In this document: in pieces, positions 1 through 59,818 of the stretch
How the letters are laid out: each line of letters starts with the position of its first letter
How positions within the stretch are numbered: position 1 is the stretch's first letter
NCBI GenBank assembly: GCA_944390905.1
Contig: CALXRR010000002.1
Location: 1 to 59,818 of the forward strand
Direction: 5' to 3'
DNA length: 59,818 bases
From: an uncultured Alphaproteobacteria bacterium
Lineage (GTDB): Bacteria > Pseudomonadota > Alphaproteobacteria > RF32 > CAG-239
Position numbers and translations under genes: made by a program
Notes under the pieces: model-generated
Databases searched by the model: none
What the model saw: only the letters and a program-made list of their open reading frames with translations
What the model was told of the DNA's origin: nothing

Positions 1-59
1 ACCTTTTGTTTCTGACAAAGGTGCGTTGTTTTAACTATAAAAACAATGGAGCTTTTGTT

Positions 60-1019
60 ATGAAAATACGCTTTTTATTAATCGGGACTTCTCTGTCCTT
101 AATCCCCAATTTGACCTCTGCCCAGTGCGTAGCAACGCAGGATTGCGCCACTTTGGGTTATACCGAGACAAGCTGCTCCGGCGGCACCGGTGTCAAATGC
201 CCCTTTGGCAACAAATGGGCTTGCTTCAAATCCGAGTCGGAAATCTGTAATGACCTTGGCTTCACTCTCACCTGCACCGGCTCCAACCAAACCGGTGGCG
301 CCGGCAAGGCTTGCAACGGTAAATACAATATCTGTAAATGTGCTACGAATTTTACATGGAACACGGATACCAAATCATGCGAGGTTAATACTGCTAACTG
401 CACCGTAGGGGCATTATATTACAGCGACGGCACTTGCTCAAATGACTATATATCCGACAAGCAACTTCTAGGTATTGTAATTTATGAAAAATCAGACAGT
501 GAAAGCGGTTGGGTGATGGCTCATAACACAATATATAATATTCATTGGTCTTCATCATATGGAGATATTTCCGGAGTTTTAACAACTTCATCTCAATCTG
601 GTTTGACTGATATACAAGCCAGTTGCACTAATACAGATATTATTACTTCTAAAGGTAGCAAATCAGCATATCCGGCAGCATGGGCGGCTAAGAACTATAC
701 AGAAGGTGACAAAACATGGTGCTTGCCTTCAGGCGGATTATTAAAGATAGCCTTAGATAACGCATATAACTTCACTAAATTCAATAATGCAATTAGAATA
801 GTTCAAACTGCTTCAGGTGCCAGTGCTGCAAGGATGTTAGGAGATGTATCCAGTGGAACTGAACGCATTTGGTCGTCATCTGAGTCTGGCAACGATAGTA
901 GTGGCAACGACACCGCGTGGATATTTTACGTCAATACAAGTGGTGTATTCGGTATGAGCAAAGGAACTAAGGGCAGCTGGGGTACCCTCGGCTTTGTTCG
1001 TCCGGTGCTCGCTTTCTAG
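60..1019 (+). CDS. Secreted Cys-rich protein with DUF1566 (Lcl C-terminal)-like domain; paralog of 57152..57889
   Basis: ATG at 60 starts a signal peptide (MKIRFLLIGTSLSLIP...AQC). The ORF-track start at 6 is a non-ATG upstream extension. The N-terminal module has about 12 Cys (CVATQDCATLGYTETSCSGG..KCPFGNKWACF). The C-terminal WCLPSGGLL...IWSSSE...VRPVLAF pattern resembles DUF1566. Confidence 0.6.
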   Translation: MKIRFLLIGTSLSLIPNLTSAQCVATQDCATLGYTETSCSGGTGVKCPFGNKWACFKSESEICNDLGFTLTCTGSNQTGGAGKACNGKYNICKCATNFTWNTDTKSCEVNTANCTVGALYYSDGTCSNDYISDKQLLGIVIYEKSDSESGWVMAHNTIYNIHWSSSYGDISGVLTTSSQSGLTDIQASCTNTDIITSKGSKSAYPAAWAAKNYTEGDKTWCLPSGGLLKIALDNAYNFTKFNNAIRIVQTASGASAARMLGDVSSGTERIWSSSESGNDSSGNDTAWIFYVNTSGVFGMSKGTKGSWGTLGFVRPVLAF

Positions 1020-1036
1020 GTTTTTATCCCACTACC

Positions 1037-1180
1037 GGCACTGTCATCCTCGGGCTTGACCCGGGGATACAGTGCCCAAAACCCAACACCGGCACCATGC
1101 AAGCATCGCGAATAATTAAAACACTAAACAAGCCACCGCTAACCTAGGGCTCCCCGCCTCCACGGGCACCGTGGCGGCAC
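1037..1180. repeat. Interspersed palindromic repeat module (hairpin ggcactgtcatcctcgggcttgacccggggatacagtgcc plus gccaccgctaacctagggctcc..ccacgggcaccgtggcggcac)
   Basis: A near-identical module sits at 57901..58057, downstream of the paralogous gene. An inverted partial copy is at about 56110..56175 and a partial copy at 56232..56250. Self-complementary arms are visible by eye. Confidence 0.8.
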
Positions 1181-1190
1181 AGCCAGAGAA

Positions 1191-1892
1191 TTAAGGGCGA
1201 GTTTTTTTGGTGGCAACCACTTTCTGATACATTCCGCGATGGTACAATACCGTTCGCCACATAAAACCATCTTTGCGAGTAGCATAAGAGGCAATATCTC
1301 GCTCCCAAATTTTTTCGGCAAACGGCTGATACAACCGGTTAAACATTCTGATAAAATAGCGTAGCGGATTCCACTTTCCGGGGTCATGATATTCAATAAA
1401 CACCACTTTCCCTTTGGGTTTAACCAAAGACAAAGCATTATCAACCACCTTGGTTTTTGACATCGGCGGCAGCTCATGCAGCAAATTATAACATATCACC
1501 GCGTCAAACTTCTCATCACTGGTATATTTTGCGGCATCGGCTTTTTCCAAATCCAGATTTGCAAACAAATATTGATATTTATTTTCGCATCGTTTAATCT
1601 GCCGCGGATGATTATCAATCACCAAATAATACCCGTAACGCCCGATTTTATAAGCCGTATCTTCAATTTGAGAGCCAAAAGTCGCTCCCATTTGCAACAC
1701 TCTTCCTCTAGCCGGAATCTCGCGCAACACAGCATTGACCAACTTTCGATAAGCCCCTAAAGTAATAAGGTTGATAAACCATTGGTGCTTGTCAATAAAT
1801 TCATACACATCACGATGATTATACAGCCAATCATATACCGGCGGCACAACGGCGGTAATTTTGCTGGTATTACTATCTTTTTCGACGCTCAT
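1191..1892 (-). CDS. Class I SAM-methyltransferase-fold protein with atypical motif I, RquA-like (rhodoquinone biosynthesis) candidate
   Basis: 233 aa. Motif I reads GRVLQMGATFG (Q replaces the usual D, and GxGxG is absent). The N-terminal VPPVYDWLY..D..W.INLITLGAYRKL and the post-motif region DAVICYNLLHELP..LVKPKGKVVFIEYH fit a UbiE/UbiG-like fold. Confidence 0.5.
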   Translation of the reverse strand: MSVEKDSNTSKITAVVPPVYDWLYNHRDVYEFIDKHQWFINLITLGAYRKLVNAVLREIPARGRVLQMGATFGSQIEDTAYKIGRYGYYLVIDNHPRQIKRCENKYQYLFANLDLEKADAAKYTSDEKFDAVICYNLLHELPPMSKTKVVDNALSLVKPKGKVVFIEYHDPGKWNPLRYFIRMFNRLYQPFAEKIWERDIASYATRKDGFMWRTVLYHRGMYQKVVATKKTRP

Positions 1893-1899
1893 TTTTCTC

Positions 1900-2250
1900 T
1901 CAAAGCTTAAAATAACTATCCACGAGTCTGACAGATTCGTTAAAAATAGTCAAACAGTTCTGCAAAAGTTGTTCATCTAACCTAAGGTCATCATCATTGA
2001 GTATAACCTCTTCAATTTCAGAGCATAGCTTGGCAAAATCCTCCAACCCAAAGACCAACGCGGCAGATGACGCATTGTGAAAAATCAAACGTATCTCGCT
2101 TTTGTTACCGAGTTTAAACAATTCATCAAGCATATCAAGCTTTTCGGAAGTGTTTGATTTGAACTCAGCCCACAAAGACAAGAGCTTTTCGCGCCCAAGT
2201 AAAGTTTCATACTTTTGTATAATCGCCGGATTAAATATTGGTAACGCCAT
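1900..2250 (-). CDS. Hpt (histidine phosphotransfer) domain-like protein
   Basis: The likely start is MALPIFNP at 2250. IFHNASSAALVFGLEDFAKLCSEIEE resembles the Hpt H-x-x-K/x-G/S-S-x-x-x-G helix. The start overlaps the rsmE stop by 20 nt. Confidence 0.4.
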   Translation of the reverse strand: MALPIFNPAIIQKYETLLGREKLLSLWAEFKSNTSEKLDMLDELFKLGNKSEIRLIFHNASSAALVFGLEDFAKLCSEIEEVILNDDDLRLDEQLLQNCLTIFNESVRLVDSYFKL

Positions 2251-2995
2251 TTTCTTCCACCTCTTCAGTCCAATCACCTGCGGCAGCCTGCCAACAAGCC
2301 AAAGCCGCAGCCACGGCGGTTTCAGCTCGTAAAATTCTTTTGCCTAACGATACTCCTTGCGCAAAAGGCGCTTTTCGCAGAGCCTGCAGTTCGTCAGCAT
2401 CAAAACCACCTTCTGGCCCAACCAAAATGGCCGCTTTGGAGCCTTTCGCCTTGCCAAAAACATTCAAGACACTTTCACCACCACCGGTCTCATCCATAAA
2501 AAACAGCTTGCGCTCCGGATTCCAGTTTAGCAAAATCTTTTCCAGACTGACGCACTCGCCAATTTCGGGCACATCGACCCTTCTTGATTGCTCTGCCGCT
2601 TCAATAGCCTGAGCCTTAAACCTGTCTGTTTTAACTTTATCGGTGATTGTAAATTTTGTAAAGACCGGAATAATCTTTCGCACGCCAAGTTCGGTAGCTT
2701 TTTGAATTACAAAATCGGTTTGGTCTTTTTTTAGCGGGGCAAACAACAGCCAAATATCCGGAGAAGGCTCAAATTTTTTGGTCTGTTTGATTATTTTAAG
2801 CAAGGTGTGTTTTTTATCGCTTTTTTCGATTCGGCATAAGAACTCACCATCGCGGTTATTGAAGCATAAAATCTCATCGCCGGTTTGCACTTTCATCACA
2901 TTGCACAAATAATGACTTTGCGCCTCCCCCAAGGTTGGCGCAAAATCCTCATTAACAACAATGTCTGTATATAGTCTGATTTTTACTTTTTTCAC
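2231..2995 (-). CDS. rsmE: 16S rRNA (uracil1498-N3)-methyltransferase RsmE
   Basis: 254 aa with a PUA-like N-terminus. SPOUT motifs are present: LLFAPLKKDQTDFVIQKATELGV, AEQSRR and LVGPEGGF..E...L......VSLG.RILRAETA. Confidence 0.85.
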   Translation of the reverse strand: MKKVKIRLYTDIVVNEDFAPTLGEAQSHYLCNVMKVQTGDEILCFNNRDGEFLCRIEKSDKKHTLLKIIKQTKKFEPSPDIWLLFAPLKKDQTDFVIQKATELGVRKIIPVFTKFTITDKVKTDRFKAQAIEAAEQSRRVDVPEIGECVSLEKILLNWNPERKLFFMDETGGGESVLNVFGKAKGSKAAILVGPEGGFDADELQALRKAPFAQGVSLGKRILRAETAVAAALACWQAAAGDWTEEVEENGVTNI

Positions 2996-2998
2996 GTT

Positions 2999-3550
2999 TT
3001 AAATAACTCTGAGTTCCAAAACTTTAGCTTCCAAAGCTTTTACCTGAGCTCCGGTAGAAAGCAAATCCAAGTTAACTGTAGTAAATCCCGAAGCTACTGC
3101 TTTGTAAAGAAGGATGACGACATCGCCTCTTTTTTCTCTTTTAACAAATTGCAACCCGTTAGAGCGATTTTCAAAGTTCCATTTAGCATCGTCATCTTCG
3201 GTTAATCTGACAGCTACGAATTGCCCTTTAGATACAGATAAAGAGGTACGGTAATCATCAACCATATCAACCAATACCAAAGAACCCTCATTTCCGGTGT
3301 TTAAAAGCTTGTTGGCAATATCTTTGCTGTAATCGTAATTATAGTTATAAGTTTTACGTTGGCTGTCATCATTAGCGTTTGCTTCTTCATGTGAAGAGTT
3401 CTGAGCTCCCGGCACGAAACCTGTTTCAAAGAAGCCGCGGCTCATAGCTTTACTTGCACTTTCGACAATAAGCGCCTGAGCCCCATTGGCAACCAAGGAG
3501 AAGATGCATGTCAGCAAGATTAAAGCTGTATTTCTTATTATGTTTCTCAT
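2999..3550 (-). CDS. Secreted hypothetical protein
   Basis: The internal ATG at 3550 gives the signal peptide MRNIIRNTALILLTCIFSLVANGAQA. It is a compact ORF of about 183 aa with no recognisable catalytic motif. Confidence 0.5.
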   Translation of the reverse strand: MRNIIRNTALILLTCIFSLVANGAQALIVESASKAMSRGFFETGFVPGAQNSSHEEANANDDSQRKTYNYNYDYSKDIANKLLNTGNEGSLVLVDMVDDYRTSLSVSKGQFVAVRLTEDDDAKWNFENRSNGLQFVKREKRGDVVILLYKAVASGFTTVNLDLLSTGAQVKALEAKVLELRVI

Positions 3551-3704
3551 GACACCCTCGCTTATAAACCAAATAATTAATAAAGTCAAAGGATAATTAA
3601 AACTTGGATTTTTTCCTTTTTATAATTGTATATTAGCATAAATGTGCTAAATATGGAACAAGAATTATGTTAAACTTTTGTGACAGAAACAGAAAGGACT
3701 TTAT

Positions 3705-4379
3705 ATGATAATCACGATTGACGGGCCAGCCTCAGCAGGGAAGGGGACTTTAGCTTCTTATCTTGCAGACCGCTATCATTTAGCCTATTTTGATACGGGG
3801 ATGGTTTACCGCGCCGTAGGTCTGGAGATGTTGCTCCAAGGACTGGATACCGCAAATGAGGATGCCGCAGCCGCTATAGCCGGAGCTCTGACCTTTCAAA
3901 AGATGATGGAGCTGTCACAAAATCCGGAGTTCAGAGGCCCGCAAGGCGGCAAAAACGCCTCAATTGTTTCAGCTTATCCTAGGGTTCGGAGTTTGTTGTT
4001 GAAGATGCAGCAGGATTTTGCGCTCCATCCGGTGTTCAAAGACGGTAGCCCTGCAAATGGAGCTATTTATGATGGGCGTGATACCGGTACGGTAGTTTGC
4101 CCTGATGCCGATATCAAGTTTTTTGTCACCGCCTCAGCCGAGGTTAGAGCCGAGCGTCGCTATAAAGAATTTGTCGCCAAAGGGATTAAAACCGATTATC
4201 AAGAAGTCTTACAAGACATCAAATCTCGCGATGAACGCGATTCTACCCGCTCGGCTGCTCCGCTCCGTGCTGCACCTGATGCCATACATCTTGATACCTC
4301 CGATTTAAGCATTGAAGAGGTTGAAGTCAAAGCCTGTGAGATAATAGATTCTGTAATAAGCCGCAAAAAATTGGCCTAA
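3705..4379 (+). CDS. cmk: Cytidylate kinase
   Basis: P-loop IITIDGPASAGKGT, then YFDTGMVYRA and DGRDTGTVV motifs. It lies directly upstream of rpsA, the classic synteny. Confidence 0.9.
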   Translation: MIITIDGPASAGKGTLASYLADRYHLAYFDTGMVYRAVGLEMLLQGLDTANEDAAAAIAGALTFQKMMELSQNPEFRGPQGGKNASIVSAYPRVRSLLLKMQQDFALHPVFKDGSPANGAIYDGRDTGTVVCPDADIKFFVTASAEVRAERRYKEFVAKGIKTDYQEVLQDIKSRDERDSTRSAAPLRAAPDAIHLDTSDLSIEEVEVKACEIIDSVISRKKLA

Positions 4380-4414
4380 ATTCCCAAAAAAAACGCAAAG
4401 AATGCACTTTTTTC

Positions 4415-4442
4415 TTGAGTTTTTATATATTTAGTATATAAC
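4415..4442 (+). promoter_or_regulatory. Candidate sigma70-type promoter for rpsA
   Basis: TTGAGT (4415-4420), a 16-nt spacer, then TATAAC (4437-4442), about 108 nt upstream of the rpsA ATG. This is pattern match only. Confidence 0.3.
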
Positions 4443-4549
4443 ATACGCAACTCCGAGTAAAGCGGTGCGGCTTTGCTATGGCAGTTTAACCCCGCACAAG
4501 TCCGCCTTGTTTAGGCAAGGGTCTGGCAATTTTTAGAAATAAATATTTA

Positions 4550-6232
4550 ATGATTAATACTGAAGTTAAAATTCCTGAAATGACTGAAGATTTTGAAGCC
4601 TTGTTGAATGAACAATTTGGCGACAAAGGCATTACTGGTTCAGTTGTTAAGGGAACCATCGTCCGTGTAACCCCTGATTTTGCCACTGTTGATGTTGGCT
4701 TGAAGTCAGAAGGCCGCATTCCTCTGCGTGAATTCGGTCAAAATGCCGAGCTCAAAGCCGGTGACGTAGTTGAAGTTTATGTTGACCGCTATGAAGACAA
4801 AGATGGCAACATCGTTTTGTCACGTGAAAAAGCTCGCCGTGAAGAAGTATGGCAAGATCTTGAAAAATCAATGAACGCTAACGAACGCGTTAACGGCGTA
4901 ATCTTTGGCCGCGTTAAAGGTGGTTTCACCGTTGATTTGAACGGCGCTATCGCATTCTTGCCGGGTTCACAGATTGATATTCGTCCGATTCGCGACATTA
5001 CTCCGTTAATGGGCATTTCTCAGCCGTTCCAAATTTTGAAGATGGACAAGGTAAGAGGCAACATCGTTGTTTCACGCCGTGTTGTTCTTGAAGAGACCAG
5101 AGCTGAAGCCCGCGCAGAATTGATTGATACCTTGAAAGAAGGTTCAGAGCTTGAGGGTGTTGTTAAAAACATCACCGACTACGGTGCATTCATTGATTTG
5201 GGCGGCGTAGACGGTTTGTTGCACGTAACCGATATCTCTTGGAAGCGTATCAACCATCCGGCTGAAGTCTTGAGCGTTGGCCAGACTGTAAAAGTTAAGG
5301 TAATCAAGTTCAATGAAGACAATCAGCGTATTTCTTTGGGTATGAAACAGCTTGAAGAAGATCCTTGGAAGAACGTTGCAGACAAATATAAAGTTGGCGA
5401 AATCTACAAAGGTAAAGTTACCAACATCACCGACTACGGTGCATTTGTAGAACTCGAAGACGGTATTGAAGGTTTGGTTCACGTTTCAGAGATGAGCTGG
5501 ACCCGCAAAAACGTTCACCCAGGTAAAATCGTTTCTACTTCCCAAGAAGTTGAAGTTAAAGTTCTGGAAGTTGATTCCGACAAGAGAAGAATCAGCCTCG
5601 GCATCAAACAATGCACACCTAACCCTTGGGCTGCTTATATTGAGGAGCATCCGGTTGGGTCTGTTATTGAAGGCAAAATCAAAAACATTACCGAATTTGG
5701 TTTGTTTGTAGGCCTTTCTGATGAAATCGATGGTATGATTCACCTTTCTGACATCTCTTGGGATAAGTCTGGCGAAGAAGCCGTTAAAGACTACACCAAA
5801 GGTCAGGATATTGAAGCCAAAATCATTGATGTTGATGTTGAAAAAGAACGCATTTCTTTGGGCATCAAACAATTGACTGAAGACGCTGTTTCTGGCGCTT
5901 TGGAGGGTTTCAAGAAAGGTGATGTTGTTAAAGCTACCGTTGTCAGCGTTGACGACAAAGGCGTAAATGTTGATGTAAACGGCGTTTCAGCTATCATCAA
6001 AAAGGCTGACTTGTCTAAAGACAAGGCTGCTCAAAATCCTGAAAACTACAAAGAAGGAGATGTCTTGGAAGCAAAAGTTACTTCTGTTGACAAGAAGAAC
6101 AATAAGCTTGGTATCTCTGTTAAAGCTCTCGAGATTGATGAAGAGAAGAAAGTTTTGGAAGAATATTCCAACAACACTTCTGGCTCAACCTTAGGGGATG
6201 CTTTGGGTGAAGCTTTGAAAAAGAACGCCTAA
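4550..6232 (+). CDS. rpsA: 30S ribosomal protein S1
   Basis: 560 aa with six tandem S1/OB repeats (G.V..I..YGAF.DLGG.DGL.H.S... recurring). Confidence 0.95.
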   Translation: MINTEVKIPEMTEDFEALLNEQFGDKGITGSVVKGTIVRVTPDFATVDVGLKSEGRIPLREFGQNAELKAGDVVEVYVDRYEDKDGNIVLSREKARREEVWQDLEKSMNANERVNGVIFGRVKGGFTVDLNGAIAFLPGSQIDIRPIRDITPLMGISQPFQILKMDKVRGNIVVSRRVVLEETRAEARAELIDTLKEGSELEGVVKNITDYGAFIDLGGVDGLLHVTDISWKRINHPAEVLSVGQTVKVKVIKFNEDNQRISLGMKQLEEDPWKNVADKYKVGEIYKGKVTNITDYGAFVELEDGIEGLVHVSEMSWTRKNVHPGKIVSTSQEVEVKVLEVDSDKRRISLGIKQCTPNPWAAYIEEHPVGSVIEGKIKNITEFGLFVGLSDEIDGMIHLSDISWDKSGEEAVKDYTKGQDIEAKIIDVDVEKERISLGIKQLTEDAVSGALEGFKKGDVVKATVVSVDDKGVNVDVNGVSAIIKKADLSKDKAAQNPENYKEGDVLEAKVTSVDKKNNKLGISVKALEIDEEKKVLEEYSNNTSGSTLGDALGEALKKNA

Positions 6233-6264
6233 AGTCTAAAAGGTATAAGAGTTTTCGACGCTAA

Positions 6265-6300
6265 AGAGCCTGAAGGATTCGTCCTTCAGGCTCTTTTTCT
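6265..6300 (+). terminator. Rho-independent terminator after rpsA
   Basis: Stem agagcctgaagga / tccttcaggctct with loop ttcg, followed by a T-run. Confidence 0.8.
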
Positions 6301-6359
6301 GTTGCATTGCATAAAAAAACAATTATAATCAAAGCATTAATTTATAATTTATATTTATT

Positions 6360-6785
6360 ATGAGCAAAATAGTCTATAAAGAATTGCGCTGTCATTATGA
6401 AAATGCTGATTTTCATTCCATGACGGTAGAGGAGTTGTGCCAAGCACTTGATGTTAGTAGTATAGCGTTTAGTTTTTTGAAGGAAAAAGGTTGTAAGGAA
6501 CAAAGCGAATACACCTTTTGGCGTAATGTAGCCACGCAGTCGATAGAGGTTTTAAAATCTCGCAATATAAGCGTATACTTTGTTTCTTCACCGCATGATT
6601 TGGCACAAGTCTTGTTGGAAAGTTGTCATTTTAAAGAGTCTGCGGAATATATTCGCCGCGGCCATCTGGCATTTTTGCCGGATAACAAGCTTGAAGAAGT
6701 AATGAATATTCTGCTGGATTCCGAGGACGAACGTGCTGCTTTAGCTCTTACGGTTATTTCCGAAGAGCTCCAAAGCCGCAAATAA
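6360..6785 (+). CDS. Hypothetical cytoplasmic protein
   Basis: 141-aa ORF with no signal peptide and no recognised motif. It is bounded by its own terminator. Confidence 0.45.
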   Translation: MSKIVYKELRCHYENADFHSMTVEELCQALDVSSIAFSFLKEKGCKEQSEYTFWRNVATQSIEVLKSRNISVYFVSSPHDLAQVLLESCHFKESAEYIRRGHLAFLPDNKLEEVMNILLDSEDERAALALTVISEELQSRK

Positions 6786-6786
6786 T

Positions 6787-6825
6787 AAAAAAGCCTTATG
6801 TTTTTTATAACATAAGGCTTTTTTA
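6787..6825 (+). terminator. Rho-independent terminator
   Basis: Stem aaaaaagccttatg / cataaggctttttt. It looks bidirectional, with A-run and T-run flanks. Confidence 0.75.
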
Positions 6826-6884
6826 ATGATTATGGTGTAATTAATAGCATATATCTATTAAAAATAATCAAGCAGGAGGCTCTG

Positions 6885-8036
6885 ATGCATCTACGTACTG
6901 GTCTGCCTTTGTTAGTTTCCGGTCTTTTTTTATATACTTCACCGGCACAATCCATGCAATTTACTCATGACAACTGGACCTTCAATGCTGGCGGAGTCTT
7001 TAAGGCTCTATATGGTCAAAATTCATATGAAAAACAATATGATAATTATGATAATCGTAGCGAAACTTATAGCGGCTTAACCATCAATTTATCAGCAGCC
7101 TATAATATCACTCCGGAATATCAAGTTGGGGCTTTTTATAGTACCGATACCGACGGCACCAACTATTTGCATGACTATGACCTTAATGAGTGGGATGAAC
7201 AGTTTTACGGCTTTATCAAAAGTCCCTATGGTCAAATCCAAATCGGTCAAAACTATAACGTTGGTTATTTATTTTATGTCGGAGCTCCAACCACTGGCCC
7301 TTTAGGGGTTAATGATAGTACGGTTACCAACTTTTTAAATAACCCCAACTGGTATAGTACCGGAGGCAAACGAGCCGCGTATCAAACCCTCAATTCCACC
7401 CAGCTTGATACCGATAACGTAGCCGCCAAAATCAACTATATCTCGCCCACATTTTATGGCACACAGTTTGGTTTCAGCTATATGCCGCAAGCCTATAACA
7501 ACCAAGGCTTGATAAACGGTTATGCCCCTTACCATAATGAAGAGGCCTATGTTTTTGCATTGTCAAATACTCATCAGTTTGGAGAGGTTACTCTTAATAC
7601 CTATTTAGCCTATGGGCTTTATGCTCAAGATGATAATGACTATGCCGCCGGTATGCAATTAGCCTGGCGCAACTGGACATTAGGAGGTTCATATCGTCGA
7701 ACGAACATCGACGGAGACCGTTATCCGATAAATCAGCAAATAAATAATTATTTAACCGCCCCGTACTTTGACAATTTCAGAGAAGGCCAAGCATGGAACA
7801 TCGGCGCCAGCTATACTTATGATAAACTGACCACCGCTGTGACTTATTTTGAGGCACAAGCAGACTTGACAGCAAATACAGATAAATATATACAATGGAC
7901 TAACCAGTACCAATATAATAAGTACTTAAGCTTGTTTGCCACCATAGCTCACGTCAGCTTTACCGGAGCCACAAATAGTGCTTCAGATAGCAACAAGGGC
8001 TATAGCTATATTACAGGCTTTACATTAAGTATTTAG
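6885..8036 (+). CDS. Outer-membrane beta-barrel porin (paralog 1)
   Basis: Signal peptide, then an aromatic/Gly/Asn-rich sequence with alternating beta-strand pattern. It shares blocks with the next ORF (NPNWY..G.KR..Y......KINYISP.F.G..FGFSY.P; YL.A.YFDN.RE...W.I...Y). Confidence 0.6.
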   Translation: MHLRTGLPLLVSGLFLYTSPAQSMQFTHDNWTFNAGGVFKALYGQNSYEKQYDNYDNRSETYSGLTINLSAAYNITPEYQVGAFYSTDTDGTNYLHDYDLNEWDEQFYGFIKSPYGQIQIGQNYNVGYLFYVGAPTTGPLGVNDSTVTNFLNNPNWYSTGGKRAAYQTLNSTQLDTDNVAAKINYISPTFYGTQFGFSYMPQAYNNQGLINGYAPYHNEEAYVFALSNTHQFGEVTLNTYLAYGLYAQDDNDYAAGMQLAWRNWTLGGSYRRTNIDGDRYPINQQINNYLTAPYFDNFREGQAWNIGASYTYDKLTTAVTYFEAQADLTANTDKYIQWTNQYQYNKYLSLFATIAHVSFTGATNSASDSNKGYSYITGFTLSI

Positions 8037-8055
8037 CCCATTTTAGAGGACTATA

Positions 8056-9180
8056 ATGCCCCGAATTATATTTTTGTTTCTGTTATATTTTTTTGCTTGT
8101 TCATCAGCATCAGCGACACCACTGCAAATAAGCCACCAAGGTTTAATCGGGGCTTATTACGGCATATCGGAGAGCGAAGGTTCTCATTCACAATTTTCTA
8201 ACCGCGGTGTTTTTAGGACTGACGGCAAACTCACGCTAGACTATGATTTAAGCCCCGCAAATAAGGTTAGCCTTATTAATGACTATACAGTTCTGTTTCG
8301 CACAGAAGACAAAAGCTACCGCGATGGAGACTGGCGCTATTACCCTTATTTGCAATGGCGCAATAATAACTACGGTGAGCTTGACTTAGGCTATAATTAT
8401 AACGTAGCCCTGTTGTTTCACCAAGGAGCCAAAGAAATCACGTTTCTTGGCATAAGGGATTCCAATTCCACCTATTTTCTAAGCAACCCCAACTGGGGCA
8501 ATGGCAAAAAACGTACCTATTTTTATACTCCCAAGTCTACAGCGATAATGAATGACGGCAGAGCCCCCAAGCTAAACTATATCAGTCCCGAGTTTTGGCG
8601 CAGCCGCATAGGCTTTACCTACACTCCGGACACGGCGCACCGCCGCGGCATGACCAGCCGCTACGTTGATTATGAAGGTCGCGAGGATGGCTATGTTTTT
8701 GCTTTGCAGCATTATGAATATTTATACGGAGGTAAGCTTACACTATCCGCCGGATTTGGTCTTTTTGAAAGCACCACCAAAGAAAGCTCGGTTAGTGCCA
8801 GTTATACTAAAGACGGTTGGAACTTTGGCTTCGGTTATAAAAAAGCCTATGTCGACGGCAACAAAAATGCCATATCCACCACGGCAGTTAGTTCGTATCT
8901 TCCGGCATATTTTGATAATTACCGCGAAAGCCGCAGCTGGGATATCAGCTTAGGCTATGATTTCGGCAAGTTCAAAACCAATATCGCCTATCTTAATACC
9001 CAAGCTGACCATACGTCCGACCGCGATAATCTATTGATACAGTCTAATATTTTCAAACTTGATTATGGTTTTGAGCTCCACTGGATGAACGTCTGGATGA
9101 ACAGCGACGGAGACAAGAGACTAAATCATAAAGATACGGAAGGCTATGCGATTATCAGCGGCATTGGCTGGCGATTCTAA
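8056..9180 (+). CDS. Outer-membrane beta-barrel porin (paralog 2)
   Basis: Signal peptide MPRIIFLFLLYFFACSSASA. The C-terminus ends ..GIGWRF (terminal Phe, OMP signature). It is paralogous to 6885..8036. Confidence 0.6.
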   Translation: MPRIIFLFLLYFFACSSASATPLQISHQGLIGAYYGISESEGSHSQFSNRGVFRTDGKLTLDYDLSPANKVSLINDYTVLFRTEDKSYRDGDWRYYPYLQWRNNNYGELDLGYNYNVALLFHQGAKEITFLGIRDSNSTYFLSNPNWGNGKKRTYFYTPKSTAIMNDGRAPKLNYISPEFWRSRIGFTYTPDTAHRRGMTSRYVDYEGREDGYVFALQHYEYLYGGKLTLSAGFGLFESTTKESSVSASYTKDGWNFGFGYKKAYVDGNKNAISTTAVSSYLPAYFDNYRESRSWDISLGYDFGKFKTNIAYLNTQADHTSDRDNLLIQSNIFKLDYGFELHWMNVWMNSDGDKRLNHKDTEGYAIISGIGWRF

Positions 9181-9254
9181 TTTGATTTTCAATTAAAATT
9201 AATCTTTTTATGCTATCAGAACAATAACGGATACAAGATTACAAAGGTCATACT

Positions 9255-9758
9255 ATGAAAAAACTGTTTCTGATATTGAGTATATTGCTTTTATCATTCC
9301 CCGCTTCAGGAAAGCCTTTTTCCGCCGAAGAGCAAATCATCCAAATCCAAGAGCGCTGCCGCCATCCTAATTGGCACAAGGTTAATCAACTTCATAATCA
9401 GGAGGCTCGCCGTTATCTGATACAAGAAAATAATTGCCTCAAAAAATATATTTTGGATGAATTTTCCATCCTTTTTGACGATGAGCAATCCCTTTCATCA
9501 GCCACTCAACAGCTCAATACACTGCAGCAATCCTATTTAGGTATGTATTCACAGGTTTATAATCACAATTACAGTTGTAAGAAAGACAAAGACTTTTACA
9601 ACTGCGGCGACGGAAATATCGGCATCGCCGAAAGCCTTTGGAATCAAGCCTTGCAAAACATCCTTTCTAACCTTGTCCGTTATAACTGGATACTTAAATC
9701 AGAAGCAAATTCCGCTCGCCAACAGTCCGAATATTTTAATGCTCCGGAAGACATTTGA
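9255..9758 (+). CDS. Secreted hypothetical protein
   Basis: Signal peptide MKKLFLILSILLLSFPASG. 167 aa, Cys-containing, with no recognised family. Confidence 0.45.
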   Translation: MKKLFLILSILLLSFPASGKPFSAEEQIIQIQERCRHPNWHKVNQLHNQEARRYLIQENNCLKKYILDEFSILFDDEQSLSSATQQLNTLQQSYLGMYSQVYNHNYSCKKDKDFYNCGDGNIGIAESLWNQALQNILSNLVRYNWILKSEANSARQQSEYFNAPEDI

Positions 9759-9783
9759 TTAAATATTTTTTTTGATACAAAAA

Positions 9784-9860
9784 TGGCGCCAGCGAGAGGA
9801 CTCGAACCTCCTACCCACAGTTTAGGAAACTGTTGCTCTATCCTGATGAGCTACGCCGGC
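9784..9860 (-). tRNA. tRNA-Arg (anticodon CCU), CCA encoded
   Basis: I folded it by hand. The acceptor is GCCGGCG/CGCTGGC and the D-arm is GCTC-ATCAGGATA-GAGC. The anticodon arm ACAGT-TTCCTAA-ACTGT gives CCT. The variable loop is GGGTA and the T-arm is GGAGG-TTCGAGT-CCTCT. The 3' end is G-CCA. Total 77 nt. Confidence 0.9.
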
Positions 9861-9888
9861 GTCACTTTTCTTTATATAAAGATTATAT

Positions 9889-10998
9889 CTATTTTTCAAG
9901 AGCTAATTTATTAAGAAAGCGAGTTTGTATCTCAGCAATTTTTTTGACTGAATCAATTTCAACAAACTCACCTTTGGCATGCATGCCCTCACCAGTTCCG
10001 GAATGCATAATCACAATTGACCCTCTGATAGCAAAAGAGCGAGAGTCAGTAGCTCCACCAATATGCTCAAACTCAATCTTCTGCTCCAAAATTTCTTCGG
10101 CAAACTTTTTATAATCCAGTATATACGGATTTTTTTCATCCATCACAACCGGCGTACTCTCAGATACAATTTTATAGGTTACTCCGTCTATCATACATTT
10201 ATCCAAGTTTTGACGTAGGTTTTTGACCGCTGATTTTTCGGTCAGACGAAAGTCCAGCAAAGCTTCAGCATGGTTAGATATTACATTGGCCACATCTCCG
10301 CCTTCAATTTTTGCAAAATGCACGGTGTCGACCCATTTGTTTTTAGGCTCCGGCATTTCCTTTGAGAAGTAAGGATAAATCTTACGGATTTTTTGCCATA
10401 CCATCATCAGTTTTTCATTAGCATCGATTCCTTCCCACGGAGTTGATCCGTGAGCCTCTTTTCCCTCGGCGATAATTTTCACAAATACCGGATTTTTGCA
10501 TTTGGTTACGAGTTTCAAAATATCACCGCCGACATCATTGTCGAGTACGATTTTAGCTTTCAGATTCGGATGAGCATCCATAAAGGCATGAGTACTTTTG
10601 CTTCCTTTTTCTTCATCAGTAGAAAGGATTACGGCAAATTTGATGGGGAGTTTTTCTTTCAAAACATAAAACATCGAGTTAAACGCGACCGCCGCAAAAG
10701 ACTTCATATCCAAAGTCCCACGCCCAAACATTTTTCCATCTTCAATATAAGGCTTAAACATATCATCATCAGCCGGCACCACATCCAAATGCCCAAGACA
10801 AACCACATCAAACTCATCAGCATCGTAATTTCGAATAAACAATACCGGCGAAGTCCCCTCAAAACGGCACACTTCAACTTTGGCCCCGCTCCCTGAAAAT
10901 AATTTTTCAGCATAAGCCAAGCACTTTTCAATTTCTTGGGAGTTACCTGTTTCGGTTCTGAATTTTACCAAGTCCTCAATAACGTGTATTAGCTCCAT
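9889..10998 (-). CDS. M20-family metallopeptidase (ArgE/DapE/acetylornithine deacetylase-like)
   Basis: Metal-ligand motifs are present: LGHLDVVPA, GRGTLDMKS, STDEEKGS and AHGSTP. Confidence 0.7.
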   Translation of the reverse strand: MELIHVIEDLVKFRTETGNSQEIEKCLAYAEKLFSGSGAKVEVCRFEGTSPVLFIRNYDADEFDVVCLGHLDVVPADDDMFKPYIEDGKMFGRGTLDMKSFAAVAFNSMFYVLKEKLPIKFAVILSTDEEKGSKSTHAFMDAHPNLKAKIVLDNDVGGDILKLVTKCKNPVFVKIIAEGKEAHGSTPWEGIDANEKLMMVWQKIRKIYPYFSKEMPEPKNKWVDTVHFAKIEGGDVANVISNHAEALLDFRLTEKSAVKNLRQNLDKCMIDGVTYKIVSESTPVVMDEKNPYILDYKKFAEEILEQKIEFEHIGGATDSRSFAIRGSIVIMHSGTGEGMHAKGEFVEIDSVKKIAEIQTRFLNKLALEK

Positions 10999-11095
10999 GA
11001 TTTTTTCCTCTCTTTTTACACTTTATTCATTATCTGTGTTTATTATTGGAGCAAATAAGATAAGAAATAATTAAAATCATAAAAGAGGCAATAAA

Positions 11096-11602
11096 ATGAA
11101 AAGATTGTTAGCGTTGGTGGTTGGTTTTTTGCTGTTGACGAGTCCGGCATCGGCTGAAAATCTTCCAGATGATACAGAGAGCGGGCTAGCCTTGCCGCGC
11201 ATGGTATCCCTTCGTTCCAACTTGATAAATGCACGTTCCGGCCCCGGAGCTCGCTATCCGATAGAATGGGTCTATCGCCAAAAAGGCGCACCGGTAGAGA
11301 TTATTGCCGAGTTTGAACTCTGGCGCAAAATCAGGGATTGGGACGGTTCCGAAACCTGGGTGCATAAATCCATGCTATCCGGCAAGCGCAGTGTAAAGAT
11401 GACCGCCAAAGGCGAAAGCAATATCTATGATAAAGAAGACTACCAGTCTCAAGTCATTGCCAAAGCCGAAGACGGCGTAGTCGGAGATATCAAAAAATGT
11501 CCGGCCGGTAGCAGCTTTTGTTTGGTACAGTTTGGCACAATAGAAGGCTGGGTACCAAGGAGCAATTTTTTTGGAGCTTATAGAGACGAGGTCGTCGATT
11601 AA
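11096..11602 (+). CDS. Secreted SH3-like domain protein (DUF1058 type)
   Basis: Signal peptide, then LPR.VSLRS...NAR.GPG..YPI.WVY...G.PVEI..E...WRKI.D.DG.E.WVH.S.LSG.R, a block typical of alphaproteobacterial bacterial-SH3 proteins. Confidence 0.6.
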   Translation: MKRLLALVVGFLLLTSPASAENLPDDTESGLALPRMVSLRSNLINARSGPGARYPIEWVYRQKGAPVEIIAEFELWRKIRDWDGSETWVHKSMLSGKRSVKMTAKGESNIYDKEDYQSQVIAKAEDGVVGDIKKCPAGSSFCLVQFGTIEGWVPRSNFFGAYRDEVVD

Positions 11603-11604
11603 GC

Positions 11605-11638
11605 AAAAAAAACTGAGGCTTAATGCCTCAGTTTTTTT
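11605..11638. terminator. Bidirectional rho-independent terminator between convergent genes
   Basis: aaaaaaaactgaggc-ttaa-gcctcagttttttt. The A-run and T-run on either side serve both strands. Confidence 0.8.
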
Positions 11639-13028
11639 ATTCTCCGATTTTGATTTTTTCAATCAACTCTTTAACCGTTGGAACATGCCCATTCCGATAC
11701 AATGGGTCAGATGCAAACCGATACACCTGATGTCCGGCAAACAAAAGATTATTGTCAACACTTCCGCCATGCCCAATATCATAAAGAGTCTTATGAATAC
11801 AATAAGTTCTGGGATCTGGGAGTTTTCCGGTAGTTCCGCTGGCTCTTGACCAAGTCGAAAATTGACACTGAGACAAACATCCGACACAGTTAGCACGGTC
11901 CTGCTTCATTTCCTTGACTTCCTCTTTAGTCATAAATACCACGGAAGAATCAGGGGTTTCTTGAATATCAGTAAAACCGGCATCAATTTGCTGCTGAGCT
12001 TTTTCTTTATCTTGGGGACGAATATAAAATGTTTTATATTGGTTGACAACCAACGGCTCAGAAAACTCATTATTAGGTTCTCTTGTAACTTCAATCTCGC
12101 CCTCTTTGCGCTCCATAAGTCTAGCCAAGAACTTGTTTTTGATAGCCGAAGAAAAGAACCCTGTCGGACTAAACTTTTGCAAGATAACATCACCTTGCTT
12201 TACTTTCATCATTACCGCGCGCCAAGCCTCGCAAACAGGGCTTTCTTTGGTAATCATCGGGCGTGTCCCGAATTGGAAAGCAATTTTACCGATTTCAGGA
12301 TTGTTGATATAATCTTTCCATTCATCTAAATTCCATACTCCGCCGGCCAAAATAATCGGAGTGTCACTCATATTAACACTATTCAAAAACTTTCTTATTT
12401 CAACCAGCCGCGAATACGGTTTTTCAGGTTTAGCTGGGTTTTCGGCATTTGACAAACCATTATGCCCGCCGGCCAACCACGGATCTTCATATACGACACC
12501 GCCCAAATATTCGGTAAATTTGGAATAAGCTCTCTTCCACAAAATTTGCAAAGCCCGAGCCGAAGAAACGATAGGGTAATAATACACGCCAAACTTTGAA
12601 GCCAATTCGCCCAATCTGTAAGGCAACCCAGCTCCGCAAGTAACTCCGTGGATTAAACCTTTAGCCTTTTCAAGCACTCCTTCAAGAATTCGCTCAGAGT
12701 CAGCCAATTCCCATAACATATTAATATGGATACGCCCGTTTCCTCCAGATATTTCATGAGCAACCTTAGCTTGGTCAATACCTCCGCGAATGGCGTACTG
12801 AACCAACTCTTCATGGCGTTCTTTGCGGTCTTTCTTTGTAAAAACTTCTTGTTCAAAGTTTCCGTTTTCATCATAAAAGTCAGGGCTTACGGCAGAAAAC
12901 GTACCAACACAATTCTCTTTAGCCCACGCGCCGGAGCTAAAGCCATTGCTGACATTAATACCTTTGCCGCCTTCAATCAACGGCCACACTTCCTTACCGG
13001 AAATCACAATCGGATCTAACTTAATCAC
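11637..13028 (-). CDS. Nitronate monooxygenase / 2-nitropropane dioxygenase-family flavoprotein (NMO-like)
   Basis: 463 aa. It has TIM-barrel FMN oxidoreductase-like blocks (GGKGINVS, VTCGAGLP, ILAGGVW). The family assignment comes from overall pattern only. Confidence 0.45.
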   Translation of the reverse strand: MIKLDPIVISGKEVWPLIEGGKGINVSNGFSSGAWAKENCVGTFSAVSPDFYDENGNFEQEVFTKKDRKERHEELVQYAIRGGIDQAKVAHEISGGNGRIHINMLWELADSERILEGVLEKAKGLIHGVTCGAGLPYRLGELASKFGVYYYPIVSSARALQILWKRAYSKFTEYLGGVVYEDPWLAGGHNGLSNAENPAKPEKPYSRLVEIRKFLNSVNMSDTPIILAGGVWNLDEWKDYINNPEIGKIAFQFGTRPMITKESPVCEAWRAVMMKVKQGDVILQKFSPTGFFSSAIKNKFLARLMERKEGEIEVTREPNNEFSEPLVVNQYKTFYIRPQDKEKAQQQIDAGFTDIQETPDSSVVFMTKEEVKEMKQDRANCVGCLSQCQFSTWSRASGTTGKLPDPRTYCIHKTLYDIGHGGSVDNNLLFAGHQVYRFASDPLYRNGHVPTVKELIEKIKIGE

Positions 13029-13162
13029 ATTTTTTCCTTAATCAAATAATTAAAATTATCCCTAACGTAACATATAAATTTTTTTTTGTGTAGTCTAAAA
13101 GCACGCTTATCATACGTTTTTATAGCATTAAGATAGAATTTGCAAACAAATACACTCAAAAA

Positions 13163-14641
13163 TTATAATACCGGCATCAGCAATCCCTGAGGAATTTCGT
13201 TCAAAAAAACCATAGCAATCAAAATACATATAAAAGCATACACCTGCAACATTTGTGTAACCGCCCGATTCTGCAAAATCGGCGATATCGGGGCGTATTT
13301 CCGCATAATCTGATTAATTGCCAGCATCACAACAGTAATAATGATAGCTTGCAAGCCGAGCCCCATATCATGCAAAGCATCGGCAACTGGCTCAAGGATT
13401 TTGAATAAAGCCCCGAAAAATAGCAAAAACAAAGTAATGCAAGCCACGGAGATTCGCTTGATTTTGAGCTCTTCATTATGCTTTTCCGCCTTGTTGCGAT
13501 TAAGGTTTTCCACCGATATTGATGATATTTCCATTCCTCGCAGCATTGCAGGAGTTTGCCTCTGCTTGCGAATATCTGAAATTGTTCCCTGAAAACGCTC
13601 TTCCGCCGCACACAATCCGCATCCTTTGGCAGTAAAATAGGAGTGATTCGGATTTTTTTTGCAGGGCTTAAGGTTGTGCACGAGCTTTTTCAAATGCTCT
13701 TTCCATTCTTCAGCTGTAGGGCGATTTCCCCCTTTGGTAAATGCTCGTTCAAACATCTCCAAAGTAGCTTTGTCAAAATACTCATGAATAGAGTAGGGGT
13801 GCGGTGCTTGATAAGTGTCCGGCCACAGTCCATAAGCATAATGATATTGCTCGATTCGGTTTTGAATAGTCAGCATCTCAACATCTTTCCGCGGTGTGCC
13901 TGAAAAAGGATGAATACCGTTATTCAAGAGCTTAAAAATCATCACCGCTAAAGCAAATTTATCCTGTTCTTCACCCATCTCGTCACAAGACAAATCCATT
14001 CCTTCAGGGTATATATATTCCTCACTGACAAATTCAGCAGGGTATCGGTTTCCTTTTTCCCCGCGGATAGAAAAACCGTCACAGTCGACCATAGCCACCA
14101 TCATATTGTCTTTGTATACAGACACATTTGAAGGCTTCAAATCAACAATATAATGTCCCACGCTGTGTAGTGCAGCTACCATAGATGCCACATTATAAGC
14201 CGCAAACACGCGGTATGAATACTTTTCGGTCAGGCCCAGCTTTTTGCGAATGGCTTTTTGCATTAAATGGTCTAGCGATACCGCCTCATCCATTTTAATC
14301 AGTGGCATCAAATATCCGACACAAAAACCGTTTTCATCATCAAGAATAGCCACCGGCCAAGCAATCTGAACATACTCGATTCCGTCTTTGATTGCCGGCG
14401 GAAAATTAGGCGGATTAAGCAGCATCGCCTCCAGCTTTTGACGATTGGTCGCGCTTTTATTTTTGTTATGGAATATTTTAGCTACCAGTGTCGGGTGCTC
14501 TTTTACCAAAAAGATTTTACCTGCGGCACCTCCGCGATTCACCATTTCACTGAGGGTAATTTTTTCAAATTTTCCATCAGAATATAAAGCGGTATAAGCA
14601 TTGGTTACGGTGCTGTTCTGTTCCATCAGATTTTTGCCCAC
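13163..14641 (-). CDS. Membrane-anchored Hanks-type Ser/Thr protein kinase (TerY-P triad kinase)
   Basis: Gly-rich loop GGAAGKIF, VAKIF lysine, catalytic loop HYIVDLKPSNV and a DFG-equivalent VDCDGF. A Cys cluster follows (C..NPNHSYFTAKGCGLC), then three C-terminal hydrophobic helices. The start overlaps the PP2C stop. Confidence 0.75.
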   Translation of the reverse strand: MGKNLMEQNSTVTNAYTALYSDGKFEKITLSEMVNRGGAAGKIFLVKEHPTLVAKIFHNKNKSATNRQKLEAMLLNPPNFPPAIKDGIEYVQIAWPVAILDDENGFCVGYLMPLIKMDEAVSLDHLMQKAIRKKLGLTEKYSYRVFAAYNVASMVAALHSVGHYIVDLKPSNVSVYKDNMMVAMVDCDGFSIRGEKGNRYPAEFVSEEYIYPEGMDLSCDEMGEEQDKFALAVMIFKLLNNGIHPFSGTPRKDVEMLTIQNRIEQYHYAYGLWPDTYQAPHPYSIHEYFDKATLEMFERAFTKGGNRPTAEEWKEHLKKLVHNLKPCKKNPNHSYFTAKGCGLCAAEERFQGTISDIRKQRQTPAMLRGMEISSISVENLNRNKAEKHNEELKIKRISVACITLFLLFFGALFKILEPVADALHDMGLGLQAIIITVVMLAINQIMRKYAPISPILQNRAVTQMLQVYAFICILIAMVFLNEIPQGLLMPVL

Positions 14642-15384
14642 AATAAAGTTTTGTCGTCAGAATTAAGCCTCTTGGCCATCGGAGTATTAAGGGTGTTGTT
14701 CAGCGCGCGCAGAGCCTTCGGCCGAGAAGCCTCTTTCTGCAAAAAGGCATTAATCGGAGCAATAAATTTGGTTTCGATTTTTGAATAATCCGGAGAAAAA
14801 GCAAAATTAGTCAGCCCGTCGCTCATCAAAAAGATAGTATCGGCTTTTTCAAATGTCGTAAAGCGCAGACTATCTTTCCAGTCATCCATGGTGTAGAAAA
14901 AAGTCTCACACAAAAAGTTTCCGTTTTCCGGTTTAGAGGCAATAAATTGCTCATAATCATCACCGGATAATGCGATTCCGGCCCCATCACCGATATGAAA
15001 GAAAATCCCCTTTCCTTGACGATTGCATACAGCACCCACCACCGTCGCCGAAAAGTCAATTAAACCGTCAGAACTTTTAGTCTTGTTTAACCTGTGGCGC
15101 ATCAACTTAGCCCTAGCCACCTCAATAGAAGATACAATTCTACGTTTAATATTTTCAAAAGAGCAATTAGCCAGCAAATCCACTAAAGTCTCACAGACCA
15201 CTCTGGCGCCGATTTTGCCATATTTAGCAGAACCCGCCCCGTCAGACACCACAGCCACAAAATTTTTCCCACGAGTAGAGTGCTTAAAATAGTCCTGACA
15301 AGGCATCTTTTTATAATGATGCATAGGCCCGCACACACTTGCGGCCACAACTTTAGCCAAAGGTTTAGAGATTTTCTTCGTCAT
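14626..15384 (-). CDS. PP2C-family protein phosphatase (TerY-P triad phosphatase)
   Basis: The likely start is MTKKISKP at 15384. VAVVSDGAGSAKYG and FLMSDGL Asp-containing motifs are present. It overlaps the vWA stop by 20 nt. Confidence 0.65.
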   Translation of the reverse strand: MTKKISKPLAKVVAASVCGPMHHYKKMPCQDYFKHSTRGKNFVAVVSDGAGSAKYGKIGARVVCETLVDLLANCSFENIKRRIVSSIEVARAKLMRHRLNKTKSSDGLIDFSATVVGAVCNRQGKGIFFHIGDGAGIALSGDDYEQFIASKPENGNFLCETFFYTMDDWKDSLRFTTFEKADTIFLMSDGLTNFAFSPDYSKIETKFIAPINAFLQKEASRPKALRALNNTLNTPMAKRLNSDDKTLLWAKI

Positions 15385-16063
15385 TCCAATCTCCGGTATC
15401 TTCCAACAAATCCGGCACATTAGGAGCAGCCTTAGACACACAAGACACGCTTCTCGACAACCACAAAAAGAACTCTGTAAACTTCAAACCGGTTAATCGC
15501 TTTGGTGAAATGGTTGAGAACTTTGCCAGCTTTTCGAGATTAGCTCCTTGAGTACCGACAGCATGAATTACGACTTTTTTGTTTTTCTGAGCGTAGCGGC
15601 ATTTTTCAGCAATAATCTCCCAGTCATAATCAGTCGGTTCTCCGTCACTGATAAGGAAAATCCACGGCCGTTTAGATGTAATACCACAACTGTCATAAAG
15701 GCATTTCTGCTCCTCAATTTTCTGCAAGGCCAGCTCCATGGCTTTGCCAAGCGGGGTCAAACCGCCGGCTTCCATTTCCGGCGCTTCAAAATTCATGGCA
15801 TCAATCCAGTCGGAAGAAATAACGGCCTCATCTTTGCCGAAAGCCTTAATAATCAGGAGCTGCACGCGCGAGCTGGCATCAATATCTTCTTTTAGCTCTT
15901 TTTCCAAGGCTTTCAGCCCGGCATTAAGCTGCCTGATAGGCTCTCCGCGCATAGATCCGGAACAGTCCAGCACCAGCACACACGGAGTACGCTCGTTAGC
16001 ATTGTCGGCAAACTCGACATAAGGAATCATTTCATCAGTATAATTTGTATTTTCTTCAGTCAT
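15365..16063 (-). CDS. vWA-domain protein, TerY-like
   Basis: MIDAS motif VLVLDCSGSM, then TPLG.A and FLISDGEPTD. The 232-aa size and layout match TerY-type vWA proteins. Confidence 0.75.
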   Translation of the reverse strand: MTEENTNYTDEMIPYVEFADNANERTPCVLVLDCSGSMRGEPIRQLNAGLKALEKELKEDIDASSRVQLLIIKAFGKDEAVISSDWIDAMNFEAPEMEAGGLTPLGKAMELALQKIEEQKCLYDSCGITSKRPWIFLISDGEPTDYDWEIIAEKCRYAQKNKKVVIHAVGTQGANLEKLAKFSTISPKRLTGLKFTEFFLWLSRSVSCVSKAAPNVPDLLEDTGDWNDEENL

Positions 16064-16077
16064 AACCGCCCCTAATA

Positions 16078-16206
16078 CTAATATCTGGGATAAGTATGAG
16101 GATAACCCGATCCTTCATAAGGTGAAGGCGCCGACATTTTTCCGCACGCCGCCAAGTTGCAAATAATAATTGCGGCCAGAAAAATTTTAATAACAGATAT
16201 CTTCAT
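16078..16206 (-). CDS. Small lipoprotein (42 aa), first gene of the vWA-PP2C-kinase operon
   Basis: It is absent from the ORF track because it is under 60 aa. My own translation gives MKISVIKIFLAAIIICNLAACGKMSAPSPYEGSGYPHTYPRY, with lipobox L-A-A-C. The stop lies 14 nt upstream of the vWA start. Confidence 0.4.
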   Translation of the reverse strand: MKISVIKIFLAAIIICNLAACGKMSAPSPYEGSGYPHTYPRY

Positions 16207-16291
16207 AATTTTGAAACCTTTTTATTTTAATAATAATACATATATAAACCTAAACAAGGTTAAACACAAAACTAATATTGCAGTTATTAAG

Positions 16292-16864
16292 ATGATAAAA
16301 TTTTTTGCGCTATATCTGATGGCCATATTGGCGGCATATCCGGCGATGGCCTCAAAAAAAGGGGTAAATCTTTACGATGAGCCCCGTGAACTGCCGCAAA
16401 AGACTCTCATTCGTCAAGACGGCAGTCGTATCAACCTATCCAAAGACTTTGATGAAAGTCTGGTTTTAGCGATGTTTTGGTCACGCCATTGCATGCCTTG
16501 CGTAAGAGAGCTTGATGACATCAAAGCCTTTGATAAAAGGGTCAAAAATAACGGAGTTAGAGTAGTGTTAATCTCCCCTTCTCAAGAATGGCAAACCCCT
16601 GAAGAACAGCAGGAGTTTCTGAACAAATACGGAGCCGATGAGATGGATTTTTATACCGACGAACGAGGCAATATGGCTGCGGCATTAGGCATATTTACGT
16701 CTCCCAACACGGTCTTAATTAACAAATCCGGTCAAGAAATCGGCCGTATCAGAGGCGCCGCCGATTGGGACAGTGATGCCGTCGTTGAGTATATTTATAA
16801 GCTAAAATCAGATTATGAAAATTTAGCATCAAACAGCCCAATACATAAGGATACCCCCAAATGA
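16292..16864 (+). CDS. TlpA-like periplasmic thiol:disulfide oxidoreductase (thioredoxin fold)
   Basis: The internal ATG at 16292 gives the signal peptide MIKFFALYLMAILAAYPAMA. The active site is FWSRHCMPCVRE (CxxC). The upstream extension to 16157 is AT-rich and implausible. Confidence 0.7.
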   Translation: MIKFFALYLMAILAAYPAMASKKGVNLYDEPRELPQKTLIRQDGSRINLSKDFDESLVLAMFWSRHCMPCVRELDDIKAFDKRVKNNGVRVVLISPSQEWQTPEEQQEFLNKYGADEMDFYTDERGNMAAALGIFTSPNTVLINKSGQEIGRIRGAADWDSDAVVEYIYKLKSDYENLASNSPIHKDTPK

Positions 16865-17292
16865 GTGAAAAATACTATATTAATTGGAATACCTTCCATC
16901 AAGATGTCAAACAACTAGCGGCCCGTCTCAAAAATGAGGGCCGTTTTGATAAGATAGTTGCCATCAGCCGCGGAGGCCTGCTTCCGGCAGGCATCTTAGC
17001 CTATGAGCTCAATATCCGCCATACCGAGGTCATAAATATCTTGAGCTATGATGAAGGTGAGGCTCGCCGCCGTGATGAAGATGTAGAGATTTTGAGCTCC
17101 GTATCTGCTTGTGATGAGCACACCTTGATAGTCGATGATTTATCCGACAGTGGCCGTACTTGCCGCTTACTTAAGCACAAGTTCCCGTCAGCTCATTTTG
17201 CTTCGGTCTATGTCAAAGCCCCGAGCTTGGATTTGGTTGATAGCTATTCTCGCCAAGTTCCTGAAGATTGGATAGTTTTCCCTTGGGATTAA
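16861..17292 (+). CDS. gpt: Xanthine-guanine phosphoribosyltransferase
   Basis: MSEKYYINW....H....LA.RL...G.....VAISRGGL.P..ILA.EL.IRH, the PRPP loop LIVDDLSDSGRT, and the C-terminal W..FPWD. It is collinear with E. coli Gpt. The start overlaps the previous stop (ATGA). Confidence 0.8.
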   Translation: MSEKYYINWNTFHQDVKQLAARLKNEGRFDKIVAISRGGLLPAGILAYELNIRHTEVINILSYDEGEARRRDEDVEILSSVSACDEHTLIVDDLSDSGRTCRLLKHKFPSAHFASVYVKAPSLDLVDSYSRQVPEDWIVFPWD

Positions 17293-17319
17293 TTTTTTAT
17301 ATAGTTTTTTTTTTGCAAC

Positions 17320-17354
17320 AAACCCCGCAACTTACTTGTAGTTGCGGGGTTTTA
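17320..17354. terminator. Bidirectional terminator between gpt and the PilT-like gene
   Basis: Stem aaaccccgcaac / gttgcggggttt with T-rich flanks. Confidence 0.7.
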
Positions 17355-17380
17355 ATTTGGTTTGTTGCAGTATCAAAAGG

Positions 17381-18346
17381 CTACAAATCGGGGAACAAGT
17401 CCATACCCTTAGACATACGGGTCATCTGTGTCTCAATTGATGTCGCAAGGTTCAGTTTGCCGCTTTTGATGATGCCGCGTACCTGATCACCTTTGGTCGT
17501 GTCCGGATTCGCAAATAAATAGGTTAGCTGCGGGTGTTTTGCCGCACCGATTCCCACCAACGTCTGGTGCAGCACCCCAAGCATACCGCGAGAGAACAAG
17601 TCATAAGCCAACTCTTCACTCATAGATGTCGACGATGCGTATTTTACGACCGAGTTAATCGCGTCGGCAACGTTGTTTCCGTGGATTGATGACAACACCA
17701 AGTGTCCGGACGTCGCCGCACGCAGAGCCTCACTGGCGGTTTCCGGCGTACGAATCTCACCAACCAAAATATATCTAGGCTTTGAACGTAATGCCGACTT
17801 CAAACCAGCCCCCCAGTCACCTTTAGGCGGAATATTTTGCTTGCACAATCCCAGTCCGCCGCTTCTGGCATGATATACGCCGTCCAAAGGCATTTCACAC
17901 GGGTCTTCAATGGTGTAAGCAAAACCGCCTTCAGTCTGCAAATATTCTTTCAGCAAAGCCGATAGCGAGGTTGTTTTACCTTGTCCGGTCGGACCGGCCC
18001 ACAGAATCAAACCTGAACTGTTGCTAAGGCTTTTTAAATAAGATACCAAATTCACATCAAACCCAAGTGTAGACAACGGCGGCACTTGCTTAGGCATTTT
18101 GCGCCCGCAATATTGCGGTCCATAAATACTCATAGTCCGCTCAATACGATAGAACACACCATCATACAGCAACGAGTAACTGGGGTTACGACCGTCCCAT
18201 GCTTCTTGGAGCTGCTTATAAAAAGGCTCAAAATCCTCAGCTTCCAAGATAGCCAAGCCATTGCGAGTTTTACCATCCGGAATAAAAGCTTTTTTATCCG
18301 GCGTAACATAAATATCAGAAAATTTTACATCATTGATTTTAACCAT
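17381..18346 (-). CDS. PilT-family (type II/IV secretion) hexameric ATPase
   Basis: Walker A GPTGQGKTT, Asp box FAYTIEDPCE, Walker B/His box YILVGEIRTPETA..A..AATSGHLVLSSIHG. At about 320 aa it matches the short PilT/PilU/DotB class rather than GspE. The start is taken at MVKINDV. Confidence 0.7.
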   Translation of the reverse strand: MVKINDVKFSDIYVTPDKKAFIPDGKTRNGLAILEAEDFEPFYKQLQEAWDGRNPSYSLLYDGVFYRIERTMSIYGPQYCGRKMPKQVPPLSTLGFDVNLVSYLKSLSNSSGLILWAGPTGQGKTTSLSALLKEYLQTEGGFAYTIEDPCEMPLDGVYHARSGGLGLCKQNIPPKGDWGAGLKSALRSKPRYILVGEIRTPETASEALRAATSGHLVLSSIHGNNVADAINSVVKYASSTSMSEELAYDLFSRGMLGVLHQTLVGIGAAKHPQLTYLFANPDTTKGDQVRGIIKSGKLNLATSIETQMTRMSKGMDLFPDL

Positions 18347-18443
18347 TTTTTTTGCACCATAAATCAACTCTAATACCTGATAAGGATTATATTGTCGATA
18401 TGTTAAGAAAAGATAAAATTATCTAATAAAAAAACTTCACAAC

Positions 18444-18472
18444 TAAAAAAAGCGCTGCTTTTAGGCAGCGCT
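18444..18472 (-). terminator. Rho-independent terminator after the prepilin gene
   Basis: The minus strand reads agcgctgc-ctaaaa-gcagcgct followed by a T7 run. Confidence 0.7.
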
Positions 18473-18498
18473 CTGATTAGCTTATGGATTTTAACTGA

Positions 18499-19053
18499 TT
18501 ATCTGTATTCCCATTCAACAGAGTTTCCGTTGCCAGCAGCATTGCATTCTGTAGCCGCATCTGAGATAGATACCGGCAAAGTACCAGCAGCCCAAGTATG
18601 CTGAGCGGCAGCGTTAATAGTAACCCCAACCAAACCTGAAGATGACGCTTGTCCCCAGTCAGCCAAAGCCAAGGTCTGACAAGCTGACACGTCCAATCCA
18701 GCGTATCGTACTGTGAAAGATGTATTACCAGCCCCAGGGTTAACAGCAATAGCGCCATTGAAAGGGTTGACCATAGCGTTACCTGCAGCATTAAGCATAT
18801 CAGCTGACGGAATACCCAAGGCGATAATATTAGCAGTGGTTGCATCTGCAAACGAAGTCTGGTTGGCAAACACAGAACGAATATTTATCATCAGCATTGA
18901 AACCTGATCCAAACATTGGTTTATTTTATATTTAGCCATCGCTTTAGAATATCCGGAGATACCGCCAACCGACAACACTCCGATAATCGCCAGCACGCCA
19001 AGCATTTCGACCATAGAACGACCGCTTTGCTCCGCTTCATAAAACTTTTTCAT
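18499..19053 (-). CDS. pilS: Type IV prepilin (type IVb / PilS-like major pilin)
   Basis: Class III signal MKKFYEAEQSG|RSMVEMLGVLAIIGVLSVGGISGY, with Gly at -1, Glu at +5 and a hydrophobic alpha1-N helix. There is a C-terminal Cys pair (C..LA....C). It has its own terminator and a long upstream intergenic region. Confidence 0.75.
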   Translation of the reverse strand: MKKFYEAEQSGRSMVEMLGVLAIIGVLSVGGISGYSKAMAKYKINQCLDQVSMLMINIRSVFANQTSFADATTANIIALGIPSADMLNAAGNAMVNPFNGAIAVNPGAGNTSFTVRYAGLDVSACQTLALADWGQASSSGLVGVTINAAAQHTWAAGTLPVSISDAATECNAAGNGNSVEWEYR

Positions 19054-19198
19054 TTTGTATCTCCTCCCGAAACGTTCTGTAAAACATTATAGCGTAATAT
19101 ATACTAATTAGCAACTTTTATCTTCAATCAGACCATAAGCTTAGTATAAATATTTATCGTCATCATAAAAGCAACTATATTAATTTTTAGTAAAGTAA

Positions 19199-19789
19199 TC
19201 ATTCAAAATTCCAAATAATAATATTTTTATCTTCACATAAGTTTCTGGCATTTGTATTGCTCAGCGGAAAAGCCTTTTCGCCGCCCCAAGAAAACACGTT
19301 TTCTTGAGAGTTCAGCAGGGTTACGCCGCTCAATCCCAGCCTCTGCTCTTCGCTAAAATTATGCTGCATCAGCAAAAAGCAAGCAGTCCTGTTTACTCCG
19401 GTAAACACAATATCAAATCCATATTCCCCCGGCATAACGACATCGCCGCCTTTGCCGGAACCAATAAGCACATTCTGCCCCAAACTATTTTTAATCGTGC
19501 TGTTTTTAGCAATCATATCTTTCGGCACAATCCCGCTTTTTAATGCCGATTCCGTGTCCAATCCCCAATAATTAGGTTTTGAACGATACGCCGCTCTGGT
19601 GTTTTCGGCTAAAGTCATTAGCTCATTAGCCGCTTCCATGGCACGTTGCTCTGATTTTGGCGCAGTTGACATCATCAAAACCAACCCGAGCATAACCACA
19701 ATCACCGCTCCCATCATCATTTTTTTTTGTGATGATAGTTTAGCATATTTTTTGCAAAGATTCTTATATATCTCGCGGTATTTTTTCAT
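19199..19789 (-). CDS. Pilin-like protein lacking a canonical prepilin cleavage motif
   Basis: It has an N-terminal TM helix (MMMGAVIVVMLGLVLMM). Its globular part is collinear with the pilin at 18499: R..Y......G......G.P.DM.....N..G..V...G......F.I.F.G....AC..L. Confidence 0.4.
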   Translation of the reverse strand: MKKYREIYKNLCKKYAKLSSQKKMMMGAVIVVMLGLVLMMSTAPKSEQRAMEAANELMTLAENTRAAYRSKPNYWGLDTESALKSGIVPKDMIAKNSTIKNSLGQNVLIGSGKGGDVVMPGEYGFDIVFTGVNRTACFLLMQHNFSEEQRLGLSGVTLLNSQENVFSWGGEKAFPLSNTNARNLCEDKNIIIWNFE

Positions 19790-19791
19790 AT

Positions 19792-20922
19792 TTAGATACC
19801 CATAGCGCTGGTAATTTGGTCTTGCATTTCAAACGTAGCCATTACCGCCCAAGCAATAATACCTGCCACGGTTAAAATAGCAATCATGTTAAAGATAGAT
19901 GCCTTATTCTCAATCAAATATACACTTTCATCCAACCATTCGGAAGCCATATTTTCCAAAGCTTCTTCAAAGTTATCCAACTCAGAATAAATCTTCAAGT
20001 CATTAACGATTTCAGCGTCCGGATAATCCAATCCGGTTTTATATAAAGCCTGACCCAAGTTATCACCGTTGTTAATAAAGACTAAAGTCTTATCGATTCT
20101 CTCTCTCAAATAAGCATTGGAGTCGCGGCGCAACGCACGCAAAGACGTAGATACCGGCATTCCGCTTTTAACCAAAGCCGACAACGCCAACAACCAGCTG
20201 ATACCGGAAAAGATTTTATACAAAGACCAAGGTGGAAAATGGTCAAAAGTAGCTCTCAGTCGTCCGGTCCACGAGCCGACAGTAGCATAAATAATCAAAG
20301 ATATTACCGGCAGGATAGAAAATGCAAAAAGCCAGTTTTTCTGAATCCAGTCAGACAAATTTACCAAATCCAAAGCCATTCCTCTCCATCTGACATTAGG
20401 AGCCGCCTCCAACATCGGAGGCACCATCCACACGCCGATAGCATAAATAATCAAAACCGACATCATAAAAAGGAAGAACGGATAAGTAATGGCTCCGATA
20501 ATCGGACGCACCATTTTGGTAGAACCTTCGGTAACTTTAATCAAGTTCAACAGCGCATGTTCCATATCGGACACATCACCTACCGACAGCATCAATCTTT
20601 CCTGATTCGGCGCCCATCCGCGCAAAGCCTCCGAGAAAGGCAAACCATTCTGCAACGCTCTTCCCCAAGATGCAATAGCAATCGCCATCGGTTCTTTAGG
20701 ATTCTTTCCGCCATTGCTAAATCCGCTGTGCACCAAATCCAAAGCATTCATTAACGAGAAGCGGTTTCTAAGCAATGAAGCGAGCTTTCGGTATATTTTC
20801 AAGCGCACACCATTAGACATACGGCAAATCATTTTTGCATAATAAACCTCTACCGTACCCAAGCTTTTCATGGCTTTTTCTAAAGATGATTTTCCTTTGT
20901 TTTCTTCCATCCTAAACCTCAT
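19792..20922 (-). CDS. pilR: GspF/PilC-family inner-membrane platform protein (R64 PilR-like)
   Basis: 376 aa with two GspF-like cytoplasmic repeats and three hydrophobic helices. It lies immediately downstream of the GspE-type ATPase. Confidence 0.65.
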   Translation of the reverse strand: MRFRMEENKGKSSLEKAMKSLGTVEVYYAKMICRMSNGVRLKIYRKLASLLRNRFSLMNALDLVHSGFSNGGKNPKEPMAIAIASWGRALQNGLPFSEALRGWAPNQERLMLSVGDVSDMEHALLNLIKVTEGSTKMVRPIIGAITYPFFLFMMSVLIIYAIGVWMVPPMLEAAPNVRWRGMALDLVNLSDWIQKNWLFAFSILPVISLIIYATVGSWTGRLRATFDHFPPWSLYKIFSGISWLLALSALVKSGMPVSTSLRALRRDSNAYLRERIDKTLVFINNGDNLGQALYKTGLDYPDAEIVNDLKIYSELDNFEEALENMASEWLDESVYLIENKASIFNMIAILTVAGIIAWAVMATFEMQDQITSAMGI

Positions 20923-20930
20923 CTTTCATA

Positions 20931-22625
20931 TTAATATACCGGACGCTGGTCGAGCAGTCCGCACCATCTTTCCACTTCATCCAAATCAATATACCCTTTA
21001 AGCATACGCTCAATCGCAGCATCTTTCAAGGGTCTTCCGTTTAATTCACCGGTCCAATAATCAATAGCTTTTCTGGTCTCGCCCGAGATCATCAAATCCA
21101 AAAACTTCGCATCCGGCAAAATAATCTCCGGTACGCACATACGCCCTTTAATACCGGTATTATCACAATATTTACACCCCGGTCCTCTAACAAAGGTATT
21201 CTCAACACCAAAATCACCCAAAGCAGTCTTAAGGCGTTGTACAGCCGGAGAATCCAACATCGTTTTTACAGGGATTCGACAATGCGGGCATAGTCTTCTG
21301 AACAATCGTTGTGAAATTAAGCCTTTAATCAATTCAGGATCATTCAGCATAAATGTCTTCACACCCATATCGCGCAAACGAGTAACAATCGCCGGAGCCG
21401 AGTTTGCGTGCAGAGTCGTCCATACGCCGTGACCGGACAACGCACCCTTAAAAGTCAACTCCGCAGCCGCAATGGAGCGCACCTCACCAACCATCATTAC
21501 ATCAGGGTCCGAACGCAACGCCGCCGATAGCGCCTTAGTAAACTCTTCATCTTTTTCTTCTTCGCTGTTAGCGTTAGTCACCGGCATTTGCCGCGCCCCG
21601 GGGATAGGATACTCCGGCGGGTCTTCCACGGTAATCAGGTTGATTTCATAGTTTTTTTCTTGCAATAGCTTAATCATATTGCGTTGCAATGTAGTACTTT
21701 TACCAGATCCGGTAGGACCTGCAATAATACTCAGACCGGTAGGAACAGCACGCAGCCTAAAAAACAGATTCTCCTCGTATTCGCCAAATCCGAGTGAAGC
21801 CAAATCGCCGGTGCCTTCAGGGTTGTCATCGGCATACAGCAAACGCATAACCAAATATTGCGAACCAAACGCAATCGGGTTAAATTGCAAACGGATAGCC
21901 AAAATATTATGCGGTAGCATCAGCTTGCCTTTAGACCCGCGCAAAGGCGTAGAACCCAGCTTTTGCGCTCCTTGGAACTCGTTTTGAGCATAGTTCGCAT
22001 CTGAAATATCCGCCGAGGCAAAAGCCGCACGCACAAAAGCCTCTCCCCAGTCTTTGTTATATTCCATAACGGTAGTCATCATACCATTAATACGGAACAT
22101 AATCTGAGTGCTGTTAGCAACAATAATATGAATATCAGACACCTTTTGTGACGCTGCGCGAGACACCACGTTCACAAAGTCCTTCTGCATCTGGAGCTGA
22201 GCTAAGTCTTCATCGCCTTCGATATTGACATTAGAACGCTCACCGATAGCATAAACCGCATTTAATTCATTTTGAGAAACATATTCAGGTTTGCCGATAC
22301 TAAGCTTTTTTTTGCGAGCCAGCACTTCAAAGCTGAGCACGCGTCCATCAAACTTATGAGTATCTAATACTAAGAAACGCCCATCTGAAAACAACGCCAC
22401 CAAACGTCTTGTATCATCATTGATAACCAAGTTTGGATTGCTAGGTAGAGTCAACAACCTGTTTCCATGCTGAAAATAAGACTGTATTTTACTTACAGGC
22501 TTTTTTTCATCAATGTCATAGCTGTCGTTGCTTTCAATATCAGAAGAAACAGCCGAAGTTGTTTCTTCTGTAGAAGAAAGAGCTTCAGCTGTATTTTTAT
22601 CTTCCTGTGCGGCTATATCATCCAT
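20931..22625 (-). CDS. pilQ: GspE/PilB-family assembly ATPase (R64 PilQ-like)
   Basis: Walker A GPTGSGKST, Asp box ITVEDPPEYP, Walker B VMMVGEVRS, His box TGHGVWTTLHANSA and a tetracysteine CPHC...CKYC. Confidence 0.85.
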   Translation of the reverse strand: MDDIAAQEDKNTAEALSSTEETTSAVSSDIESNDSYDIDEKKPVSKIQSYFQHGNRLLTLPSNPNLVINDDTRRLVALFSDGRFLVLDTHKFDGRVLSFEVLARKKKLSIGKPEYVSQNELNAVYAIGERSNVNIEGDEDLAQLQMQKDFVNVVSRAASQKVSDIHIIVANSTQIMFRINGMMTTVMEYNKDWGEAFVRAAFASADISDANYAQNEFQGAQKLGSTPLRGSKGKLMLPHNILAIRLQFNPIAFGSQYLVMRLLYADDNPEGTGDLASLGFGEYEENLFFRLRAVPTGLSIIAGPTGSGKSTTLQRNMIKLLQEKNYEINLITVEDPPEYPIPGARQMPVTNANSEEEKDEEFTKALSAALRSDPDVMMVGEVRSIAAAELTFKGALSGHGVWTTLHANSAPAIVTRLRDMGVKTFMLNDPELIKGLISQRLFRRLCPHCRIPVKTMLDSPAVQRLKTALGDFGVENTFVRGPGCKYCDNTGIKGRMCVPEIILPDAKFLDLMISGETRKAIDYWTGELNGRPLKDAAIERMLKGYIDLDEVERWCGLLDQRPVY

Positions 22626-22630
22626 AGATG

Positions 22631-24139
22631 TTACCTGACAAACAAGCCCTCACCCAAGCTTGGGATACCGGCCGTTCCAACCAAAGACTCATTGGCTCCG
22701 CCGGCAGCCCCGCCACCGACACCGCCATTAGCCCCCTGAGTAGCCGCCATTTTAGCTTTAGTTATAACCGCGTTGCTAACCGGTTCACTATCAAGGATAC
22801 CACCAGCCGTGAAGTATAAATAATCTTTCACGCCGTCAATGTCGCCTCTGATATAAGTTTCTGTAATTTCATCAATTACATGTCCGGTTTGCAAGGTAGT
22901 ACCTTTTCTAACCAAGAAGTAATCCCCATTTTTATTGATTAACTTCGCAGCCAGATTTTCACCTTTACCGACTACTTCCATAATAGCATACACATCGCTC
23001 AACATTACTTGCTTTTCAGCTGGCAACTGAGCAAACGGGTTAGACTTATTCTTTTCAGCTAATTCAGCATCCAGACGAGACTGTAAGACCGAAATTTTAG
23101 TCTTCAAAGCATCAACATCTTGGTTGTGACGATTCTTTGCGTTCTGCGCATCAATCACCGTCTTTTTAGCCAAATTAATTAAGTTAGACAACTTCAGTTG
23201 AAAATCATTCAACAAAAACTCACGTTCTTTTTCAACCTCAGCCATCTGCTGATAAATCTTTTCGTTATTTTTAATCCACTGTTGCTTTTCTTGGAGCATT
23301 TCTTCTTTGTAAGCTTTAACGATTTTTTCTTGGCGTAAGCCTTCCATCTTAGCTTCCAAATCTTTTACTTTCTGCTCTTCTTCCAGCAGTTTTTTCTTTT
23401 GTTCATTTTCCCATTCTTGTTTTTTGCGCTGTTTTTCTTCTTCGGCAGCTTGTTGTTCAAGCTGAGCCTGTTGGCGCTGAGCTTTGATAGCCTCAATCTC
23501 GTTTTTGATTTTTTCTCTTCTGAGTTCCAAAGACAGCAAAGCAGACTGTTTCTCTAAAGTAGACATCTTAGAGAACAAATTTGTATCAATTTGTGTCAGA
23601 GCAGAATCTTCTCCATTGATTTCGCGCAACGGATCATCTTCAGGTCTGATTTCATCATCGACGGTAGCTGCGGTGTTAGGAATAACCAAATCATTAACCG
23701 ATTTCTTTGGCTGAATCGGCTGATTATTAACATCTCCTAAAGGTGCAACCGGTTCTCCGCCTAACAATCCGTTAGCAGCTCTGGGCTGAGGAGCCAAAGG
23801 ATCATTTACGATAGGAGCATTGTGCATTGGCTCGTTTTCAGGCAATACTTTTTGAGGCATTGCCGGAGCACTCGGAGTAATCAGATTATTATTATTCTGA
23901 GGCAAAAGAGCATTATCCGGATCTTCATCCAAGATAGGCAAATTTTTCTCGTTATTATCCGGAGCATCTAAGTCCAGCGATACTGAGCCCTGAACCTCAT
24001 TGTTGTTAAGGTTCATATTCTGAGCCGAAGCCTGAGATACAGCAGACATACTCAAGAGTAAGGACAACGCCGTTCCGGCCAACATATTCTTTAAGCTATA
24101 ACACATAGATTGCTCCTTCATAATCCCATTTATTTTCAT
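22631..24139 (-). CDS. Secreted coiled-coil protein with PilP-like C-terminal beta domain
   Basis: Signal peptide, a Pro/Asn-rich region, then about 150 aa of K/E/Q coiled coil. The C-terminal block (YAIMEVVGKGENLAAKLINKNGDYFLVRKGTTLQTGHVIDEIT) resembles PilP. The position matches R64 pilP. The start codon is ambiguous (24139, 24106 or 24088). Confidence 0.4.
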   Translation of the reverse strand: MKINGIMKEQSMCYSLKNMLAGTALSLLLSMSAVSQASAQNMNLNNNEVQGSVSLDLDAPDNNEKNLPILDEDPDNALLPQNNNNLITPSAPAMPQKVLPENEPMHNAPIVNDPLAPQPRAANGLLGGEPVAPLGDVNNQPIQPKKSVNDLVIPNTAATVDDEIRPEDDPLREINGEDSALTQIDTNLFSKMSTLEKQSALLSLELRREKIKNEIEAIKAQRQQAQLEQQAAEEEKQRKKQEWENEQKKKLLEEEQKVKDLEAKMEGLRQEKIVKAYKEEMLQEKQQWIKNNEKIYQQMAEVEKEREFLLNDFQLKLSNLINLAKKTVIDAQNAKNRHNQDVDALKTKISVLQSRLDAELAEKNKSNPFAQLPAEKQVMLSDVYAIMEVVGKGENLAAKLINKNGDYFLVRKGTTLQTGHVIDEITETYIRGDIDGVKDYLYFTAGGILDSEPVSNAVITKAKMAATQGANGGVGGGAAGGANESLVGTAGIPSLGEGLFVR

Positions 24140-25370
24140 CCTTGGTATATTTTATCATTTTAACCTCAAGTCCTGAAAATTTTGTTAACAAATCACGCCA
24201 AACGACAGGATTATTAACCGACGAAAATCTAAACTGCACCGAACGATAAACATTTGATTGTTCAGAAGTCATATTAGTTTCAGCCAAAGCTACTTGTTGG
24301 TTAATTGATTGAAATAAATCATTAAGAGTCATTTTCAGCTGAGCCGAATTATAAGCAGGAGTACTGTTAACGGTATCAATGCCATCAAGCTCTACCGAAA
24401 TAGTTACTTTATTTCCGTCATCAGAAAAATTCTTCCCGCTAAACTTAATTCCAGACTTGTCCAAAGCCTCATCCAGCCATGCCAACCTTCCGACCTCTCT
24501 GGTCCATTCCGTACTAACAGAGTTTGGAGTGCAAGAAACCGCGCCAATTTTCCACCCAGGTGTCATAATCTGAGAGATTGCCGCAATATAATCATAGCAT
24601 TTAGTCATCATCTGCGTAGGATTCTTAACCTTTTCCCACGGTTTGACTTCCGGAATTTTCTCAATCGGCTTAATTACTTTAGGCTTAATCGGTGCCATCA
24701 CCGGTCTTTTCGGAGGAGCCAAAAAGATGCTGTCAATAATCGTAGATAAGAGCCACATACCCACAACAGCCGATACACCGATAACCATAAACAACTTTGT
24801 GCCGCGCAGAGCCTTAATTTTCTGCAGTTTAGCTCTGTTGCCCTTAGATATCAATGTTTTTACATCAATATCTTCGGTGCCGTCAATCGCCCATTCCTCC
24901 GGAGCAATTTTTTTACCCCAATCCGGCACAGCCAACATTGACATGAATTGGTTTTTAGCATCTTCTTCGTTTAAGAAGACCATATCACCGTCAGAAAGTA
25001 TAATATCATTTCTGACGCAAATATACCACCATCCTTCTTGGACTTTGAAGACTGCCACGAATGAAGACTGCCCGCCCAGAGCTGTAGCCACAGGAATAGC
25101 ACCAACATTCATGCCCTTTTTATAGCCTTGCTTAGAGGCACAAATACCAAACTGAGGAGCCTTTCCTTGTTTAATACAGAAGAGATCAGCCCCTTCCATA
25201 ATACCCTCGGCGGCATCATTAACCTCAGTAACCGGATCATCAGTGTTTTGTAAAGGCTGCCAGAACAAGCTTGTAGCATAAGTCAAGCCGTCCACGGTCA
25301 CTTGAGTCGCCCAAGTACGATTACCGCCTTCCTCAAAATCCTGATCCATTAACTGAGCATCTTCCAGCAC
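24096..25370 (-). CDS. PilO-like type IVb pilus biogenesis protein (bitopic)
   Basis: 424 aa with a single central TM helix (LFMVIGVSAVVGMWLLSTII). Its size and its position between secretin and PilP match R64/PAPI-1 PilO. No motif-level proof. Confidence 0.35.
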   Translation of the reverse strand: MLEDAQLMDQDFEEGGNRTWATQVTVDGLTYATSLFWQPLQNTDDPVTEVNDAAEGIMEGADLFCIKQGKAPQFGICASKQGYKKGMNVGAIPVATALGGQSSFVAVFKVQEGWWYICVRNDIILSDGDMVFLNEEDAKNQFMSMLAVPDWGKKIAPEEWAIDGTEDIDVKTLISKGNRAKLQKIKALRGTKLFMVIGVSAVVGMWLLSTIIDSIFLAPPKRPVMAPIKPKVIKPIEKIPEVKPWEKVKNPTQMMTKCYDYIAAISQIMTPGWKIGAVSCTPNSVSTEWTREVGRLAWLDEALDKSGIKFSGKNFSDDGNKVTISVELDGIDTVNSTPAYNSAQLKMTLNDLFQSINQQVALAETNMTSEQSNVYRSVQFRFSSVNNPVVWRDLLTKFSGLEVKMIKYTKDENKWDYEGAIYVL

Positions 25371-25395
25371 GTTTTTTGTTCCTTATATCAAGTAA

Positions 25396-27000
25396 TTAAA
25401 TTCTATTTGTTACTCTTGTTTCCGGATTAAGAGGGCTTTCCAAGACCACCGGTGTCAAGATAATCACCAAGATACTACGATCCTTAGAGGCTAAAGCCGA
25501 ACCTCCGAACAAAGAGTTTGTAGCTGAACCAACGCCTCTTTTCTCGGTAGTATTTTCAACTCTCTCATAACCAGTCAAGACCAAAGATTCTCCGGATTTC
25601 AAAGCTACCTCTTGAGTAAAGCCGCGAGATTCGATAATCGGGTTTTGAATGTATTGACCGTCATCTTCTTCTCCGTTTCCACCCAACGGAACCTTTTCCA
25701 AGTCAATCAAATCAGACAAAGTCAAGTTAAACATCAACAACAAACGACCATGCTCCAAGATTCTCGGCAACACATCAAGTGTAAAACCGGTCTCAATTTC
25801 TTCAGTCTCGGTAGACACGTCATAATAGTTTCCGTCGCCGCCGCTGTTTGTTTTGGTAATTTCAGAAATATAATTCTGCTTTTTAACCACTTGAATCGGT
25901 GCCGGCTTATTATTCAGAGTAGTAACAGTACCACTGGTAATAAGGTTTGTCGTTCCTTGAGTAGACAATGCCTGCAAGCTGGCGCTCAAGTCCCAATTCC
26001 CCGGCATAACGCGCATTTCTAAGTTTTTGGCAATGTCATCCCCTAAAGTATTAGTCGGGCTAAGCATAGTAAACTGAGACTTTCCATCATCAAAAGCAGC
26101 GCTCAAATCCAACCCATAAGTATCGCTGTCGGAAATGCTAACTTGCAAAACCTTAACACTGATAGCAACTTGTCGTGACAAACGAGCATTTTGCTCATTA
26201 ATAAACTTAGCTACTTTAGCAATATCATTCGGGTTTGATGTTAACGAAATCGTACCGTTAGCCGAATCAATTGTAAGTTTTGAATCCTTATCAATCATTG
26301 ATGTAATAGCTTTTTCGATATTTCCCCACAGCTCAATTTCAGCAGTGCTGCTTAAAGAGAGCTCTGAAGTACCACCTTCACCACTGGCCGAACCACCAAC
26401 ATTAACAGACAAAGACGGTTTTGTCGGCAAACTATACAAAACAAAGGTTCTTGTAATATTTTTATAGAAGTAAATCTCTTTACGGTCGTACTTCCACCAA
26501 ATTCCAAAACGAGAAGCAATCTCATTAAGCAATCCACTCAGAGGTCCTCTATAAGAAACCAACATTTTATCCGGCTCGGTCCAATCCGCGTTAATTGTTT
26601 CAGGAGTAGGCTTGTTGCCTTTAGCCGAAGCCTTAATGGATTCCTCCAAATGAGGCGCAAATCTTACCTGCAAAGAAGTAATTTTATTAATCATATCACC
26701 AATTTCATACAGCGTAATAGGTCTGTTGCTGATAAGAGTGATGCCTTCTTTGGTTTCTAAATAAGCCGGAATAGGCTGCCCTTCAAATTCAATTTCACTA
26801 CTGTCGCCGAGCCAAATATCATTTTTAACTCTGACTACATCGTCAGCTGCAAGCTCAGTCGGAGCTTTAGCCGCCTCACGTAAAGTAGTAGCCGCCTTGA
26901 CATCTTTTTCTTGAGTAGCGTCCATACTTGTAGACATGGAGCATGCAGCCGCAAAAGCGACCAGAGCCAAGCTCATTCCATATTTAAAAAACTTATTCAT
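25396..27000 (-). CDS. pilN: PilN-type secretin lipoprotein (type IVb pilus outer-membrane channel)
   Basis: Start MNKFFKYGMSLALVAFAAAC with lipobox A-A-A-C. The secretin core is VAISVKVLQVSISDSDTYGLDL...VALKSGESLVLTGY...SILVIILTPVVL. Confidence 0.75.
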   Translation of the reverse strand: MNKFFKYGMSLALVAFAAACSMSTSMDATQEKDVKAATTLREAAKAPTELAADDVVRVKNDIWLGDSSEIEFEGQPIPAYLETKEGITLISNRPITLYEIGDMINKITSLQVRFAPHLEESIKASAKGNKPTPETINADWTEPDKMLVSYRGPLSGLLNEIASRFGIWWKYDRKEIYFYKNITRTFVLYSLPTKPSLSVNVGGSASGEGGTSELSLSSTAEIELWGNIEKAITSMIDKDSKLTIDSANGTISLTSNPNDIAKVAKFINEQNARLSRQVAISVKVLQVSISDSDTYGLDLSAAFDDGKSQFTMLSPTNTLGDDIAKNLEMRVMPGNWDLSASLQALSTQGTTNLITSGTVTTLNNKPAPIQVVKKQNYISEITKTNSGGDGNYYDVSTETEEIETGFTLDVLPRILEHGRLLLMFNLTLSDLIDLEKVPLGGNGEEDDGQYIQNPIIESRGFTQEVALKSGESLVLTGYERVENTTEKRGVGSATNSLFGGSALASKDRSILVIILTPVVLESPLNPETRVTNRI

Positions 27001-27631
27001 ATGCATTCTCATCCTCCATAGTCTCAACGACTAAAACTCTGTTTCCTTTATAAAACGTAGCAATCGGTGCCGGCTGAGCTCTTGCAAAAGCTCTAATTAA
27101 AGCAGAGCTAACATCAGCAAAGCGCCCTCTAAACATAGCACCGGCAGTTAAAGTATAATTTCTGTTTGACTTCCAAACCAAGCGCCATCCTGCTTGTTCA
27201 CTCCAATCAGTCAGCAAGCCTTTAAGGGTTTTGCCTTCTTCAGCGAGCCAGTCATCAACGGGATCCTCGGCATTATATCCATTAATATCGCCACCTGAAG
27301 CCCCAATATCACTGCCTTCGGAATCATAAATTTCTTCCTCATAATCAACATATTCATCTTCAATACGCGGAGGAATTGCAGCCGAAAGATTATTTCCGGC
27401 ACCGGCCTGAGTAATATATTGATCACGAGGAGCTCTTTCGCCATAAGCTCTATAATCAGCCGTTGTCTGAGTATAATTTACAAAAGCATTCTCATCCTGA
27501 GCAGGGCTAAAGTTTGCCCCTGAAACCTCTTGATCGCAAGGCACCACCGGCATTTCCGGAGCTTGAGATGCACAGCCCCCTACGGCGAATAGGCCCATAA
27601 TCACAGCGGTTAATTTTGTTTTGACACTCAT
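26993..27631 (-). CDS. pilL: PilL-like lipoprotein with TcpQ-type C-terminal domain
   Basis: Lipobox in MSVKTKLTAVIMGLFAVGGC. The C-terminus reads GKTLKGLLTDWSEQAGWRLVWKS.RNYTL.AGA.F.G.F......L..AF......P.....YKGN.VLVV, which is TcpQ/PilL-like. An alternative start is at 27661. Confidence 0.55.
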   Translation of the reverse strand: MSVKTKLTAVIMGLFAVGGCASQAPEMPVVPCDQEVSGANFSPAQDENAFVNYTQTTADYRAYGERAPRDQYITQAGAGNNLSAAIPPRIEDEYVDYEEEIYDSEGSDIGASGGDINGYNAEDPVDDWLAEEGKTLKGLLTDWSEQAGWRLVWKSNRNYTLTAGAMFRGRFADVSSALIRAFARAQPAPIATFYKGNRVLVVETMEDENAYE

Positions 27632-27730
27632 CTTTACATTCCTTAAGCAATGTTTAATCATATATTTTTTTAGTTTAATAATACTTATTAGTGGTAAATA
27701 ATCAAGCTCGAGTCTTAACTTATTAACTAT

Positions 27731-29512
27731 CTACCATTTTTTATAATACATCGCGCGAACAGGGCTCATCATATCATCTGTTCTTTCGCTTCTGTTCACT
27801 ACTCGCAATACAAAAGAATTTGGTTCGCGATTAGTAAAAACTGTATTCACTTTTTTATAGTCTAAACCCAAATTAGTTAAAATATTGTATAACAAATTTA
27901 AACGTTTTTGCTGAAGTTCAAAAGAACTGGTTCCGTCCAACCTTATTTCAAGCACAGTATGCTCATTTTCCTTGGTTTTGTTAGCAAAAGCCTGAATCCA
28001 ATCCAATGTCTTTCCGGATATCTCAGCTCGGTTGGGTTGGAAAGAAAGCCTGATTTCTGTGGGTAAAATTTTCCCCGGAACATCATTTTTTTGATTCGAT
28101 GCGCTTTGTGAGGTTGCTTTTTTGCTTTCTGTTTCCGATGTCGAGAATAAAGATGACAAACTGTTCAGCAAACCTTTATTGTTAGCAGATTCTTTTTCTT
28201 CAGTTGGTGTAGCATCTTTATTTTCGGCAATAAACGGAATCTCCTCCCCGCTATCGGCAAGCATTCCTTTCTCTTTCTGCAACAAATCTTCTTCAAGCTT
28301 TTTGTTAGTCGGGTCAGACACCAGCTGTGGCATTAGGTTTTTATCGTTAACAATTTCCTCTGGAATGGGGATTAAAATATTTTGTACGACCTCTCCGGCT
28401 ACTTTTACTTCGTTTTTCTTAGTATCCTTTGGTTCACCGGTTAAAACCTCAGTGATTTTTTGTGTGTCTTGAGCCTGCTTGTAGTATTCTTGTTCCAGCA
28501 CGTTTTGGTTTACCGGAAACTTTGTCCCTTTTGCTGCAATCCATTTATCATCATCTTGCTCTTGATACTTGTCAGGAGCTATCATTGCTTCAGATTCGCT
28601 TTCCTTTGATGCTTCCTGTGGCTCTGTCTCTTCTACGGAGATTTTGATTTCGGGGCGTTCTTCTGGAATTTCTACTTTTGACACATCATAAATTTCATCA
28701 GCTTCTCGCTTAACTGTTATTTCGCCCTTCTTTTGAGCCATTGGCACCCATTGCTCAGCCTCGGCAGATTTAAGTTCTCCTTTTAAGCTGTTGGCTTTAT
28801 TCTCTGTTTCGGCCACCACACTTTTAATTGGCTTATCAAAATCCAACATTGCCACTTGCTTTTGAGCTTCATCACTGTTGATTTTGATTTTCTCGTGCAT
28901 TCCGGCAATTTTGCGGTTGTCTCTTTGCAGTGGAATTAACAACAAATCTTTGTGCTCTTCTTTTTGAGCAATTTTTACCGGCGGATTCTTTCTGGGCTCA
29001 GGCTGTTTCTGACTCAATAAATCAAGAGGCGCTTTTTCCGCAGAAGCTGTTTTAGTCTGGAATGTTTTCGATTTTGTCGCATTTATCTTTTTAGGCTTGG
29101 CTGCTGAAGCTTTTTGCGGCTTGTTCAGCGCCGGAAGCTCAACTTTTTCCAAAGCGGCAATGATTCGCTCTTTTTTTGCGGGCCTTTGCGGCTGCTCTTT
29201 TTGTGCCATCTCCACAACTTGAGGCTTTTCTTGAGGGGTCGATTTTGCTACCAACTGAATATCTGTGCTTTCGACCTTAATCTCAGCCGGTTGTTGGGGT
29301 TTATCTTCTTTAATGAGGGTGATTTTTTTTACTTTTGCCTTATGGTTAGTCACAGCCGCGGGTGAAGCCTTTAAAAAAGCAGAAATATTACTGTGAGGGA
29401 GGCTCTTTTCAGGCATATCGGCCGGACGACAGAGGGTTTTATTTGCCGCAAAAATGGCAAATAACGAAAAAACAAAGCTATAAGCAAAAGTTTTTAAACC
29501 GGTATTAATCAT
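27731..29512 (-). CDS. Membrane-anchored K/E/P/Q-rich protein with degenerate OmpA/MotB-like C-terminal domain; first gene of the pilus operon
   Basis: ATG at 29512 gives the TM anchor FAYSFVFSLFAIFAA. About 480 aa of low-complexity charged sequence follow. The C-terminus is LSFQPNRAEISGKTLDWIQAFA...LEIRLDGTSS..LQQKRLNLLYNILTNLGLD..KV, with OmpA-like fold spacing. Confidence 0.4.
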   Translation of the reverse strand: MINTGLKTFAYSFVFSLFAIFAANKTLCRPADMPEKSLPHSNISAFLKASPAAVTNHKAKVKKITLIKEDKPQQPAEIKVESTDIQLVAKSTPQEKPQVVEMAQKEQPQRPAKKERIIAALEKVELPALNKPQKASAAKPKKINATKSKTFQTKTASAEKAPLDLLSQKQPEPRKNPPVKIAQKEEHKDLLLIPLQRDNRKIAGMHEKIKINSDEAQKQVAMLDFDKPIKSVVAETENKANSLKGELKSAEAEQWVPMAQKKGEITVKREADEIYDVSKVEIPEERPEIKISVEETEPQEASKESESEAMIAPDKYQEQDDDKWIAAKGTKFPVNQNVLEQEYYKQAQDTQKITEVLTGEPKDTKKNEVKVAGEVVQNILIPIPEEIVNDKNLMPQLVSDPTNKKLEEDLLQKEKGMLADSGEEIPFIAENKDATPTEEKESANNKGLLNSLSSLFSTSETESKKATSQSASNQKNDVPGKILPTEIRLSFQPNRAEISGKTLDWIQAFANKTKENEHTVLEIRLDGTSSFELQQKRLNLLYNILTNLGLDYKKVNTVFTNREPNSFVLRVVNRSERTDDMMSPVRAMYYKKW

Positions 29513-29839
29513 CAAAAAATTCCCTCTAAACCTTTGATAAATCAAAAAGCGAATCTTGGCAAAGGGATTATAATTTTATACCCAGAAAAATCGCTTTTTT
29601 TAACGAAGAAAATCGCGATTAAAACAAAATTATCAAATTGTTTACCATTTGTGTGTTAACTAAAAAAACATGTTTACACGGAATTAAGAACTGTGAATTT
29701 TTTGTTACAGTGAAAATTTTTGTTGATAAACAATGACTTGTGTGCTCGAGGGCCAAGCGGATAATACTGGAAAAAAGTATAAAAATCGGTTATCCTATAA
29801 GAGTATATAAAGTTTTGCTGTTAATTGAGGAGAAAAATA
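29513..29839. promoter_or_regulatory. Divergent control region between the pilus operon (minus) and the T4SS operon (plus)
   Basis: 327-bp AT-rich gap between divergent first genes. It contains short imperfect inverted repeats (gtgttaac..gtttacac at about 29651-29679; actgt..acagt at about 29689-29710) and a direct repeat agaaaa(a)tcgc (29584, 29607). No promoter can be pinned down by eye. Confidence 0.35.
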
Positions 29840-30202
29840 ATGAGATTTTTGAAAAACAATTTTTGGACGCTGGCAACTTTTGCCCTGATATTGATATTGG
29901 GCTTTGCCGGTGATGCCGCCGCACAAGGCCAGTCGGCATCAGGTTCAACTATTATGCAGACAGCACAAAACAAGACCATATCAGTCTTTTCATCAGTTAA
30001 GACCATCATCTTCATTATCGGTGGTTTCGGTCTGGTAGGTTTGGCATGGGCTGCTATTTTTGGTAAAGTCAACTGGAAGTGGTTGTCAGCTTTGGCCGTA
30101 GGTCTGGCTATTTTGGCAGCCGCCAGCTCTATTGTTGAATACGCTACCGGTAGTACGGAAGCCACGACCGCTGGTTTGACGACTACATTCGGTAACATTT
30201 AG
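29840..30202 (+). CDS. virB2: VirB2/TrbC-family T4SS pilin (paralog 1)
   Basis: RBS GAGGAG then ATG at 29840. It has a long signal peptide ending AAAQG and two hydrophobic helices separated by a basic loop (GGFGLVGLAWAAIFGKVNWKWLSALAVGLAILAAA). Confidence 0.65.
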   Translation: MRFLKNNFWTLATFALILILGFAGDAAAQGQSASGSTIMQTAQNKTISVFSSVKTIIFIIGGFGLVGLAWAAIFGKVNWKWLSALAVGLAILAAASSIVEYATGSTEATTAGLTTTFGNI

Positions 30203-30239
30203 CATAATAGCTTAACGACTAAGCAAAGAGGGTGCACAG

Positions 30240-30671
30240 ATGAATATTGTATTTAAGTCTCATAAATATCAACATTTATCCAAGCACCCTCTTATTGCTT
30301 TTTTGTCAGCTAAAGCAAAGCAAGGAAGTCTGTTTGGCTTCAGTCTGTTCCTTGCCTTACTTTGCCTGACAACAGATGCCGAGGCTGCTTTGTTTAGCCA
30401 ATTAACCCAAAGCGGCTCAACCATTTTTGAAGGCATGAAAGACATTATCTATGCCGTAGCCGGTTTTGGCATAGTCGGCGTAGCCATAGGCGCCTTTTTT
30501 GGCAACCTGAACTGGAAATGGCTATCGGCAATTATTATCGGACTAATGGTTATAGCCGGTACGGCGGGCATATTAATGTATATGACCGAAACCGAGGATT
30601 TAAGCTCACTATCCATAACCATCACGGACAGCCTGAAGAACGCGGCACCGCTTCCGCCCAAGAGCAAATAA
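30240..30671 (+). CDS. virB2: VirB2/TrbC-family T4SS pilin (paralog 2)
   Basis: It shares the core AGFGIVGVAIGAFFGNLNWKWLSAIIIGLMVIAG with paralog 1 and has a longer leader. Confidence 0.6.
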   Translation: MNIVFKSHKYQHLSKHPLIAFLSAKAKQGSLFGFSLFLALLCLTTDAEAALFSQLTQSGSTIFEGMKDIIYAVAGFGIVGVAIGAFFGNLNWKWLSAIIIGLMVIAGTAGILMYMTETEDLSSLSITITDSLKNAAPLPPKSK

Positions 30672-30708
30672 TATTCCGTCTTTCTTTTTTTTTGAAGGAG
30701 TAACTATT

Positions 30709-33252
30709 ATGTATCGTATGTTTATGATTGTTTTATTGCTTGCGCTCTCCTCATTTGGAACCGCAGAAGCAGCACTTGACGGCTTGGAAGATGGAAAAAC
30801 TTATACGCGAGCCGAGCTGGAAGAAATTGCCAGACAGCAAATGGGAAGCGGATATGAAGAATATCAAGCAGGTAAGGCTTCTATTCCTGAATTGCAAAAC
30901 CAAATTAAAACTGAACAACAAAATTATAAAAAGCAACAAGATGAATTGAATGAAAAGGTTCGTTCAGGAGAGATTACGGATAAGGAGTATAACCAGCAAA
31001 GTAAAGAATTGAAAAAGAGTAGTGAAGACCGAGTTGATGCTTTAGAAAAACAGATTAAAAATCAAGAAAAAGAAGTTAAAAATTTTGAAAAAGAATTTGA
31101 ACAAACCCAAAAAGACATAAATAAACAACTTGAAAAACAACAGAAAGCAGCCGAAAAAGCAGCGAAAGCCCAGCAAAAGCTTGAAGATAAGGCAACTAAA
31201 CAAAATGATAAATTGCAAGCGGCGGTGGCAGAGTGCCAAGCCATGAATGCATCTCCTGCCAAAAGACAAGAATGTGAAGAAAAAGCTCGTAAAAAATATG
31301 GATTAAGCGATGAACAGCAGCAGGCTTTAGATGAAAAAAATGCTCGTGAGCAAGCTGAGAAAGAAGCAGCCGAAAAAGCTAAACAACAAGCCGATGAAGA
31401 AGCCCAAAAAGCTAAACAACAAGCAGATGATGAGGCTTATTTAAAAAGCTTGATGGATTTGGAAGAGCCAGAGGAAGAAGATCCTTTGTTCAGTAGTGAA
31501 GCTAATGCAACCGGTAGCGGCTTGACCGGTGTTTGCGCTAATGCCGGCAATGTTTTTGAACAAATAGCCTGCAAAGCGATGATGTTTTTAATAGACTTAA
31601 GAGTCTTGGCCTATGTCCTTTCCGGATTCGGTATGGTTATGTTTGCTTGGGCTGCGATTTTTAACAAAATCAGTTGGAAACATTTTTCCCAAATCGCCAT
31701 AGGTTTGTTTATGCTCTCTATGATAGGTCCGTTTATTACTTATTTCACCGGAGACAGTACGGTTGAAGGTAATCTTGAATATGGTAATTATTTGGGAGGA
31801 AAATATAATCCGGTGTTAGGTGCCGGAGAAGCAACCTGTGCGGACGGTTCAAAAAATTGTTTGCCTGATACTGATATTGCAGCAACAGTCAATCTGCCGG
31901 AAATAGAAATAACGTCATCTAAAAAGAATTGGAGTATTGCAGATTTGAAAGGTTCAATCCAATCGGGGTTGAATCTGGTTCGTAGCGGTTATAACACTTA
32001 TCAAAATGCAAAACAGATGGCGACGGATTTTAAAGCAGAAACTCAGGCCATCGGTAATGCAATCAAGAACAGCGGCGGCGGGCTCGACGGAGTGTTAAAT
32101 GCAGCTTCTCAGGTAGCCGGAGCAGCAAATCGCTTGTCTTATGATATGCAGACCGGTATGAATGGCATTGCGCAGCAGGTTAGTAATGCGGCGAATGCGG
32201 CTCAGGATGTAACGGCAACCAATGCCGAGCGAGAGGCGCGGCAAAATATCAGAGTTAATGGTGATAATAATGGCGGAAATACGACCAATGCCGTTTCTGA
32301 ATGGCTGTCTGCATCAGGTACCGGAGGACAAGTCCTAGCGGATTTGGATAGGGATTTGAATACTGTCGGCAATGCCGCAGCAGGAGTAGGCAAAGCCACC
32401 ACCGCCGGCCACGAAGGACAAAAGATAGGCGGAGGCGGCAGCTTTGGTGATGTTGTCGGAGGTATTTTTGCCGCCGGTACTGCTATTGGCGAAGGAGCAG
32501 GAGTATATTATGATAGTCAAGAGGCGGCAGCCAAAGCTGTGCAACAAAGGCAAGAGATGGAGGCAATGAAGACATCTCCGGGGTTGACACCGGCACAGAG
32601 AGCCCAACAGCAAGTGCAAAACAAGCAACAAGCCGGCGGTACAACGGTTACAACCAATAACACTTCAACAACAAGTACACAGCCGACTTCAGGCATTACT
32701 AAAGAAGAAGCCTTAAAACAATCGGAACAAATAATAGCTAACTTTGCTAAACAGCAAGGACAATCTTCAACGGCAACAACAAAAAATAATGCAACGCAGA
32801 CCGCAAACGCCAATAAGGTAGCCACACAGTCGGCGTCTGTACAAAAGGCACAAAGTAATACAGAACAAAATTCCGCCGCACAGAATGTAGCTACTCAAAC
32901 AGCGGCTGTCGGAGCGGATACCATTTCTCGTTCAAATACAAGTACTAAAAAAGATACTGAAAGTACGGAAAATAAAACGGACAGCAGTAAAAAAACTTCA
33001 ACATCAGGGCTTGGTACAGCGGGAAATCCATATAATACTTTGAAAAATCCGGATGGTAGTTCTACAACCATAAATTCTGACGGAAGTGTTACGGTTACTT
33101 TTTCTGACGGACGTAAAGCTTCATATGCGGCGGATAACGAATATAGTAAAACAATTAGAGAATATCAGTCCGATAAGTGTAAATCTGATTGTAGAGACAC
33201 ATTTATGCAGGAAGACGGAGAAGCTCATAATGCATGTATTGCAAGGTGTTAA
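30709..33252 (+). CDS. 847-aa secreted protein with an internal VirB2-like two-helix module flanked by a coiled coil and a G/A/Q/T/S-rich low-complexity tail
   Basis: Signal peptide, then about 250 aa of K/E/Q coiled coil. Residues about 275-350 read SGFGMVMFAWAAIFNKISWKHFSQIAIGLFMLSMIG, clearly homologous to the two upstream VirB2 cores. About 490 aa of low-complexity sequence follow, ending in a Cys-rich tip. Confidence 0.7.
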   Translation: MYRMFMIVLLLALSSFGTAEAALDGLEDGKTYTRAELEEIARQQMGSGYEEYQAGKASIPELQNQIKTEQQNYKKQQDELNEKVRSGEITDKEYNQQSKELKKSSEDRVDALEKQIKNQEKEVKNFEKEFEQTQKDINKQLEKQQKAAEKAAKAQQKLEDKATKQNDKLQAAVAECQAMNASPAKRQECEEKARKKYGLSDEQQQALDEKNAREQAEKEAAEKAKQQADEEAQKAKQQADDEAYLKSLMDLEEPEEEDPLFSSEANATGSGLTGVCANAGNVFEQIACKAMMFLIDLRVLAYVLSGFGMVMFAWAAIFNKISWKHFSQIAIGLFMLSMIGPFITYFTGDSTVEGNLEYGNYLGGKYNPVLGAGEATCADGSKNCLPDTDIAATVNLPEIEITSSKKNWSIADLKGSIQSGLNLVRSGYNTYQNAKQMATDFKAETQAIGNAIKNSGGGLDGVLNAASQVAGAANRLSYDMQTGMNGIAQQVSNAANAAQDVTATNAEREARQNIRVNGDNNGGNTTNAVSEWLSASGTGGQVLADLDRDLNTVGNAAAGVGKATTAGHEGQKIGGGGSFGDVVGGIFAAGTAIGEGAGVYYDSQEAAAKAVQQRQEMEAMKTSPGLTPAQRAQQQVQNKQQAGGTTVTTNNTSTTSTQPTSGITKEEALKQSEQIIANFAKQQGQSSTATTKNNATQTANANKVATQSASVQKAQSNTEQNSAAQNVATQTAAVGADTISRSNTSTKKDTESTENKTDSSKKTSTSGLGTAGNPYNTLKNPDGSSTTINSDGSVTVTFSDGRKASYAADNEYSKTIREYQSDKCKSDCRDTFMQEDGEAHNACIARC

Positions 33253-33467
33253 TTAGTTTATGCCGGTATGAAGCTGACGACCCCAGTTTGAAAATCATCA
33301 TGGATAATGGCTTAATTAAAAAAGCCCAAAGCTACCAAACTGAATAATTAATGAAAACACCAAACATTAACCCCTTATTCATAAACTGTTGTTAATCTGA
33401 GTGAGAGAGGTTGCCAATCTCTCTGATTCGTTGTATAAGAACAATATTAGGCATAAGGAGCAGGTTC

Positions 33468-33758
33468 ATGCGAGCATTAATCTTAAAAGCAGTGGCCAAT
33501 CCTCCCAAGATTCTCTGGGGGCCTTTGTTGCCTGTTCTTATCAATCTATCAATACAGTTTCCGCTGATGTTTATGGCCATAGGAGCCTTCAATCTCAACC
33601 CGATAATTTTTTTGGCCAGCATAACCTTGGTTCATACCGGCATTGTCCTTTACGGAGCCAAGGAGCCTCATATTTCGACGATGATTCAGGCTTATGGCCA
33701 AACCTATCGCAAAACCAACAACCTTTATCCTGAAGGGGGGAATAAATTTGAGCCCTGA
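33468..33758 (+). CDS. virB3: VirB3-like T4SS inner-membrane protein
   Basis: RBS AAGGAG then ATG at 33468. 96 aa with one long hydrophobic stretch (WGPLLPVLINLSIQFPLMFMAIGAFNLNPIIFLASITLVHTGIVL). It lies directly upstream of and overlapping virB4. Confidence 0.55.
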   Translation: MRALILKAVANPPKILWGPLLPVLINLSIQFPLMFMAIGAFNLNPIIFLASITLVHTGIVLYGAKEPHISTMIQAYGQTYRKTNNLYPEGGNKFEP

Positions 33759-36180
33759 TTTTGATTTTTTCAGCACCTTTGTCCAAGGTTTAAGCTCGTT
33801 TGAGATTTTGGTAACCTTTATCGGCTTTGTCTCAGCGGCGGCTTTTGCCGGCTTCTGGGCCACTCGTTTAGGACGGGCGATTCTCCCTCAGCCTTATGAG
33901 TCCCGAGTTGCGGACTTCTTGCCGTTTACCAAATTAATGTCTGACGGCATCACCATCAGGTGTTACAACGGCTCTTTTGCTCGTGTTTTTAAGGTTGAAG
34001 GAGCTGATTTATCCTTTGTCACGGATGAAAAGAATTTAGCCATGGCTGAGGCTCGCAAATCATGGATAGACGGCATGTCCGATTTGCAAATCACCTGCCG
34101 CGTTATCACCATGCGCGACCGCATAGAGCTGGAGAACAGCGAAGGCGATTTTAACAACCAGCTTCTTGAACAAATCTCAAACACATGGAAAAACAGTCTG
34201 GATAGGGTTTATGCCAACACTCACTATATTATATTATCGGTTCCGGATAGACCGGACGCTTTAAAAGACTTAAACTATGCCTCGCAGTCGCTTTTGGCTA
34301 CCTTGAATGACTACGGCGTTAAACCTATGTATGAGACCGAAGACAGTCCCGCCAGCGAAAGCCCGCTGTCATTGTTTACGCGCATCTGCAGCCCGATAAG
34401 CCTGCCTGAGCCCAAAGTCCGAGGGGCAGAGGGTTATCAACTCAACGAGTTATTGACCGCCGACCATATCCATTTTACCGGAGAAAAAGGTATTATCCGC
34501 TTTTTTTCCGGAGACAAAGAGATGTACGCCATCACCATGGGGATTCGCACTTCCGGAGACTATATGGATGAGAGCATGGTTGCCACCATTCTGGCGATTG
34601 ATTGTGAATTAACACTTCTGCACAACATCAAGCCGATATTCAAGCCTCAAGCCCGCGCCCTATTGATGCAGCAGCGCAACATGGCTCGTATCACCAGTTT
34701 TTCGCCTGATGTTGTTAATCAATATGCCGAAGCTTTGTCTGCGATTGAAGAAAGTGATGCTGACTACCAGTCTTTGAGCGAATACGCCATGAGCATCATC
34801 ATCAAAGGCCAGAGCATTGAGGAGGTCGACTTCGGTGAAAGCGAAATCCAACGTATCTGCCGTTTGTTTGGTGTAACACCGGTCAGAGAAGGCTGGGTCA
34901 CTCAGGCCACTTTCTTCAACCAGTTTCCGACTTATGAGACCTATCCGCGAACTTATCGCTATTTATCAAGGGTCGTAGCCGCGGCCATTTCCTTTGACAA
35001 GCCATCTGAAGGCCTGCGTAAGAGCGACTGGGGCCCCGGAGCCATTACCATATTCAAAACCACGTCCGGTTCAGCCTACCGTTTTCAGTTCCATGTGTCT
35101 GAAGAAGATTCTGCGGTTGCTCACTGCTGCATAATCGGTCCTACCGGCCAAGGTAAAACCACCTTGCTGACCTTTTTAGCCGGCCAAGCCATGCGACACC
35201 CTGATTTAAGAGTATTCTTTTTTGACCGTCACCGTGGTGCCGAGATTTTCACCCGCGCGATAGGAGGCGCTTATGTCGGCTTTGACGGCGATGAACGAAC
35301 CGTATCGCTCAACCCGTTTGACTGCGCCGATACTCCGGTCAATCGTGCTTTTTTGCGCCAGTGGATGCGCTCTATTACCATGACGACTGATGCCCTGTCC
35401 GAAAAAGAAATCAGCCGTGCGGTTACCACTGCGTTTGAATATTTAAAGCCCGAGGAACGAATAATGAAAAACCTCTATAAGAGCTGTTTTTCCCCGACCG
35501 GCAACATGCGCCGCGAGCTTTTCCGCTGGGTCAATCCTGAACAATACGGCAATATTTTTAACGCCGATACCGATAGCTTGGACTTACGTCAAAAACGCTT
35601 TATGGCCTTTGACTTTACTCATATTTTTGAGGACGAGGCTCTAGCTCCGGCGGTTATCAGCTATATCATGCACCGTATCCAGTCCGAGACCGGCGAAACC
35701 GGCGTTCCGTCATTGATTATGATAGATGAAACCGCACCAATGCTCAAACACCCGATGTTCCGTGATTATTTCCGCATTGGCTTGCAAGAAGGCCGAAAAA
35801 AGCGCCAAGCTTATCTTTGCGCCTTTCAGCAGCCCAATATTGTTGATGAGCTGGGTGTTGGTGAGGTTATCCGCGGCCAATGCCAAACCGTCATCTTTTT
35901 CCGCAACCCGCAAGGCATGGTTGATGACTACGCCAACTGGAACTTGACCGACCGTGAGCTAGACTTTATTTTCGGCAAGAGCTACCGCGATTTTCCGTAT
36001 GCAATATTGCTTTCGCGTCCGGCCACGGGAGAGTCGGTAATTTTGGATGTTGACTTAAGCGGCCTCGGCCCCTACTTAAAGCTCTACAATTCCGGCCGTA
36101 AGAATGTCTTGCTGGTAGAAAAATTAATCAAAGAATATGGTGAAGACAACTTTGTTACCCAATACTTAAATATCGCGTAA
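33694..36180 (+). CDS. virB4: VirB4 T4SS ATPase
   Basis: 828 aa with Walker A IIGPTGQGKTT, Walker B SLIMIDETAP and the typical CagE/TrbE/VirB4 length. The start is ambiguous. ATG 33694 overlaps virB3 by 65 nt, and an in-frame TTG at about 33748 would overlap it by only about 11 nt. Confidence 0.85.
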   Translation: MAKPIAKPTTFILKGGINLSPDFDFFSTFVQGLSSFEILVTFIGFVSAAAFAGFWATRLGRAILPQPYESRVADFLPFTKLMSDGITIRCYNGSFARVFKVEGADLSFVTDEKNLAMAEARKSWIDGMSDLQITCRVITMRDRIELENSEGDFNNQLLEQISNTWKNSLDRVYANTHYIILSVPDRPDALKDLNYASQSLLATLNDYGVKPMYETEDSPASESPLSLFTRICSPISLPEPKVRGAEGYQLNELLTADHIHFTGEKGIIRFFSGDKEMYAITMGIRTSGDYMDESMVATILAIDCELTLLHNIKPIFKPQARALLMQQRNMARITSFSPDVVNQYAEALSAIEESDADYQSLSEYAMSIIIKGQSIEEVDFGESEIQRICRLFGVTPVREGWVTQATFFNQFPTYETYPRTYRYLSRVVAAAISFDKPSEGLRKSDWGPGAITIFKTTSGSAYRFQFHVSEEDSAVAHCCIIGPTGQGKTTLLTFLAGQAMRHPDLRVFFFDRHRGAEIFTRAIGGAYVGFDGDERTVSLNPFDCADTPVNRAFLRQWMRSITMTTDALSEKEISRAVTTAFEYLKPEERIMKNLYKSCFSPTGNMRRELFRWVNPEQYGNIFNADTDSLDLRQKRFMAFDFTHIFEDEALAPAVISYIMHRIQSETGETGVPSLIMIDETAPMLKHPMFRDYFRIGLQEGRKKRQAYLCAFQQPNIVDELGVGEVIRGQCQTVIFFRNPQGMVDDYANWNLTDRELDFIFGKSYRDFPYAILLSRPATGESVILDVDLSGLGPYLKLYNSGRKNVLLVEKLIKEYGEDNFVTQYLNIA

Positions 36181-36268
36181 AAGGGCAAAATTCACACTAT
36201 TGTAACATATTATATGCTATAATTATAATAAGAGTAAGAAGGTGTCTTTATAACGACGGGAGGCTTTA

Positions 36269-37801
36269 ATGATAAAGTTAAAACAATTTTTTTTATTAGG
36301 GATAAGCAGCAGCTTGTTGCTCTTGAGCACCAAGATTAGCCAAGCGTTTGTGATTCCGACTGTTGATGCCACCGCCATAGCCGAAGGAGTAAAGTCTAAT
36401 ATTGAGTTGGTCAAACAATCAGCCGTAGTTGCCGAGGCAACCTCCATTACCGGCGAGATAAATTCCGCCATAGGCAGTGCCAAGAGCACTATTTCGTCAC
36501 TAGGGCTTGAAGACGCCCAAAAAGCCGCCGAAAAAATCCAAAAAGAAAAAGAGAATTTAGAAAAAGCCAAATCCGAATACGATAAATATAAAGCCGAATA
36601 TGACGCCCAAAAGCAAAAGCTTGAAGAAGGCAAAGCCGCCTATGAAAAACATAAAGCCGAGATAGAACAAGGCATCTCAGACGCCCAAGAAATTAAGTCT
36701 GATATTAGCTCTACGATCAACTCTGTTCAACAACAAGCTCAGCAAGCGACCGATAAAGTATCATCATCAAGCCGCCAAGCTTTTGGCAGCGGTAACACCA
36801 CAACATCTGCGACAACACCTACGGTTAGCCAGACCCAGTCTGTTACAACGCCGCAGTCAACCCAAACTAGTACCGGCAATACCGCCGCTGCCGAGGCTCT
36901 GTCTGCGGCACAAGCTGAGATTTTAGAGCTCCATCAACAGCTGGCGCAAGCTCAGGCTCAAGCCCAAACGTCCGGTCAGACCGCGCCGGTGACTACAATC
37001 ACTAATGACACCACTCCCCAAGAGCTTGAAGCCGCCAAAGAAGAGATTGAGCGCTTAAAAGCCGAACTCGCCAAATATGAGGAGCAGTCAGCATCAACTC
37101 CGATATCAGCTCCGACCGAGCAGCCATCATCAAGCGGCTTCCGCAAGCGCCCCAATATTAATACCAATACGCAATATGAGCGCCAAAGTTATTTGGATAA
37201 TGAAGAATATGCAGTTGCTTCTATCTCTCGAGCCGAAGAGCTATTTTTTGCTCAGGCTACTGTTTCAGCTTCTGATGGTGGGGATAACTCCTTGATAGAT
37301 TTGCAAAATGTTCCGACCGGCACCAATGCCGCAACTGATGAGTTTATTGTATCGGATGATTTAGCGCGCTATTGCGGATTTAATGTCAATAATGTAGATG
37401 CCTCGATTCTCAAAGCATGCTTAGAGGATTTAATCGCCCATCGTTCGGCGGCTAATGCCCAAACCGCAGCCGAAGGCAACACCAAATATACCGACATTAT
37501 GCGAGATTCTGTCTCAAGCTTAGCCTCAGAAGCGATTGTCGCCAAGAATTTGGCCGCCAATTATCAAGACGAGGTCTTGGCCAAATTGACTGATGACTTA
37601 GGCAGTGCCTCTACCGTCCGTGATGACATAGCGGCCTTGTCCCAAACCAACAATCAAATCCAAGTTTTGCTGAATAATATTTTGAAGATTTACGCCAGCC
37701 AGCTTTATCTGGATTCGATGGATAAAATTGCGCGTTATAACTCCCGCATGATAAATCCCGAGGCCGAGACGGTTGTCAAACCGGAGAACACAACGGAGTA
37801 A
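36269..37801 (+). CDS. VirB5/TrbJ-like secreted protein, expanded (510 aa)
   Basis: Signal peptide, then the mature N-terminus FVIPTVDATAIAEGVKSNIELVKQ, which resembles the VirB5/TrbJ (I)PV.D......Q start. A helical/coiled-coil region and T/S/Q-rich linkers follow. It sits in the position after virB4. Confidence 0.45.
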   Translation: MIKLKQFFLLGISSSLLLLSTKISQAFVIPTVDATAIAEGVKSNIELVKQSAVVAEATSITGEINSAIGSAKSTISSLGLEDAQKAAEKIQKEKENLEKAKSEYDKYKAEYDAQKQKLEEGKAAYEKHKAEIEQGISDAQEIKSDISSTINSVQQQAQQATDKVSSSSRQAFGSGNTTTSATTPTVSQTQSVTTPQSTQTSTGNTAAAEALSAAQAEILELHQQLAQAQAQAQTSGQTAPVTTITNDTTPQELEAAKEEIERLKAELAKYEEQSASTPISAPTEQPSSSGFRKRPNINTNTQYERQSYLDNEEYAVASISRAEELFFAQATVSASDGGDNSLIDLQNVPTGTNAATDEFIVSDDLARYCGFNVNNVDASILKACLEDLIAHRSAANAQTAAEGNTKYTDIMRDSVSSLASEAIVAKNLAANYQDEVLAKLTDDLGSASTVRDDIAALSQTNNQIQVLLNNILKIYASQLYLDSMDKIARYNSRMINPEAETVVKPENTTE

Positions 37802-37806
37802 CCGCC

Positions 37807-38661
37807 ATGAAAATACGCCGTTTTTTGACATATGTTATAGCCTTTTTGCTAAGTATCGGCATATCTTTTCCGGCCTTGGCCGATAAAGAACACATCCAAA
37901 GTGTTTTGAAAAAAGTTGATAATGCTGAGAAAAAGGCCATGAACGTCCTTGAAGACGGACAACGCATCTATCGTGTCGGACAAAAAGGTTTCAATGGCGT
38001 CAAAAAATCAGTCAACAGCGCCATGAACGTCGGCAAGGCCATCGCCAGCGGAGATATTGAGGGCGCTTTTTCCGCCGCAACTGATTTTGCAGATTCTACG
38101 GATATCCCCGGACTTTCGGAAAACTTGGAAAATATTCAAACCAATGTCGATGAAGCCGGCAAATTAACCGCCTCGGCCAGTGCTCTGGCCTCTAAAGCCA
38201 ACGGTCTGATAAAAACCAGCGCAGACTTGCTGCCCAATACGGTGCCTAATTATTTGAATGATACGACAGACATCAAACAAACCGAGGCCGATGTTGAAAA
38301 AGAATATACCAGCGTTTATGGAAACAATCCGGATATAGATGTTTTTACCGAACAGCAAGATAAACTCATGAGTGCTCAGCGCGAGAACATCGCCAACCTT
38401 TATGCCAAGGCCTTGGCTGTTCGCGTTGACATAGCGGATGAAAAAGCCGCCACACCGGTTGAAATCGATTCCACCACGGCTCGTTCCTTAATTAATGCCA
38501 CGCGAGATACAGCAATGAGGACTGCGGTTCGTCTCAAGCGTATTTATGAGCTTGAAGCCGCGATGTATGAATATAACACCACGGCACAAACCCAAAGATA
38601 TATTATCGTAAATCAGGGAGATTCATCTGCCGCATCAGATACATCGGGAGAACAGCAATGA
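37807..38661 (+). CDS. Secreted hypothetical T4SS-locus protein
   Basis: Signal peptide ..SFPALA. 284 aa, predicted helical. It is tightly packed in the operon, with a 5-nt gap upstream and an ATGA overlap downstream. Confidence 0.5.
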   Translation: MKIRRFLTYVIAFLLSIGISFPALADKEHIQSVLKKVDNAEKKAMNVLEDGQRIYRVGQKGFNGVKKSVNSAMNVGKAIASGDIEGAFSAATDFADSTDIPGLSENLENIQTNVDEAGKLTASASALASKANGLIKTSADLLPNTVPNYLNDTTDIKQTEADVEKEYTSVYGNNPDIDVFTEQQDKLMSAQRENIANLYAKALAVRVDIADEKAATPVEIDSTTARSLINATRDTAMRTAVRLKRIYELEAAMYEYNTTAQTQRYIIVNQGDSSAASDTSGEQQ

Positions 38662-39854
38662 AACTAAGATTATTCCTGATAGCTCTGAGTCTTTGTACTT
38701 TTATCAGCTCGCCGACCGAAGCTTTTTTGAAGTTTGATGCCGGAGCTTCCGCCAGCAAAGCCGTTACTACCGCCAACAATTTTTTGGAAAGCGCCAAGAA
38801 AAAGATGGATGAATCCGTAGCTCTGCAAACAGTAATCACCTACGGCAAAGGTAGTATCGAGACCGCCAAACAAATCCAAGCCATCAAGTCTGAAGCCGAA
38901 AGCAAGATAGAAGACTTTAAGGAAGACCCCTTGCAGGCGGGGCTGGATTTAGCCGATGAAGGCTTGTCAGATTTATCAAGCAATCCGCAGTTTAATGAGC
39001 TTACTTCCAAGATTGAAGAAAAAGCCTCCAAATCGCAGACCGTGCTAGACCTCAAGCGCGAGAAAGAAAAGCTGGAGCAAGAGCTTGAAGACAAGCTCTC
39101 GGTAGAAAAGACCACCCTTGAAGGCAAGATAGCCGTTTATGAAAAAAACAACGCGACCTTAGCCCAACAAAAGGAGGACGACCCCGCCAATGCTGATAGC
39201 TACCAACAACAAATTGAGGCTAATCAGGCGGAGATAAACAAGCTCCAAAGCCAATATGATGCCAATACCCAAACCTTAAAAGCCGAGAGCCTGCCCAAAA
39301 TCACCTCTCTCAGCACTCAAATGGACAGCCTCAATAAAGAGCTGCAAGACTACGCCGCCAAGCAAAAAGCCAAGTTTGAAGACGAGCTCGCTGAAAAATT
39401 GATGACTCACGACAGCCAAGGCAGTCTTGAAGAAACTACCGAGAAAAACTTTCTGACCGAAGGCAATGTTGAAAACAGCGAAGCCATCATCAAGCAGAAG
39501 GCCTATCGTAATTATGTCGCAGGCCAAGACACGCTTAATGCCTTTGCGGTAGCGGTTACCACGCAGGCAGAGTTAAACGATGACAATATTTTGACCGAGA
39601 AAATTGCCGACCGTACCGGTGCCGTAGACGGTTCGGTAGCTGCTATTAATATGGATACGCAGGTAAAAGTCCAAAATATTAAAGCGTTGGGTAAAGTTAT
39701 TGAAATGATGATTCAAGACTTAAAGATGGAAACCTCGACCGAAATGGCTCAAAGCGAAATTAATAGTATAACCAAAGATGATAACATCGCCAATTTTAGT
39801 TTTGATAAATATGTTTCCGAGGCTGATAAAACTTCATCACAGGAGGGAGAGTAA
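38658..39854 (+). CDS. Secreted coiled-coil T4SS-locus protein
   Basis: Signal peptide ..SSPTEA, then long K/E/Q/L heptad-like stretches. It is translationally coupled on both sides. Confidence 0.5.
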   Translation: MKLRLFLIALSLCTFISSPTEAFLKFDAGASASKAVTTANNFLESAKKKMDESVALQTVITYGKGSIETAKQIQAIKSEAESKIEDFKEDPLQAGLDLADEGLSDLSSNPQFNELTSKIEEKASKSQTVLDLKREKEKLEQELEDKLSVEKTTLEGKIAVYEKNNATLAQQKEDDPANADSYQQQIEANQAEINKLQSQYDANTQTLKAESLPKITSLSTQMDSLNKELQDYAAKQKAKFEDELAEKLMTHDSQGSLEETTEKNFLTEGNVENSEAIIKQKAYRNYVAGQDTLNAFAVAVTTQAELNDDNILTEKIADRTGAVDGSVAAINMDTQVKVQNIKALGKVIEMMIQDLKMETSTEMAQSEINSITKDDNIANFSFDKYVSEADKTSSQEGE

Positions 39855-39855
39855 C

Positions 39856-42800
39856 ATGACTAAGCGCAATATTTTATGCTTTTTGCTCGGTACTTTCTTG
39901 TCCTTTGGAGGCATGGGTTCGGCGCAGGCTTTGTTTTTTGGCGTAGATGTCCCCACCATTGATGGTGTTACCGACGCTCTTTTCGGTACTGAGATTGTCG
40001 GTTCTACCATGAGCAATGTCAATACCGGCCTTATTATGGAGGTTCAGGGCAATATCCAAGATATCAAAGCCAAGTATAAAGAATATGCCAACGATTATGA
40101 AGGTGTTATGTTAAAGGACAAAGCCCCGCTTGAAGGAACCCGCACGATTACTTCATCAGAAAAATCCGACATTAAAGACCCGAGCACCACCAAGCGTGCG
40201 GTATATGATCTGTTTTTAGCGGCTCCGTCCAATGATTTTTATGAACAGAGAGACTATCAAGCACAGTCGATTCGTTTTTATCAAGATACTTTGATTGAGG
40301 TCAATACCGCGGTCAACCGACTTGAACAAGAATATAATGATAACCTAAAAGAAAAAATCGCCAATATGTCGGATGATTTGTTGAGCGGCGAAAATGGAGC
40401 CGAAGTCGGCGATGACGAAAATGGCTCATGGAAAAACAACTATAATGCCTATAAAACTTTTGACGATTTGGTACAGATTTGGGAGGAACTGGTAGCCCTA
40501 AAAGCCCAATTAACGGTAGCCAAAGCCATCAAAGATGACATCGCTCCAGCCAAGCCGGCCGAAAGTGATGCTCCATTAAAATCAGGAGATAATACCCAAA
40601 GCTTAACCACCAGCCAAGCCGATGGTGTATCATCAACCAAGCCTCAGCACTATGCCTTTAACAGCCCGCTGCATACCGAAACCTTAGCCTTTGCCCAGCA
40701 AAGCACCGGCACCTATCGCTATAATCCGGAGACTGACAGCAGCATCACTTTTGTTGATGCCCCGACGCCTGATATCGATTCTCCTTTTGCCGGCAGCCGT
40801 AATGAACTCAAAGATTTGGAGCGCCTTAACCCAATATATAACACCGCCGTCAAGGGAATGAAAATTCATAATCTCATCCAGTCGCTCCCTTCCAAGAAGG
40901 CGCTTTTTGACCAATATCATCAATACGAAAAATTGCATGAAAAAGCGGTTGCCAAGGTTAAAGAGTCAGACAATTGCGCTCTTCGTTATTTGAGCAAATA
41001 TTACCAAAACCCCGAGCAAACATGGTACGGAGCTTATATCGGCGAACAAGTAACCGACTATGATTTGCGCAAAGGCGTTTCCGGCTGGGCTATCAGCAGT
41101 TATGACACCGCCAAGGCAGCTTTGAGCAATCCGATAGATAGCGAAGATTTGGCTGAAATGGAGCTTGATGCAAGCCTTGATGGCACCAAATATGAAAATA
41201 TAGCCTCTCAAAAATCCTATGTTGAAGACCAATCCGCAAGCTTTGACGGCTATAAAGAGCAAAGCCAATATGACACCAATGAAGCCAATACCCGCATTGA
41301 GGAGCTTTTGCCCTGGAACATCGGAGCAGAAGCCGCCAAAGAGCTTGCCGATGACCAATACTCCGGCAGCCCGCAATGGGGTACCCCTAAGACGCTTTTT
41401 CCGGTCTGGAACGACCAAAAATCATTTTATGGCCAATACCTTAACGGCAAATACGCTAATATGAAAAATTATTTGAGCCGATTCGATTTTCGCAATCGCA
41501 TAGTGTTAGTTGCACAAATCCTCAATTCACTGTCTGATGCGCGTCTGGAGCTCAAGCAATATGCCGCTAAAGTGCTTAGTTCAATGGCTTCCGGCACTTC
41601 AGATATTGTCGAATATCCGAGCGATGGCAACCCCGACATCACCTCCGCCGCCGAGGAGAAAAAAGCCGCTATTGAAACCTTGCAAAAAAATTTAGAGGCC
41701 GCACTGCAAGCTCAGGAACAATCTCGAGCTGCGTTGGTAAAACAACTTGACAGCGCCCAAACCCGCCAAGATGAACTCAACCGCCAAATCAACCGTGCCC
41801 AAAACGCTAATATGAATGAGGACGCCAAGCTTCCCGAAGATGTTGACGTCGCCTCTCTTCAGCAAGAAGTCGATGCCCAAGACAAGACCATTGAAGACTT
41901 GCAAAGCCAAATTGATAAAATTGATGAGAAAATCTCCAACCTCCGAAAAGCTTATGTGCAAAAAGAGCAGAATATTGAGCAGCAATACGCTTCATTTGTG
42001 GTCAATATCAAAGATCCCGAGCTTAAAAAGCTGATCGTAGGAGCTTTGTCCGGAGCTGACATTCCCTCCGGCATGACAGCGGACCTTTTGGCTCAGGCAC
42101 AAGGCTATGTCGCCGGACTGGTCTCCACCTCGGAGGGCATTTTCTCTGATGTAAAGGATTATGCGCAAGAGGCTGTCGACCAAGCTTTGCAAGATATTTA
42201 CGGCTATGGTGATATTATCTACTTCCCCTCCGGCGAAAGCCAAATATTAGCCCGCCATATTCAGCTGATTAATGAGTTAAAACAGCTTCCGTTTGCCAAG
42301 CTTAGCCAGTCTAAGCCTTCGGTTAATGCCATAGCCTCTTCGGCAGAAGCTCTAAATTTGGTTACCACGGCATTCCAAAGCGCGCTGGTTGATGTTATCT
42401 GTCTCAATCAGCTTTGTGAAAATCCCGATAGTGACTATTTTGTAGGAGCTTCAGCACGCTTCCGTGACTTTAGTGCGCCCAAGGGGGCTCCTGCCACCAC
42501 CACCGCTCCTGTGCGAGAAATCGTCCATTTGGATTATATAGATTATGAAAACATTCCCCAGTTATCAGACGGCAGCGTGGCTAAGGCTGATATTTTGAAA
42601 TACGGTCAGCCGGTGCCCGAAGTCTGGAAATATATGCTAAAAAATCCGGCCTATGTTGAAAAAGACATAGACTTAGAGAGCGCCTTAAACCTCGGTGGTG
42701 AAGATCGCAACTTTATGCGAGGAGGCTTCTTGCCTTGCCGAGACGATAGCATGCTTATAGATGCCGTTGACGATAAAGCCGGCTATTATGTAGTCCCTGA

Positions 42801-43602
42801 TACTCACAGCTCTTATTTAAGCTGCCTGTTTCTAAAAGTTTCTTCAGGCTTGCTGAGTGGGCGCAAAGTCACCAACTCTGAAGCCGAAAAAGACCAAACC
42901 GTCAGCGCTGAGAGCAAAAGTAAAATCTCCAACGATTCGTTTAGCGAGCTTGGCACATTCTTTAAATATGAAAATGACAAACTCTATTTTCGTGAGATGC
43001 CAGCCAAAGCCTATAAGCGCTTAGCCGAAATCCACGGAGATACCACCACGGAAGAATATAAGGAGAATGTAGAGGATAATATCTATAAAAAAGCGGCCTT
43101 CTCCGATAACCAAATCGGCAACTTTTTGCGCTTTGTTGATATGGAACAAGAATATCGTCAAATTTTAGAGGAGTTGACCACCAAGATGGAACAAACCAAA
43201 GCCGACCTTTTTGAAGAGTTTAAAGAGGCAGGCTTTACCCCATCTGATGACTTTGATTTAAGCAATCCGGAGGATTACCGGCAAGCCCGCGATACTCTTG
43301 ATGCGCAAAAGAACAACCAAATCAACGCCGCGCAAAATATGTTACAGACATTAACTTCACCGGAGAATGACGTTGTCAAAGACCGCCGTACCGGAGTTGA
43401 AAACATGATAAATGCCTTGATAAAAGACGAAAATGAGCTTATTAATCTAAGTGAAGATACCGTTCCGGATAGTACTTTTGATGAGCGCTTAAAAACCGAA
43501 GAAGCCAATAATGCCATCGCTGATAAATATCAAGCCGAGGCAGATAAAGCTTTTGAAGACGCACTCAACAGTTTTCCGGCTCCGTATTGCGCCGCATATT
43601 AA
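39856..43602 (+). CDS. 1248-aa secreted T4SS-locus protein with VirB5-like N-terminal motif and central coiled coil
   Basis: RBS AGGAGGGAG then ATG at 39856, giving the signal peptide MTKRNILCFLLGTFLSFGGMGSAQA. The mature N-terminus LFFGVDVPTIDGVTDALFG echoes the VIPTVDATAI of 36269. No internal TM helices are seen. Confidence 0.55.
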   Translation: MTKRNILCFLLGTFLSFGGMGSAQALFFGVDVPTIDGVTDALFGTEIVGSTMSNVNTGLIMEVQGNIQDIKAKYKEYANDYEGVMLKDKAPLEGTRTITSSEKSDIKDPSTTKRAVYDLFLAAPSNDFYEQRDYQAQSIRFYQDTLIEVNTAVNRLEQEYNDNLKEKIANMSDDLLSGENGAEVGDDENGSWKNNYNAYKTFDDLVQIWEELVALKAQLTVAKAIKDDIAPAKPAESDAPLKSGDNTQSLTTSQADGVSSTKPQHYAFNSPLHTETLAFAQQSTGTYRYNPETDSSITFVDAPTPDIDSPFAGSRNELKDLERLNPIYNTAVKGMKIHNLIQSLPSKKALFDQYHQYEKLHEKAVAKVKESDNCALRYLSKYYQNPEQTWYGAYIGEQVTDYDLRKGVSGWAISSYDTAKAALSNPIDSEDLAEMELDASLDGTKYENIASQKSYVEDQSASFDGYKEQSQYDTNEANTRIEELLPWNIGAEAAKELADDQYSGSPQWGTPKTLFPVWNDQKSFYGQYLNGKYANMKNYLSRFDFRNRIVLVAQILNSLSDARLELKQYAAKVLSSMASGTSDIVEYPSDGNPDITSAAEEKKAAIETLQKNLEAALQAQEQSRAALVKQLDSAQTRQDELNRQINRAQNANMNEDAKLPEDVDVASLQQEVDAQDKTIEDLQSQIDKIDEKISNLRKAYVQKEQNIEQQYASFVVNIKDPELKKLIVGALSGADIPSGMTADLLAQAQGYVAGLVSTSEGIFSDVKDYAQEAVDQALQDIYGYGDIIYFPSGESQILARHIQLINELKQLPFAKLSQSKPSVNAIASSAEALNLVTTAFQSALVDVICLNQLCENPDSDYFVGASARFRDFSAPKGAPATTTAPVREIVHLDYIDYENIPQLSDGSVAKADILKYGQPVPEVWKYMLKNPAYVEKDIDLESALNLGGEDRNFMRGGFLPCRDDSMLIDAVDDKAGYYVVPDTHSSYLSCLFLKVSSGLLSGRKVTNSEAEKDQTVSAESKSKISNDSFSELGTFFKYENDKLYFREMPAKAYKRLAEIHGDTTTEEYKENVEDNIYKKAAFSDNQIGNFLRFVDMEQEYRQILEELTTKMEQTKADLFEEFKEAGFTPSDDFDLSNPEDYRQARDTLDAQKNNQINAAQNMLQTLTSPENDVVKDRRTGVENMINALIKDENELINLSEDTVPDSTFDERLKTEEANNAIADKYQAEADKAFEDALNSFPAPYCAAY

Positions 43603-43614
43603 GGAAAAATCACA

Positions 43615-44364
43615 ATGGCCGAGCAACATCTGGAAGCATCAAAAACATTATCCATTACAGACGAAAACGGGCATAAGCACGAATTTTTGAGCGAAGCCGA
43701 AAAAGAGGCCAACAGCGCCAAGCTAAATTATTATAAGTGGCTTTCGCGGCTGTTTATTTTCTTTGCGGTATTATCCTTGATTGTTTTTATGAGCTCTTCT
43801 CTGGCGCTGTTTAACCTTGCACCTCAAGTGAGTGTTGAGCCGTTTTTGATAATCAAACAAGATGCCTCGGAAAACATCGTCCGTTATGAACCTATTGAAA
43901 ACAACATGGCCTCCCAAAGCCAGTTGATGGAAATGTTTGTTAAGCAATACGTAATCCTCCGCAATACCATATTGCGAGATGAAGGTGAAATGATGCTCCG
44001 CTGGTACCCCGGAGGCATGGTCAATTTTTTATCATCAGACTATGTTTTTTCTGAATTTGATGCCTATCGCCGCGGCGTATGGCAAACCATGCTTGATAGC
44101 AAGATAGTCCGCGAGGTTGAAATCATTTCAGCCGAAAAGGTCGGCGGAGAGCAAAGCTCAGTATGGAAGGTTGACTTCCGCACCTTTGATTTGTCCGAAT
44201 ACGCCCGAGATAACAAAACCCGAGGCATGAAACTCCAAATCCGCTATTGGACAGCATCAATTACGGCATTTTTCTTTAAGGAGAGGGAGTTCGTCGGCCT
44301 CCGCTTAATCAACCCGATAGGCTTTACGGTTGTACGTTATTCTCAAACTGAAGTAGAGTTTTAA
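43615..44364 (+). CDS. virB8: VirB8-family protein (paralog 1)
   Basis: Bitopic, with the TM helix LSRLFIFFAVLSLIVFMSSSLALF followed by the NTF2-like periplasmic domain pattern (EPFLI......V....P......Q.L...FV.QYV..R...; NPIGFTVV.YS). Confidence 0.65.
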   Translation: MAEQHLEASKTLSITDENGHKHEFLSEAEKEANSAKLNYYKWLSRLFIFFAVLSLIVFMSSSLALFNLAPQVSVEPFLIIKQDASENIVRYEPIENNMASQSQLMEMFVKQYVILRNTILRDEGEMMLRWYPGGMVNFLSSDYVFSEFDAYRRGVWQTMLDSKIVREVEIISAEKVGGEQSSVWKVDFRTFDLSEYARDNKTRGMKLQIRYWTASITAFFFKEREFVGLRLINPIGFTVVRYSQTEVEF

Positions 44365-44483
44365 GCATATATTATATTAAGTTGGGGATTTTCTGGGCTA
44401 GACATTAGACTTTTAAAATAAAAAAGTATATCAATAAATACAGTATACTAAAAAATAAAAGCGCAAAATATGAAAGGCCTGTA

Positions 44484-44672
44484 ATGTCTAAAAAATTTCT
44501 TATACTTTTTATGGTGCTGTTTTTAACGGCCTGCGGAATTTTTGGCTCATATTATGAAGCCGAACCAATCGGTATCGGTAAAGGCGTTGATGAGCTTAAG
44601 CTTTCCCCTTGTGCCTGCCTGCAACTAGATTTGCCTAAAGATCTTCCGGACTGGTTTATTGAAACAATCTAA
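44484..44672 (+). CDS. Small lipoprotein, VirB7-like by size and position
   Basis: 62 aa with lipobox L-T-A-C in MSKKFLILFMVLFLTACG. It lies between the virB8 paralogs and upstream of virB9. Confidence 0.45.
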   Translation: MSKKFLILFMVLFLTACGIFGSYYEAEPIGIGKGVDELKLSPCACLQLDLPKDLPDWFIETI

Positions 44673-44693
44673 AACAACGGATAGGACGTCTAA

Positions 44694-45419
44694 ATGGTTG
44701 ATAAGCTTGAAGAAAGAGGCGATAAACAAAAGCTGCTTGGGCGAGCGGAGCGTTCCGGCGTAAATCAGCGCAAAGATAAAGATGTTTTTGTCGGCAATGT
44801 CGGAGAAAAAAGATACCTTTGGACCGCGCGAGCTTTTGCAATTATTACGGCAATCAGTCTTTGCTGTAATATTATCTTGATTCTGGCCATATCGCAAGTT
44901 ATCCCTCTTTACCGCATCGAGCCGTTTTTGTTGACCTTCCAAAATAAAGAAGATCAGGTTTATAATATCCAGCTTGTCCAAGGGCTGGAGGACGAAAAGG
45001 CTATTACCGAAGTTTTTGTTAGAGAATATGTTTTATTAAGAAGCTCCTTTGATAGAGATATTCCTGAGATGGAGTCTCGCTGGATGCCTGGCGGTCAAGT
45101 TCAAGAAATGTCTTCCCAAACAGTTTATGAAGACTTCATTCGCAATACTGCAAACCGAGCCTTGGAGCTGATTCGCACCCGCAATCTCCAGCGTACGGTT
45201 CGTATCTTAACAGTCAATGAGCTCGGGCGTGGACTTTGGCAGGTTGAGTATGAAACTCAAGATATGTATCCGGATTCGGCAGTGCCGGATGTCAATTATT
45301 GGACGGCCAATATGCGCATAACTTATCGCCCCAAGACCGTAAAATATGACGAACGCTTAAAAAATCCGATAGGATTTACGGTTGTACAGTATTCTTTAAC
45401 TTATAATAAGGTTAAATAG
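44694..45419 (+). CDS. virB8: VirB8-family protein (paralog 2)
   Basis: Same architecture as 43615..44364, sharing IEPFLLTF, VFVREYVLLRSSF and NPIGFTVVQYS. Confidence 0.65.
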   Translation: MVDKLEERGDKQKLLGRAERSGVNQRKDKDVFVGNVGEKRYLWTARAFAIITAISLCCNIILILAISQVIPLYRIEPFLLTFQNKEDQVYNIQLVQGLEDEKAITEVFVREYVLLRSSFDRDIPEMESRWMPGGQVQEMSSQTVYEDFIRNTANRALELIRTRNLQRTVRILTVNELGRGLWQVEYETQDMYPDSAVPDVNYWTANMRITYRPKTVKYDERLKNPIGFTVVQYSLTYNKVK

Positions 45420-45448
45420 AGCTATTATACAGATTAAGGTGTAACATA

Positions 45449-47080
45449 ATGATATCAAAGTTATCAAAAATATTTGTTCTGAGTCTTGTCGCCAGCGTTT
45501 TTGCCGGAGCTTCATCAGCACAGGTCACGATGAACAATCTTGATCAAAACGCCGACCAAAGTATGGGGCAATATATGCCGATGAATATGAATTATGCCGG
45601 CTTTAGCTCTCTTGGCATGACACAAGCTGCTTGGCTTGACCCATTGCAAAACTTGGGTGAAGGACAAAGCCGTCCGGCTTATTCCAAATATTATTGGAGT
45701 CCGGATTTGGTTTTGCCGGTTCGCTTGAGAGAAGGAATGATTACTTTGATAAACTTCCCTGATTGGGAACTCATTGAAGATATGTACATCGGAGATAATG
45801 CAACTTTTGACGGACAAATAAGCGGGCCTAATACCATTTTGCTTTACCCTCGTAAGGGCGCCAACGTCGGAGTCGATACAAACATCATTCTGTTTGGCCG
45901 CTCCGGCAACCGCTATGTGTTTTACGCCAAGAGTGAAGGCGTTAATACTGAAAGATTGACCAACTCCATTATAGATATAGATGTCGTTGAAGGCGCTAAC
46001 GGAGGGTCTTATTCCGGCGGCGGTAGTGGCAATCGTTCTTTTTCAGGGGGTATAGGTAAAGGTCGGGGTTCATCAGGATATTCAGCAGCATCAAGTTATA
46101 CCAAGCGCAATCAGCGCAACAACTGGATAGAGGATATTCCGGTTGACCCCAGCAAATTCCGTTTTGATATTGAAATTTATGTGCCAAACCCTGATGATGT
46201 AGTTATTGCGCCGGAGCGCGTCTGGAGAGACGATATCTTCACCTATATTGACTTAGGCGAAAAAGCCTTAAACATGACCCAGCGTCCGATAGTCACCATG
46301 ATAGTTGAGCGCTCTGAAGTTCCGGTCGGCTTCCGTACCAAAGGCCCTAACAACCGCTTGATAATAGTTGAAGGTGTCGGCGATATGGTTTTGCGTAATG
46401 GCAAAAGAATAGTCTGCCTTAAGCTTCGTCGTTCTGATGATGCCGGCATGGAAAATGTCAGCTATGCTGATGACTTGTTCTCTAACGAGTGGTATGTCCA
46501 AGCTCCGGTTCCCGGCCGTAATAGTGCCGAAATCGGTGACGGAAACGTTTTGCAAGGATTCGGCCCCAAATATCCTGAATACTCCGGCGGCATGCCTGGT
46601 AATTATGGCTATCCTCCGGCCGGCATGGGCGGCTCTGGAGCCATGAGCGGAGGTATGAACCCTTCAGGAATGAACGGGGCCGGTAGTGAATTTGGTAATG
46701 GCTATGACGGATTCGATTATTCGCAAATGCAGCATATCTCCAATACCGAGAACTACCCCTCTAACAGCAACGCCATTCGTGAGGCCATGGGCTATGGCAA
46801 AGGCATGAACGGCGCCGGCAGCGGTGACATCTCCATAGAACTAGGTGTAGATGCTCAAGTCAGCAACTTGGAGGCTCTGTGGTCTGATTTAAGCAAAAAA
46901 TATCCGGATATGCTGTCTCAGTATGAACCCTATTACTCCGTTGACACTCCGGCCGACGGCCATGGCAAAGAGCTTTTCCACCTCCGCATCGGCCCCATAA
47001 ATAATCTTGAAGACGGAGATGTTATCTGTAATCAACTTGGGCGGAACGGCGTGTTCTGCAGTGTGGTTAGAACGCAATGA
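45449..47080 (+). CDS. virB9: VirB9/TrbG-family core protein with Gly-rich inserts and a C-terminal SPOR-like domain
   Basis: Signal peptide, then an N-terminal VirB9 domain (LPVRLREGMITLINFP....IEDMYIGD...F......NTILLYP......DTNIILFG.SGNRYVFY). The C-terminal VirB9 domain follows (FRFDIEIYVP...IAPERVWRDDIFTYIDLG......RPIV...V). Residues about 462-543 read ISIELG....VSNLEALWSDL.KKYP.........Y.........G.ELFHLRIGPI....D.D..C..L...G..C.VV, which is SPOR-like. Confidence 0.7.
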   Translation: MISKLSKIFVLSLVASVFAGASSAQVTMNNLDQNADQSMGQYMPMNMNYAGFSSLGMTQAAWLDPLQNLGEGQSRPAYSKYYWSPDLVLPVRLREGMITLINFPDWELIEDMYIGDNATFDGQISGPNTILLYPRKGANVGVDTNIILFGRSGNRYVFYAKSEGVNTERLTNSIIDIDVVEGANGGSYSGGGSGNRSFSGGIGKGRGSSGYSAASSYTKRNQRNNWIEDIPVDPSKFRFDIEIYVPNPDDVVIAPERVWRDDIFTYIDLGEKALNMTQRPIVTMIVERSEVPVGFRTKGPNNRLIIVEGVGDMVLRNGKRIVCLKLRRSDDAGMENVSYADDLFSNEWYVQAPVPGRNSAEIGDGNVLQGFGPKYPEYSGGMPGNYGYPPAGMGGSGAMSGGMNPSGMNGAGSEFGNGYDGFDYSQMQHISNTENYPSNSNAIREAMGYGKGMNGAGSGDISIELGVDAQVSNLEALWSDLSKKYPDMLSQYEPYYSVDTPADGHGKELFHLRIGPINNLEDGDVICNQLGRNGVFCSVVRTQ

Positions 47081-50000
47081 GTAAAGAAGTCTTAACACAT
47101 TCAGAAGCTTATGTTAAGAAAACCAACCGTATTATTCTTACGGTTGGTCTTACTTCTTTAATAATATTTTTGGCCGGTCTCTACCTGTTGTACGAGAGCA
47201 AGCAAAAAACAACCGAGTATGTAGAGCCGGTTTTGACCGGCAATGATGATGCACTCAATTTTGGTTCGGCCAATCCGTTAGATAATAATATTGAATTTAA
47301 TACTATTGATGATACGCAGGTTCCCATAACCTTAACCCCCAACCCCGTGCCGATGGGGCAAGTTGTCTTGGGAAACACGGCTGACAATGTCTTGACCATA
47401 GGTACCAATGGCAAGGCAGCCATCAAGATAGTCTCAGTCCAGTTGGCCGAGCCGCCTGCTGACGGCTTTACGTTTAAGGATGGGTGTACCAATATTGATT
47501 TAAGCGGAGACCGCACCTGCCATATCACGATGAACTGGGCGCCTGTTGTTGCCGGCAATGTCCAGAACAACTTTATTGTCACTTGGTATGAGACCAACCT
47601 TGGAGCCGGCAACAGCAAAGCTGAAAAAGTTCCGGTTATCGGCAATGCCATAGATGTCACCGACTGCAATTTTTGTGAAAATGCGCCTCAAACCGGCAGC
47701 TCTGAAACATCACAACCAGAAAGTTATCAGCTTGTCAGTGAGGCCATCGGCCCCAAAGGCGATGTTATCGGTTATGTCGATGAAAACGGCTATGTCCGTG
47801 ACAAAAACGGCAAGATTATCGGTCGCGTAAATGAAAACGGCTTGGTTGTCGATGACGCCGGCAATATCATAGGAGTTTCCGGCAACCGTCGTCTGGTTTT
47901 GGATGAAAACGGCAATGTCATCGGCTACGTCAATCCCGATGGAACCGTAGTTGATAAAAACGGCAACATTATCGGTCGCATGCTTCCGGATGGTACAGTT
48001 GTTGATGCCAACGGCAATATTTTGGGCAAGGCGCTGGATGCAGGTTATGTCTATGACAAAGACGGCAATATCATCGGCCGCGTATTGCCTGACGGCACGG
48101 TAGTTGATATGAACGGCAATGTTATCGGCCGCTTAAATGAAAAAGGAGAAGTCGTTGACGCTAATGGCAATGTCATTGGCTATGTCACCAAACCCGGCAA
48201 AGTCGCAATTGATGAAAACGGCAATCCTTTAGGCGTCGTTATGCCGGACGGTACTGTTGTTGATACCAACGGTCAGGTTATCGGCCGCTTAGATGAAAAC
48301 GGCAATGTAAGTACTGACAACATCATCGGCCAAGCCAGTGACATCATGCGCCGCTTGGCTTATGATAAAGACGGCAATGTTATCGGCTATATTGATGAAA
48401 ATGGCAATGTCCGCGATTTTAACGGCAATATCATCGGCAGAATGCTTGAAGACGGTACCTTGGTTGATGCCAATGGCAACGTTATAGGCAAAGCCGGAGA
48501 TTACGCCCGCTTGGCAGTGGATAAAGACGGCAATGTCATCGGCTATATCACCAGTGACGGCCGCGTTATAGATTCCAACGGCAATCAAATAGGCTATCTT
48601 GATGAAAACGGCAACATCATATCCGGCGTTCTTAAAAAAATTGGCTCCTTAGTCCCGCAAGATATGATACCGATAACCCCTTCCGGAGAGGTATTGGGAA
48701 CAATCAATAATGACGGCAGTATAACTGATGTCGGCGGCCAGACCGTAGGGCGAGTATTGTCCAACGGATTGGTTAAAGACCCATCCGGCTCCAAGGTAAT
48801 AGCCCGCTTGGTTCGTGGAGGTTTGGTTGTTGGGTACGGCTGTAAAAATATAGGTTTTTTGGATAAAGACGGCAAAGTCCGCAAAGGTGAAACCGTTTTT
48901 GATTATAAGGTTATGCCGGACGGAGTTGTTATAGATACCTCCAACCAATACGTCGGAGAAATCATCACCCCGGGCCCAGCCTTTGACAACAACTGCACCT
49001 TGATAGGCACAATCGGCAATGACGGACTGGTCAGAGATTCGGGGAATAACTATGTCGGCTGTGTCAATCCGGATGGCATTATCTTAGATGACAAAGGCGA
49101 TATTATCGGCGGTGCGCGTAAGGAAGGCGTCGCCGTATCTTATGACGGAGATTATCTCGGCCGCGTTAATGATGAAGGCTTGATAGTCAATGCGGCCTCC
49201 TTACCGGTAGGCTGTATTGGCGCTTATGGAGATGTCTTTAACAAGAACGGAGGCTATATCGGCCACATTCAAGAACATACCTTTGGTTATGACTTAAAAG
49301 GCAATTTCTTAAATACGCTTGATGAACGAGCCGAAGTCTCGGTTAAAGGAGAGAAACCCTACCGCCTCTTAGCCAACAATCTTTTGGTTAATGACAACAA
49401 TCAAATCACCGGTGTAGCTCTGCGCGGCAAGTCTGTTATTGGCAATGCCGACGGCCGCTTTATGGGTAGAGTATTTCCTGATGGCAAGGTCTATAATTCC
49501 GACGGCTCTCCGATAGGCAAAATCACCGGCGACGGTTTCAGCTTTTACAACAACCAACTTGGACGGATTCTCCCTGTTGGTGAAGTAGTAGACTTCAAAG
49601 GCCAAAGATTAGGCCGCGCCAACTATGACGGCAATGTCGTCAGCAAGTTTGGTGAGATATTGGGTCATATTGACGCCAAAGGAGTATTTATTGATAACAA
49701 GGGCGAATATCGCGGCGCCGTAGTCAGCAAAGGCCCTGCGATAGGTTATGACGGCTCTTATCTTGGTTATGCGGTATCTGACGGCAGCGTCATTAGCACC
49801 GAAGGTCAAAGAGCAGGGCGAGTCAGCTCCGATTCTAAAGTTATCAGCCCGACAGGTGAAGTCATAGGAGAGGTTATTCCTGAAAATATAGTTATTGATA
49901 TTTGGGGCAGCTATAAAGGCCGCATGAATTCTCTTGGAGACATTCTTGACTTGAAAAATGATAACATCACTGCTATCCTACCCGGAGGCTCAAGTGACAA

Positions 50001-50508
50001 AAACTTAAGCTTGCTCAAGAGAGGAGCCACGCTTGATTATAGCGGTAATTTATCCGGAGCGGTAATGCCGGACGGTAGCACCATCAACCTTGATAACGCC
50101 ATCACGGGCAGGGTTTTGTCAGACGGCAGCACAGTCAATAAGAACGGCAAACTTAACGGAGCCGTAATTTACGGAGATATAGTTATCAATAACGCCGATA
50201 AAGTCGTTGGCTATGTTACAATTGACGGCAAAGTCAAAAACACCGGAGGAGAGGTCATCGGCCGTATGTTATCCGATGAGCTTGCGGTAGATACTAATGA
50301 CAATATCCTCGGGCGAGTTTATAAAATAGGCACTATTGTTTTGAAGAACGACGGTAGTTTTGTAGGACGTTTGTCACCTGACGGCAGCGTTGTCAGCACC
50401 ACAGGTACGAATATTGGTTACCTTAAGAACAATGGCTCATATATAGATTTAGATAAAAAAGTATCAGGCTATGCTTTGCAAGAAGTAGCCAAAAACAGGA
50501 GGAACTAG
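47077..50508 (+). CDS. 1143-aa membrane-anchored protein built from a 17-residue repeat (D-x-N-G-N-[IV]-I-G-x-[VLM]-x-x-D-G-x-V-V)
   Basis: The ATG overlaps the virB9 stop (ATGA). It has an N-terminal TM helix (ILTVGLTSLIIFLAGLYLLY) and a possible Ig-like beta domain (residues about 80-180). From residue 225 I counted consecutive 17-aa units by hand. Confidence 0.8.
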   Translation: MSKEVLTHSEAYVKKTNRIILTVGLTSLIIFLAGLYLLYESKQKTTEYVEPVLTGNDDALNFGSANPLDNNIEFNTIDDTQVPITLTPNPVPMGQVVLGNTADNVLTIGTNGKAAIKIVSVQLAEPPADGFTFKDGCTNIDLSGDRTCHITMNWAPVVAGNVQNNFIVTWYETNLGAGNSKAEKVPVIGNAIDVTDCNFCENAPQTGSSETSQPESYQLVSEAIGPKGDVIGYVDENGYVRDKNGKIIGRVNENGLVVDDAGNIIGVSGNRRLVLDENGNVIGYVNPDGTVVDKNGNIIGRMLPDGTVVDANGNILGKALDAGYVYDKDGNIIGRVLPDGTVVDMNGNVIGRLNEKGEVVDANGNVIGYVTKPGKVAIDENGNPLGVVMPDGTVVDTNGQVIGRLDENGNVSTDNIIGQASDIMRRLAYDKDGNVIGYIDENGNVRDFNGNIIGRMLEDGTLVDANGNVIGKAGDYARLAVDKDGNVIGYITSDGRVIDSNGNQIGYLDENGNIISGVLKKIGSLVPQDMIPITPSGEVLGTINNDGSITDVGGQTVGRVLSNGLVKDPSGSKVIARLVRGGLVVGYGCKNIGFLDKDGKVRKGETVFDYKVMPDGVVIDTSNQYVGEIITPGPAFDNNCTLIGTIGNDGLVRDSGNNYVGCVNPDGIILDDKGDIIGGARKEGVAVSYDGDYLGRVNDEGLIVNAASLPVGCIGAYGDVFNKNGGYIGHIQEHTFGYDLKGNFLNTLDERAEVSVKGEKPYRLLANNLLVNDNNQITGVALRGKSVIGNADGRFMGRVFPDGKVYNSDGSPIGKITGDGFSFYNNQLGRILPVGEVVDFKGQRLGRANYDGNVVSKFGEILGHIDAKGVFIDNKGEYRGAVVSKGPAIGYDGSYLGYAVSDGSVISTEGQRAGRVSSDSKVISPTGEVIGEVIPENIVIDIWGSYKGRMNSLGDILDLKNDNITAILPGGSSDKNLSLLKRGATLDYSGNLSGAVMPDGSTINLDNAITGRVLSDGSTVNKNGKLNGAVIYGDIVINNADKVVGYVTIDGKVKNTGGEVIGRMLSDELAVDTNDNILGRVYKIGTIVLKNDGSFVGRLSPDGSVVSTTGTNIGYLKNNGSYIDLDKKVSGYALQEVAKNRRN
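47749..50460 (+). repeat. In-frame 51-nt (17-aa) coding repeat array
   Basis: Examples are DKNGKIIGRVNENGLVV / DENGNVIGYVNPDGTVV / DKNGNIIGRMLPDGTVV / DKDGNIIGRVLPDGTVV / DMNGNVIGRLNEKGEVV. At the DNA level, gatgaaaacggcaatgt-type strings recur. Confidence 0.8.
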
Positions 50509-50509
50509 G

Positions 50510-53500
50510 TTGAATAAATTGTTGCGAAAAATCACTCGATTAGGTGTTTTCACGCTGCTTGTCGGCCTGCTGAAGATTTCCGGAGCGCAATCCTTAGAGA
50601 TAACCGCCATTGATTTTAACGGAGACTTACTCGGAAAAGTCATCCCTGACGGCAAGGTGGTTAGCTTTGACAACCAGTTAATAGGCAACATCACCGCCGA
50701 CAGTTTAATAGTTAATTTTGAAGGCAAACTTATCGGTGGCGCGGTTCCTCAAGGCATAGCCATTGGCAACGACAATCGCCTTTTGGGTAAGGTTAATAAT
50801 GACGGCACGGTTCGCGTCGCATCAGGTAAGATTATAGGCAAAGTATTGCCCAACGGCTTGGTTGTTGATGATTATTATAATGTTATCGGCGCGGTTTTAT
50901 TCCCTGGGCTGGTTTATTCAGACGAAGGCAAAACGGTCGGACGCTTAACCGGTGATGGTGTTTACAGCAACCTTCAGGGTGAGGTCATCGGCTTTTTAAC
51001 ACCTGATGGCTATGCCTACCGCCGCACAGACAGAGACATCAGCTTAGACGGCCGCCTTATTTCCTCCAAAATGATAATCTCACCGGAAGGCAAGTTTATC
51101 GGCAGCATCGTCCCCGGAGGTCAAATCACCGATTTTGACGGCCAAAACATAGGCTTTATCCACGCTAACGGCTTGGCGTATAATGAAGCAGGTCAAATTA
51201 TCGGCCGCTTGGTTCGCTCTGGCTATGCCTTTGATGACAACGGTGCTTATATAGGTTTTGTTATGTATAACGGAGAAGTCGTCAACAAAGACGGAGTTAT
51301 AGGCCATTTGTTGATAGACGGGCGCATCGCCGACCAAAACGGCAAACCAATAGGCTTTGCGCTAGACATCAGCGCTACGGCTACTGACAATGAGGGCAAA
51401 TACTTGGGGCGTTTAATCCCCGGCGGCCAAATCGTTCAGGCAAAAGAGACGGTCGGCATGGTCGGCCCTCGCGGAGTTGTGGTTGATAAAGACAATAATA
51501 TCATCGGCGAAATCACCCGTACCGGCCCTATTTTTGATTATAAAGGCCGCATCTCGGGTCATGCCTTAAAAGACGGCTCGGCAATATCTTTGGGCGGCAA
51601 TCGTATAGGCTATGTTGTAGGCAAGAATAGCTTTGACAATACCGGCAGTTTGATAGGCAAACTCTTTGACTATGGTCAGGTTATCCGTTTGGACAATACC
51701 CCTGCCGGCACCGTAGGCATAAGCGGCCGCATTATTAATAATAAGGAGACACTTCAGGCCAGTCCGTTTGGCTATGTCTATGGTCCGCAAGGCAATGTAG
51801 CCGGAGTTTTGGTTGACAGTGGCACTTTGTTTAGCGTCAACGGCGGTATAGCCGGCTATGTTAATGCCAACGGCGGCTTGGAGAACAAAGGCGCCAAGCT
51901 CAGCGGAACCTTAACCCAGTCCGGTTTGGCACTCAGTCCGGAGGGCCGAGTTTTGGGCGGAATTATATCCGCATTGCGCGCTCAAACTTTCTCCGGCAAT
52001 CTTTTAGGACTGTTGTCCGACGGCAATCAGGTCTTGGATACTGACAACAAAATGCTCGCCAAGATATTGCCGGATAATTCGGTGGTTTCGGCACTCAGCA
52101 GCAATTCAGCCGAGCTCAATCCGGTAGTAGGGCATGTTAACGCTTCTGATTTTGCGGTTAACTTGAGCGGGCGCCTTTTGGGCTATACCACCCGCACCGG
52201 CCGCCTTAAGGACACCTCCGGACTTTATTTCGGCAAATCAACCGGAGACGGCAGTGCCCTTGATACCAACGGCAAATATCTCGGCGGCTTGCAAAATTAT
52301 GCCGCAGTGGTTGATATGTCCGGAGAGCTTTTGGGCAATATCACACCGCAAAACCAGATTCGCAATTACCGCGGAGTAAATTCCGGTCATGTCTTGTTAA
52401 ACGGTCAAGCCGTAGCTGAAAACGGCTCTATTATAGGATATGCAATTCCTTCGGGCTTGATTATTGACTTTAACGGCAAAATATTAGGCAGCATCTCAGC
52501 CGGCGGCGATGTGCTCAATAATAGCAACGAAAATTTAGGCAAGGTCGATTGGCAGGGGCGTCTATATAATGCCGAAGGAGCCTTGTTGGGCAGCAGAATA
52601 TCTTATTATCCGGTCATAAGCTTCAACCACGCCATTATCGGCCGTAGCGTTATTGATGGCCAAATCGTCAACCCCAACAATCAGTTTATCGGCAGAGTCC
52701 AGCCCAACGGCAATATTGTGTCTGAAAGCGGCAATTCCATAGGTTCTCTTTTCAAATATAAGTTTGCGTTTGATAATAAGAACCGGTTTTTGGGCAGGGT
52801 TAATAATCAGGCAGAAGTTATTGATGCAGAGGGCAAAATTCTGGGACAAGTCAATTTTGACGGTTATGTTATTAATAATAATGAAAAGATAGGCTACGCC
52901 TTATACGATTTGTATATTTATGATAACAACGGTCGAGCCCAAGGCTATATTGAATCTGACGGAAGTATTTTGTCGTTTTTATCCGAGCGCTTAGGTCAAA
53001 TCGACCGCGGTTTTATGGTTGATAAAAATAGTAAGGTCTTGGGGCGTGGCAATCGCGATTATACTATCCGCGCAGAGCAAAACAAACCTCTGGGAGAGCT
53101 CCGGATGAACGGTGATCTCATAGATTATAGCGGCAAAACCATCGGCCGCTTAGGCAGTGACGGCAATATCTTTGATGAAAGCGGGAAGGTTTTGGCCGTA
53201 GCCACTCCGCTCCAGTATTATAATGTTACTATCGACCGCGAAAAAGTCTACGATGCCGAGGGCAAGGTTGTTGGTTATCTGGCTAATGACGGCAATGTCT
53301 ATGATGAAAATGGCAAGCTTATAGGCAAGCTCAATCCAGATGGCACCGTAAGCGGCTCTGACGGGAGCATTATCGGCGGTATCGGCACCGATTGGTACGA
53401 AAAAGTCAAACTTGATATCCCTGATAAAAAACTCCCGCAAGTAGGCATCCATAAGAGTGAAGATGACTTAGAGCTAGAACTCAAAAATAAAGAATACCGC

Positions 53501-54964
53501 AAATCTTTGAACATCGCCTTAACCCCTGATGGTGAATACTTGGGCGATATTCTTGAAGACGGCCGCGTCGTAGACAAGAGTGGCAAATACTTGGGTCGCC
53601 GCATGCCTGATGGCTTGATTATTGACGATGACGGCAACCTGATAGGTATTGAAGAAGTCCGCAAGCCCGAAGGCGGAGACTTGTTTATCCCGAGCGGAAC
53701 CTTTGGCCCCGGCGGAGCTTATGGAATAGGCAACGGCCCCGGAGGCAATTTAGGCCCTGGGGGCGGTTTTGGCAGTGGAGAGCGTTATGACCCTGAGCGT
53801 GCAGCAGCCTTGGCAGCCGCTCAACAAGCCCGCCGCCAGAGTATGGGCGTAGGCCATGTAGCCTCCAATGTCAAAAAAGAAAGCTTTGACGGCTACCAAA
53901 AGAACTGGGATAATGAAGGTATCAATAAGACAATTTCTTCGTGGCGCGTTGATATGAGCGAAATGATATTGGCCGACAAGCCGATACCGGCAGTTATTTC
54001 TCGTTCGATTGACTCCAACAACCCCACGCCGGTTACGGCTTATGTTGAGCGCAATGTTTACGCCGAAGAAGGTCGCAATATCATAATTCCGGCTGGCAGC
54101 CGCTTGCTCGGCACGCTTAACAGTATGGTCGCCAATTCAGAGACCACCTCGCAGTCAGCCAAAGTCCAAATCAGCTGGGAGCGTTTGATTCGCCCCGATG
54201 GCATTTTGTTCACCTTCCAAGGTATCACGGCTGACGCAATGGGTCGCGGCGGAGCGCTTGGCTATCTTGACCAGCAGCTCTTTAAGAAGTATACGCTTCC
54301 GGTCATGACCACTGCGCTCACCAGCTATACCGCCTATATGATGGCACCTAATGATAATTCGGAAAATGAGGTTGAAACCCCCAAACAGCAGGCAGCTAAC
54401 GATGCCCGCCAAAACTTCTTGACCCAAATGAACGAGGTCTTTTCAGAGATATTGGCTGATAAAACCAACATCCGCCCGCTGACTTATGTTCCGGCCGGCA
54501 CCCGCATTATAGTCTTCCCGAATGTTGACTTGTGGCTCAGAACCCCTGAAAGAGATGATGAAGTTTCTTCCGGCGGCAAGAGAAATCTGTTGATTGATGA
54601 TAAAGAAGTCAGCGCCCAAATCAGCGCTGAACAAGCAGCCAAGAACAATTCAGTCTCGGCCAGCGTCGGCGGAGTAGATGCCTCAGACCAAGTTCTGTAT
54701 CAGTCCAACTCCAACGGCTATACCGCCTCAGAAGCCCCAAAATTGATAGATGATGCCAGCGTCACCAATCAAATTCGGAGCCAACAGGCCGCCCGCCAGC
54801 AAAACATCAGCGGAGCCGTTCCGCCACCGCCGCCCTCCAGCAGCACCAGCTCGGCACCGGTATTGGTAAGCACGCCTTCGCCCACCCCAAGCAGCAGTTC
54901 CGGCAGTAGCTCATCATCGTCTTCTGCTAACCGGAACAACAATAGTATTCCGCAGTTATTCTGA
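50510..54964 (+). CDS. virB10: Giant VirB10 (1484 aa): N-terminal hydrophobic segment, about 1000 aa of 17-residue repeats, Gly-rich linker, TrbI/VirB10 C-terminal domain, Pro/Ser tail
   Basis: RBS AGGAGG then TTG at 50510. The repeat units include DNQLIGNITADSLIVNF / EGKLIGGAVPQGIAIGN / DNRLLGKVNNDGTVRVA / SGKIIGKVLPNGLVVDD. The C-terminal block is PIPAVISRSIDSN.PTPVTAYVERNVYAEEGRNIIIPAGSRLLGT......Q....V.ISWERLIRPDGILF.F.G.TADAMGRGG..GYLD, which is canonical VirB10/TrbI. Confidence 0.85.
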   Translation: MNKLLRKITRLGVFTLLVGLLKISGAQSLEITAIDFNGDLLGKVIPDGKVVSFDNQLIGNITADSLIVNFEGKLIGGAVPQGIAIGNDNRLLGKVNNDGTVRVASGKIIGKVLPNGLVVDDYYNVIGAVLFPGLVYSDEGKTVGRLTGDGVYSNLQGEVIGFLTPDGYAYRRTDRDISLDGRLISSKMIISPEGKFIGSIVPGGQITDFDGQNIGFIHANGLAYNEAGQIIGRLVRSGYAFDDNGAYIGFVMYNGEVVNKDGVIGHLLIDGRIADQNGKPIGFALDISATATDNEGKYLGRLIPGGQIVQAKETVGMVGPRGVVVDKDNNIIGEITRTGPIFDYKGRISGHALKDGSAISLGGNRIGYVVGKNSFDNTGSLIGKLFDYGQVIRLDNTPAGTVGISGRIINNKETLQASPFGYVYGPQGNVAGVLVDSGTLFSVNGGIAGYVNANGGLENKGAKLSGTLTQSGLALSPEGRVLGGIISALRAQTFSGNLLGLLSDGNQVLDTDNKMLAKILPDNSVVSALSSNSAELNPVVGHVNASDFAVNLSGRLLGYTTRTGRLKDTSGLYFGKSTGDGSALDTNGKYLGGLQNYAAVVDMSGELLGNITPQNQIRNYRGVNSGHVLLNGQAVAENGSIIGYAIPSGLIIDFNGKILGSISAGGDVLNNSNENLGKVDWQGRLYNAEGALLGSRISYYPVISFNHAIIGRSVIDGQIVNPNNQFIGRVQPNGNIVSESGNSIGSLFKYKFAFDNKNRFLGRVNNQAEVIDAEGKILGQVNFDGYVINNNEKIGYALYDLYIYDNNGRAQGYIESDGSILSFLSERLGQIDRGFMVDKNSKVLGRGNRDYTIRAEQNKPLGELRMNGDLIDYSGKTIGRLGSDGNIFDESGKVLAVATPLQYYNVTIDREKVYDAEGKVVGYLANDGNVYDENGKLIGKLNPDGTVSGSDGSIIGGIGTDWYEKVKLDIPDKKLPQVGIHKSEDDLELELKNKEYRKSLNIALTPDGEYLGDILEDGRVVDKSGKYLGRRMPDGLIIDDDGNLIGIEEVRKPEGGDLFIPSGTFGPGGAYGIGNGPGGNLGPGGGFGSGERYDPERAAALAAAQQARRQSMGVGHVASNVKKESFDGYQKNWDNEGINKTISSWRVDMSEMILADKPIPAVISRSIDSNNPTPVTAYVERNVYAEEGRNIIIPAGSRLLGTLNSMVANSETTSQSAKVQISWERLIRPDGILFTFQGITADAMGRGGALGYLDQQLFKKYTLPVMTTALTSYTAYMMAPNDNSENEVETPKQQAANDARQNFLTQMNEVFSEILADKTNIRPLTYVPAGTRIIVFPNVDLWLRTPERDDEVSSGGKRNLLIDDKEVSAQISAEQAAKNNSVSASVGGVDASDQVLYQSNSNGYTASEAPKLIDDASVTNQIRSQQAARQQNISGAVPPPPPSSSTSSAPVLVSTPSPTPSSSSGSSSSSSSANRNNNSIPQLF
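50612..53655 (+). repeat. In-frame degenerate 17-aa repeat array inside virB10
   Basis: It has the same period and the same G-x-[LIV]-[IL]-G ... [DN]-G-x-[IV] skeleton as the array in 47077..50508, but is more diverged. Confidence 0.75.
53930..54545 (+). other. TrbI/VirB10 C-terminal barrel domain region
   Basis: It runs from SSWRVDMSEMILADKPIPAV to TRIIVFPNVDLWL. See the motifs listed for the parent CDS. Confidence 0.8.
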
Positions 54965-54975
54965 TGAGGTAAAAT

Positions 54976-55947
54976 ATGAGTGATTTCAAAGTACTAGAAT
55001 CAGTTTTACGCCCGCTTTCCGCTTGGTATAATCAGGATAATATAGAGGAAGTAGCCATCAACAAAGCCGGTCAAATCTGGCTCCGCCTTCGCGGTAAAAG
55101 AGCTTATCCCTGGGTAATGTATAAGGATGAAAACTTAACCAAATCCTATTTGACAGATTTGTTGTATATCATTGCTAACACCTATGAATTGCCGTTTGAC
55201 CCGATATCCGGCTCACCGGTGGTTTATGCCAGCATCCCCGGAGACCATCGTTTTTCAGCGATTGCGGGCAAAAACGTGATGTACGATGAAGACGACTTGA
55301 CCGGTGGCATAGCTTTAACAATCCGTGTCCATGCTGATGACGTTGCCTTTGGATTAAAAGATTACGGCTTGACCCAAGGACACGGCTTGCACAAAATCAA
55401 CCCGTTAAAGGACATTAAAGACCCCAAAGACCCTTATGAACGCTTGTTGCTCAGCATCAAAAGGGGCGACCATATTTTAATCAGCGGCGCCACCTCCACC
55501 GGTAAAACGACCTTTTTGAATAATCTGCTCAAGATACTTGATTTGCACAAAAGAATAGTCACGATTGAAGACACGCGCGAACTTATAGTCCCGCACCCCA
55601 ACCGCGTCCACTTGGTTTTGTCGCGAACCGAGCAAACCAACGAGTTTAATTATTCTAAAGTGATAGACTTGGTGGTGCGCTTTACCCCGGACGCCATTAT
55701 CGGAGGAGAAATTTCCACCGGCAACGCCGGCGCAATATGGGAGCTGATGGGTTCCGGTCATGACAACTGCTTGGCGACCATCCACGCCGAAAGCTCAGAG
55801 GCCGCATACGAGGCTTTTGTTGACCGTATCTTGCATACTTATCCCACCATTGACCGCAACAAGACTATTCAAGAAATGCACCGCCGCTTGCGCGTGGTAC
55901 AAATCAGCCGCGAAGGCAACCTCCGCGCCGTTACCGAAGTCACTTAA
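54976..55947 (+). CDS. virB11: VirB11 T4SS ATPase
   Basis: Walker A ISGATSTGKTT, Asp box RIVTIEDTRELIV, Walker B AIIGGEI and His box GHDNCLATIHAES. 323 aa. Confidence 0.85.
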   Translation: MSDFKVLESVLRPLSAWYNQDNIEEVAINKAGQIWLRLRGKRAYPWVMYKDENLTKSYLTDLLYIIANTYELPFDPISGSPVVYASIPGDHRFSAIAGKNVMYDEDDLTGGIALTIRVHADDVAFGLKDYGLTQGHGLHKINPLKDIKDPKDPYERLLLSIKRGDHILISGATSTGKTTFLNNLLKILDLHKRIVTIEDTRELIVPHPNRVHLVLSRTEQTNEFNYSKVIDLVVRFTPDAIIGGEISTGNAGAIWELMGSGHDNCLATIHAESSEAAYEAFVDRILHTYPTIDRNKTIQEMHRRLRVVQISREGNLRAVTEVT

Positions 55948-55949
55948 AA

Positions 55950-57092
55950 CAAAGTATTTCCCTCTCCCATGCGCAGGTTTTCCCATCAAACATTTCCCTC
56001 TCCCGTGTAGGGAGAGGTCGACGACTGAGCCGTCGGGAGAGGGAAGCTGTGCCAGCTTCACCCCCTAACTTAGCTGTTGAGGAATAGGGGCAAAGAAGTC
56101 GCAATGCTCGCATGGTGCCGGCCACGATGCTCGTGGAGGCGGGGAGCCCCCGCTGGCATTAGTTAGCTGTTGCTTGTTCTGTGTTTTAATTAGTCGCGTT
56201 GCTTAAATAGTGCCGCCTGCCTATCATCTTGCACTGTCATCCTCGGACAAGCGCAGCGCGCCCCTCTGATCTATGCTTAATAAAGTATTTATGTTTAATC
56301 TTAAAATTATACCATTATAAAAAACATCCACCACAGGCTGGAACAGCCTGTGCCTCCGGCTCCGCCGGAGCCCTTTCATCATTACTCTTACCAACTTGCA
56401 TCTAAACATTTCCCTCTCCCGTGTAGGGAGAGGTCGACGACTGAGTCGTCGGGAGAGGGCAGCCCCGACGCGCAAGCGCCGGATTTGTTTTTTTCTCTTG
56501 CTATTCACCTCTTACTCTTACCCTCTTACTCTTACGCCTCCGCTTTTCAACTACCCTCATCCCTTTACCCTTGCCTCCCTAAAATCTGCTAGACAAAATT
56601 AGCCGCAAATACAATTTTACCCCAACCAAATATTCAATTCTTATTTTTCAGAACTCTTTATAAAAAACATCCACCACAGGCTGCAAGCCTGTGCCTCCGG
56701 CTCCGCCGGAGCCTCTTCCCCCCTTTTGCCTTCCCCTTTCTTCCAATCCTCTCCTCGTTTTTCTAAACACCAATCCTACGCTCTCCAATCCTTGCCCACC
56801 TTCATCCTCCTCCAACTCCACCTCTTTAATCCCCTCCCTAAGCAGGTAGACAAAATTAGCCAAACAACACTAAATATCTCTACTTCACCTTGAAAATCCA
56901 CATTTCACCATTACATCAAAAAGCGCTTGCAACCTTGGCGCCAAAGTGGTATCCTTAAAGTGCAGTCAGGAATTCCGGCTGTGGTGTCTAGAAAACACCT
57001 AACAACAAATATCCACCACGGCGTGGAGTGGGTGACATAAGCCTCTGGTCGAATAAGCCCGACTGCGTTGTTACAGTTTTCTAGCTCCGCGC
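55950..57092. repeat. 1.1-kb non-coding region saturated with at least four palindromic/interspersed repeat families and two G-depleted tracts
   Basis: - Repeat A is at 55988..56043 and 56404..56459.
- Repeat B is at 56316..56372 and 56659..56713.
- The box agacaaaattagcc is at 56591..56604 and 56848..56861.
- Repeat D at 56046..56079 has an inverted copy at 59604..59635.
- An inverted copy of the 1132..1180 module lies at about 56110..56175. Confidence 0.8.
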
Positions 57093-57151
57093 ACCTTCTG
57101 TTTCTGACAAAGGTGCGTTGTTTTAACTATAAAAACAATGGAGCTTTTGTT

Positions 57152-57889
57152 ATGAAAATACGCTTTTTATTAATAGGGACAAGTCTGTCCTTAATACCTC
57201 AAACTATTAACGCCCAATGCGTAGCCACACAAGATTGCGCGACTTTAGGCTATACCGAAACTTCTTGCTCCGGTGGCAGCGGTGTCAAATGCCCCTTTGG
57301 CAACAAATGGGCTTGCTTCAAATCCGAGTCGGAATTTTGCAATGAATACGGCTTCACTCAAACCTGCACCGGCACCAACCAAACCGGCGGCGCCGGAAAG
57401 GCTTGCAACGGAAAATACACCGAATGTACCTGCGCCACAGGCTATGAGTGGAAAGACGGCAATTGCCAACAACAAATCCTTAACGAAGCCCAAGGAGATC
57501 TATATTATTGCAACGGTACGGTCGTTGGTGTTAAGGCCAGTGGCATGAACTTCTATGTAGCAATGAAAGATTTAGGAGCTCTTGCTTGGGATAAGGCTAT
57601 GAGTAAATGTCAAAGCTATGCTTTCTGTGGAGATGTCACAGGAACCTTACCTACAAGGTCTCAATTGAAATCAATCTATAATAATAAATCACAAGTTAAT
57701 AGCTTGCTTTTGACAAATGGTGGAACACAATTGAGAACTTCCCCTCATTGGTCATCTGACTTCTACATCAACAATGAACACTACCCCTACGCCTACTTCA
57801 TGGATATGTCAAACGGTTGGGTGGACGATGACATCTACTTCGGCGCCGGATACGTCATCTATGCTCGCCCGATTCTCACTTCTTGGTAA
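57152..57889 (+). CDS. Secreted Cys-rich protein with DUF1566-like C-terminal domain; paralog of 60..1019
   Basis: It has the same leader, signal peptide and Cys-rich N-module as 60..1019, but a different C-terminal half (LPTRSQLKSIYNN...HWSSD...ARPILTSW). Confidence 0.6.
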   Translation: MKIRFLLIGTSLSLIPQTINAQCVATQDCATLGYTETSCSGGSGVKCPFGNKWACFKSESEFCNEYGFTQTCTGTNQTGGAGKACNGKYTECTCATGYEWKDGNCQQQILNEAQGDLYYCNGTVVGVKASGMNFYVAMKDLGALAWDKAMSKCQSYAFCGDVTGTLPTRSQLKSIYNNKSQVNSLLLTNGGTQLRTSPHWSSDFYINNEHYPYAYFMDMSNGWVDDDIYFGAGYVIYARPILTSW

Positions 57890-57900
57890 TCCTCAACACT

Positions 57901-58057
57901 GGCATTGTCATCCTCGGGCTTGACCCGGGGATCCAGTGCCAAGAACTAAACACCTGCACCATGTGAGCATCACGACTAATTAAAACACGGGACAAGCCAC
58001 CGCTAACCTAGGGCTCCACGGGCACCGTGGCGGCACCCGCTTCCACGGGCACCGTGG
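57901..58057. repeat. Second copy of the palindromic repeat module seen at 1037..1180
   Basis: ggcattgtcatcctcgggcttgacccggggatccagtgcc ... gccaccgctaacctagggctccacgggcaccgtggcggcac, plus an extra ccacgggcaccgtgg hairpin. Confidence 0.8.
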
Positions 58058-58909
58058 TTATTTTTCGTCGCGAGCCAAAATCCCCGGCACTGTTATAAAA
58101 GCTGGAGTCTTGCCGCCAAAAGAATTAAATTTTTTGATTAAGTCTAAAGCCTCTTTGTCAGCGGCCGGCTGCGGAATTTTCTTACTTGCCGTAACCTTTG
58201 ACGGGGCAGGGGTCTTAGCTTCGGCCGGCTTGCTAACCGTTGCCGCCGGAGCCGCCTGCTGTGCCTCTTGCTCTTTGGCTTTATCCACTTTAATTTCTTG
58301 CGGAGCTTTCAGGATTTTATCCAAAATATCCTGCGTTTCGCGAGAGCGCCGATTGGTATAAACAATATTCTGCTTGTCGGCGGGCAAAATCTCCAAAATT
58401 TTTTCAAGATTAGCCAACTGCTTTCTTTTTTTTATCAAGTTAATATCATCGACCACTAATATATTTGTCGCCGACAAGTCGATTTTTTGAGAATCAAGCA
58501 AATCAATCAACAAATCCGGAGAAGCAATAATCACGTTAGCCTCATTGTCAATCATCTCATCTTTATCTTTGAGGGTAGCGTCATTAATCTCATGATATTT
58601 ATTAAACAAAGCCAACTGGTCAGACACCATCACGGATTGCTCTGAATCCGGAGTAATAATCAAGATATTCGGTCCTTTTTTAGAGTTATCCTCATTAGCC
58701 TTGCTGATAATATCAAGCAAAGGAAACACATAAGAGCAAGTTTTTCCGCATCCTTGCGGAGCAATGGTAAAAATATCTTTTCCTTGCAAGATAGACGGGA
58801 TAACATCATTTTGCACGGTAGTTGGTTCAGTAATACCAAACTCTTCAATAGCCTTCACGGTTTTCGGGCTCAAACCTAATTCATCAAATTTCATAGTTGT
58901 TATCTTCAA
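58058..58909 (-). CDS. Degenerate, truncated DEAD-box helicase-like protein (RecA domain 1 only)
   Basis: The Q-motif region is FDELGLSPKTVKAIEEFGITEPTTVQ. Motif I is degenerate (APQGCGKT), Ia-like is LIITPDSEQ, and motif II reads VVDD instead of DEAD. There is no helicase C-terminal domain. It ends in an A/P/K-rich tail. Confidence 0.55.
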   Translation of the reverse strand: MKITTMKFDELGLSPKTVKAIEEFGITEPTTVQNDVIPSILQGKDIFTIAPQGCGKTCSYVFPLLDIISKANEDNSKKGPNILIITPDSEQSVMVSDQLALFNKYHEINDATLKDKDEMIDNEANVIIASPDLLIDLLDSQKIDLSATNILVVDDINLIKKRKQLANLEKILEILPADKQNIVYTNRRSRETQDILDKILKAPQEIKVDKAKEQEAQQAAPAATVSKPAEAKTPAPSKVTASKKIPQPAADKEALDLIKKFNSFGGKTPAFITVPGILARDEK

Positions 58910-59019
58910 TAAATAAAAGTTGTTAAAATTAATATTATTGTTATATTTAATTTATTGAAGTATTATTTATTTTATAGAGATAGTCAACTACTTAAGTAAG
59001 CCGACGGAGAAAAAACACC

Positions 59020-59568
59020 ATGTTAATGAGACGCCAAGATTCGCTTTTAGTTGTTATAGATGTTCAGGAACGTCTGGTAACGGCAATGGACAGCCCGCGC
59101 GAAGTCATCAGCACCTGTGCCAAGCTCATCAGTGTAGCGGAGCGGTTATCGATTCCTTTTATCATTACGGAGCAATACCCCAAAGGTCTTGGTCAAACGA
59201 TAATAGACGTCAGACAAGCCGCCGGAGATAAAGCTGATTATGTTGAAAAGTTGGAGTTTTCATGCGTTCGCAACGCGCAACTCATGGAGAAGATAAAATC
59301 CAGCGGCAAAAAACAAATCATTCTGGCCGGAGTAGAAACGCATATCTGCGTATTGCAAACAGCCTTAGAGCTGAAAGAGCTTGGCTATGAGGTATTTGTA
59401 GTATCCAACGCCACCTCATCGCGCAAAAACTTGCAGCATATATTCGCCCTCCAAAGGCTCAACCATAACGGGATAGACGTAGTTACTTATGAGATGGTCG
59501 CTTTTGAGTGGCTGGAAAAAGCCGGCACAGATGAGTTCAAAGAAATCAGCCGCAAATATATCATTTAG
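59020..59568 (+). CDS. Isochorismatase-family cysteine hydrolase
   Basis: LLVVIDVQERL (catalytic Asp), and ILAGVETHICVLQTALEL with the nucleophile Cys. 182 aa. Confidence 0.75.
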   Translation: MLMRRQDSLLVVIDVQERLVTAMDSPREVISTCAKLISVAERLSIPFIITEQYPKGLGQTIIDVRQAAGDKADYVEKLEFSCVRNAQLMEKIKSSGKKQIILAGVETHICVLQTALELKELGYEVFVVSNATSSRKNLQHIFALQRLNHNGIDVVTYEMVAFEWLEKAGTDEFKEISRKYII

Positions 59569-59741
59569 ACAAGGAGGCACCCGCCTCCTTCGCCCCAATC
59601 TGTCAACAGCTAGTTAGGGGGTCAAGCGGCACAGCTTGTGAATAACTCGGCGCGAAATAACCTCGCTTCCTAAGCTCTCAAAAGCTAAAAAACAGAGTTA
59701 CAAAAAATATTTCACATAAAATCAGGTGTTTATCAAAAATC

Positions 59742-59800
59742 TGTCGGGACATATTTGTCCCGACAAATGTGTCGGGACAAAAAAGTCATGTGTCGGGACA
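59742..59800. repeat. Cluster of four copies of the 10-mer TGTCGGGACA (one inverted) at the window edge
   Basis: Copies lie at 59742-59751, 59756-59765 (inverted, TGTCCCGACA), 59770-59779 and 59791-59800. The last two sit inside an 18-nt direct repeat gtgtcgggacaaaaaagt. Confidence 0.8.
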
Positions 59801-59818
59801 AAAAAGTAGGGGACATTT

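Follow-up and report, generated by a model that had tools for sequence, protein, structure and literature searches.

An array of four secreted, putative VirB5-type proteins follows VirB4 in a chromosomal type IV secretion system of an uncultured alphaproteobacterial lineage

The window, i.e. the whole 59.8-kb stretch of DNA that was analyzed, carries a type IV secretion system (T4SS) cluster in which the slot between the genes for VirB4 and VirB8 is occupied by four genes (ORF1-ORF4) encoding secreted proteins. As a minor pilin, VirB5 caps the T4SS stalk and the pilus tip, and profile-profile comparisons support the assignment of all four proteins as VirB5 homologues. On balance, we consider it probable that the locus is a domesticated chromosomal T4SS in which ORF1-ORF4 represent a fast-evolving, lineage-specific VirB5 expansion, with VirB6 probably encoded elsewhere. 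Beside ORF1-ORF4, the cluster comprises the genes of VirB2 (two copies), a giant VirB2 fusion, VirB3, VirB4, VirB8 (two copies), VirB9, VirB10 and VirB11, and a VirB7-like lipoprotein gene:

29825-30202 and 30240-30671, + strand: two VirB2 pilin genes (PF04956, E = 5.6e-9 and 1.2e-6)
30709-33252, + strand: secreted 847-aa protein with a VirB2 pilin hairpin at aa 296-350 (BLASTP against VirB2a, E = 3e-12, 38% identity, two-helix core)
33411-33758, + strand: VirB3-like small membrane protein (two to three overlapping hydrophobic segments)
33694-36180, + strand: VirB4 ATPase, the upstream anchor of the slot (PF03135, E = 4e-14; TIGR00929, E = 9e-111)
36269-37801, + strand: ORF1, 510 aa; Sec signal peptide, putative VirB5-type N-terminal helix (FVIPTVDATAIAEG), long insert (coiled-coil and low-complexity), helical C-terminal domain common to ORF2
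37807-38661, + strand: ORF2, 284 aa; closer to VirB5 than the other three, both in size and in its nearly full-length match
38658-39854, + strand: ORF3, 398 aa; secreted and helical, resembling VirB5 in its C-terminal region and, more weakly, at the N-terminus
39856-43602, + strand: ORF4, 1248 aa; VirB5-like N-terminal module (approximately aa 27-230), then a conserved, mostly helical extension of ~1000 aa, with PYCAAY at the end
43615-44364, + strand: VirB8 paralogue a, which closes the slot (PF04335, E = 9.7e-10)
44484-44672, + strand: VirB7-like lipoprotein, 62 aa (lipobox LTAC; motif PIGIG..L.SPCAC.QL)
44694-45419, + strand: VirB8 paralogue b (PF04335, E = 1.5e-22)
45449-47080, + strand: VirB9 with a C-terminal SPOR-like domain (PF03524, E = 1.4e-11; PF05036, E = 0.0015, under the Pfam gathering score)
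47077-54964, + strand: beta-flower repeat protein of 1143 aa (one N-terminal membrane helix) and VirB10 of 1484 aa (PF21785, E = 5e-66 and 4.5e-60; PF03743, E = 1.5e-32)
54976-55947, + strand: VirB11 ATPase, the final T4SS gene (TIGR02788, E = 2e-41)

Relatives of the 847-aa VirB2-hairpin protein range in length from 245 to 2058 aa. The VirB3-like protein gave no match in the Pfam scan, and its relatives keep a 96-aa gene ahead of VirB4. The PIGIG..L.SPCAC.QL motif is common to the VirB7-like lipoprotein, whose gene was absent from the initial annotation of this DNA, and to the lipoprotein encoded at the same position on Microvirga and Erythrobacter aureus plasmids (see below). VirB10 combines beta-flower repeats with a TrbI domain, and no VirD4 gene follows VirB11.

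The initial annotation had described virB4 as followed by four tightly packed genes for proteins of 510, 284, 398 and 1248 aa, and the coordinates bear this out: the gaps measure 88 nt (VirB4-ORF1), 5 nt (ORF1-ORF2), 1 nt (ORF3-ORF4) and 12 nt (ORF4-VirB8), and ORF2 and ORF3 overlap by 4 nt. The longest reading frame of ORF4 begins at position 39778 (1274 aa); the ATG at 39856, preceded by GGAGGGAG, yields a proper signal peptide and a protein of 1248 aa, in agreement with the orthologues. Cleavable signal peptides, also claimed earlier, could be read off the sequence in all four cases (ORF1, MIKLKQFFLLGISSSLLLLSTKISQA before F; ORF2, MKIRRFLTYVIAFLLSIGISFPALA before D; ORF3, MKLRLFLIALSLCTFISSPTEA before F; ORF4, MTKRNILCFLLGTFLSFGGMGSAQA before L). 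A Kyte-Doolittle scan with a 19-residue span revealed no polytopic protein and, as claimed, no internal transmembrane helix among ORF1-ORF4. Maxima beyond the signal peptide were 0.74, 0.61 and 0.55 for ORF1, ORF2 and ORF3, respectively, while the peak of 1.59 in ORF4 comes from a single segment (aa 832-850) within a confidently modelled helical domain. The description of the four proteins as largely coiled-coil holds in that their predicted structures consist mainly of long helices, but has to be amended for ORF4, which also has a small beta subdomain.

This architecture is beyond chance, since it recurs in 80 related species-level genomes, whose loci formed our comparison set. All 80 have four to six such genes, the number varying by species, in the same position between VirB4 and VirB7/VirB8, and none has a polytopic gene there (0/80). 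ORF1-ORF4 diverge far faster than the core of the machine: VirB4 is 77-95% identical across the 80 loci, and the best tblastn segment has a median identity of 29-33% for ORF1-ORF4 versus 57-62% for the VirB8 genes and 80% for VirB4, a measure of identity, not of dN/dS, in which relaxed constraint and diversifying selection look alike. ORF1-ORF3 escape tblastn detection in 29-47 of the 80 loci, and ORF4 is found in 74, the highest number of the four. ORF4, which has many invariant residues, lacks relatives outside the lineage. Its C-terminal half has only 205 relatives among 1.84 billion representative sequences; the full-length ones (~1200-1850 aa) share its architecture, and the remaining ones are shorter fragments.

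Neither the Pfam VirB5 model PF07996 nor NCBIfam detects VirB5 in ORF1-ORF4, and ORF2 gave no match at all in the Pfam scan. Profile-profile comparisons were read against a reference set, A4, which by its own profile matches is a genuine VirB5 clade, since PF07996 is found in its E. aureus member (E = 6.8e-7, over the gathering score) and in many others, and the A4 profile matches TrwJ, the VirB5 protein of plasmid R388 (7o3v), at E = 3e-4. ORF2 aligned to this clade with 96.8% probability (E = 2.9e-10, 189 aligned columns), and its mature chain alone with 93.5% (score 50.6; shuffled-control maximum 14.7). The N-terminus of ORF1 reached 96.7% with the signal peptide and 88.4% without it (control maximum 0.5%). 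For ORF3, the C-terminal region (mature residues 226-339 against VirB5 103-217) gave 86.8% (score 47; control maximum 15), and the N-terminus 91.6% including the signal peptide and 9.9% without it. Direct matches of ORF4 to VirB5 were weak (19-88% depending on signal-peptide inclusion, 19-28% without it), and its tie to VirB5 rests on transitivity via ORF2 (ORF4 aa 87-228 against ORF2 141-262, 97.6%). ORF2 also matches ORF3 (96%) and shares its C-terminus with ORF1 (residues 395-494; 96%).

Helix-rich, biased composition can raise profile scores, but the controls, i.e. reversed profiles and 15 column-shuffled profiles per comparison, argue against this here: they stayed at or below 1.6% probability and a score of 16.3, while strong real matches scored 36-73. 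The alignments are colinear, pairing N-terminus with N-terminus and C-terminus with C-terminus. The VirB5/TrbJ-like motif noticed earlier at the start of the mature chains proved to be real, appearing as GIPVIDPxAIA in the VirB5 clade, (L/W/I)P(T/V)xDxxAI in ORF1 orthologues, xPTxD in ORF4 orthologues and K(F/I)D in ORF3. In 50 homologues of ORF1, residues A26, P30, T31, D33, A36, I37, E39 and G40 are invariant, and they stand right at the signal-peptide cleavage site. The suggestion that two of the proteins may be expanded VirB5 derivatives gains support from the profile comparisons and extends to all four.

The structural comparison with VirB5, TraC and CagL that had been proposed in the initial annotation did not add to this, as Foldseek gave no significant match and the VirB5-like modules of ORF1 and ORF4 were modelled with low confidence. 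AlphaFold2 models reached a pLDDT of 52 for ORF1 (75-83 for its C-terminal domain alone) and of 75.7 for ORF4 (pTM 0.63; residues 1-75 below 50). No Foldseek match of ORF4 had E < 0.001; the best were at E = 0.08 (PDB) and 0.0066 (BFVD), both with TM-scores below 0.1, and CagL (3zcj) surfaced only at E = 4.6. The profile of the ORF1 N-terminus searched against the PDB gave no TrwJ match.

The closest VirB4 sequences (36-38% identical) are those of Sphingosinicella sp. BN140058 p1, the Erythrobacter aureus YH-07 plasmid and Microvirga VF16 pMVF16-3. These plasmid systems share with the window the gene order VirB2, VirB3, VirB4, VirB5-type genes, VirB7, VirB8, VirB9, VirB10, VirB11, as well as the VirB7 lipoprotein motif. 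In Sphingosinicella and E. aureus the slot holds two VirB5 paralogues only, VirB5 and a secreted protein of 428-492 aa whose N-terminal ~225 aa form a VirB5 module (97.7% probability, E = 1.7e-12), and no VirB6. The Microvirga slot holds a 228-aa protein with four hydrophobic segments, and Sphingosinicella p1 carries type IV pilus genes too. A MobA/MobL relaxase gene and VirD4 adjoin the plasmid clusters, whereas the window contains neither. The window system further differs in being chromosomal and in its four VirB5-type genes, two VirB8 genes, VirB2 fusion and beta-flower-expanded VirB10. VirB6 of Sphingosinicella p1 (441 aa, six hydrophobic segments; PF04610, E = 4.2e-5) is encoded ~17 kb from the nearest cluster gene, VirD4. 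Its E. aureus homologue (46% identical, annotated as “type IV secretion system protein”) lies ~19 kb away, and the same two small genes stand upstream of both, forming a detached three-gene unit.

The absence of VirB6, VirD4, VirB1 and relaxase genes, asserted in the initial annotation, holds within the window: when all its larger ORFs were scanned with Pfam and for hydropathy, no TrbL/VirB6, VirD4, SLT/VirB1 or relaxase came to light. No VirB6 gene is present in the 33 kb before and the 23 kb after VirB4 in the window, nor in the 10 kb that flank VirB4 on each side in the 80 species, and the plasmid VirB6 operon has no homologue in the window or in the DNA around VirB4 of these species. Two options had been named, VirB6 encoded elsewhere or a machine working without a canonical VirB6, and our analysis favours the former. 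VirB6 is probably encoded outside the window, which is the likelier because the two closest plasmid systems hold it in a detached operon. Absence from one locus is weak evidence, since some species of the lineage have further T4SS genes unlinked; in two loci (L073 and L057) VirB3-VirB4 come after housekeeping genes, without upstream VirB2 genes.

The other option seems rather unlikely to us. It holds that the lineage has no canonical polytopic VirB6 and that a VirB5-derived, Sec-exported protein, most plausibly the large, best-conserved ORF4 or alternatively ORF3, acts as the periplasmic stalk platform for the tip complex and VirB2. Such a soluble periplasmic substitute is conceivable because most of VirB6, as seen in the structure of R388, forms a periplasmic pentamer with two helices as its sole anchor (PMC12857230). 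The lack of a polytopic ORF in the slot, within 10 kb of VirB4 in 80 species and in the window, the missing VirB6 operon, and the detection of ORF4 in 74 of 80 loci, with its many invariant residues and confident, novel helical model, would fit this reading. However, the closest relatives do encode VirB6, detached from the cluster, T4SS genes other than VirB6 stand apart in some species of the lineage as well, ORF4 displays no similarity to TrwI/VirB6 in Foldseek searches, and VirB6 has been described as highly conserved among all T4SSs (PMC12857230).

It is quite improbable that ORF1-ORF4 are instead Sec-exported substrates or exoproteins, such as toxins or adhesins, released from the periplasm by the T4SS like pertussis toxin by Ptl. 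Ptl has neither VirD4 nor VirB5, and it has been suggested that the Sec-exported toxin is a structural counterpart of VirB5 (PMC12857230). In favour of this reading, all four proteins carry signal peptides, their genes lie within a T4SS operon that lacks VirD4 in the window, and fast evolution would suit secreted effectors too. Yet the VirB5 homology spans the regions by which VirB5 docks into the machine, two VirB5 paralogues occupy the same slot in the related conjugative plasmids, where VirD4 and a relaxase are present, and no toxin or enzymatic domain was detected in ORF1-ORF4 by sequence or fold searches. That the slot is filled by generic lineage-specific coiled-coil proteins, their VirB5 similarity being an artefact of helical, biased composition, is very improbable: Pfam, NCBIfam and PDB sequence searches yield only coiled-coil noise and structure searches brought no VirB5 match, but the low control scores, the colinear alignments, the invariant residues exactly at the cleavage site and the position kept in 80 species all speak against it.

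With the VirB5/TraC/TrwJ/TrbJ minor pilins (PF07996; structures 1R8I and 7O3V), the window proteins share the position right after virB4, the Sec signal peptide, the (I/L)P(V/T)xD motif at the mature start and a helical C-terminal region with profile-level homology. They differ in length (284-1248 aa versus ~220-250 aa), in number (four paralogues, four to six in relatives), in being missed by PF07996, and in their long coiled-coil or low-complexity inserts (ORF1, ORF3) and C-terminal extension of ~1000 aa (ORF4); a VirB5 fold is a candidate assignment. A possible parallel is offered by CagL, CagI and CagH of the Helicobacter Cag system, which are co-transcribed, Sec-exported helical proteins with kinship to a VirB5-like adhesin and are needed for pilus formation. 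They have no sequence or fold match to the window proteins, and Cag has CagW as its VirB6.

The multiplication of pilus-associated parts resembles that of Bartonella Trw, a likewise conjugation-derived system without a coupling protein, in which multiple variant copies of VirB2 and VirB5, both surface-exposed pilus components, are under diversifying selection, presumably for host-specific adhesion (PMC2610397). In contrast to the window system, Trw amplifies trwJ-trwI-trwH units (VirB5, VirB6, VirB7), so that VirB6 is present and multiplied, and its VirB5 copies are normal-sized, whereas the window paralogues are old, highly divergent and enlarged. The Rickettsiales rvh system is also a chromosomal, vertically inherited alphaproteobacterial T4SS with duplicated, missing or scattered components and a paralogue array directly after virB4 (PMC2653234, PMC7648143). 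There the situation is reversed: rvh has no VirB5 and four to five extended VirB6 paralogues after virB4, while the window system has four to six VirB5-type genes and no VirB6 in that place.

Under the preferred reading, a VirB5 expansion in a domesticated T4SS, the ancestor would have been a conjugative system that already had two VirB5 paralogues in the slot, of which one was extended. Relaxase and VirD4 would have been lost from the locus, and the pilus-associated parts multiplied to three VirB2-type, four to six VirB5-type and two VirB8 genes. Relocation of the gene would most likely explain the empty VirB6 slot, VirB6 lying in a small detached operon in this T4SS clade. The system would be chromosomal and inherited throughout this uncultured gut alphaproteobacterial lineage. 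Judging from VirB5 biology, each of ORF1-ORF4 would be exported by Sec and docked in the stalk or at the tip by its retained VirB5-type N- and/or C-terminal helices, ORF4 consisting of a ~200-aa VirB5-like module and the conserved extension. The large helical insertions and extensions would then face the outside of the cell and may serve as alternative or composite tips in adhesion or in the recognition of targets.

Of the essential components of type IV secretion systems (T4SSs), VirB5 is the one least understood; it initiates growth of the pilus on the VirB6 platform and is located at the pilus tip, where it touches the target cell. Between VirB4 and VirB8 of the window (the slot) there are four genes, ORF1-ORF4, encoding proteins of 510, 284, 398 and 1248 aa. 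They lie directly 3′ of VirB4, as do the equivalent slot genes of 80 related loci, and their coordinates, lengths and tight spacing agree with the initial annotation. The surrounding DNA is chromosomal; its other genes include cmk, rpsA, a porin gene, a dapE-like M20 peptidase gene and a gene for tRNA-Arg. The T4SS cluster and the adjacent pilus operon are arranged as follows.

17381-29545, minus strand: type IVb pilus operon (PilS/bundlin pilins, T2SSF, T2SSE, PilO, secretin, TcpQ)
29825-30671, plus strand: two VirB2 pilin genes
30709-33252, plus strand: 847-aa protein with a VirB2 hairpin
33411-33758, plus strand: VirB3-like protein
33694-36180, plus strand: VirB4
36269-43602, plus strand: ORF1-ORF4, the four slot genes
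43615-44364, plus strand: VirB8, first copy
44484-44672, plus strand: VirB7-like lipoprotein, 62 aa
44694-45419, plus strand: VirB8, second copy
45449-47080, plus strand: VirB9 with a SPOR-like tail
47077-50508, plus strand: beta-flower protein, 1143 aa
50510-54964, plus strand: VirB10, 1484 aa
54976-55947, plus strand: VirB11

The secreted 847-aa protein carries its VirB2 hairpin in mid-chain (aa 296-350; 38% identity to VirB2a, E = 3e-12) and looks like a giant pilin fusion; its orthologues vary in length between 245 and 2058 aa. The 62-aa lipoprotein between both VirB8 genes, with the lipobox LTAC, had previously been unannotated. The SPOR-like C-terminus of VirB9 is a weak match. The 1143-aa protein combines one N-terminal membrane helix with 5-fold beta-flower repeats (PF21785), which are also found in VirB10 together with a TrbI domain. 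Its gene stops one base ahead of VirB10 in a different reading frame, and the pair may represent either two genes or one split giant VirB10.

Scanning of the window VirB4 against 185,579 species genomes revealed relatives on 327 stretches. The best 80 of these 327 VirB4 loci (77-95% identity to the window VirB4) belong to metagenome-assembled genomes with the labels uncultured Alphaproteobacteria, “Azospirillum sp.” (gut genomes), Proteobacteria bacterium CAG:495 and Candidatus Scatocola, and come from the gut of human, chicken, deer and mouse. No description of a T4SS of this gut lineage, searched for under the order name RF32, was found in the literature.

All four slot proteins possess a typical Sec-type signal peptide at the N-terminus, as initially annotated. 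The true start of ORF4 is the ATG at 39856, preceded by GGAGGGAG. Hydropathy scans of ORF1-ORF3 detected the signal peptide alone, and in ORF4 a single borderline hydrophobic segment (aa 832-850; 1.59) lies within a confidently modelled helical domain; none of the four has multiple transmembrane helices by this measure. The same scan identified no polytopic ORF in the T4SS cluster of the window. In each of the best 80 of 327 loci the VirB4-VirB8 stretch comprises 4-6 genes, every one with an N-terminal hydrophobic segment only, and a plus-strand ORF with at least four hydrophobic segments downstream of VirB4 was found in 0/80. The VirB6 of a Paracaedimonas plasmid, used as a positive control, gave six segments. 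Many minus-strand hydrophobic ORFs in the 80 loci overlap plus-strand T4SS genes and were set aside collectively as antisense artefacts. A putative promoter (36200-36229, plus strand; TTGTAA, 18-nt spacer, TATAAT, 10/12 matches) lies in the 88 nt that separate VirB4 from ORF1, and ORF1-ORF4 could be separately transcribed from it; promoter and terminator scans of the region gave counts no higher than chance.

Searches against Pfam and NCBIfam yielded no PF07996 or TIGR VirB5/TrbJ match to ORF1-ORF4, for which coiled-coil noise alone was obtained. PF07996 was also not among the 25 top families listed for each of two further sets, 63 members of the ORF2 family and 50 of the ORF1 family, where the listed matches were again coiled-coil noise, and searches of PDB sequences with profiles of ORF2, ORF4 and the ORF1 N-terminus gave no meaningful match. 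Family alignments of ORF1-ORF4 were built from the 80 loci and compared by profile-profile methods. The C-termini of ORF1 and ORF2 matched each other with 96% probability, ORF2 matched ORF3 with 96% and ORF2 (141-262) matched ORF4 (87-228) with 97.6%.

As a VirB5 reference we used the protein encoded after VirB4 on an Erythrobacter aureus plasmid, which matches PF07996 (E = 6.8e-7). Together with 40 relatives and a Microvirga plasmid VirB5 it formed a reference alignment of 42 sequences (A4), whose profile matches TrwJ, the VirB5 in the structure of the R388 system (E = 3e-4). The full-length ORF2 family matched A4 nearly end to end (96.8%, E = 2.9e-10, 189 columns), and its mature chain at 93.5% (score 50.6). 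The mature N-terminus of ORF1 matched at 88.4% (score 35.8), or about 97% with the signal peptide, the C-terminal region of ORF3, with the signal peptide removed, at 86.8% (score 47), and the N-terminal module of ORF4 at 19% (score 29), or 88% with the signal peptide. That this similarity is an artefact of composition is the weakest alternative, as 15 column-shuffled VirB5 profiles per comparison reached at most 0.5% probability and a score of 16.3, and the reversed VirB5 profile at most 1.6%.

The VirB5 clade of A4 has the N-terminal motif GIPVIDPxAIA. Orthologues of ORF1 share (L/W/I)P(T/V)xDxxAI, in which P30 and D33 are invariant, those of ORF4 share xPTxD and those of ORF3 K(F/I)D. In the window proteins the motif directly follows the signal peptide (FVIPTVD in ORF1 and VDVPTID in ORF4, with FLKFD of ORF3 a loose fit). 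No IPVxD-type motif is present at the mature start of ORF2, which opens with DKEH. The shared motif pointed out in the initial annotation corresponds, by comparison with the VirB5 clade, to the point where the N-terminal helix of VirB5 begins. The proposal made there, that two of the slot proteins may be expanded VirB5 derivatives, is supported by the profile-profile matches and clean controls and extends to all four, in the case of ORF4 via ORF2; structure prediction and Foldseek, the other part of the suggested comparison with VirB5, added no support.

On these sequence comparisons we conclude that ORF1-ORF4 are all putative VirB5 derivatives: ORF2 is predicted to be a moderately enlarged VirB5, ORF1 and ORF3 would consist of VirB5 ends separated by long helical or low-complexity inserts, and ORF4 of a VirB5-like module with an extension of ~1000 aa. 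Members of the VirB5/TraC/TrbJ family are ~220-250 aa long and form a three-helix bundle with a globular appendage, whereas ORF1-ORF4 comprise 284-1248 aa and their VirB5-like modules are modelled at low confidence. The family itself is known; its expansion and architecture are unusual, and the lineage is an unstudied one. Many ORF1 homologues carry the precomputed Pfam labels PF28019 and PF28175, for which no literature was found.

The AlphaFold2 model of ORF1 had a pLDDT of 52, and Foldseek with this low-confidence model returned nothing significant. That of ORF4 (pLDDT 75.7, pTM 0.63) is good from residue 290 on and is dominated by long helices, to which a small beta subdomain is added; Foldseek searches of the PDB and BFVD with it gave no match at E below 0.001. 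For the C-terminal half of ORF4, a set of 1.84 billion cluster representatives yielded just 205 relatives. Since all of them are either full-length counterparts (~1200-1850 aa, matching at their own C-terminus) or shorter fragments, the ORF4 family is confined to the gut lineage.

The slot genes have diverged more than the neighbouring core genes (see the table below), with part of the missing detections due to loci that end inside the slot. The number of slot genes varies by duplication of ORF1-like and ORF2-like genes. The divergence of ORF1-ORF4, assessed as percent identity, follows the pattern expected of exposed, interaction-facing parts.

Table. Divergence of T4SS genes across the best 80 of 327 VirB4 loci (median identity of the best tblastn segment; number of loci with a detection)
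VirB4: 80%; 80 loci
VirB3: 65%; 79 loci
VirB8a / VirB8b: 57% / 62%; 66 / 60 loci
ORF1: 33%; 51 loci
ORF2: 31%; 33 loci
ORF3: 29%; 42 loci
ORF4: 29%; 74 loci

The nearest plasmid-encoded VirB4 proteins are those of Microvirga VF16 pMVF16-3 (38%), the E. aureus plasmid (36%), Sphingosinicella p1 (36%) and Paracaedimonas plasmids (31%). The first three share the gene order of the window, and the VirB7-position motif PIGIG..L.SPCAC.QL is common to the window lipoprotein and those of the Microvirga and E. aureus plasmids. Unlike in the window, a MobA/MobL relaxase and VirD4 adjoin the cluster on the three plasmids. Their slot encodes a VirB5 of the usual type together with a secreted protein 428-492 aa long. 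Translation of the latter truly begins upstream of the annotated position, which adds a signal peptide; its N-terminal ~225 aa form a VirB5 module (97.7%, E = 1.7e-12). The pair of a VirB5 and an extended VirB5 is therefore older than the gut lineage.

According to a recent review, the bulk of VirB6 in R388 forms a periplasmic pentamer that bears the VirB5 pentamer, and VirB6 is highly conserved among all T4SSs (PMC12857230). The initial annotation had reported VirB6, VirB1, VirD4 and relaxase genes as absent from the window; accordingly, no PF04610 (TrbL/VirB6), SLT, VirD4 or relaxase match was obtained for its scanned ORFs. Neither did tblastn with the VirB6 proteins of Sphingosinicella, E. 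aureus and Paracaedimonas detect a match in the window or the 80 loci, where no homologue of the plasmid VirB6 operon was found.

A canonical VirB6 with six helices is present in the more distant system of Paracaedimonas, whereas the slots of both Sphingomonadales plasmids (E. aureus and Sphingosinicella) contain no VirB6. The Microvirga slot encodes a 228-aa protein with ~4 hydrophobic segments and without an assigned family. An almost complete scan of the Sphingosinicella plasmid (all but ~2.8 kb) revealed a 441-aa protein with six hydrophobic segments, encoded ~17 kb from VirD4, the nearest main-cluster gene; the idea that these plasmids wholly lack VirB6 was then dropped. The match of this protein to PF04610 (E = 4.2e-5, 23.8 bits) is just below the gathering score of 25.9. 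Two small genes lie upstream of its gene and an SLT transglycosylase gene is nearby. Its homologue on the E. aureus plasmid (46% identity), annotated as “type IV secretion system protein”, is preceded by a matching pair of small genes and located ~19 kb from the cluster. VirB6 has therefore left the operon in this T4SS clade.

Plus-strand hydrophobic ORFs just after VirD4 on these plasmids were also considered as VirB6 and rejected as antisense artefacts, because the annotated opposite-strand ORFs are 46% identical between the plasmids (E = 1e-102) and have higher GC3. A tblastn search of plasmids with the Paracaedimonas VirB6 was too insensitive. The VirB6 gene of these large plasmids is part of a detached three-gene unit. 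Both replicons, Sphingosinicella p1 (L084-L091) and the E. aureus plasmid (L082/L092), are 350-410-kb “plasmids” with their own replisome and nucleotide metabolism: the former encodes dnaE, dnaN, ligA, RNase HII, ribonucleotide reductase, recA, ssb, tmk and many methyltransferases, and the stretches of the latter that were examined encode ribonucleotide reductase, recJ, topoisomerase III and a DnaB-like helicase. Their MOB-suite types are non-mobilizable or mobilizable, which probably reflects a failure to recognise the divergent T4SS. The location of VirB6 away from the main operon in the whole clade affects tools that call systems incomplete or plasmids “non-mobilizable”.

Some members of the gut lineage have scattered T4SS genes. 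In locus L073 (2958-10071) VirB3-VirB4 directly follow nusA-infB-rbfA, and in L057 (3377-10059) they lie near leuS, a thioredoxin-reductase-like gene and HicB, in both cases with no VirB2 genes upstream. Given the detached plasmid VirB6 and this unlinking of VirB2 from VirB3-VirB4 in some species, the absence of VirB6 from the window is best read as relocation. The minority possibility is a machine without VirB6; we consider it rather unlikely that the system dispenses with the polytopic protein and that a Sec-exported VirB5-derived protein, with ORF4 and its novel ~1000-aa helical extension as the candidate, would serve as the stalk platform. If true, VirB6, supposedly universal, would be missing from a natural Gram-negative T4SS for the first time, a remarkable case in which the current model of stalk assembly would need revision; no natural T4SS without VirB6 was found in the literature.

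The type IVb pilus operon and the T4SS are arranged back to back, and in most relatives the first gene of the operon is kept beside the T4SS. The operon resembles that of the thin pilus of plasmid R64. Upstream of VirB3 in L026 and L059 it is co-oriented and runs straight into VirB3-VirB4, and Sphingosinicella p1 carries type IV pilus genes too (L085, 31749-35266). A cluster located between the pilus operon and the housekeeping genes (13163-16063, minus strand) encodes a Ser/Thr protein kinase that has three hydrophobic segments at its C-terminus, a PP2C phosphatase and a VWA-domain protein. VirB11 is followed by a 1.1-kb non-coding stretch (55942-57028) with direct repeats of 60 nt (two copies, 97% identity) and 29-33 nt (two to three copies) and no Rfam match; in a sibling assembly (L093) an IS110 transposase is inserted in it. 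Just downstream of the T4SS (57068-57889, plus strand) lies a gene for a cysteine-rich secreted protein with a weak match to the Lcl C-terminal domain (PF07603, E = 3e-4). Sibling contigs with an identical VirB11 all break soon after an isochorismatase gene.

The window contains multiplied pilus-associated parts (three VirB2-type, four VirB5-type and two VirB8 genes), and the outer parts of its T4SS are enlarged by beta-flower repeats. Because no relaxase or VirD4 is encoded at the locus, pilus parts are multiplied and the linkage to the type IVb pilus is conserved, the locus looks like a conjugation-derived T4SS turned into a fixed chromosomal organelle. The best-studied parallel is the Trw system of Bartonella, which has no coupling protein and no known secreted substrate, and whose tandemly duplicated, diversifying VirB2 and VirB5 variants serve host-specific adhesion (PMC2610397). 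In the window VirB2-type and VirB5-type genes are multiplied, and VirD4 and relaxase genes are absent within its 59.8 kb; the system is a candidate for the Trw-like class without a coupling protein. From the fast divergence and the analogy with Trw (PMC2610397) we infer a putative adhesive role of the variant pilus proteins. ORF1-ORF4 would be exported by Sec, dock on the stalk through their VirB5-type helices and be carried to the pilus tip, where their inserts and extensions may bind surfaces of the host or of neighbouring cells. As a less likely alternative to this tip adhesin role, the four signal peptide-bearing proteins could be Ptl-like cargo; their profile matches are to VirB5.

Conserved in several hundred species-level genomes of uncultured gut alphaproteobacteria and linked to a type IVb pilus, the system may be an organelle for host contact or cell contact in one of the lesser-known members of the human and animal microbiota. 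In this lineage VirB5 has been stretched into four to six paralogues, with inserts and a 1248-aa member of confident but unmatched fold, and the ORF1-ORF4 family offers natural variants for telling the docking parts of VirB5 from its display surfaces.

What the first reader, a model, noticed from the sequence alone, without database searches (positions are those of the whole stretch)
47077..50508. Extra 1143-aa repeat protein inserted between virB9 and virB10, made of the same 17-aa unit
No standard VirB/Trb locus has a gene between virB9 and virB10. This ORF is translationally coupled to virB9 by an ATGA overlap. It has one N-terminal TM helix and a roughly 100-aa region that looks like an Ig/PapD-like beta sandwich (PITLTPNPVPMGQVVLG...IKIVSVQLAEPPADGFTF...CHITMNWAPVVAGNVQNNFIVTWYE).

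A very regular repeat follows. I counted at least eight consecutive exact 17-aa units (DKNGKIIGRVNENGLVV, DDAGNIIGVSGNRRLVL, DENGNVIGYVNPDGTVV, DKNGNIIGRMLPDGTVV, DANGNILGKALDAGYVY, DKDGNIIGRVLPDGTVV, DMNGNVIGRLNEKGEVV ...). If the period holds to the C-terminus there are on the order of 50 units. That number is an estimate, not a count.

The array is better conserved than the one in virB10, so it is either younger or homogenised. The pair could form a repeat-repeat heteromeric stalk or sheath around the core complex.
Basis: seen in the sequence. Interest (0 to 1): 0.85.

Follow-up and report, generated by a model that had tools for sequence, protein, structure and literature searches.

The report
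Front half of a split VirB10
The gene between virB9 and virB10 is not an added part: it is the membrane-anchored front half of a giant, repeat-filled VirB10 that one group of uncultured gut Alphaproteobacteria has split into two genes, which is unusual because VirB10 is normally a single chain linking the inner and outer membranes.

Summary
ORF 47077-50508 encodes 1143 aa. It overlaps virB9 by ATGA and ends 1 nt before virB10. It has one N-terminal TM helix, an ASH/PapD-like beta sandwich, and about 50 beta-hairpin units of 17 aa (Pfam Bflower_2, 5.4e-66).

The interpretation needs correcting. In sister lineages the same N-terminal module (conserved cytoplasmic tail, TM, ASH domain, CxxC) heads a single 1500-2360-aa VirB10 that continues through the same repeats and ends in the TrbI barrel. 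Those loci read virB8-virB8-virB9-VirB10-virB11, with no separate gene.

In 87 loci of the window's clade, from gut MAGs of humans, birds, ruminants and rodents, VirB10 is always two genes:
- X keeps the inner-membrane anchor.
- The downstream gene starts with a variable Sec signal peptide that has a conserved AxA site.

On a VirB11 tree the split clade is monophyletic and the unsplit forms lie outside it.

X is under purifying selection (dN/dS about 0.08). Its units are positionally orthologous between species, so the array is old and not homogenised.

That the two halves re-associate through their arrays is inferred, not shown.

Verdict: a new variant of a known kind, comparable to the repeat-bearing VirB10 homologues CagY and DotG.

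The parts
47077..50508 (+). Gene X, the N-terminal half of a split VirB10 ('VirB10-N'), 1143 aa
   Evidence: ORF. Pfam Bflower_2 5.4e-66, DUF3659, Bflower. N-terminal module homologous to unsplit TrbI-containing VirB10. Syntenic in 87 loci. dN/dS about 0.08.
47077..47196 (+). Conserved short cytoplasmic tail (MSKEVLTHSEAYVKKTNR) and single TM helix, aa 1-40: the inner-membrane anchor
   Evidence: Kyte-Doolittle windows. AF2 helix 9-40. Invariant Y12, K15, N17 in alignments A1/A2. The motif Y[VL][KR]K[TS]N[RT][IT][IL]L recovered 141 genomes. The tail-TM-sandwich module is also aligned in the unsplit proteins.
47326..47652 (+). ASH/PapD-like Ig beta sandwich, aa 84-192, with invariant C137 and C148
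   Evidence: Foldseek matches to HYDIN, CEP192, OCRL, MSP and PapD-type chaperones. Sub-threshold Pfam ASH and NCBIfam choice_anch_D. The same domain occurs in tandem in many giant proteins.
47665..47676 (+). Invariant CxxC motif (C197-N-F-C200) just after the sandwich, followed by a disordered linker
   Evidence: Alignments A1/A2. pLDDT below 50 at aa 191-215.
47731..50475 (+). Array of about 50 beta-hairpin units of 17 aa (consensus D-x-N-G-N-I-I-G-x-V-x-x-D-G-T-V-V), aa 219-1133. Very regular to about aa 515, degenerate afterwards. Four invariant Cys at 589, 640, 662 and 713.
   Evidence: Autocorrelation. Unit HMM. AF2 strands. Pfam. Invariant columns.
50476..50505 (+). Conserved C-terminal tail ...LQEVAKNRRN, a predicted short helix. 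Its last codons carry the Shine-Dalgarno AGGAGG (50497-50502) of the downstream gene.
   Evidence: AF2 helix 1134-1142. Tail and 'cggaggaa' conserved in about 85 loci.
45449..47080 (+). virB9 (CagX domain, low-complexity insert, weak SPOR-like C-terminus). Its stop overlaps the X start (ATGA).
   Evidence: Pfam CagX 1.4e-11 and SPOR 0.0015. Overlap read.
50510..54964 (+). Downstream half of the split VirB10 ('VirB10-C'), 1484 aa: signal peptide, about 40-60 repeat units, Gly-rich linker, TrbI barrel, Ser/Pro-rich tail
   Evidence: Pfam Bflower_2 4.5e-60 and TrbI 1.5e-32. NCBIfam VirB10/ComB10 domain hits.
50510..50593 (+). Predicted cleavable Sec signal peptide of VirB10-C (MNKLLRKITRLGVFTLLVGLLKISGAQS), in place of the ancestral TM anchor
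   Evidence: No Kyte-Doolittle 19-mer above 1.6 in the window protein. Across 76 orthologues the sequence is variable (20% identity), the prepeptide is 24-35 aa, position -1 is A/S/G in 76/76 and position -3 is A/V/T/S in 75/76, directly before the conserved mature N-terminus [QEI]EITAIDFNG.
50612..53647 (+). Repeat array of VirB10-C (aa 35-1046). The first roughly 120 mature residues are the best-conserved part (73-83% identity).
   Evidence: Unit HMM. Conservation profile.
53966..54538 (+). TrbI/VirB10 C-terminal barrel domain (aa 1153-1343)
   Evidence: Pfam PF03743 1.5e-32. NF038091 4.2e-30.
54976..55947 (+). virB11 ATPase; closes the conserved block
   Evidence: Pfam T2SSE 4.4e-21. Synteny.
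43615..45419 (+). Two virB8 paralogues (43615..44364, 44694..45419) flanking a 62-aa lipoprotein ORF (44484..44672)
   Evidence: Pfam VirB8. ORF with lipobox LTAC. The same small ORF lies between the virB8 genes in related loci.

Best explanation
Gene X is the N-terminal half of VirB10.

**Ancestral state.** In this group of gut Alphaproteobacteria, the ancestral VirB10 was one giant bitopic protein with five parts:
- a short cytoplasmic tail;
- one TM helix;
- an ASH/PapD-like Ig domain;
- about 75-100 beta-hairpin repeats of 17 aa (Pfam beta-flower / DUF3659 type);
- the TrbI barrel that joins VirB9 in the outer-membrane core.

**What changed.** In the window's clade this gene was cut within the repeat array. 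X keeps the inner-membrane anchor, the Ig domain and about 50 hairpins. The downstream gene keeps about 40-60 hairpins and the TrbI barrel, and it gained a Sec signal peptide. It therefore reaches the periplasm on its own, probably without a membrane anchor.

**Expression.** The two genes are translationally coupled: ATGA overlap with virB9, and the Shine-Dalgarno sequence of virB10 inside the last codons of X.

**Shown here:** the homology, the architecture, the invariant synteny, the purifying selection and the signal-peptide signature.

**Inferred:**
- The split is a fission of an unsplit ancestor, about 0.8 likely.
- The two halves re-associate non-covalently in the periplasm through their hairpin arrays, most plausibly at the well-conserved C-terminal end of X and the very conserved first ~120 mature residues of VirB10-C. 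This would restore the inner-to-outer-membrane link that VirB10 normally provides as one chain. About 0.5 likely.
For: 1. **Homology of the N-terminal module.** An exhaustive phmmer search with X aa 1-222 finds proteins of 1498-2363 aa aligned over query residues 1-~205 at 26-36% identity. The four scanned (P0148, P0162, P0178, P0195) carry Bflower_2 repeats and a C-terminal TrbI domain.
2. **Unsplit loci.** The loci of P0162 and P0148 read virB8-small ORF-virB8-virB9-[giant VirB10]-virB11. The genes contain no Ns and were recovered on independent contigs.
3. **Hydrophobic segments.** Unsplit proteins have a single hydrophobic segment, at the N-terminus. The window's VirB10-C has none above threshold.
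4. **Split loci.** All 87 related loci show ...virB9-X-virB10-virB11 wherever the contig reaches. A genome scan finds relatives in 141 species-level genomes.
5. **Junction.** It is conserved in about 85 loci: tail ...EVA[KQ]NRRN, SD cggaggaa, a 0-6 nt gap in varying frames, then a variable signal peptide with A/S/G at -1 in 76/76 and A/V/T/S at -3 in 75/76, before the conserved mature N-terminus.
6. **Polarity.** On a midpoint-rooted VirB11 NJ tree the split loci are monophyletic and the unsplit lineages lie outside. A one-chain TM-plus-TrbI layout is the canonical VirB10 architecture (my knowledge of the family; CagY and DotG are described as spanning both membranes in PMC10706595 and PMC6761968).
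7. **Selection.** dN/dS against L009 is 0.076 for X, compared with 0.052 for virB9, 0.132 for virB10 and 0.018 for virB11.
8. **Candidate interface.** The first ~120 mature residues of VirB10-C are 73-83% identical across 76 sequences. That matches the TrbI domain, whereas the middle of the array is 28-50%. The last 43 residues of X rise to 61%.
Against: - No interaction between the halves was tested; no multimer prediction was available.
- The break point cannot be mapped. The X tail and the VirB10-C mature N-terminus match many positions of the unsplit proteins. X aligns best to residues 1-1245 of P0148 and VirB10-C to 819-2201, an overlap of about 430 residues. Duplication followed by reciprocal loss fits as well as simple fission followed by repeat gain.
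- Polarity rests on midpoint rooting and only two unsplit lineages with locus data.
- 54 of 76 VirB10-C prepeptides exceed the TM-like hydrophobicity threshold, so an uncleaved signal anchor is not excluded in some species.
- dS is saturated (about 1.5), so dN/dS values are rough.
- The negative correlation between X and VirB10-C lengths (Spearman -0.46, n=74) is not corrected for phylogeny, and the summed length is no less variable than X alone.
Confidence: 0.72

Rival explanations
1. X is a true extra accessory subunit. A tandem duplication of the giant virB10 gave two copies. The upstream copy lost TrbI and now does a separate job, such as a periplasmic scaffold or spacer around the core complex, without linking to VirB10-C.
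For: - X and VirB10-C together hold about 113 unit-lengths, against 75-102 in unsplit proteins.
- Their best alignments to P0148 overlap by about 430 residues.
- VirB10-C has its own export signal.
Against: - VirB10-C has lost the whole N-terminal module (tail, TM, ASH, CxxC), and X has lost exactly the complementary part. Between them the two genes retain one copy of each non-repeat domain.
- The summed length (mean 2734 aa) is close to that of unsplit proteins (1930-2363 aa), not double.
- No lineage with two full copies was seen.
Confidence: 0.15
2. The hairpin array is a cell-wall or carbohydrate-binding module. X would tether the machine to peptidoglycan, or be a surface adhesin or variable antigen like the CagY repeat region.
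For: - The beta-flower paper notes relatives annotated as cell-wall-binding or MORN-like (PMC10584680).
- Foldseek gives weak local matches to choline-binding proteins and Rhs/YD repeats.
- VirB9 next door has a weak SPOR-like domain.
Against: - TM-scores are about 0.1 and rmsd is above 20 Å, so there is no real fold match.
- X is inner-membrane anchored by its N-terminus, so surface display is unlikely.
- Strong purifying selection, no DNA-level repeats and positional orthology of units are the opposite of the CagY-type recombining array.
- No ligand-binding motif was identified.
Confidence: 0.1
3. The split is an artefact: a frameshift or pseudogene, or a mis-assembly of a repetitive gene.
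For: - Repeat-rich genes are prone to assembly errors.
- L008 does show a false split at a 10-N scaffold gap.
- L084 has an interrupted X.
Against: - There are no Ns in the window.
- The same stop, SD, start and signal-peptide junction occurs in about 85 independent species-level assemblies from many studies.
- Both halves are under purifying selection.
- The frame offset varies between species, so no conserved frameshift or readthrough could fuse the halves.
Confidence: 0.01

Closest known systems
Canonical VirB10 / TrbI (e.g. Agrobacterium VirB10, pKM101 TraF)
   Same: Same locus position, after virB9 and before virB11. Short cytoplasmic tail plus one TM helix at the N-terminus (in X). TrbI barrel at the C-terminus (in the downstream gene). 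Together the two genes reproduce the VirB10 layout.
   Different: Canonical VirB10 is one chain of about 380-480 aa with a short proline-rich periplasmic linker (my knowledge). Here the linker is replaced by an ASH domain and about 100 beta-hairpin repeats, and the chain is divided into two genes.
Helicobacter pylori CagY
   Same: A giant VirB10 orthologue with a large repeat region between the N-terminus and the VirB10 domain (PMC5954226).
   Different: - CagY repeats are alpha-helical modules (PMC2581425) encoded by direct DNA repeats that recombine (PMC2194252, PMC3585145).
- The repeats here are all-beta hairpins with no DNA-level repeats. They are positionally orthologous and under purifying selection.
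- CagY is one chain.
- No sequence similarity was detected between them.
Legionella/Coxiella DotG (IcmE)
   Same: A VirB10-family protein with a conserved TrbI C-terminus and a variable, repeat-filled middle region that enlarges the protein (PMC6761968).
   Different: DotG repeats are pentapeptide repeats and show frequent recombination. Here the period is 17 aa and the array is stable. DotG is a single chain.
Beta-flower proteins (Pfam PF21784/PF21785, clan CL0395) and DUF3659
   Same: X scores 219.9 bits on Bflower_2 (cutoff 38) and 93.6 on DUF3659 (cutoff 24.8). It has the same hairpin unit, with a [DNEQ]xxG turn (PMC10584680).
   Different: The described beta-flowers are small single domains of about 96 residues with 8-12 strands and unknown function. 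Here about 50 (X) plus about 50 (VirB10-C) hairpins are embedded in a T4SS core subunit. Whether they close into discrete flowers or form a continuous structure could not be determined.
Rhs/YD-repeat proteins (Tc toxin BC, T6SS Rhs, teneurins)
   Same: Similar beta-hairpin repeat motif: Pfam RHS_repeat 1.1e-09 and TIGR01643 8.1e-10. They are also the top local Foldseek matches.
   Different: No global fold match (TM about 0.1). No Rhs core or toxin domain. Shorter and more regular unit.
Rickettsiales vir homologue (rvh) T4SS layout
   Same: Duplicated virB8 genes with a small lipoprotein gene between them, then virB9-virB10-virB11. The comparison with rvh is from my own knowledge.
   Different: RvhB10 is of ordinary size and is a single gene (my knowledge). 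Membership of the rvh lineage was not tested phylogenetically.

Membership tests
VirB10/TrbI family (PF03743) | C-terminal TrbI beta-barrel domain | tested here: not met
   X has no TrbI hit. The domain is in the downstream gene, aa 1153-1343, at 1.5e-32. X alone is therefore not a complete VirB10.
VirB10/TrbI family (PF03743) | N-terminal short cytoplasmic tail plus a single TM anchor (bitopic inner-membrane topology) | tested here: met
   Kyte-Doolittle windows above 1.6 only at aa 17-23. AF2 helix 9-40.
VirB10/TrbI family (PF03743) | Homology to the corresponding part of proteins that contain TrbI | tested here: met
   X aa 1-~205 aligns to the N-terminus of P0148, P0162, P0178 and P0195 (E 1e-22 to 1e-13). 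All four end in TrbI.
VirB10/TrbI family (PF03743) | Encoded between virB9 and virB11 | tested here: met
   X plus the downstream gene occupy that slot in 87 loci. A single gene occupies it in the unsplit loci.
Beta-flower, Pfam PF21785 Bflower_2 (clan CL0395) | Score above the Pfam gathering threshold | tested here: met
   219.9 bits against 38, in 9 stretches. Bflower PF21784 scores 87.9 against 25.
Beta-flower, Pfam PF21785 Bflower_2 (clan CL0395) | Beta-hairpin 'petals' with a semi-conserved [DNEQ]xxG turn motif | tested here: met
   Unit consensus DxNGxxIGxVxxDGxVV. Alternating 5- and 3-residue strands every 17 aa. The motif definition comes from PMC10584680.
Beta-flower, Pfam PF21785 Bflower_2 (clan CL0395) | Hairpins close into a shallow 4-, 5- or 6-fold symmetric barrel | tested here: inconclusive
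pTM is 0.69 for the whole protein and 0.42 for the repeat fragment. There is no PDB analogue.
ASH / PapD-like Ig domain (PF15780; NCBIfam choice-of-anchor D) | Sequence score above the curated cutoff | tested here: not met
   ASH 21.4 bits against 27. choice_anch_D 28.3 against 45.
ASH / PapD-like Ig domain (PF15780; NCBIfam choice-of-anchor D) | PapD/MSP-type beta-sandwich fold | tested here: met
   Foldseek probability 1.00 to the HYDIN PapD-like domains (2e6j, TM 0.65), CEP192 ASH (6fvi, 0.60), MSP (1m1s, 0.63) and OCRL ASH. Domain pLDDT is about 55-83.
Rhs/YD-repeat proteins | YD repeat motif above cutoff | tested here: met
   PF05593 scores 38.8 against 22 and TIGR01643 scores 38.8 against 15.8 for the whole protein, but no single stretch passes on its own.
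Rhs/YD-repeat proteins | Repeats form a closed Rhs shell with an Rhs core and C-terminal toxin | tested here: not met
   No Rhs core or toxin domain in Pfam or NCBIfam. Foldseek TM about 0.1 to Rhs/Tc/teneurin shells.
CagY-type repeat VirB10 | Repeat region encoded by direct DNA repeats that recombine in frame; alpha-helical modules | tested here: not met
   TRF finds no array in 45000-55000 apart from a 23-nt element. Units share 56% nt identity. The model is all beta. Units are positionally orthologous.
DotG-type repeat VirB10 | Pentapeptide repeats in the middle region | tested here: not met
   The period is 17, with no peak at lag 5. No pentapeptide Pfam hit.

The most novel reading that the evidence does not exclude
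A whole order-level clade of gut Alphaproteobacteria may run a T4SS in which the VirB10 bridge is two polypeptides. The inner-membrane half (X) and a Sec-exported outer-membrane half would be held together only by complementation between beta-hairpin (beta-flower) arrays, building a periplasmic assembly of about 100 hairpins per protomer. This would be the first natural two-piece VirB10 and the first functional context for the beta-flower repeat. It would show that covalent continuity of VirB10 is not needed for inner-to-outer-membrane coupling.
Probability: 0.45. Interest if true: 0.8.

Novelty: new variant of a known kind. Interest (0 to 1): 0.66.

Why it matters
VirB10 is regarded as the one T4SS subunit that spans both membranes and passes energy-dependent conformational signals from the inner-membrane ATPases to the outer-membrane pore. 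A lineage in which this chain is naturally cut, and has stayed cut under purifying selection across well over a hundred gut species, is a natural experiment on whether that coupling needs a continuous polypeptide.

It also gives the beta-flower / DUF3659 hairpin repeat its first clear cellular context: the periplasmic part of a secretion-machine core subunit. Until now that repeat was a fold of unknown function found by mining AlphaFold models.

It adds a third, structurally different case to the repeat-expanded VirB10 homologues CagY and DotG. Unlike those two, this array is evolutionarily stable rather than recombining.

The carriers are common, uncultured commensal Alphaproteobacteria of human and animal guts. 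No paper on their T4SS turned up in the searches that ran.

Tried and rejected
- **PDB sequence search with X.** No hit at E ≤ 1.
- **Foldseek with the whole model.** It found only the N-terminal ASH domain. With a repeat-only model it gave local hairpin-repeat matches at TM about 0.1, so no global analogue.
- **Mapping the break point.** I aligned the X tail and the VirB10-C mature N-terminus to the unsplit proteins. The matches are ambiguous because of the repeats, and the motifs EITAIDFNG and GYxLxEVA are absent from the unsplit proteins.
- **L008.** It looked like a lineage with a 276-aa X and a 1906-aa VirB10. I rejected this: there is a 10-N scaffold gap inside the array, and L091 from the same lineage has one 2201-aa gene.
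- **Homogenisation or gene conversion.** Rejected.
- **Programmed frameshift or readthrough joining X to VirB10-C.** Rejected, because spacing and frame vary between species.
- **Length compensation between X and VirB10-C.** There is a negative rank correlation, but it is weak, not corrected for phylogeny, and the summed length is no less variable than X alone. I do not rely on it.
- **Promoter and terminator scan.** Counts are at chance level, so the scan is uninformative beyond showing no obvious internal signals.
- **Literature.** Nothing on a T4SS of RF32 or CAG-239 Alphaproteobacteria. DUF3659 appears only in a fungal lipid-droplet preprint. Three searches for a split or fissioned VirB10 failed technically. 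Absence of prior description therefore rests on limited searches and my own knowledge.

Full report
**1. The observation**

The ORF at 47077..50508 (+) is real and encodes 1143 aa.
- Its ATG overlaps the virB9 stop as ATGA. Its own stop (TAG, 50506-50508) lies one base before the TTG start of virB10 at 50510. An AGGAGG at 50497-50502 sits inside the last codons of X.
- Neighbour identities: virB9 has a CagX domain (1.4e-11). The downstream 1484-aa gene has a TrbI domain at aa 1153-1343 (1.5e-32) after a long repeat region. Two VirB8 genes lie upstream, VirB11 downstream and VirB4 further upstream.
- Protein autocorrelation shows a sharp period of 17: 25.6% identity at lag 17 in X, against 5-12% at other non-multiple lags, and 18.7% in VirB10.
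- A unit HMM detects 42 units over aa 227-1121, a span of 53 unit lengths. The AlphaFold2 model has 100 short strands between aa 219 and 1133 with a modal two-strand spacing of 17, about 50 hairpins.
- The repeat is a recognised Pfam type: Bflower_2 PF21785 at 219.9 bits (cutoff 38), DUF3659 and Bflower, with weaker RHS/YD-repeat hits.

**2. The non-repeat part**
- The AF2 model (mean pLDDT 80.4, pTM 0.69) has a helix at aa 9-40, a disordered linker, a beta sandwich at aa 84-192, another disordered linker, the all-beta array, and a short C-terminal helix.
- Foldseek against the PDB matches only the sandwich, and the matches are ASH/PapD-like domains: HYDIN, CEP192, OCRL, MSP and pilus chaperones. 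Sequence-level ASH and choice-of-anchor-D hits are below their cutoffs.
- Orthologue alignments show an invariant cytoplasmic motif (Y12, K15, N17), two invariant Cys in the sandwich, an invariant CxxC at 197-200, four invariant Cys inside the array, and an invariant C-terminal ...NRRN.

**3. Distribution**
- X has about 30 full-length orthologues at 38-50% identity among the listed hits. There are also many VirB10 proteins with the same repeats plus TrbI.
- A scan of one genome per species found relatives of the X N-terminal module in 141 genomes. The 80 loci kept are all uncultured gut Alphaproteobacteria from humans, chickens ('Candidatus Scatocola'), ruminants, deer, rabbit and mouse.
- Across the 87 non-duplicate loci held, the order [1274-aa protein]-virB8-virB8-virB9-X-virB10-virB11 is invariant wherever the contig extends (71 complete). 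None lacks X.
- X is 1037-1602 aa long and VirB10 is 1398-1886 aa long.

**4. The key result**

An exhaustive search with X aa 1-222 gave two kinds of hit.
- Many giant proteins contain tandem copies of the ASH-like domain.
- A set of proteins of 1498-2363 aa align from residue 1 to about 205 of X (tail, TM, sandwich) at 26-36% identity.

Four of the second kind were scanned. All have the same Bflower_2 repeats and end in a TrbI domain. They have only one hydrophobic segment, at the N-terminus.

Their loci read virB8-small ORF-virB8-virB9-[giant VirB10]-virB11, with no intervening gene. This holds for L089/L090 (P0162) and L091 (P0148). These genes contain no Ns and were recovered on independent contigs.

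L091 is also flanked by an isochorismatase gene and a DEAD-box helicase gene. The same gene types lie just downstream of the window's T4SS at 58058-59568, which suggests the same chromosomal locus.

X is therefore the N-terminal part of VirB10, not an inserted extra gene. An apparent 276-aa X in L008 is an artefact of a 10-N scaffold gap.

**5. The junction**

In about 85 split loci the junction has the same parts:
- X ends in ...GYxLxEVA[KQ]NRRN.
- The final codons carry the SD 'cggaggaa'.
- A gap of 0-6 nt follows, in varying frames.
- The downstream gene then starts.

The varying frame rules out a conserved frameshift or readthrough fusion.

The downstream protein begins with a 24-35-aa prepeptide. 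Its sequence is variable (20% identity across 76 sequences). It has basic residues near its start, an uncharged stretch (median 17 aa), A/S/G at -1 in 76/76, and A/V/T/S at -3 in 75/76. The nearly invariant mature N-terminus [QEI]EITAIDFNG follows directly and is already the first repeat.

This is the signature of a cleavable Sec signal peptide. Cleavage itself is predicted, not shown. In 54 of 76 orthologues the prepeptide is hydrophobic enough that an uncleaved anchor cannot be excluded.

**6. Polarity**
- On a midpoint-rooted NJ tree of VirB11 the split loci form one clade and the unsplit lineages fall outside it.
- VirB8, VirB9 and VirB11 of unsplit loci are less similar to the window than those of any split locus; the VirB10 C-terminal region does not separate the two groups.
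- The canonical VirB10 is a single chain with an N-terminal TM and a C-terminal TrbI domain (family knowledge).
- Together these favour one fission at the base of the split clade.
- Duplication followed by reciprocal loss is not excluded. X and VirB10-C align to overlapping parts of the unsplit protein. Together they span about 113 unit lengths, against 75-102 in the large unsplit proteins.

**7. Evolutionary behaviour of the array**
- TRF finds no period-51 DNA repeat.
- The eight most regular units share 52% aa and 56% nt identity.
- X and virB10 share only two DNA matches of about 47 nt.
- X of the window aligns collinearly with orthologues at 57-65% identity and with almost no indels.
- Individual units are most similar to the unit at the same position in other species: 78% against 48% for L007, with 14 of 15 best matches positional.
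- dN/dS against the closest relative is 0.076 for X, 0.052 for virB9, 0.132 for virB10 and 0.018 for virB11. dS is saturated, so these values are approximate.

The array is therefore old, stable and constrained. It is not young, not homogenised and not diversifying, in contrast to CagY and DotG (PMC2194252, PMC3585145, PMC6761968).

**8. Mechanism**
- *Shown.* X carries the ancestral inner-membrane anchor. VirB10-C carries the outer-membrane TrbI domain and an independent export signal. The two genes are tightly coupled in one gene block, and both are conserved.
- *Inferred.* To keep the VirB10 bridge, the two halves must associate in the periplasm.
- *Support for the inference.* The most conserved non-TrbI parts are the first ~120 mature residues of VirB10-C (73-83% identity, as high as TrbI), the first ~10 regular units of X (59-70%) and the X C-terminal end (61%). 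These are candidate interfaces. Hairpin complementation at the break point is the simplest model.
- *Still open.* What the ~100 hairpins per protomer do is unknown. Candidate roles are a periplasmic cage or stalk, a spacer, or cell-wall interaction. No solved structure resembles the array globally, and the beta-flower fold has no assigned function (PMC10584680).

**9. Comparison with known systems and verdict**

The closest known systems are these:
- canonical VirB10 (same role and position, but a single short chain);
- CagY and DotG (repeat-expanded VirB10 homologues with different repeat chemistry and recombining arrays);
- the small beta-flower proteins (same unit, unknown function);
- Rhs/YD repeats (local motif only).

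I found no paper on this T4SS. Searches aimed specifically at a split VirB10 failed technically.

I rate the finding as a new variant of a known kind. The homology-based reinterpretation is well supported, but the physical model is only moderately supported.

Noticed in passing
window 44484..44672 (+): A 62-aa ORF between the two virB8 genes has a lipoprotein signal (MSKKFLILFMVLFLTAC..., lipobox LTAC). It is probably a VirB7-like lipoprotein. A 58-65-aa ORF sits at the same place in all related loci inspected. From my own knowledge, this layout recalls the Rickettsiales rvh system.
   Followed up: partly
window 45449..47080 (+), virB9: This VirB9 is long (543 aa). It has Gly/Ser- and Gly/Met/Asn-rich low-complexity stretches and a weak SPOR-like C-terminal domain (E 0.0015). 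A faint SPOR hit is also recorded for the L005 orthologue. This suggests peptidoglycan binding by VirB9.
   Followed up: no
window 39778..43602 (+): A 1274-aa ORF immediately upstream of the first virB8 has no significant Pfam hit (only a weak NCBIfam SMC-related hit). It has an N-terminal hydrophobic segment. It is syntenic in essentially all split loci (1309-1415 aa in those inspected). It is an uncharacterised, conserved component of this T4SS block. The unsplit L089 locus has a 703-aa gene in the same place.
   Followed up: partly
window 54560..54964 (+), VirB10-C aa ~1350-1484: After the TrbI domain, VirB10-C carries a poorly conserved C-terminal extension of about 135 aa (23-28% identity). 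It ends in a Pro/Ser-rich tract (PPPPPSSSTSS...SSSSSSS).
   Followed up: no
window 50497..50505: The invariant C-terminal residues R-R-N of X are encoded by AGGAGGAAC, which is also the Shine-Dalgarno sequence of the downstream gene. Part of the protein-level invariance may therefore reflect an RNA-level constraint.
   Followed up: partly
window 47740..48636 (X aa 222-520): Synonymous divergence against L009 is lower in the most regular repeat block (dS 0.87) than in the N-terminal region (1.93) or the rest of the array (2.13). Possible causes are codon or RNA-level constraint, or occasional intragenic conversion. It is unexplained.
   Followed up: no
L084:~10001-13700; L008:9963-9972: In L084, X is interrupted after 504 aa and restarts, so it is either a frameshift/pseudogene or an assembly error. 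L008 has a 10-N scaffold gap inside the array that creates a false 276-aa X.
   Followed up: partly
window 30709..33252 (+) and 36269..39854 (+): An 847-aa ORF upstream of virB4, and three ORFs (510, 284 and 398 aa) between virB4 and the 1274-aa gene, have no significant family hits beyond coiled-coil-like matches. No VirB2, VirB3, VirB5, VirB6 or VirD4 was recognised in the window by Pfam or NCBIfam. A TrbL/VirB6-like gene lies about 7 kb downstream in L006.
   Followed up: no
window 58058..59568 and L091:3935-6008: DEAD-box helicase and isochorismatase genes flank the T4SS block both in the window and in the unsplit-VirB10 lineage. This suggests a conserved chromosomal position rather than a mobile element.
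   Followed up: partly

Follow-up and report, generated by a model that had tools for sequence, protein, structure and literature searches.

VirB10 is, to our knowledge, regarded as the sole T4SS component that crosses both membranes in one chain, and as the one through which conformational signals that depend on ATP reach the gate in the outer membrane. The stretch of DNA analyzed here, 59,818 nt in length and referred to below as the window, contains a forward-strand ORF in which a VirB10 domain follows a very long repeat region. An earlier note on this DNA had taken the ORF alone, and the question raised by the locus is whether the ORF is by itself a complete, envelope-spanning VirB10. The analysis described below indicates that it is one half of a two-gene unit, the other half being encoded by the gene directly upstream.

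The ORF starts with TTG, encodes 1484 amino acids and has no internal stops (coordinates for this and all other features are given in Table 1). An assembly artefact, the reservation attached to the original description, or a pseudogene would be a natural suspicion given how common mis-assembly is in repeat-rich genes, and one relative (L016) does have a scaffold gap within its array. This explanation can be called refuted already, with practically no probability left to it. The same 1484-aa protein was found, identical, on contigs of two separate metagenome assemblies, and intact orthologous ORFs of 1402–1568 aa are present in 15 species-level relatives (MAGs); the ORF is therefore not an artefact. 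Orthologues with the same architecture also occur in hundreds of contigs of up to 2 Mb, and the DNA-level divergence of the repeats is too great for collapse. The basic description of the protein, a 1484-aa chain with genuine VirB10 homology in which a 17-aa beta-hairpin repeat takes up about 1000 residues, is upheld.

Table 1. Features of the T4SS locus in the window and of the ORF at 50510–54964 (positions in nt; residues refer to the ORF).
Feature	Position	Strand	Basis
Rest of T4SS locus	30240..45419	+	Pfam, hydropathy
VirB2 pilin	30240-30671	+	Pfam/hydropathy
Multi-TM protein, 847 aa	30709-33252	+	Pfam/hydropathy
VirB4	33694-36180	+	Pfam/hydropathy
Four secreted proteins, family unassigned	36269-43602	+	Pfam/hydropathy
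Two VirB8 paralogues	43615-44364, 44694-45419	+	Pfam/hydropathy
VirB9/CagX homologue, 543 aa, immediately upstream of 47077-50508	45449..47080	+	Pfam CagX E 1.4e-11
N-terminal ("inner-membrane") half of split VirB10, 1143 aa	47077..50508	+	Pfam, BLASTP, HMM
Shine-Dalgarno AGGAGG of the VirB10 half, inside the final codons (..N-R-R-N-stop) of the upstream half	50498..50503	+	Sequence reading
C-terminal ("outer-membrane") half of split giant VirB10	50510..54964	+	Intact ORF, Pfam Bflower_2 + TrbI
Predicted Sec signal peptide, residues 1-26, MNKLLRKITRLGVFTLLVGLLKISGA followed by QS	50510..50587	+	Hydropathy, (-3,-1) motif
Array of ~60 17-aa beta-hairpin units (beta-flower / DUF3659 type), residues ~31-1050	50600..53659	+	Autocorrelation, Pfam, AF2
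Conserved Gly-rich linker (FIPSGTFGPGGAYGIGNGPGGNLGPGGGFGSGERYDP)	53660..53794	+	Sequence reading
TrbI/VirB10 C-terminal barrel domain, residues 1153-1343	53966..54538	+	Pfam PF03743
Ser/Pro/Ala-rich C-terminal tail, end motif [IV]P[QA]LF	54539..54961	+	Sequence reading
VirB11-type ATPase, 323 aa, immediately downstream of the ORF at 50510-54964	54976..55947	+	Pfam T2SSE E 4.4e-21

The TrbI/VirB10 domain, which had been placed at about 53930–54545, is confirmed by Pfam (TrbI; E 1.5e-32, 113.5 bits vs a cut-off of 35). Its best match among PDB sequences is ComB10 (E 1.3e-20), with TrwE, CagY, X. citri VirB10 and TraF also matched, and two long predicted helices (residues 1254–1278 and 1291–1318) lie at the position of the antenna. 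The AlphaFold2 (AF2) model of residues 901–1484 is of low confidence (pLDDT 55, pTM 0.26) and was used only for the PDB family of its best local matches; the top 24 Foldseek matches are all VirB10-family chains, with TM(target) of 0.34–0.56, mostly about 0.4–0.55. The flanking segments pointed out earlier, a Gly-rich stretch (GPGGAYGIGNGPGGNLGPGGGFGSG) after the array and a PPPPPSSS...SSSSSSS tail, are both present. The Gly-rich linker is near-invariant across orthologues and predicted by AF2 to be disordered, and the terminal V-P-Q-L-F of the tail is likewise near-invariant.

The periodicity of the repeat region is evident at several levels. Autocorrelation of residues 31–1080 gives peaks at lags of 17 (0.188), 34 (0.156) and 51 (0.140) over a background of about 0.09, with no peaks of the 17-residue type in the C-terminal region. 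A unit HMM detects 31 units in strict 17-residue phase, and the gaps between units are mostly a multiple of 17 or within 1–2 residues of one, therefore indicating degenerate units. A non-hairpin insert breaks the array at residues ~964–998. Pro makes up 2.8% of residues 29–1050, which is not the composition of a Pro-rich linker. The units read D-x-N/D-G-x-[IVL]-[IL]-G...D/N-G and carry the [DNEQ]xxG hairpin-tip motif. The repeat had not been recognized as a named family, but it is matched by Pfam Bflower_2 (PF21785; E 4.5e-60, 200.8 bits vs a cut-off of 38, in 7 stretches), Bflower (PF21784; 77.4 bits vs a cut-off of 25) and DUF3659 (PF12396), that is, by the beta-flower fold of 2023 (PMC10584680); PF21785 and PF21784 are placed in Pfam CL0395. 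Beta-flowers as described by Durairaj et al. 2023 (PMC10584680) are small, shallow closed barrels, 4-, 5- or 6-fold, with 8–12 strands in about 96 aa; no function has been assigned to them, and lipoproteins are among them. The window's repeats share the Pfam family and the hairpin "petals" with their turn motif, but form long continuous arrays (~60 units here plus at least 37 detected in the upstream protein) inside a T4SS core component.

Structure prediction for the array with AlphaFold2 (residues 28–1100; pLDDT 85, pTM 0.78) gave an all-beta fold of period 17, with a near-uninterrupted strand-turn-strand lattice of hairpins across the array. In the model, a pTM of 0.78 over 1073 residues argues for one rigid body, not beads on a string. 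Conservation across orthologues reaches about 80% in residues 51–150 and drops to an identity of about 40% in mid-array. A phmmer search of the repeat region against PDB sequences returned chance matches only (E ~0.4), and neither this search nor Foldseek turned up a solved beta-flower. The best Foldseek matches of the array model were to Rhs cores, teneurin and TcB/TcC (E 5e-26 to 1e-10), and the NCBIfam model YD_repeat_2x exceeds its cut-off for the protein as a whole (20.6 vs 15.8 bits, E 4.5e-4, no single stretch passing alone) and also matches the neighboring gene (E 8e-10). The loose resemblance to YD/Rhs hairpins that had been noticed in some units is thus real locally. Membership among the closed Rhs/YD shells (T6SS Rhs effectors, TcB/TcC, teneurins) was nevertheless rejected. 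Despite the excellent Foldseek E-values, TM-scores to the Rhs and teneurin shells are 0.06–0.11 (rmsd ~29 Å over ~1000 columns) and do not exceed 0.11 for any top match, so the hairpin geometry is alike locally while the overall shape of the array is not a closed cocoon. Pfam detects no Rhs core, toxin or plug.

The surroundings of the ORF are those of a T4SS locus. The window has the order VirB9-VirB10-VirB11, as do those of the examined related loci whose contig reaches far enough, with VirB9 in the equal position at all related loci; neither VirD4 nor a relaxase is encoded in the 59,818-nt window. The duplicated VirB8 and the unusually large channel-associated proteins are shared with the Rickettsiales rvh T4SS, likewise a chromosomal, lineage-conserved alphaproteobacterial system of the P-type (PMC2653234). 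The Rickettsia VirB10, on the other hand, is a 481-aa protein with a Pro-rich tract (PMC2653234) and has neither a beta-flower array nor a split. Between VirB9 and the ORF lies the 1143-aa partner, which is conserved in 14 loci. It has a cytoplasmic tail (residues 1–18), a TM helix (19–37; Kyte-Doolittle 2.38), an Ig-like domain with 4 conserved Cys (~76–200) and at least 37 detected 17-aa hairpin units over ~225–1106 (about 880 residues, with room for about 50), and it closes with a conserved end, GYALQEVAKNRRN. It matches Pfam Bflower_2 with E 5.4e-66; the match to ASH is weak, and NCBIfam assigns choice-of-anchor-D.

Canonical VirB10 proteins are bitopic, with an N-tail and a TM helix. The ORF at 50510–54964 appears to lack this topology: it is the upstream ORF that carries the conserved VirB10-type tail and the TM helix. 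Its own N-terminal hydrophobic segment had been read as the inner-membrane helix, but the h-region is only 11 residues long with Lys after it, and no 19-residue window reaches a Kyte-Doolittle value of 1.6. The segment looks like a Sec signal peptide, and cleavage is inferred from its anatomy. Small residues at -3 and -1, in the manner of a cleavage motif, directly precede the conserved sequence [ED]I[TS]AI[DN]F in the 15 orthologous loci, most of which read EITAIDF, and the sequence ahead of the putative cleavage site varies while the mature N-terminus is conserved. If the segment were instead an uncleaved signal anchor, the ORF would be a complete envelope-spanning VirB10 and the upstream beta-flower protein an accessory inner-membrane paralogue, both proteins then having inner-membrane anchors. 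A few orthologues in which the segment peaks at Kyte-Doolittle 1.9–2.2, hydrophobic enough for such an anchor, lend this some weight, as do the accessory bitopic proteins frequent in T4SS loci (e.g. DotF alongside DotG). Against it stand the short, Lys-terminated h-region in the window, the small residues at -3/-1 abutting the onset of strong conservation, and the N-tail of the ORF, which is unconserved whereas the upstream protein has a conserved one of the VirB10 type. We consider the signal anchor unlikely, and the fission history set out below stands even if it is correct.

The junction between the two genes is tight. A perfect Shine-Dalgarno sequence ends 6 nt before the TTG start of the ORF, and the NRRN C-terminus of the upstream protein is kept in 13 of 14 orthologues. 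Readthrough or frameshifting that would fuse the two ORFs was considered and rejected: the upstream frame has a second stop two codons past its TAG, and such a fusion is also opposed by the downstream ORF having its own conserved AGGAGG, start codon and export signal.

The relationship of the two genes became clear from their relatives, which fell into tiers in a search of representatives. The closest tier (VirB10 domains 42–63% identical, proteins of 1407–1888 aa) begins with a segment resembling a signal peptide, and next comes EITAIDF or a sequence close to it. Members of the next tier (35–54% identity, 1498–2406 aa) start with SSSEQYVKKSNR and a strong TM helix. The outer tier (29–39% identity) consists of VirB10s of ~350–660 aa with a TM helix, zero hairpin units and a linker that is mostly Pro-rich (~7–15% Pro). 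On the gap-free contig L017, the order is VirB8, VirB8, VirB9, a 2363-aa Bflower+TrbI protein and VirB11, with no separate partner gene. BLASTP aligns residues 4–1136 of the upstream protein collinearly with residues 3–1177 of this fused 2363-aa VirB10 (P0218; E 1e-94), the non-repeat N-terminal 200 aa included, and for the first 230 aa of the upstream protein the N-termini of fused forms are the sole counterpart. When the first 60 aa of the orthologues of the upstream protein are made into an HMM, it matches the N-termini of 14 of the 17 listed fused giants (all except P0225, P0243 and P0248) and of one canonical-size VirB10 (P0259); it matches no split-form VirB10. Placing the array of the ORF itself on the fused proteins by BLASTP was ambiguous because the repeats cross-match everywhere, and only the non-repeat N-terminus maps uniquely.

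Phylogeny of the barrel domain indicates the direction of change. In a simple NJ tree (220 columns, small outgroup), the split forms make up a clade in 195 of 200 bootstraps, nested in paraphyletic fused forms; monophyly of the fused forms was recovered in 5 of 200, and repeat-bearing and canonical forms were separated in 199 of 200. Since the split clade is nested among fused forms, the window encodes a split giant VirB10, and the ORF is its C-terminal half after gene fission. The ancestral form, kept in related bacteria, is one protein of 2100–2400 aa between virB9 and virB11, with a short cytoplasmic tail, inner-membrane helix, Ig-like domain, long hairpin array, Gly-rich linker and VirB10 barrel in that order, the hairpin array having taken the place of the Pro-rich linker of canonical-size relatives, which measure ~370–630 aa in the tier closest to the family. 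In the window's clade the gene was cut mid-array. Tail, TM helix and Ig-like domain stayed with the upstream gene, together with an array in which at least 37 units are detected, and the downstream gene has its own ribosome-binding site and export signal, about 60 hairpins, the linker and the barrel. Likeness to canonical VirB10/TrbI/ComB10 proteins remains in the TrbI domain above the Pfam cut-off and the VirB8-VirB9-VirB10-VirB11 gene order; the difference lies in the ~1000-residue hairpin array, the export signal at the N-terminus, and the separate gene for the tail and TM helix.

In CagY of Helicobacter pylori, the repeats are Cys-containing, largely helical and near-identical in DNA, so in-frame recombination alters their number. 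CagY, part of an enlarged core complex, resembles the window's protein in having a C-terminal VirB10 barrel after a very large repeat region, and the window's barrel matches CagY chains in sequence (E 1e-5 to 6e-5) and, in the low-confidence model, in fold (TM ~0.55). The earlier note had hinted at the same kind of recombination here while describing the repeat as unrelated to that of CagY. The latter point was correct: the window's repeats are 17-aa beta-hairpins with no Cys and no DNA-level repeats. TRF run on 46000–55500 found no tandem DNA repeat in the ORF. Its single match (23 nt, period 12, 48165–48187), inside the upstream partner gene, is trivial, and DNA-level tandem repeats are therefore rejected. 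The longest exact DNA repeat in the ORF is 19 nt, and repeat copies are only 60–80% identical in DNA. Population data point the same way. Among 96 strain variants (≥99% identity) from the sister species Azospirillum sp. CAG:239, no change in hairpin number was seen; the sole sources of length difference were an indel of 10 aa within an Ala/Glu insert, a single Ser, and the calling of start sites or truncations. Length is also held at 1402–1568 aa over 16 species despite the ~40% identity in mid-array. We infer a structural role for the array, which is conserved rather than variable.

These results bear directly on the reading with which the analysis began, a single bitopic giant VirB10 whose repeat number is tuned as in CagY. 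The layout of hydrophobic N-terminus, repeats and barrel fits it, and a distant fused relative (L016) has a 237-nt tandem repeat with 83–92% identity that broke its assembly, therefore indicating recent repeat turnover somewhere in the family. For the window's lineage, however, it is largely refuted and must be judged very improbable, given the constancy of the array in strains and species, the divergence of its copies, an N-terminus with signal-peptide anatomy, and the location of the ancestral N-tail and TM helix on the upstream gene. The window's protein therefore differs from CagY in lacking length polymorphism as well as in being split over two genes.

Nor is CagY the only parallel, as had been supposed. 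DotG/IcmE of the Legionella and Coxiella Dot/Icm T4BSS is a 1048-aa VirB10 homologue, an integral membrane protein with a TrbI C-terminal domain and a middle region of pentapeptide repeats whose number is variable and affected by recombination, and it forms the connection between the core at the outer membrane and the inner-membrane complex (PMC6761968). The window's protein shares with it the repeat-bearing middle and TrbI, and DotG chains are among the Foldseek matches to the low-confidence barrel model. The two differ in that DotG is a single chain, and no pentapeptide family is among the Pfam matches with E ≤ 0.01 in the window's protein, where the period is 17, not 5.

How might the halves of a divided VirB10 work? 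The account that we favor, and hold to be fairly probable, is that fission left two array-bearing halves that together rebuild the envelope-spanning strut. The hairpin arrays may fold as rigid all-beta rods or solenoids in the periplasm, and the inner-membrane-anchored and outer-membrane-anchored halves would probably associate non-covalently through them, which would restore the strut. The strongly conserved first ~120 mature residues of the ORF are a candidate docking module. The canonical T4SS core complex has about 14 copies of its protomers. In such a multimer, the paired halves could give an enlarged, length-defined periplasmic cage or ring, by analogy with the contribution of the repeat regions of CagY and DotG to the Cag and Dot/Icm machines. 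At full extension, the double array might exceed the typical periplasm in length. More tentatively, and with the chances against it, the inner-outer membrane link of VirB10 may here be made by two separately exported proteins whose rigid arrays of defined length dock array-to-array in the periplasm. Cap and motor, at the outer and the inner membrane respectively, would in that case be joined during assembly, perhaps under regulation, instead of being permanently linked within one polypeptide, and the arrays would be a periplasmic ruler or cage unlike any in a solved T4SS.

Other roles for the arrays were weighed against this scaffold. One alternative, which has been proposed for CagY and DotG, is display at the cell surface, where the arrays would serve as an adhesin or as a sheath in contact with the host. 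In its favor, conservation is lowest in mid-array, the local fold is like that of YD/Rhs and teneurin shells, which are extracellular, and the lineage is gut-associated. The array is, however, N-terminal to the barrel and in fused forms tethered to the inner-membrane helix, and a position between that helix and the barrel is therefore periplasmic unless ~1000 folded residues are threaded outward. Substitutions moreover account for all of its variation, Gly positions and length being kept, and there is no diversifying indel pattern; we regard surface display as quite unlikely. Binding of the arrays to peptidoglycan or the cell wall, which would fix the machine in the sacculus instead of bridging the halves, is suggested by weak Foldseek matches (E 1.6e-5) to CbpF, a protein that binds choline. 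The TM-scores of these matches, however, lie near 0.1, no known peptidoglycan-binding Pfam family was detected, and ~110 units per protomer pair go far beyond the needs of anchoring. As a replacement for the scaffold, wall binding appears distinctly improbable, but it is compatible with the scaffold and does not exclude it.

Literature searches on VirB10 with these repeats, on RF32/CAG-239 secretion and on split VirB10 did not return a description of the family, which is not proof of its absence. The split giant VirB10 is unusual, yet assembled from known parts. CagY and DotG are thereby joined by a third VirB10 that has been expanded with repeats, independently of both, and the beta-flower fold gains its first functional context. 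A lineage in which the VirB10 chain has been cut and its Pro-rich linker replaced by about 110 rigid beta-hairpins also amounts to a natural test of the need for covalent continuity. Its hosts, the Azospirillum sp. CAG:239 group, are Alphaproteobacteria that have not been cultured and that are common in the guts of humans and animals. The family of the ORF is itself common in MAGs of gut Alphaproteobacteria.

The reading frame at 50510-54964 comprises 1484 open codons starting at a TTG, with a canonical AGGAGG Shine-Dalgarno sequence 6 nt upstream. That the frame might be an artefact was ruled out, as an identical protein is encoded on contigs of two separate metagenome assemblies and intact orthologues are present in 15 species-level relatives. 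The repeat region, Gly-rich stretch, TrbI domain and Pro/Ser tail that the earlier note had read from the sequence were all present as described, and the Pfam TrbI match coincides with the position proposed for that domain. Among solved structures, ComB10 is the closest relative of the C-terminal domain (E 1.3e-20), with TrwE, CagY, X. citri VirB10 and TraF next, and although the model of residues 901-1484 is of low confidence (pLDDT 55), its top 24 structural matches were all VirB10-family chains. The protein thus carries a true VirB10 domain at its C-terminus, which makes it a member of the VirB10/TrbI family. Compared with canonical VirB10 proteins, however, the single reading frame lacks both the bitopic topology and the Pro-rich linker.

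The N-terminal part of the protein is dominated by the repeat. Autocorrelation of residues 31-1080 gives peaks at lags of 17, 34 and 51 (0.188, 0.156 and 0.140 versus ~0.09) that are missing from the C-terminal part. An iteratively built HMM of the 17-residue unit finds 31 units in strict phase, and because the gaps between runs of units are mostly multiples of 17, exact or off by 1-2 residues, they appear to hold degenerate units, for roughly 60 units in total. Although the earlier note had not recognized the repeat as a named family, it is matched by Pfam Bflower_2 (PF21785, E 4.5e-60, seven stretches), Bflower (PF21784) and DUF3659, the families of the beta-flower fold. Described beta-flowers are small closed barrels of unknown function with beta-hairpin petals and a [DNEQ]xxG turn motif (Durairaj et al. 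2023, PMC10584680); the repeat studied here falls in the same Pfam clan but forms long arrays instead of a single small barrel. An AlphaFold2 model of residues 28-1100 (23-sequence alignment, pLDDT 85, pTM 0.78) is an almost uninterrupted hairpin lattice, and its high pTM argues for an array predicted to be one rigid body. The best Foldseek matches to this model were Rhs cores, teneurin and TcB/TcC shells, with E-values down to 5e-26 but TM-scores of only 0.06-0.11, indicating that the hairpin geometry is YD/Rhs-like while the overall shape is different. A suspected YD/Rhs resemblance therefore holds for the local hairpins, which also give sub-threshold YD-repeat matches, but not for the architecture as a whole. 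A non-hairpin insert, predicted to be disordered, lies at about residues 964-998, and in P0171, the orthologue from Azospirillum sp. CAG:239, a different insert, Ala/Glu-rich and helical (TEAEAARLAAEKAEAERLAAEQAAAAG), breaks the array at residues ~912-945.

The N-terminal hydrophobic segment had been taken for an inner-membrane helix, a reading that the data do not support. The h-region of the segment spans 11 residues, a Kyte-Doolittle value of 1.6 is not attained in any 19-residue window, and the orthologous leaders at 15 loci are variable, positively charged and hydrophobic, closing with a cleavage motif of small residues at -3 and -1. Directly after this motif comes a conserved mature start, [ED]I[TS]AI[DN]F, which reads EITAIDFNGD at most of the 15 loci. 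This evidence points to a predicted Sec signal peptide; the alternative that the segment stays uncleaved as a signal anchor is not favored by the data. Several features absent from this reading frame are encoded by the adjoining upstream gene: a conserved 18-residue cytoplasmic tail, a strong transmembrane helix (residues 19-37, Kyte-Doolittle 2.38) and an Ig-like domain with conserved Cys residues. They are joined there by a second array, in which the unit HMM finds 37 hairpin units over ~880 residues with space for ~50. At the junction of the two genes (50491-50512), the stop codon of the upstream gene and the start codon of the VirB10 half are 1 nt apart, and the conserved upstream C-terminus, ..K-N-R-R-N-stop, encodes the Shine-Dalgarno sequence of the VirB10 half. 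The NRRN motif is kept in 13 of 14 orthologues and, because its codons form the AGGAGG, may be conserved for the ribosome-binding site rather than for protein function.

A search of the barrel region against 1.84 billion cluster representatives returned three tiers of VirB10 relatives. The nearest (42-63% barrel identity, 1407-1888 aa) begin with a signal-peptide-like leader followed by EITAIDF or a close variant, and the next (35-54%, 1498-2406 aa) begin with S-S-S-E-Q-Y-V-K-K-S-N-R and a strong transmembrane helix. Members of the outer tier (29-39%, ~350-660 aa) have a transmembrane helix, mostly a Pro-rich linker (~7-15% Pro) and no hairpin units. In the related locus L017, on a gap-free contig, a single 2363-aa Bflower+TrbI protein fills the whole VirB9-VirB11 interval, which in the window is occupied by the gene pair. 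Residues 4-1136 of the upstream protein are collinear with residues 3-1177 of this fused protein (E 1e-94), in an alignment that takes in the non-repeat N-terminal 200 residues, and the first 230 residues of the upstream protein find their only matches at the N-terminal ends of fused proteins. An HMM trained solely on residues 1-60 of upstream-protein orthologues matched the N-termini of 14 of the 17 listed fused giants (the exceptions being P0225, P0243 and P0248) as well as one VirB10 of canonical size, but no split-form VirB10. Neighbor-joining of the barrel domain groups the split forms in a single clade (195/200) that lies within the fused forms, themselves paraphyletic (fused monophyly 5/200), and all repeat-bearing forms stand apart from canonical VirB10s (199/200). 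The two kinds of protein, split and fused, are homologous, and the change ran from fused to split. In the simplest history, the Pro-rich linker of a VirB10 would have been swapped once for a beta-flower array, and a single fission inside the array would have followed, after which the distal half would have gained a start codon and an export signal of its own. Hundreds of copies are present in databases as 'TrbI/VirB10 family protein', '5-fold beta-flower protein', 'cOMB3' or 'hypothetical protein'; a literature search found no account of a beta-flower VirB10 or a split VirB10. The building blocks are ordinary, and the protein is of moderate to high interest to structural biologists working on T4SSs.

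The parallel drawn earlier with the variable repeats of CagY was not borne out. Tandem Repeats Finder (TRF) detected no DNA tandem repeat in the gene, its sole match being 23 nt of period 12 (48165-48187) in the upstream partner gene. Copies of the 51-nt repeat are 60-80% identical, and the longest exact repeat over both genes is 19 nt. For 'Azospirillum sp. CAG:239', a species abundant in the human gut, 96 distinct protein variants (at least 99% identity) provided a population sample. None of them changes the number of units, and apart from a 10-aa indel, a one-Ser difference in the poly-Ser tail and discrepancies in start-site or truncation calls, their lengths agree. The indel, the only internal length polymorphism, sits in the Ala/Glu-rich helical insert. 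Across 16 species, protein length stays within 1402-1568 aa despite only ~40% identity mid-array, while conservation of the first ~120 mature residues (~80%) and of the last module and Gly-rich linker (70-75%) is similar to that of the barrel. Given the conserved lengths, the diverged DNA repeats and the lack of hairpin-number variants, the array behaves like a structural element of constrained length. Elsewhere in the family, however, repeats have turned over recently: L016, the locus of a distant fused relative, carries at 8087-8974 a 237-nt (79-aa) higher-order tandem repeat (83-92% identity) that straddles, just 5' of the barrel, a 100-N scaffold gap where the repeat broke the scaffold. 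Repeat number may therefore vary in some lineages, unlike in the window's clade.

Like CagY and DotG, the protein is a repeat-expanded VirB10, but its repeat is of a third, unrelated type. Without DNA-level recombining repeats it is not a member of the CagY subtype, and without pentapeptide repeats it is not a member of the DotG subtype. Because the fused proteins have an inner-membrane tether at one end and an outer-membrane barrel at the other, both arrays would be periplasmic. There they would take the shape of rigid rods or solenoids, and by coming back together the two halves would restore an envelope-spanning VirB10 strut. A multimeric core complex of such struts would give a greatly enlarged periplasmic scaffold, a role comparable to that played by the repeat region of CagY in the Cag machine and by that of DotG in the Dot/Icm machine. 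Display of the arrays on the cell surface and binding to peptidoglycan are alternatives that the data do not favor.

Features of the window and their positions.
Feature	Position	Strand	Details
rpsA	4550-6232		
Protein kinase ORF	13163-14641	-	492 aa; eukaryotic-type Ser/Thr kinase domain (Pkinase, E 3.2e-11); upstream of secretion loci
Type IVb-pilus or T2SS-like cluster	19792-27027	-	directly adjoins T4SS locus
T2SSF platform protein	19792-20922	-	pilus/T2SS-like cluster
T2SSE ATPase	20931-22625	-	pilus/T2SS-like cluster
R64-type PilO accessory protein	24096-25370	-	pilus/T2SS-like cluster
Secretin	25396-27027	-	pilus/T2SS-like cluster
847-aa ORF	30709-33252		signal peptide and several TM segments
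Four consecutive T4SS-locus ORFs	36269-43602	+	510, 284, 398 and 1274 aa; signal-peptide-like N-termini
VirB9/CagX homologue	45449-47080		543 aa; CagX domain at residues 79-324
Upstream gene	47077-50508		1143 aa; directly 5' of VirB10 half; Bflower_2 E 5.4e-66
VirB10 half	50510-54964	+	1484 aa
TrbI domain	53966-54538		residues 1153-1343; Pfam E 1.5e-32
Ser/Pro/Ala-rich tail	54539-54961		~140 residues, 3' of barrel

The T4SS locus is chromosomal, with rpsA in the same window, and neither a relaxase nor VirD4 was found in the window. Together with the neighboring pilus or T2SS-like cluster, it recalls the pairing of thin pilus and T4SS on IncI plasmids, although here the pair is chromosomal. The four consecutive ORFs matched no Pfam or NCBIfam family, weak coiled-coil-type matches aside, and the 847-aa ORF might be a stand-in for VirB6. 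The VirB9 homologue is about double the usual VirB9 size, and those of relatives are about 520 to 640 aa; after its CagX domain it has a ~220-residue C-terminal extension. A full locus of the alphaproteobacterial type is also present in L007 (JAISVX010000001.1), a related metagenome-assembled genome whose public title, 'Lactobacillaceae bacterium', probably reflects an error of binning or taxonomy. The last residues of the tail of the VirB10 half, [IV]-P-[QA]-L-F, hardly vary, and the terminal Phe is kept even in distant relatives. To our knowledge, canonical VirB10s have no such Ser/Pro/Ala-rich C-terminal tail, which might be a docking peptide or a BAM-like C-terminal signal.
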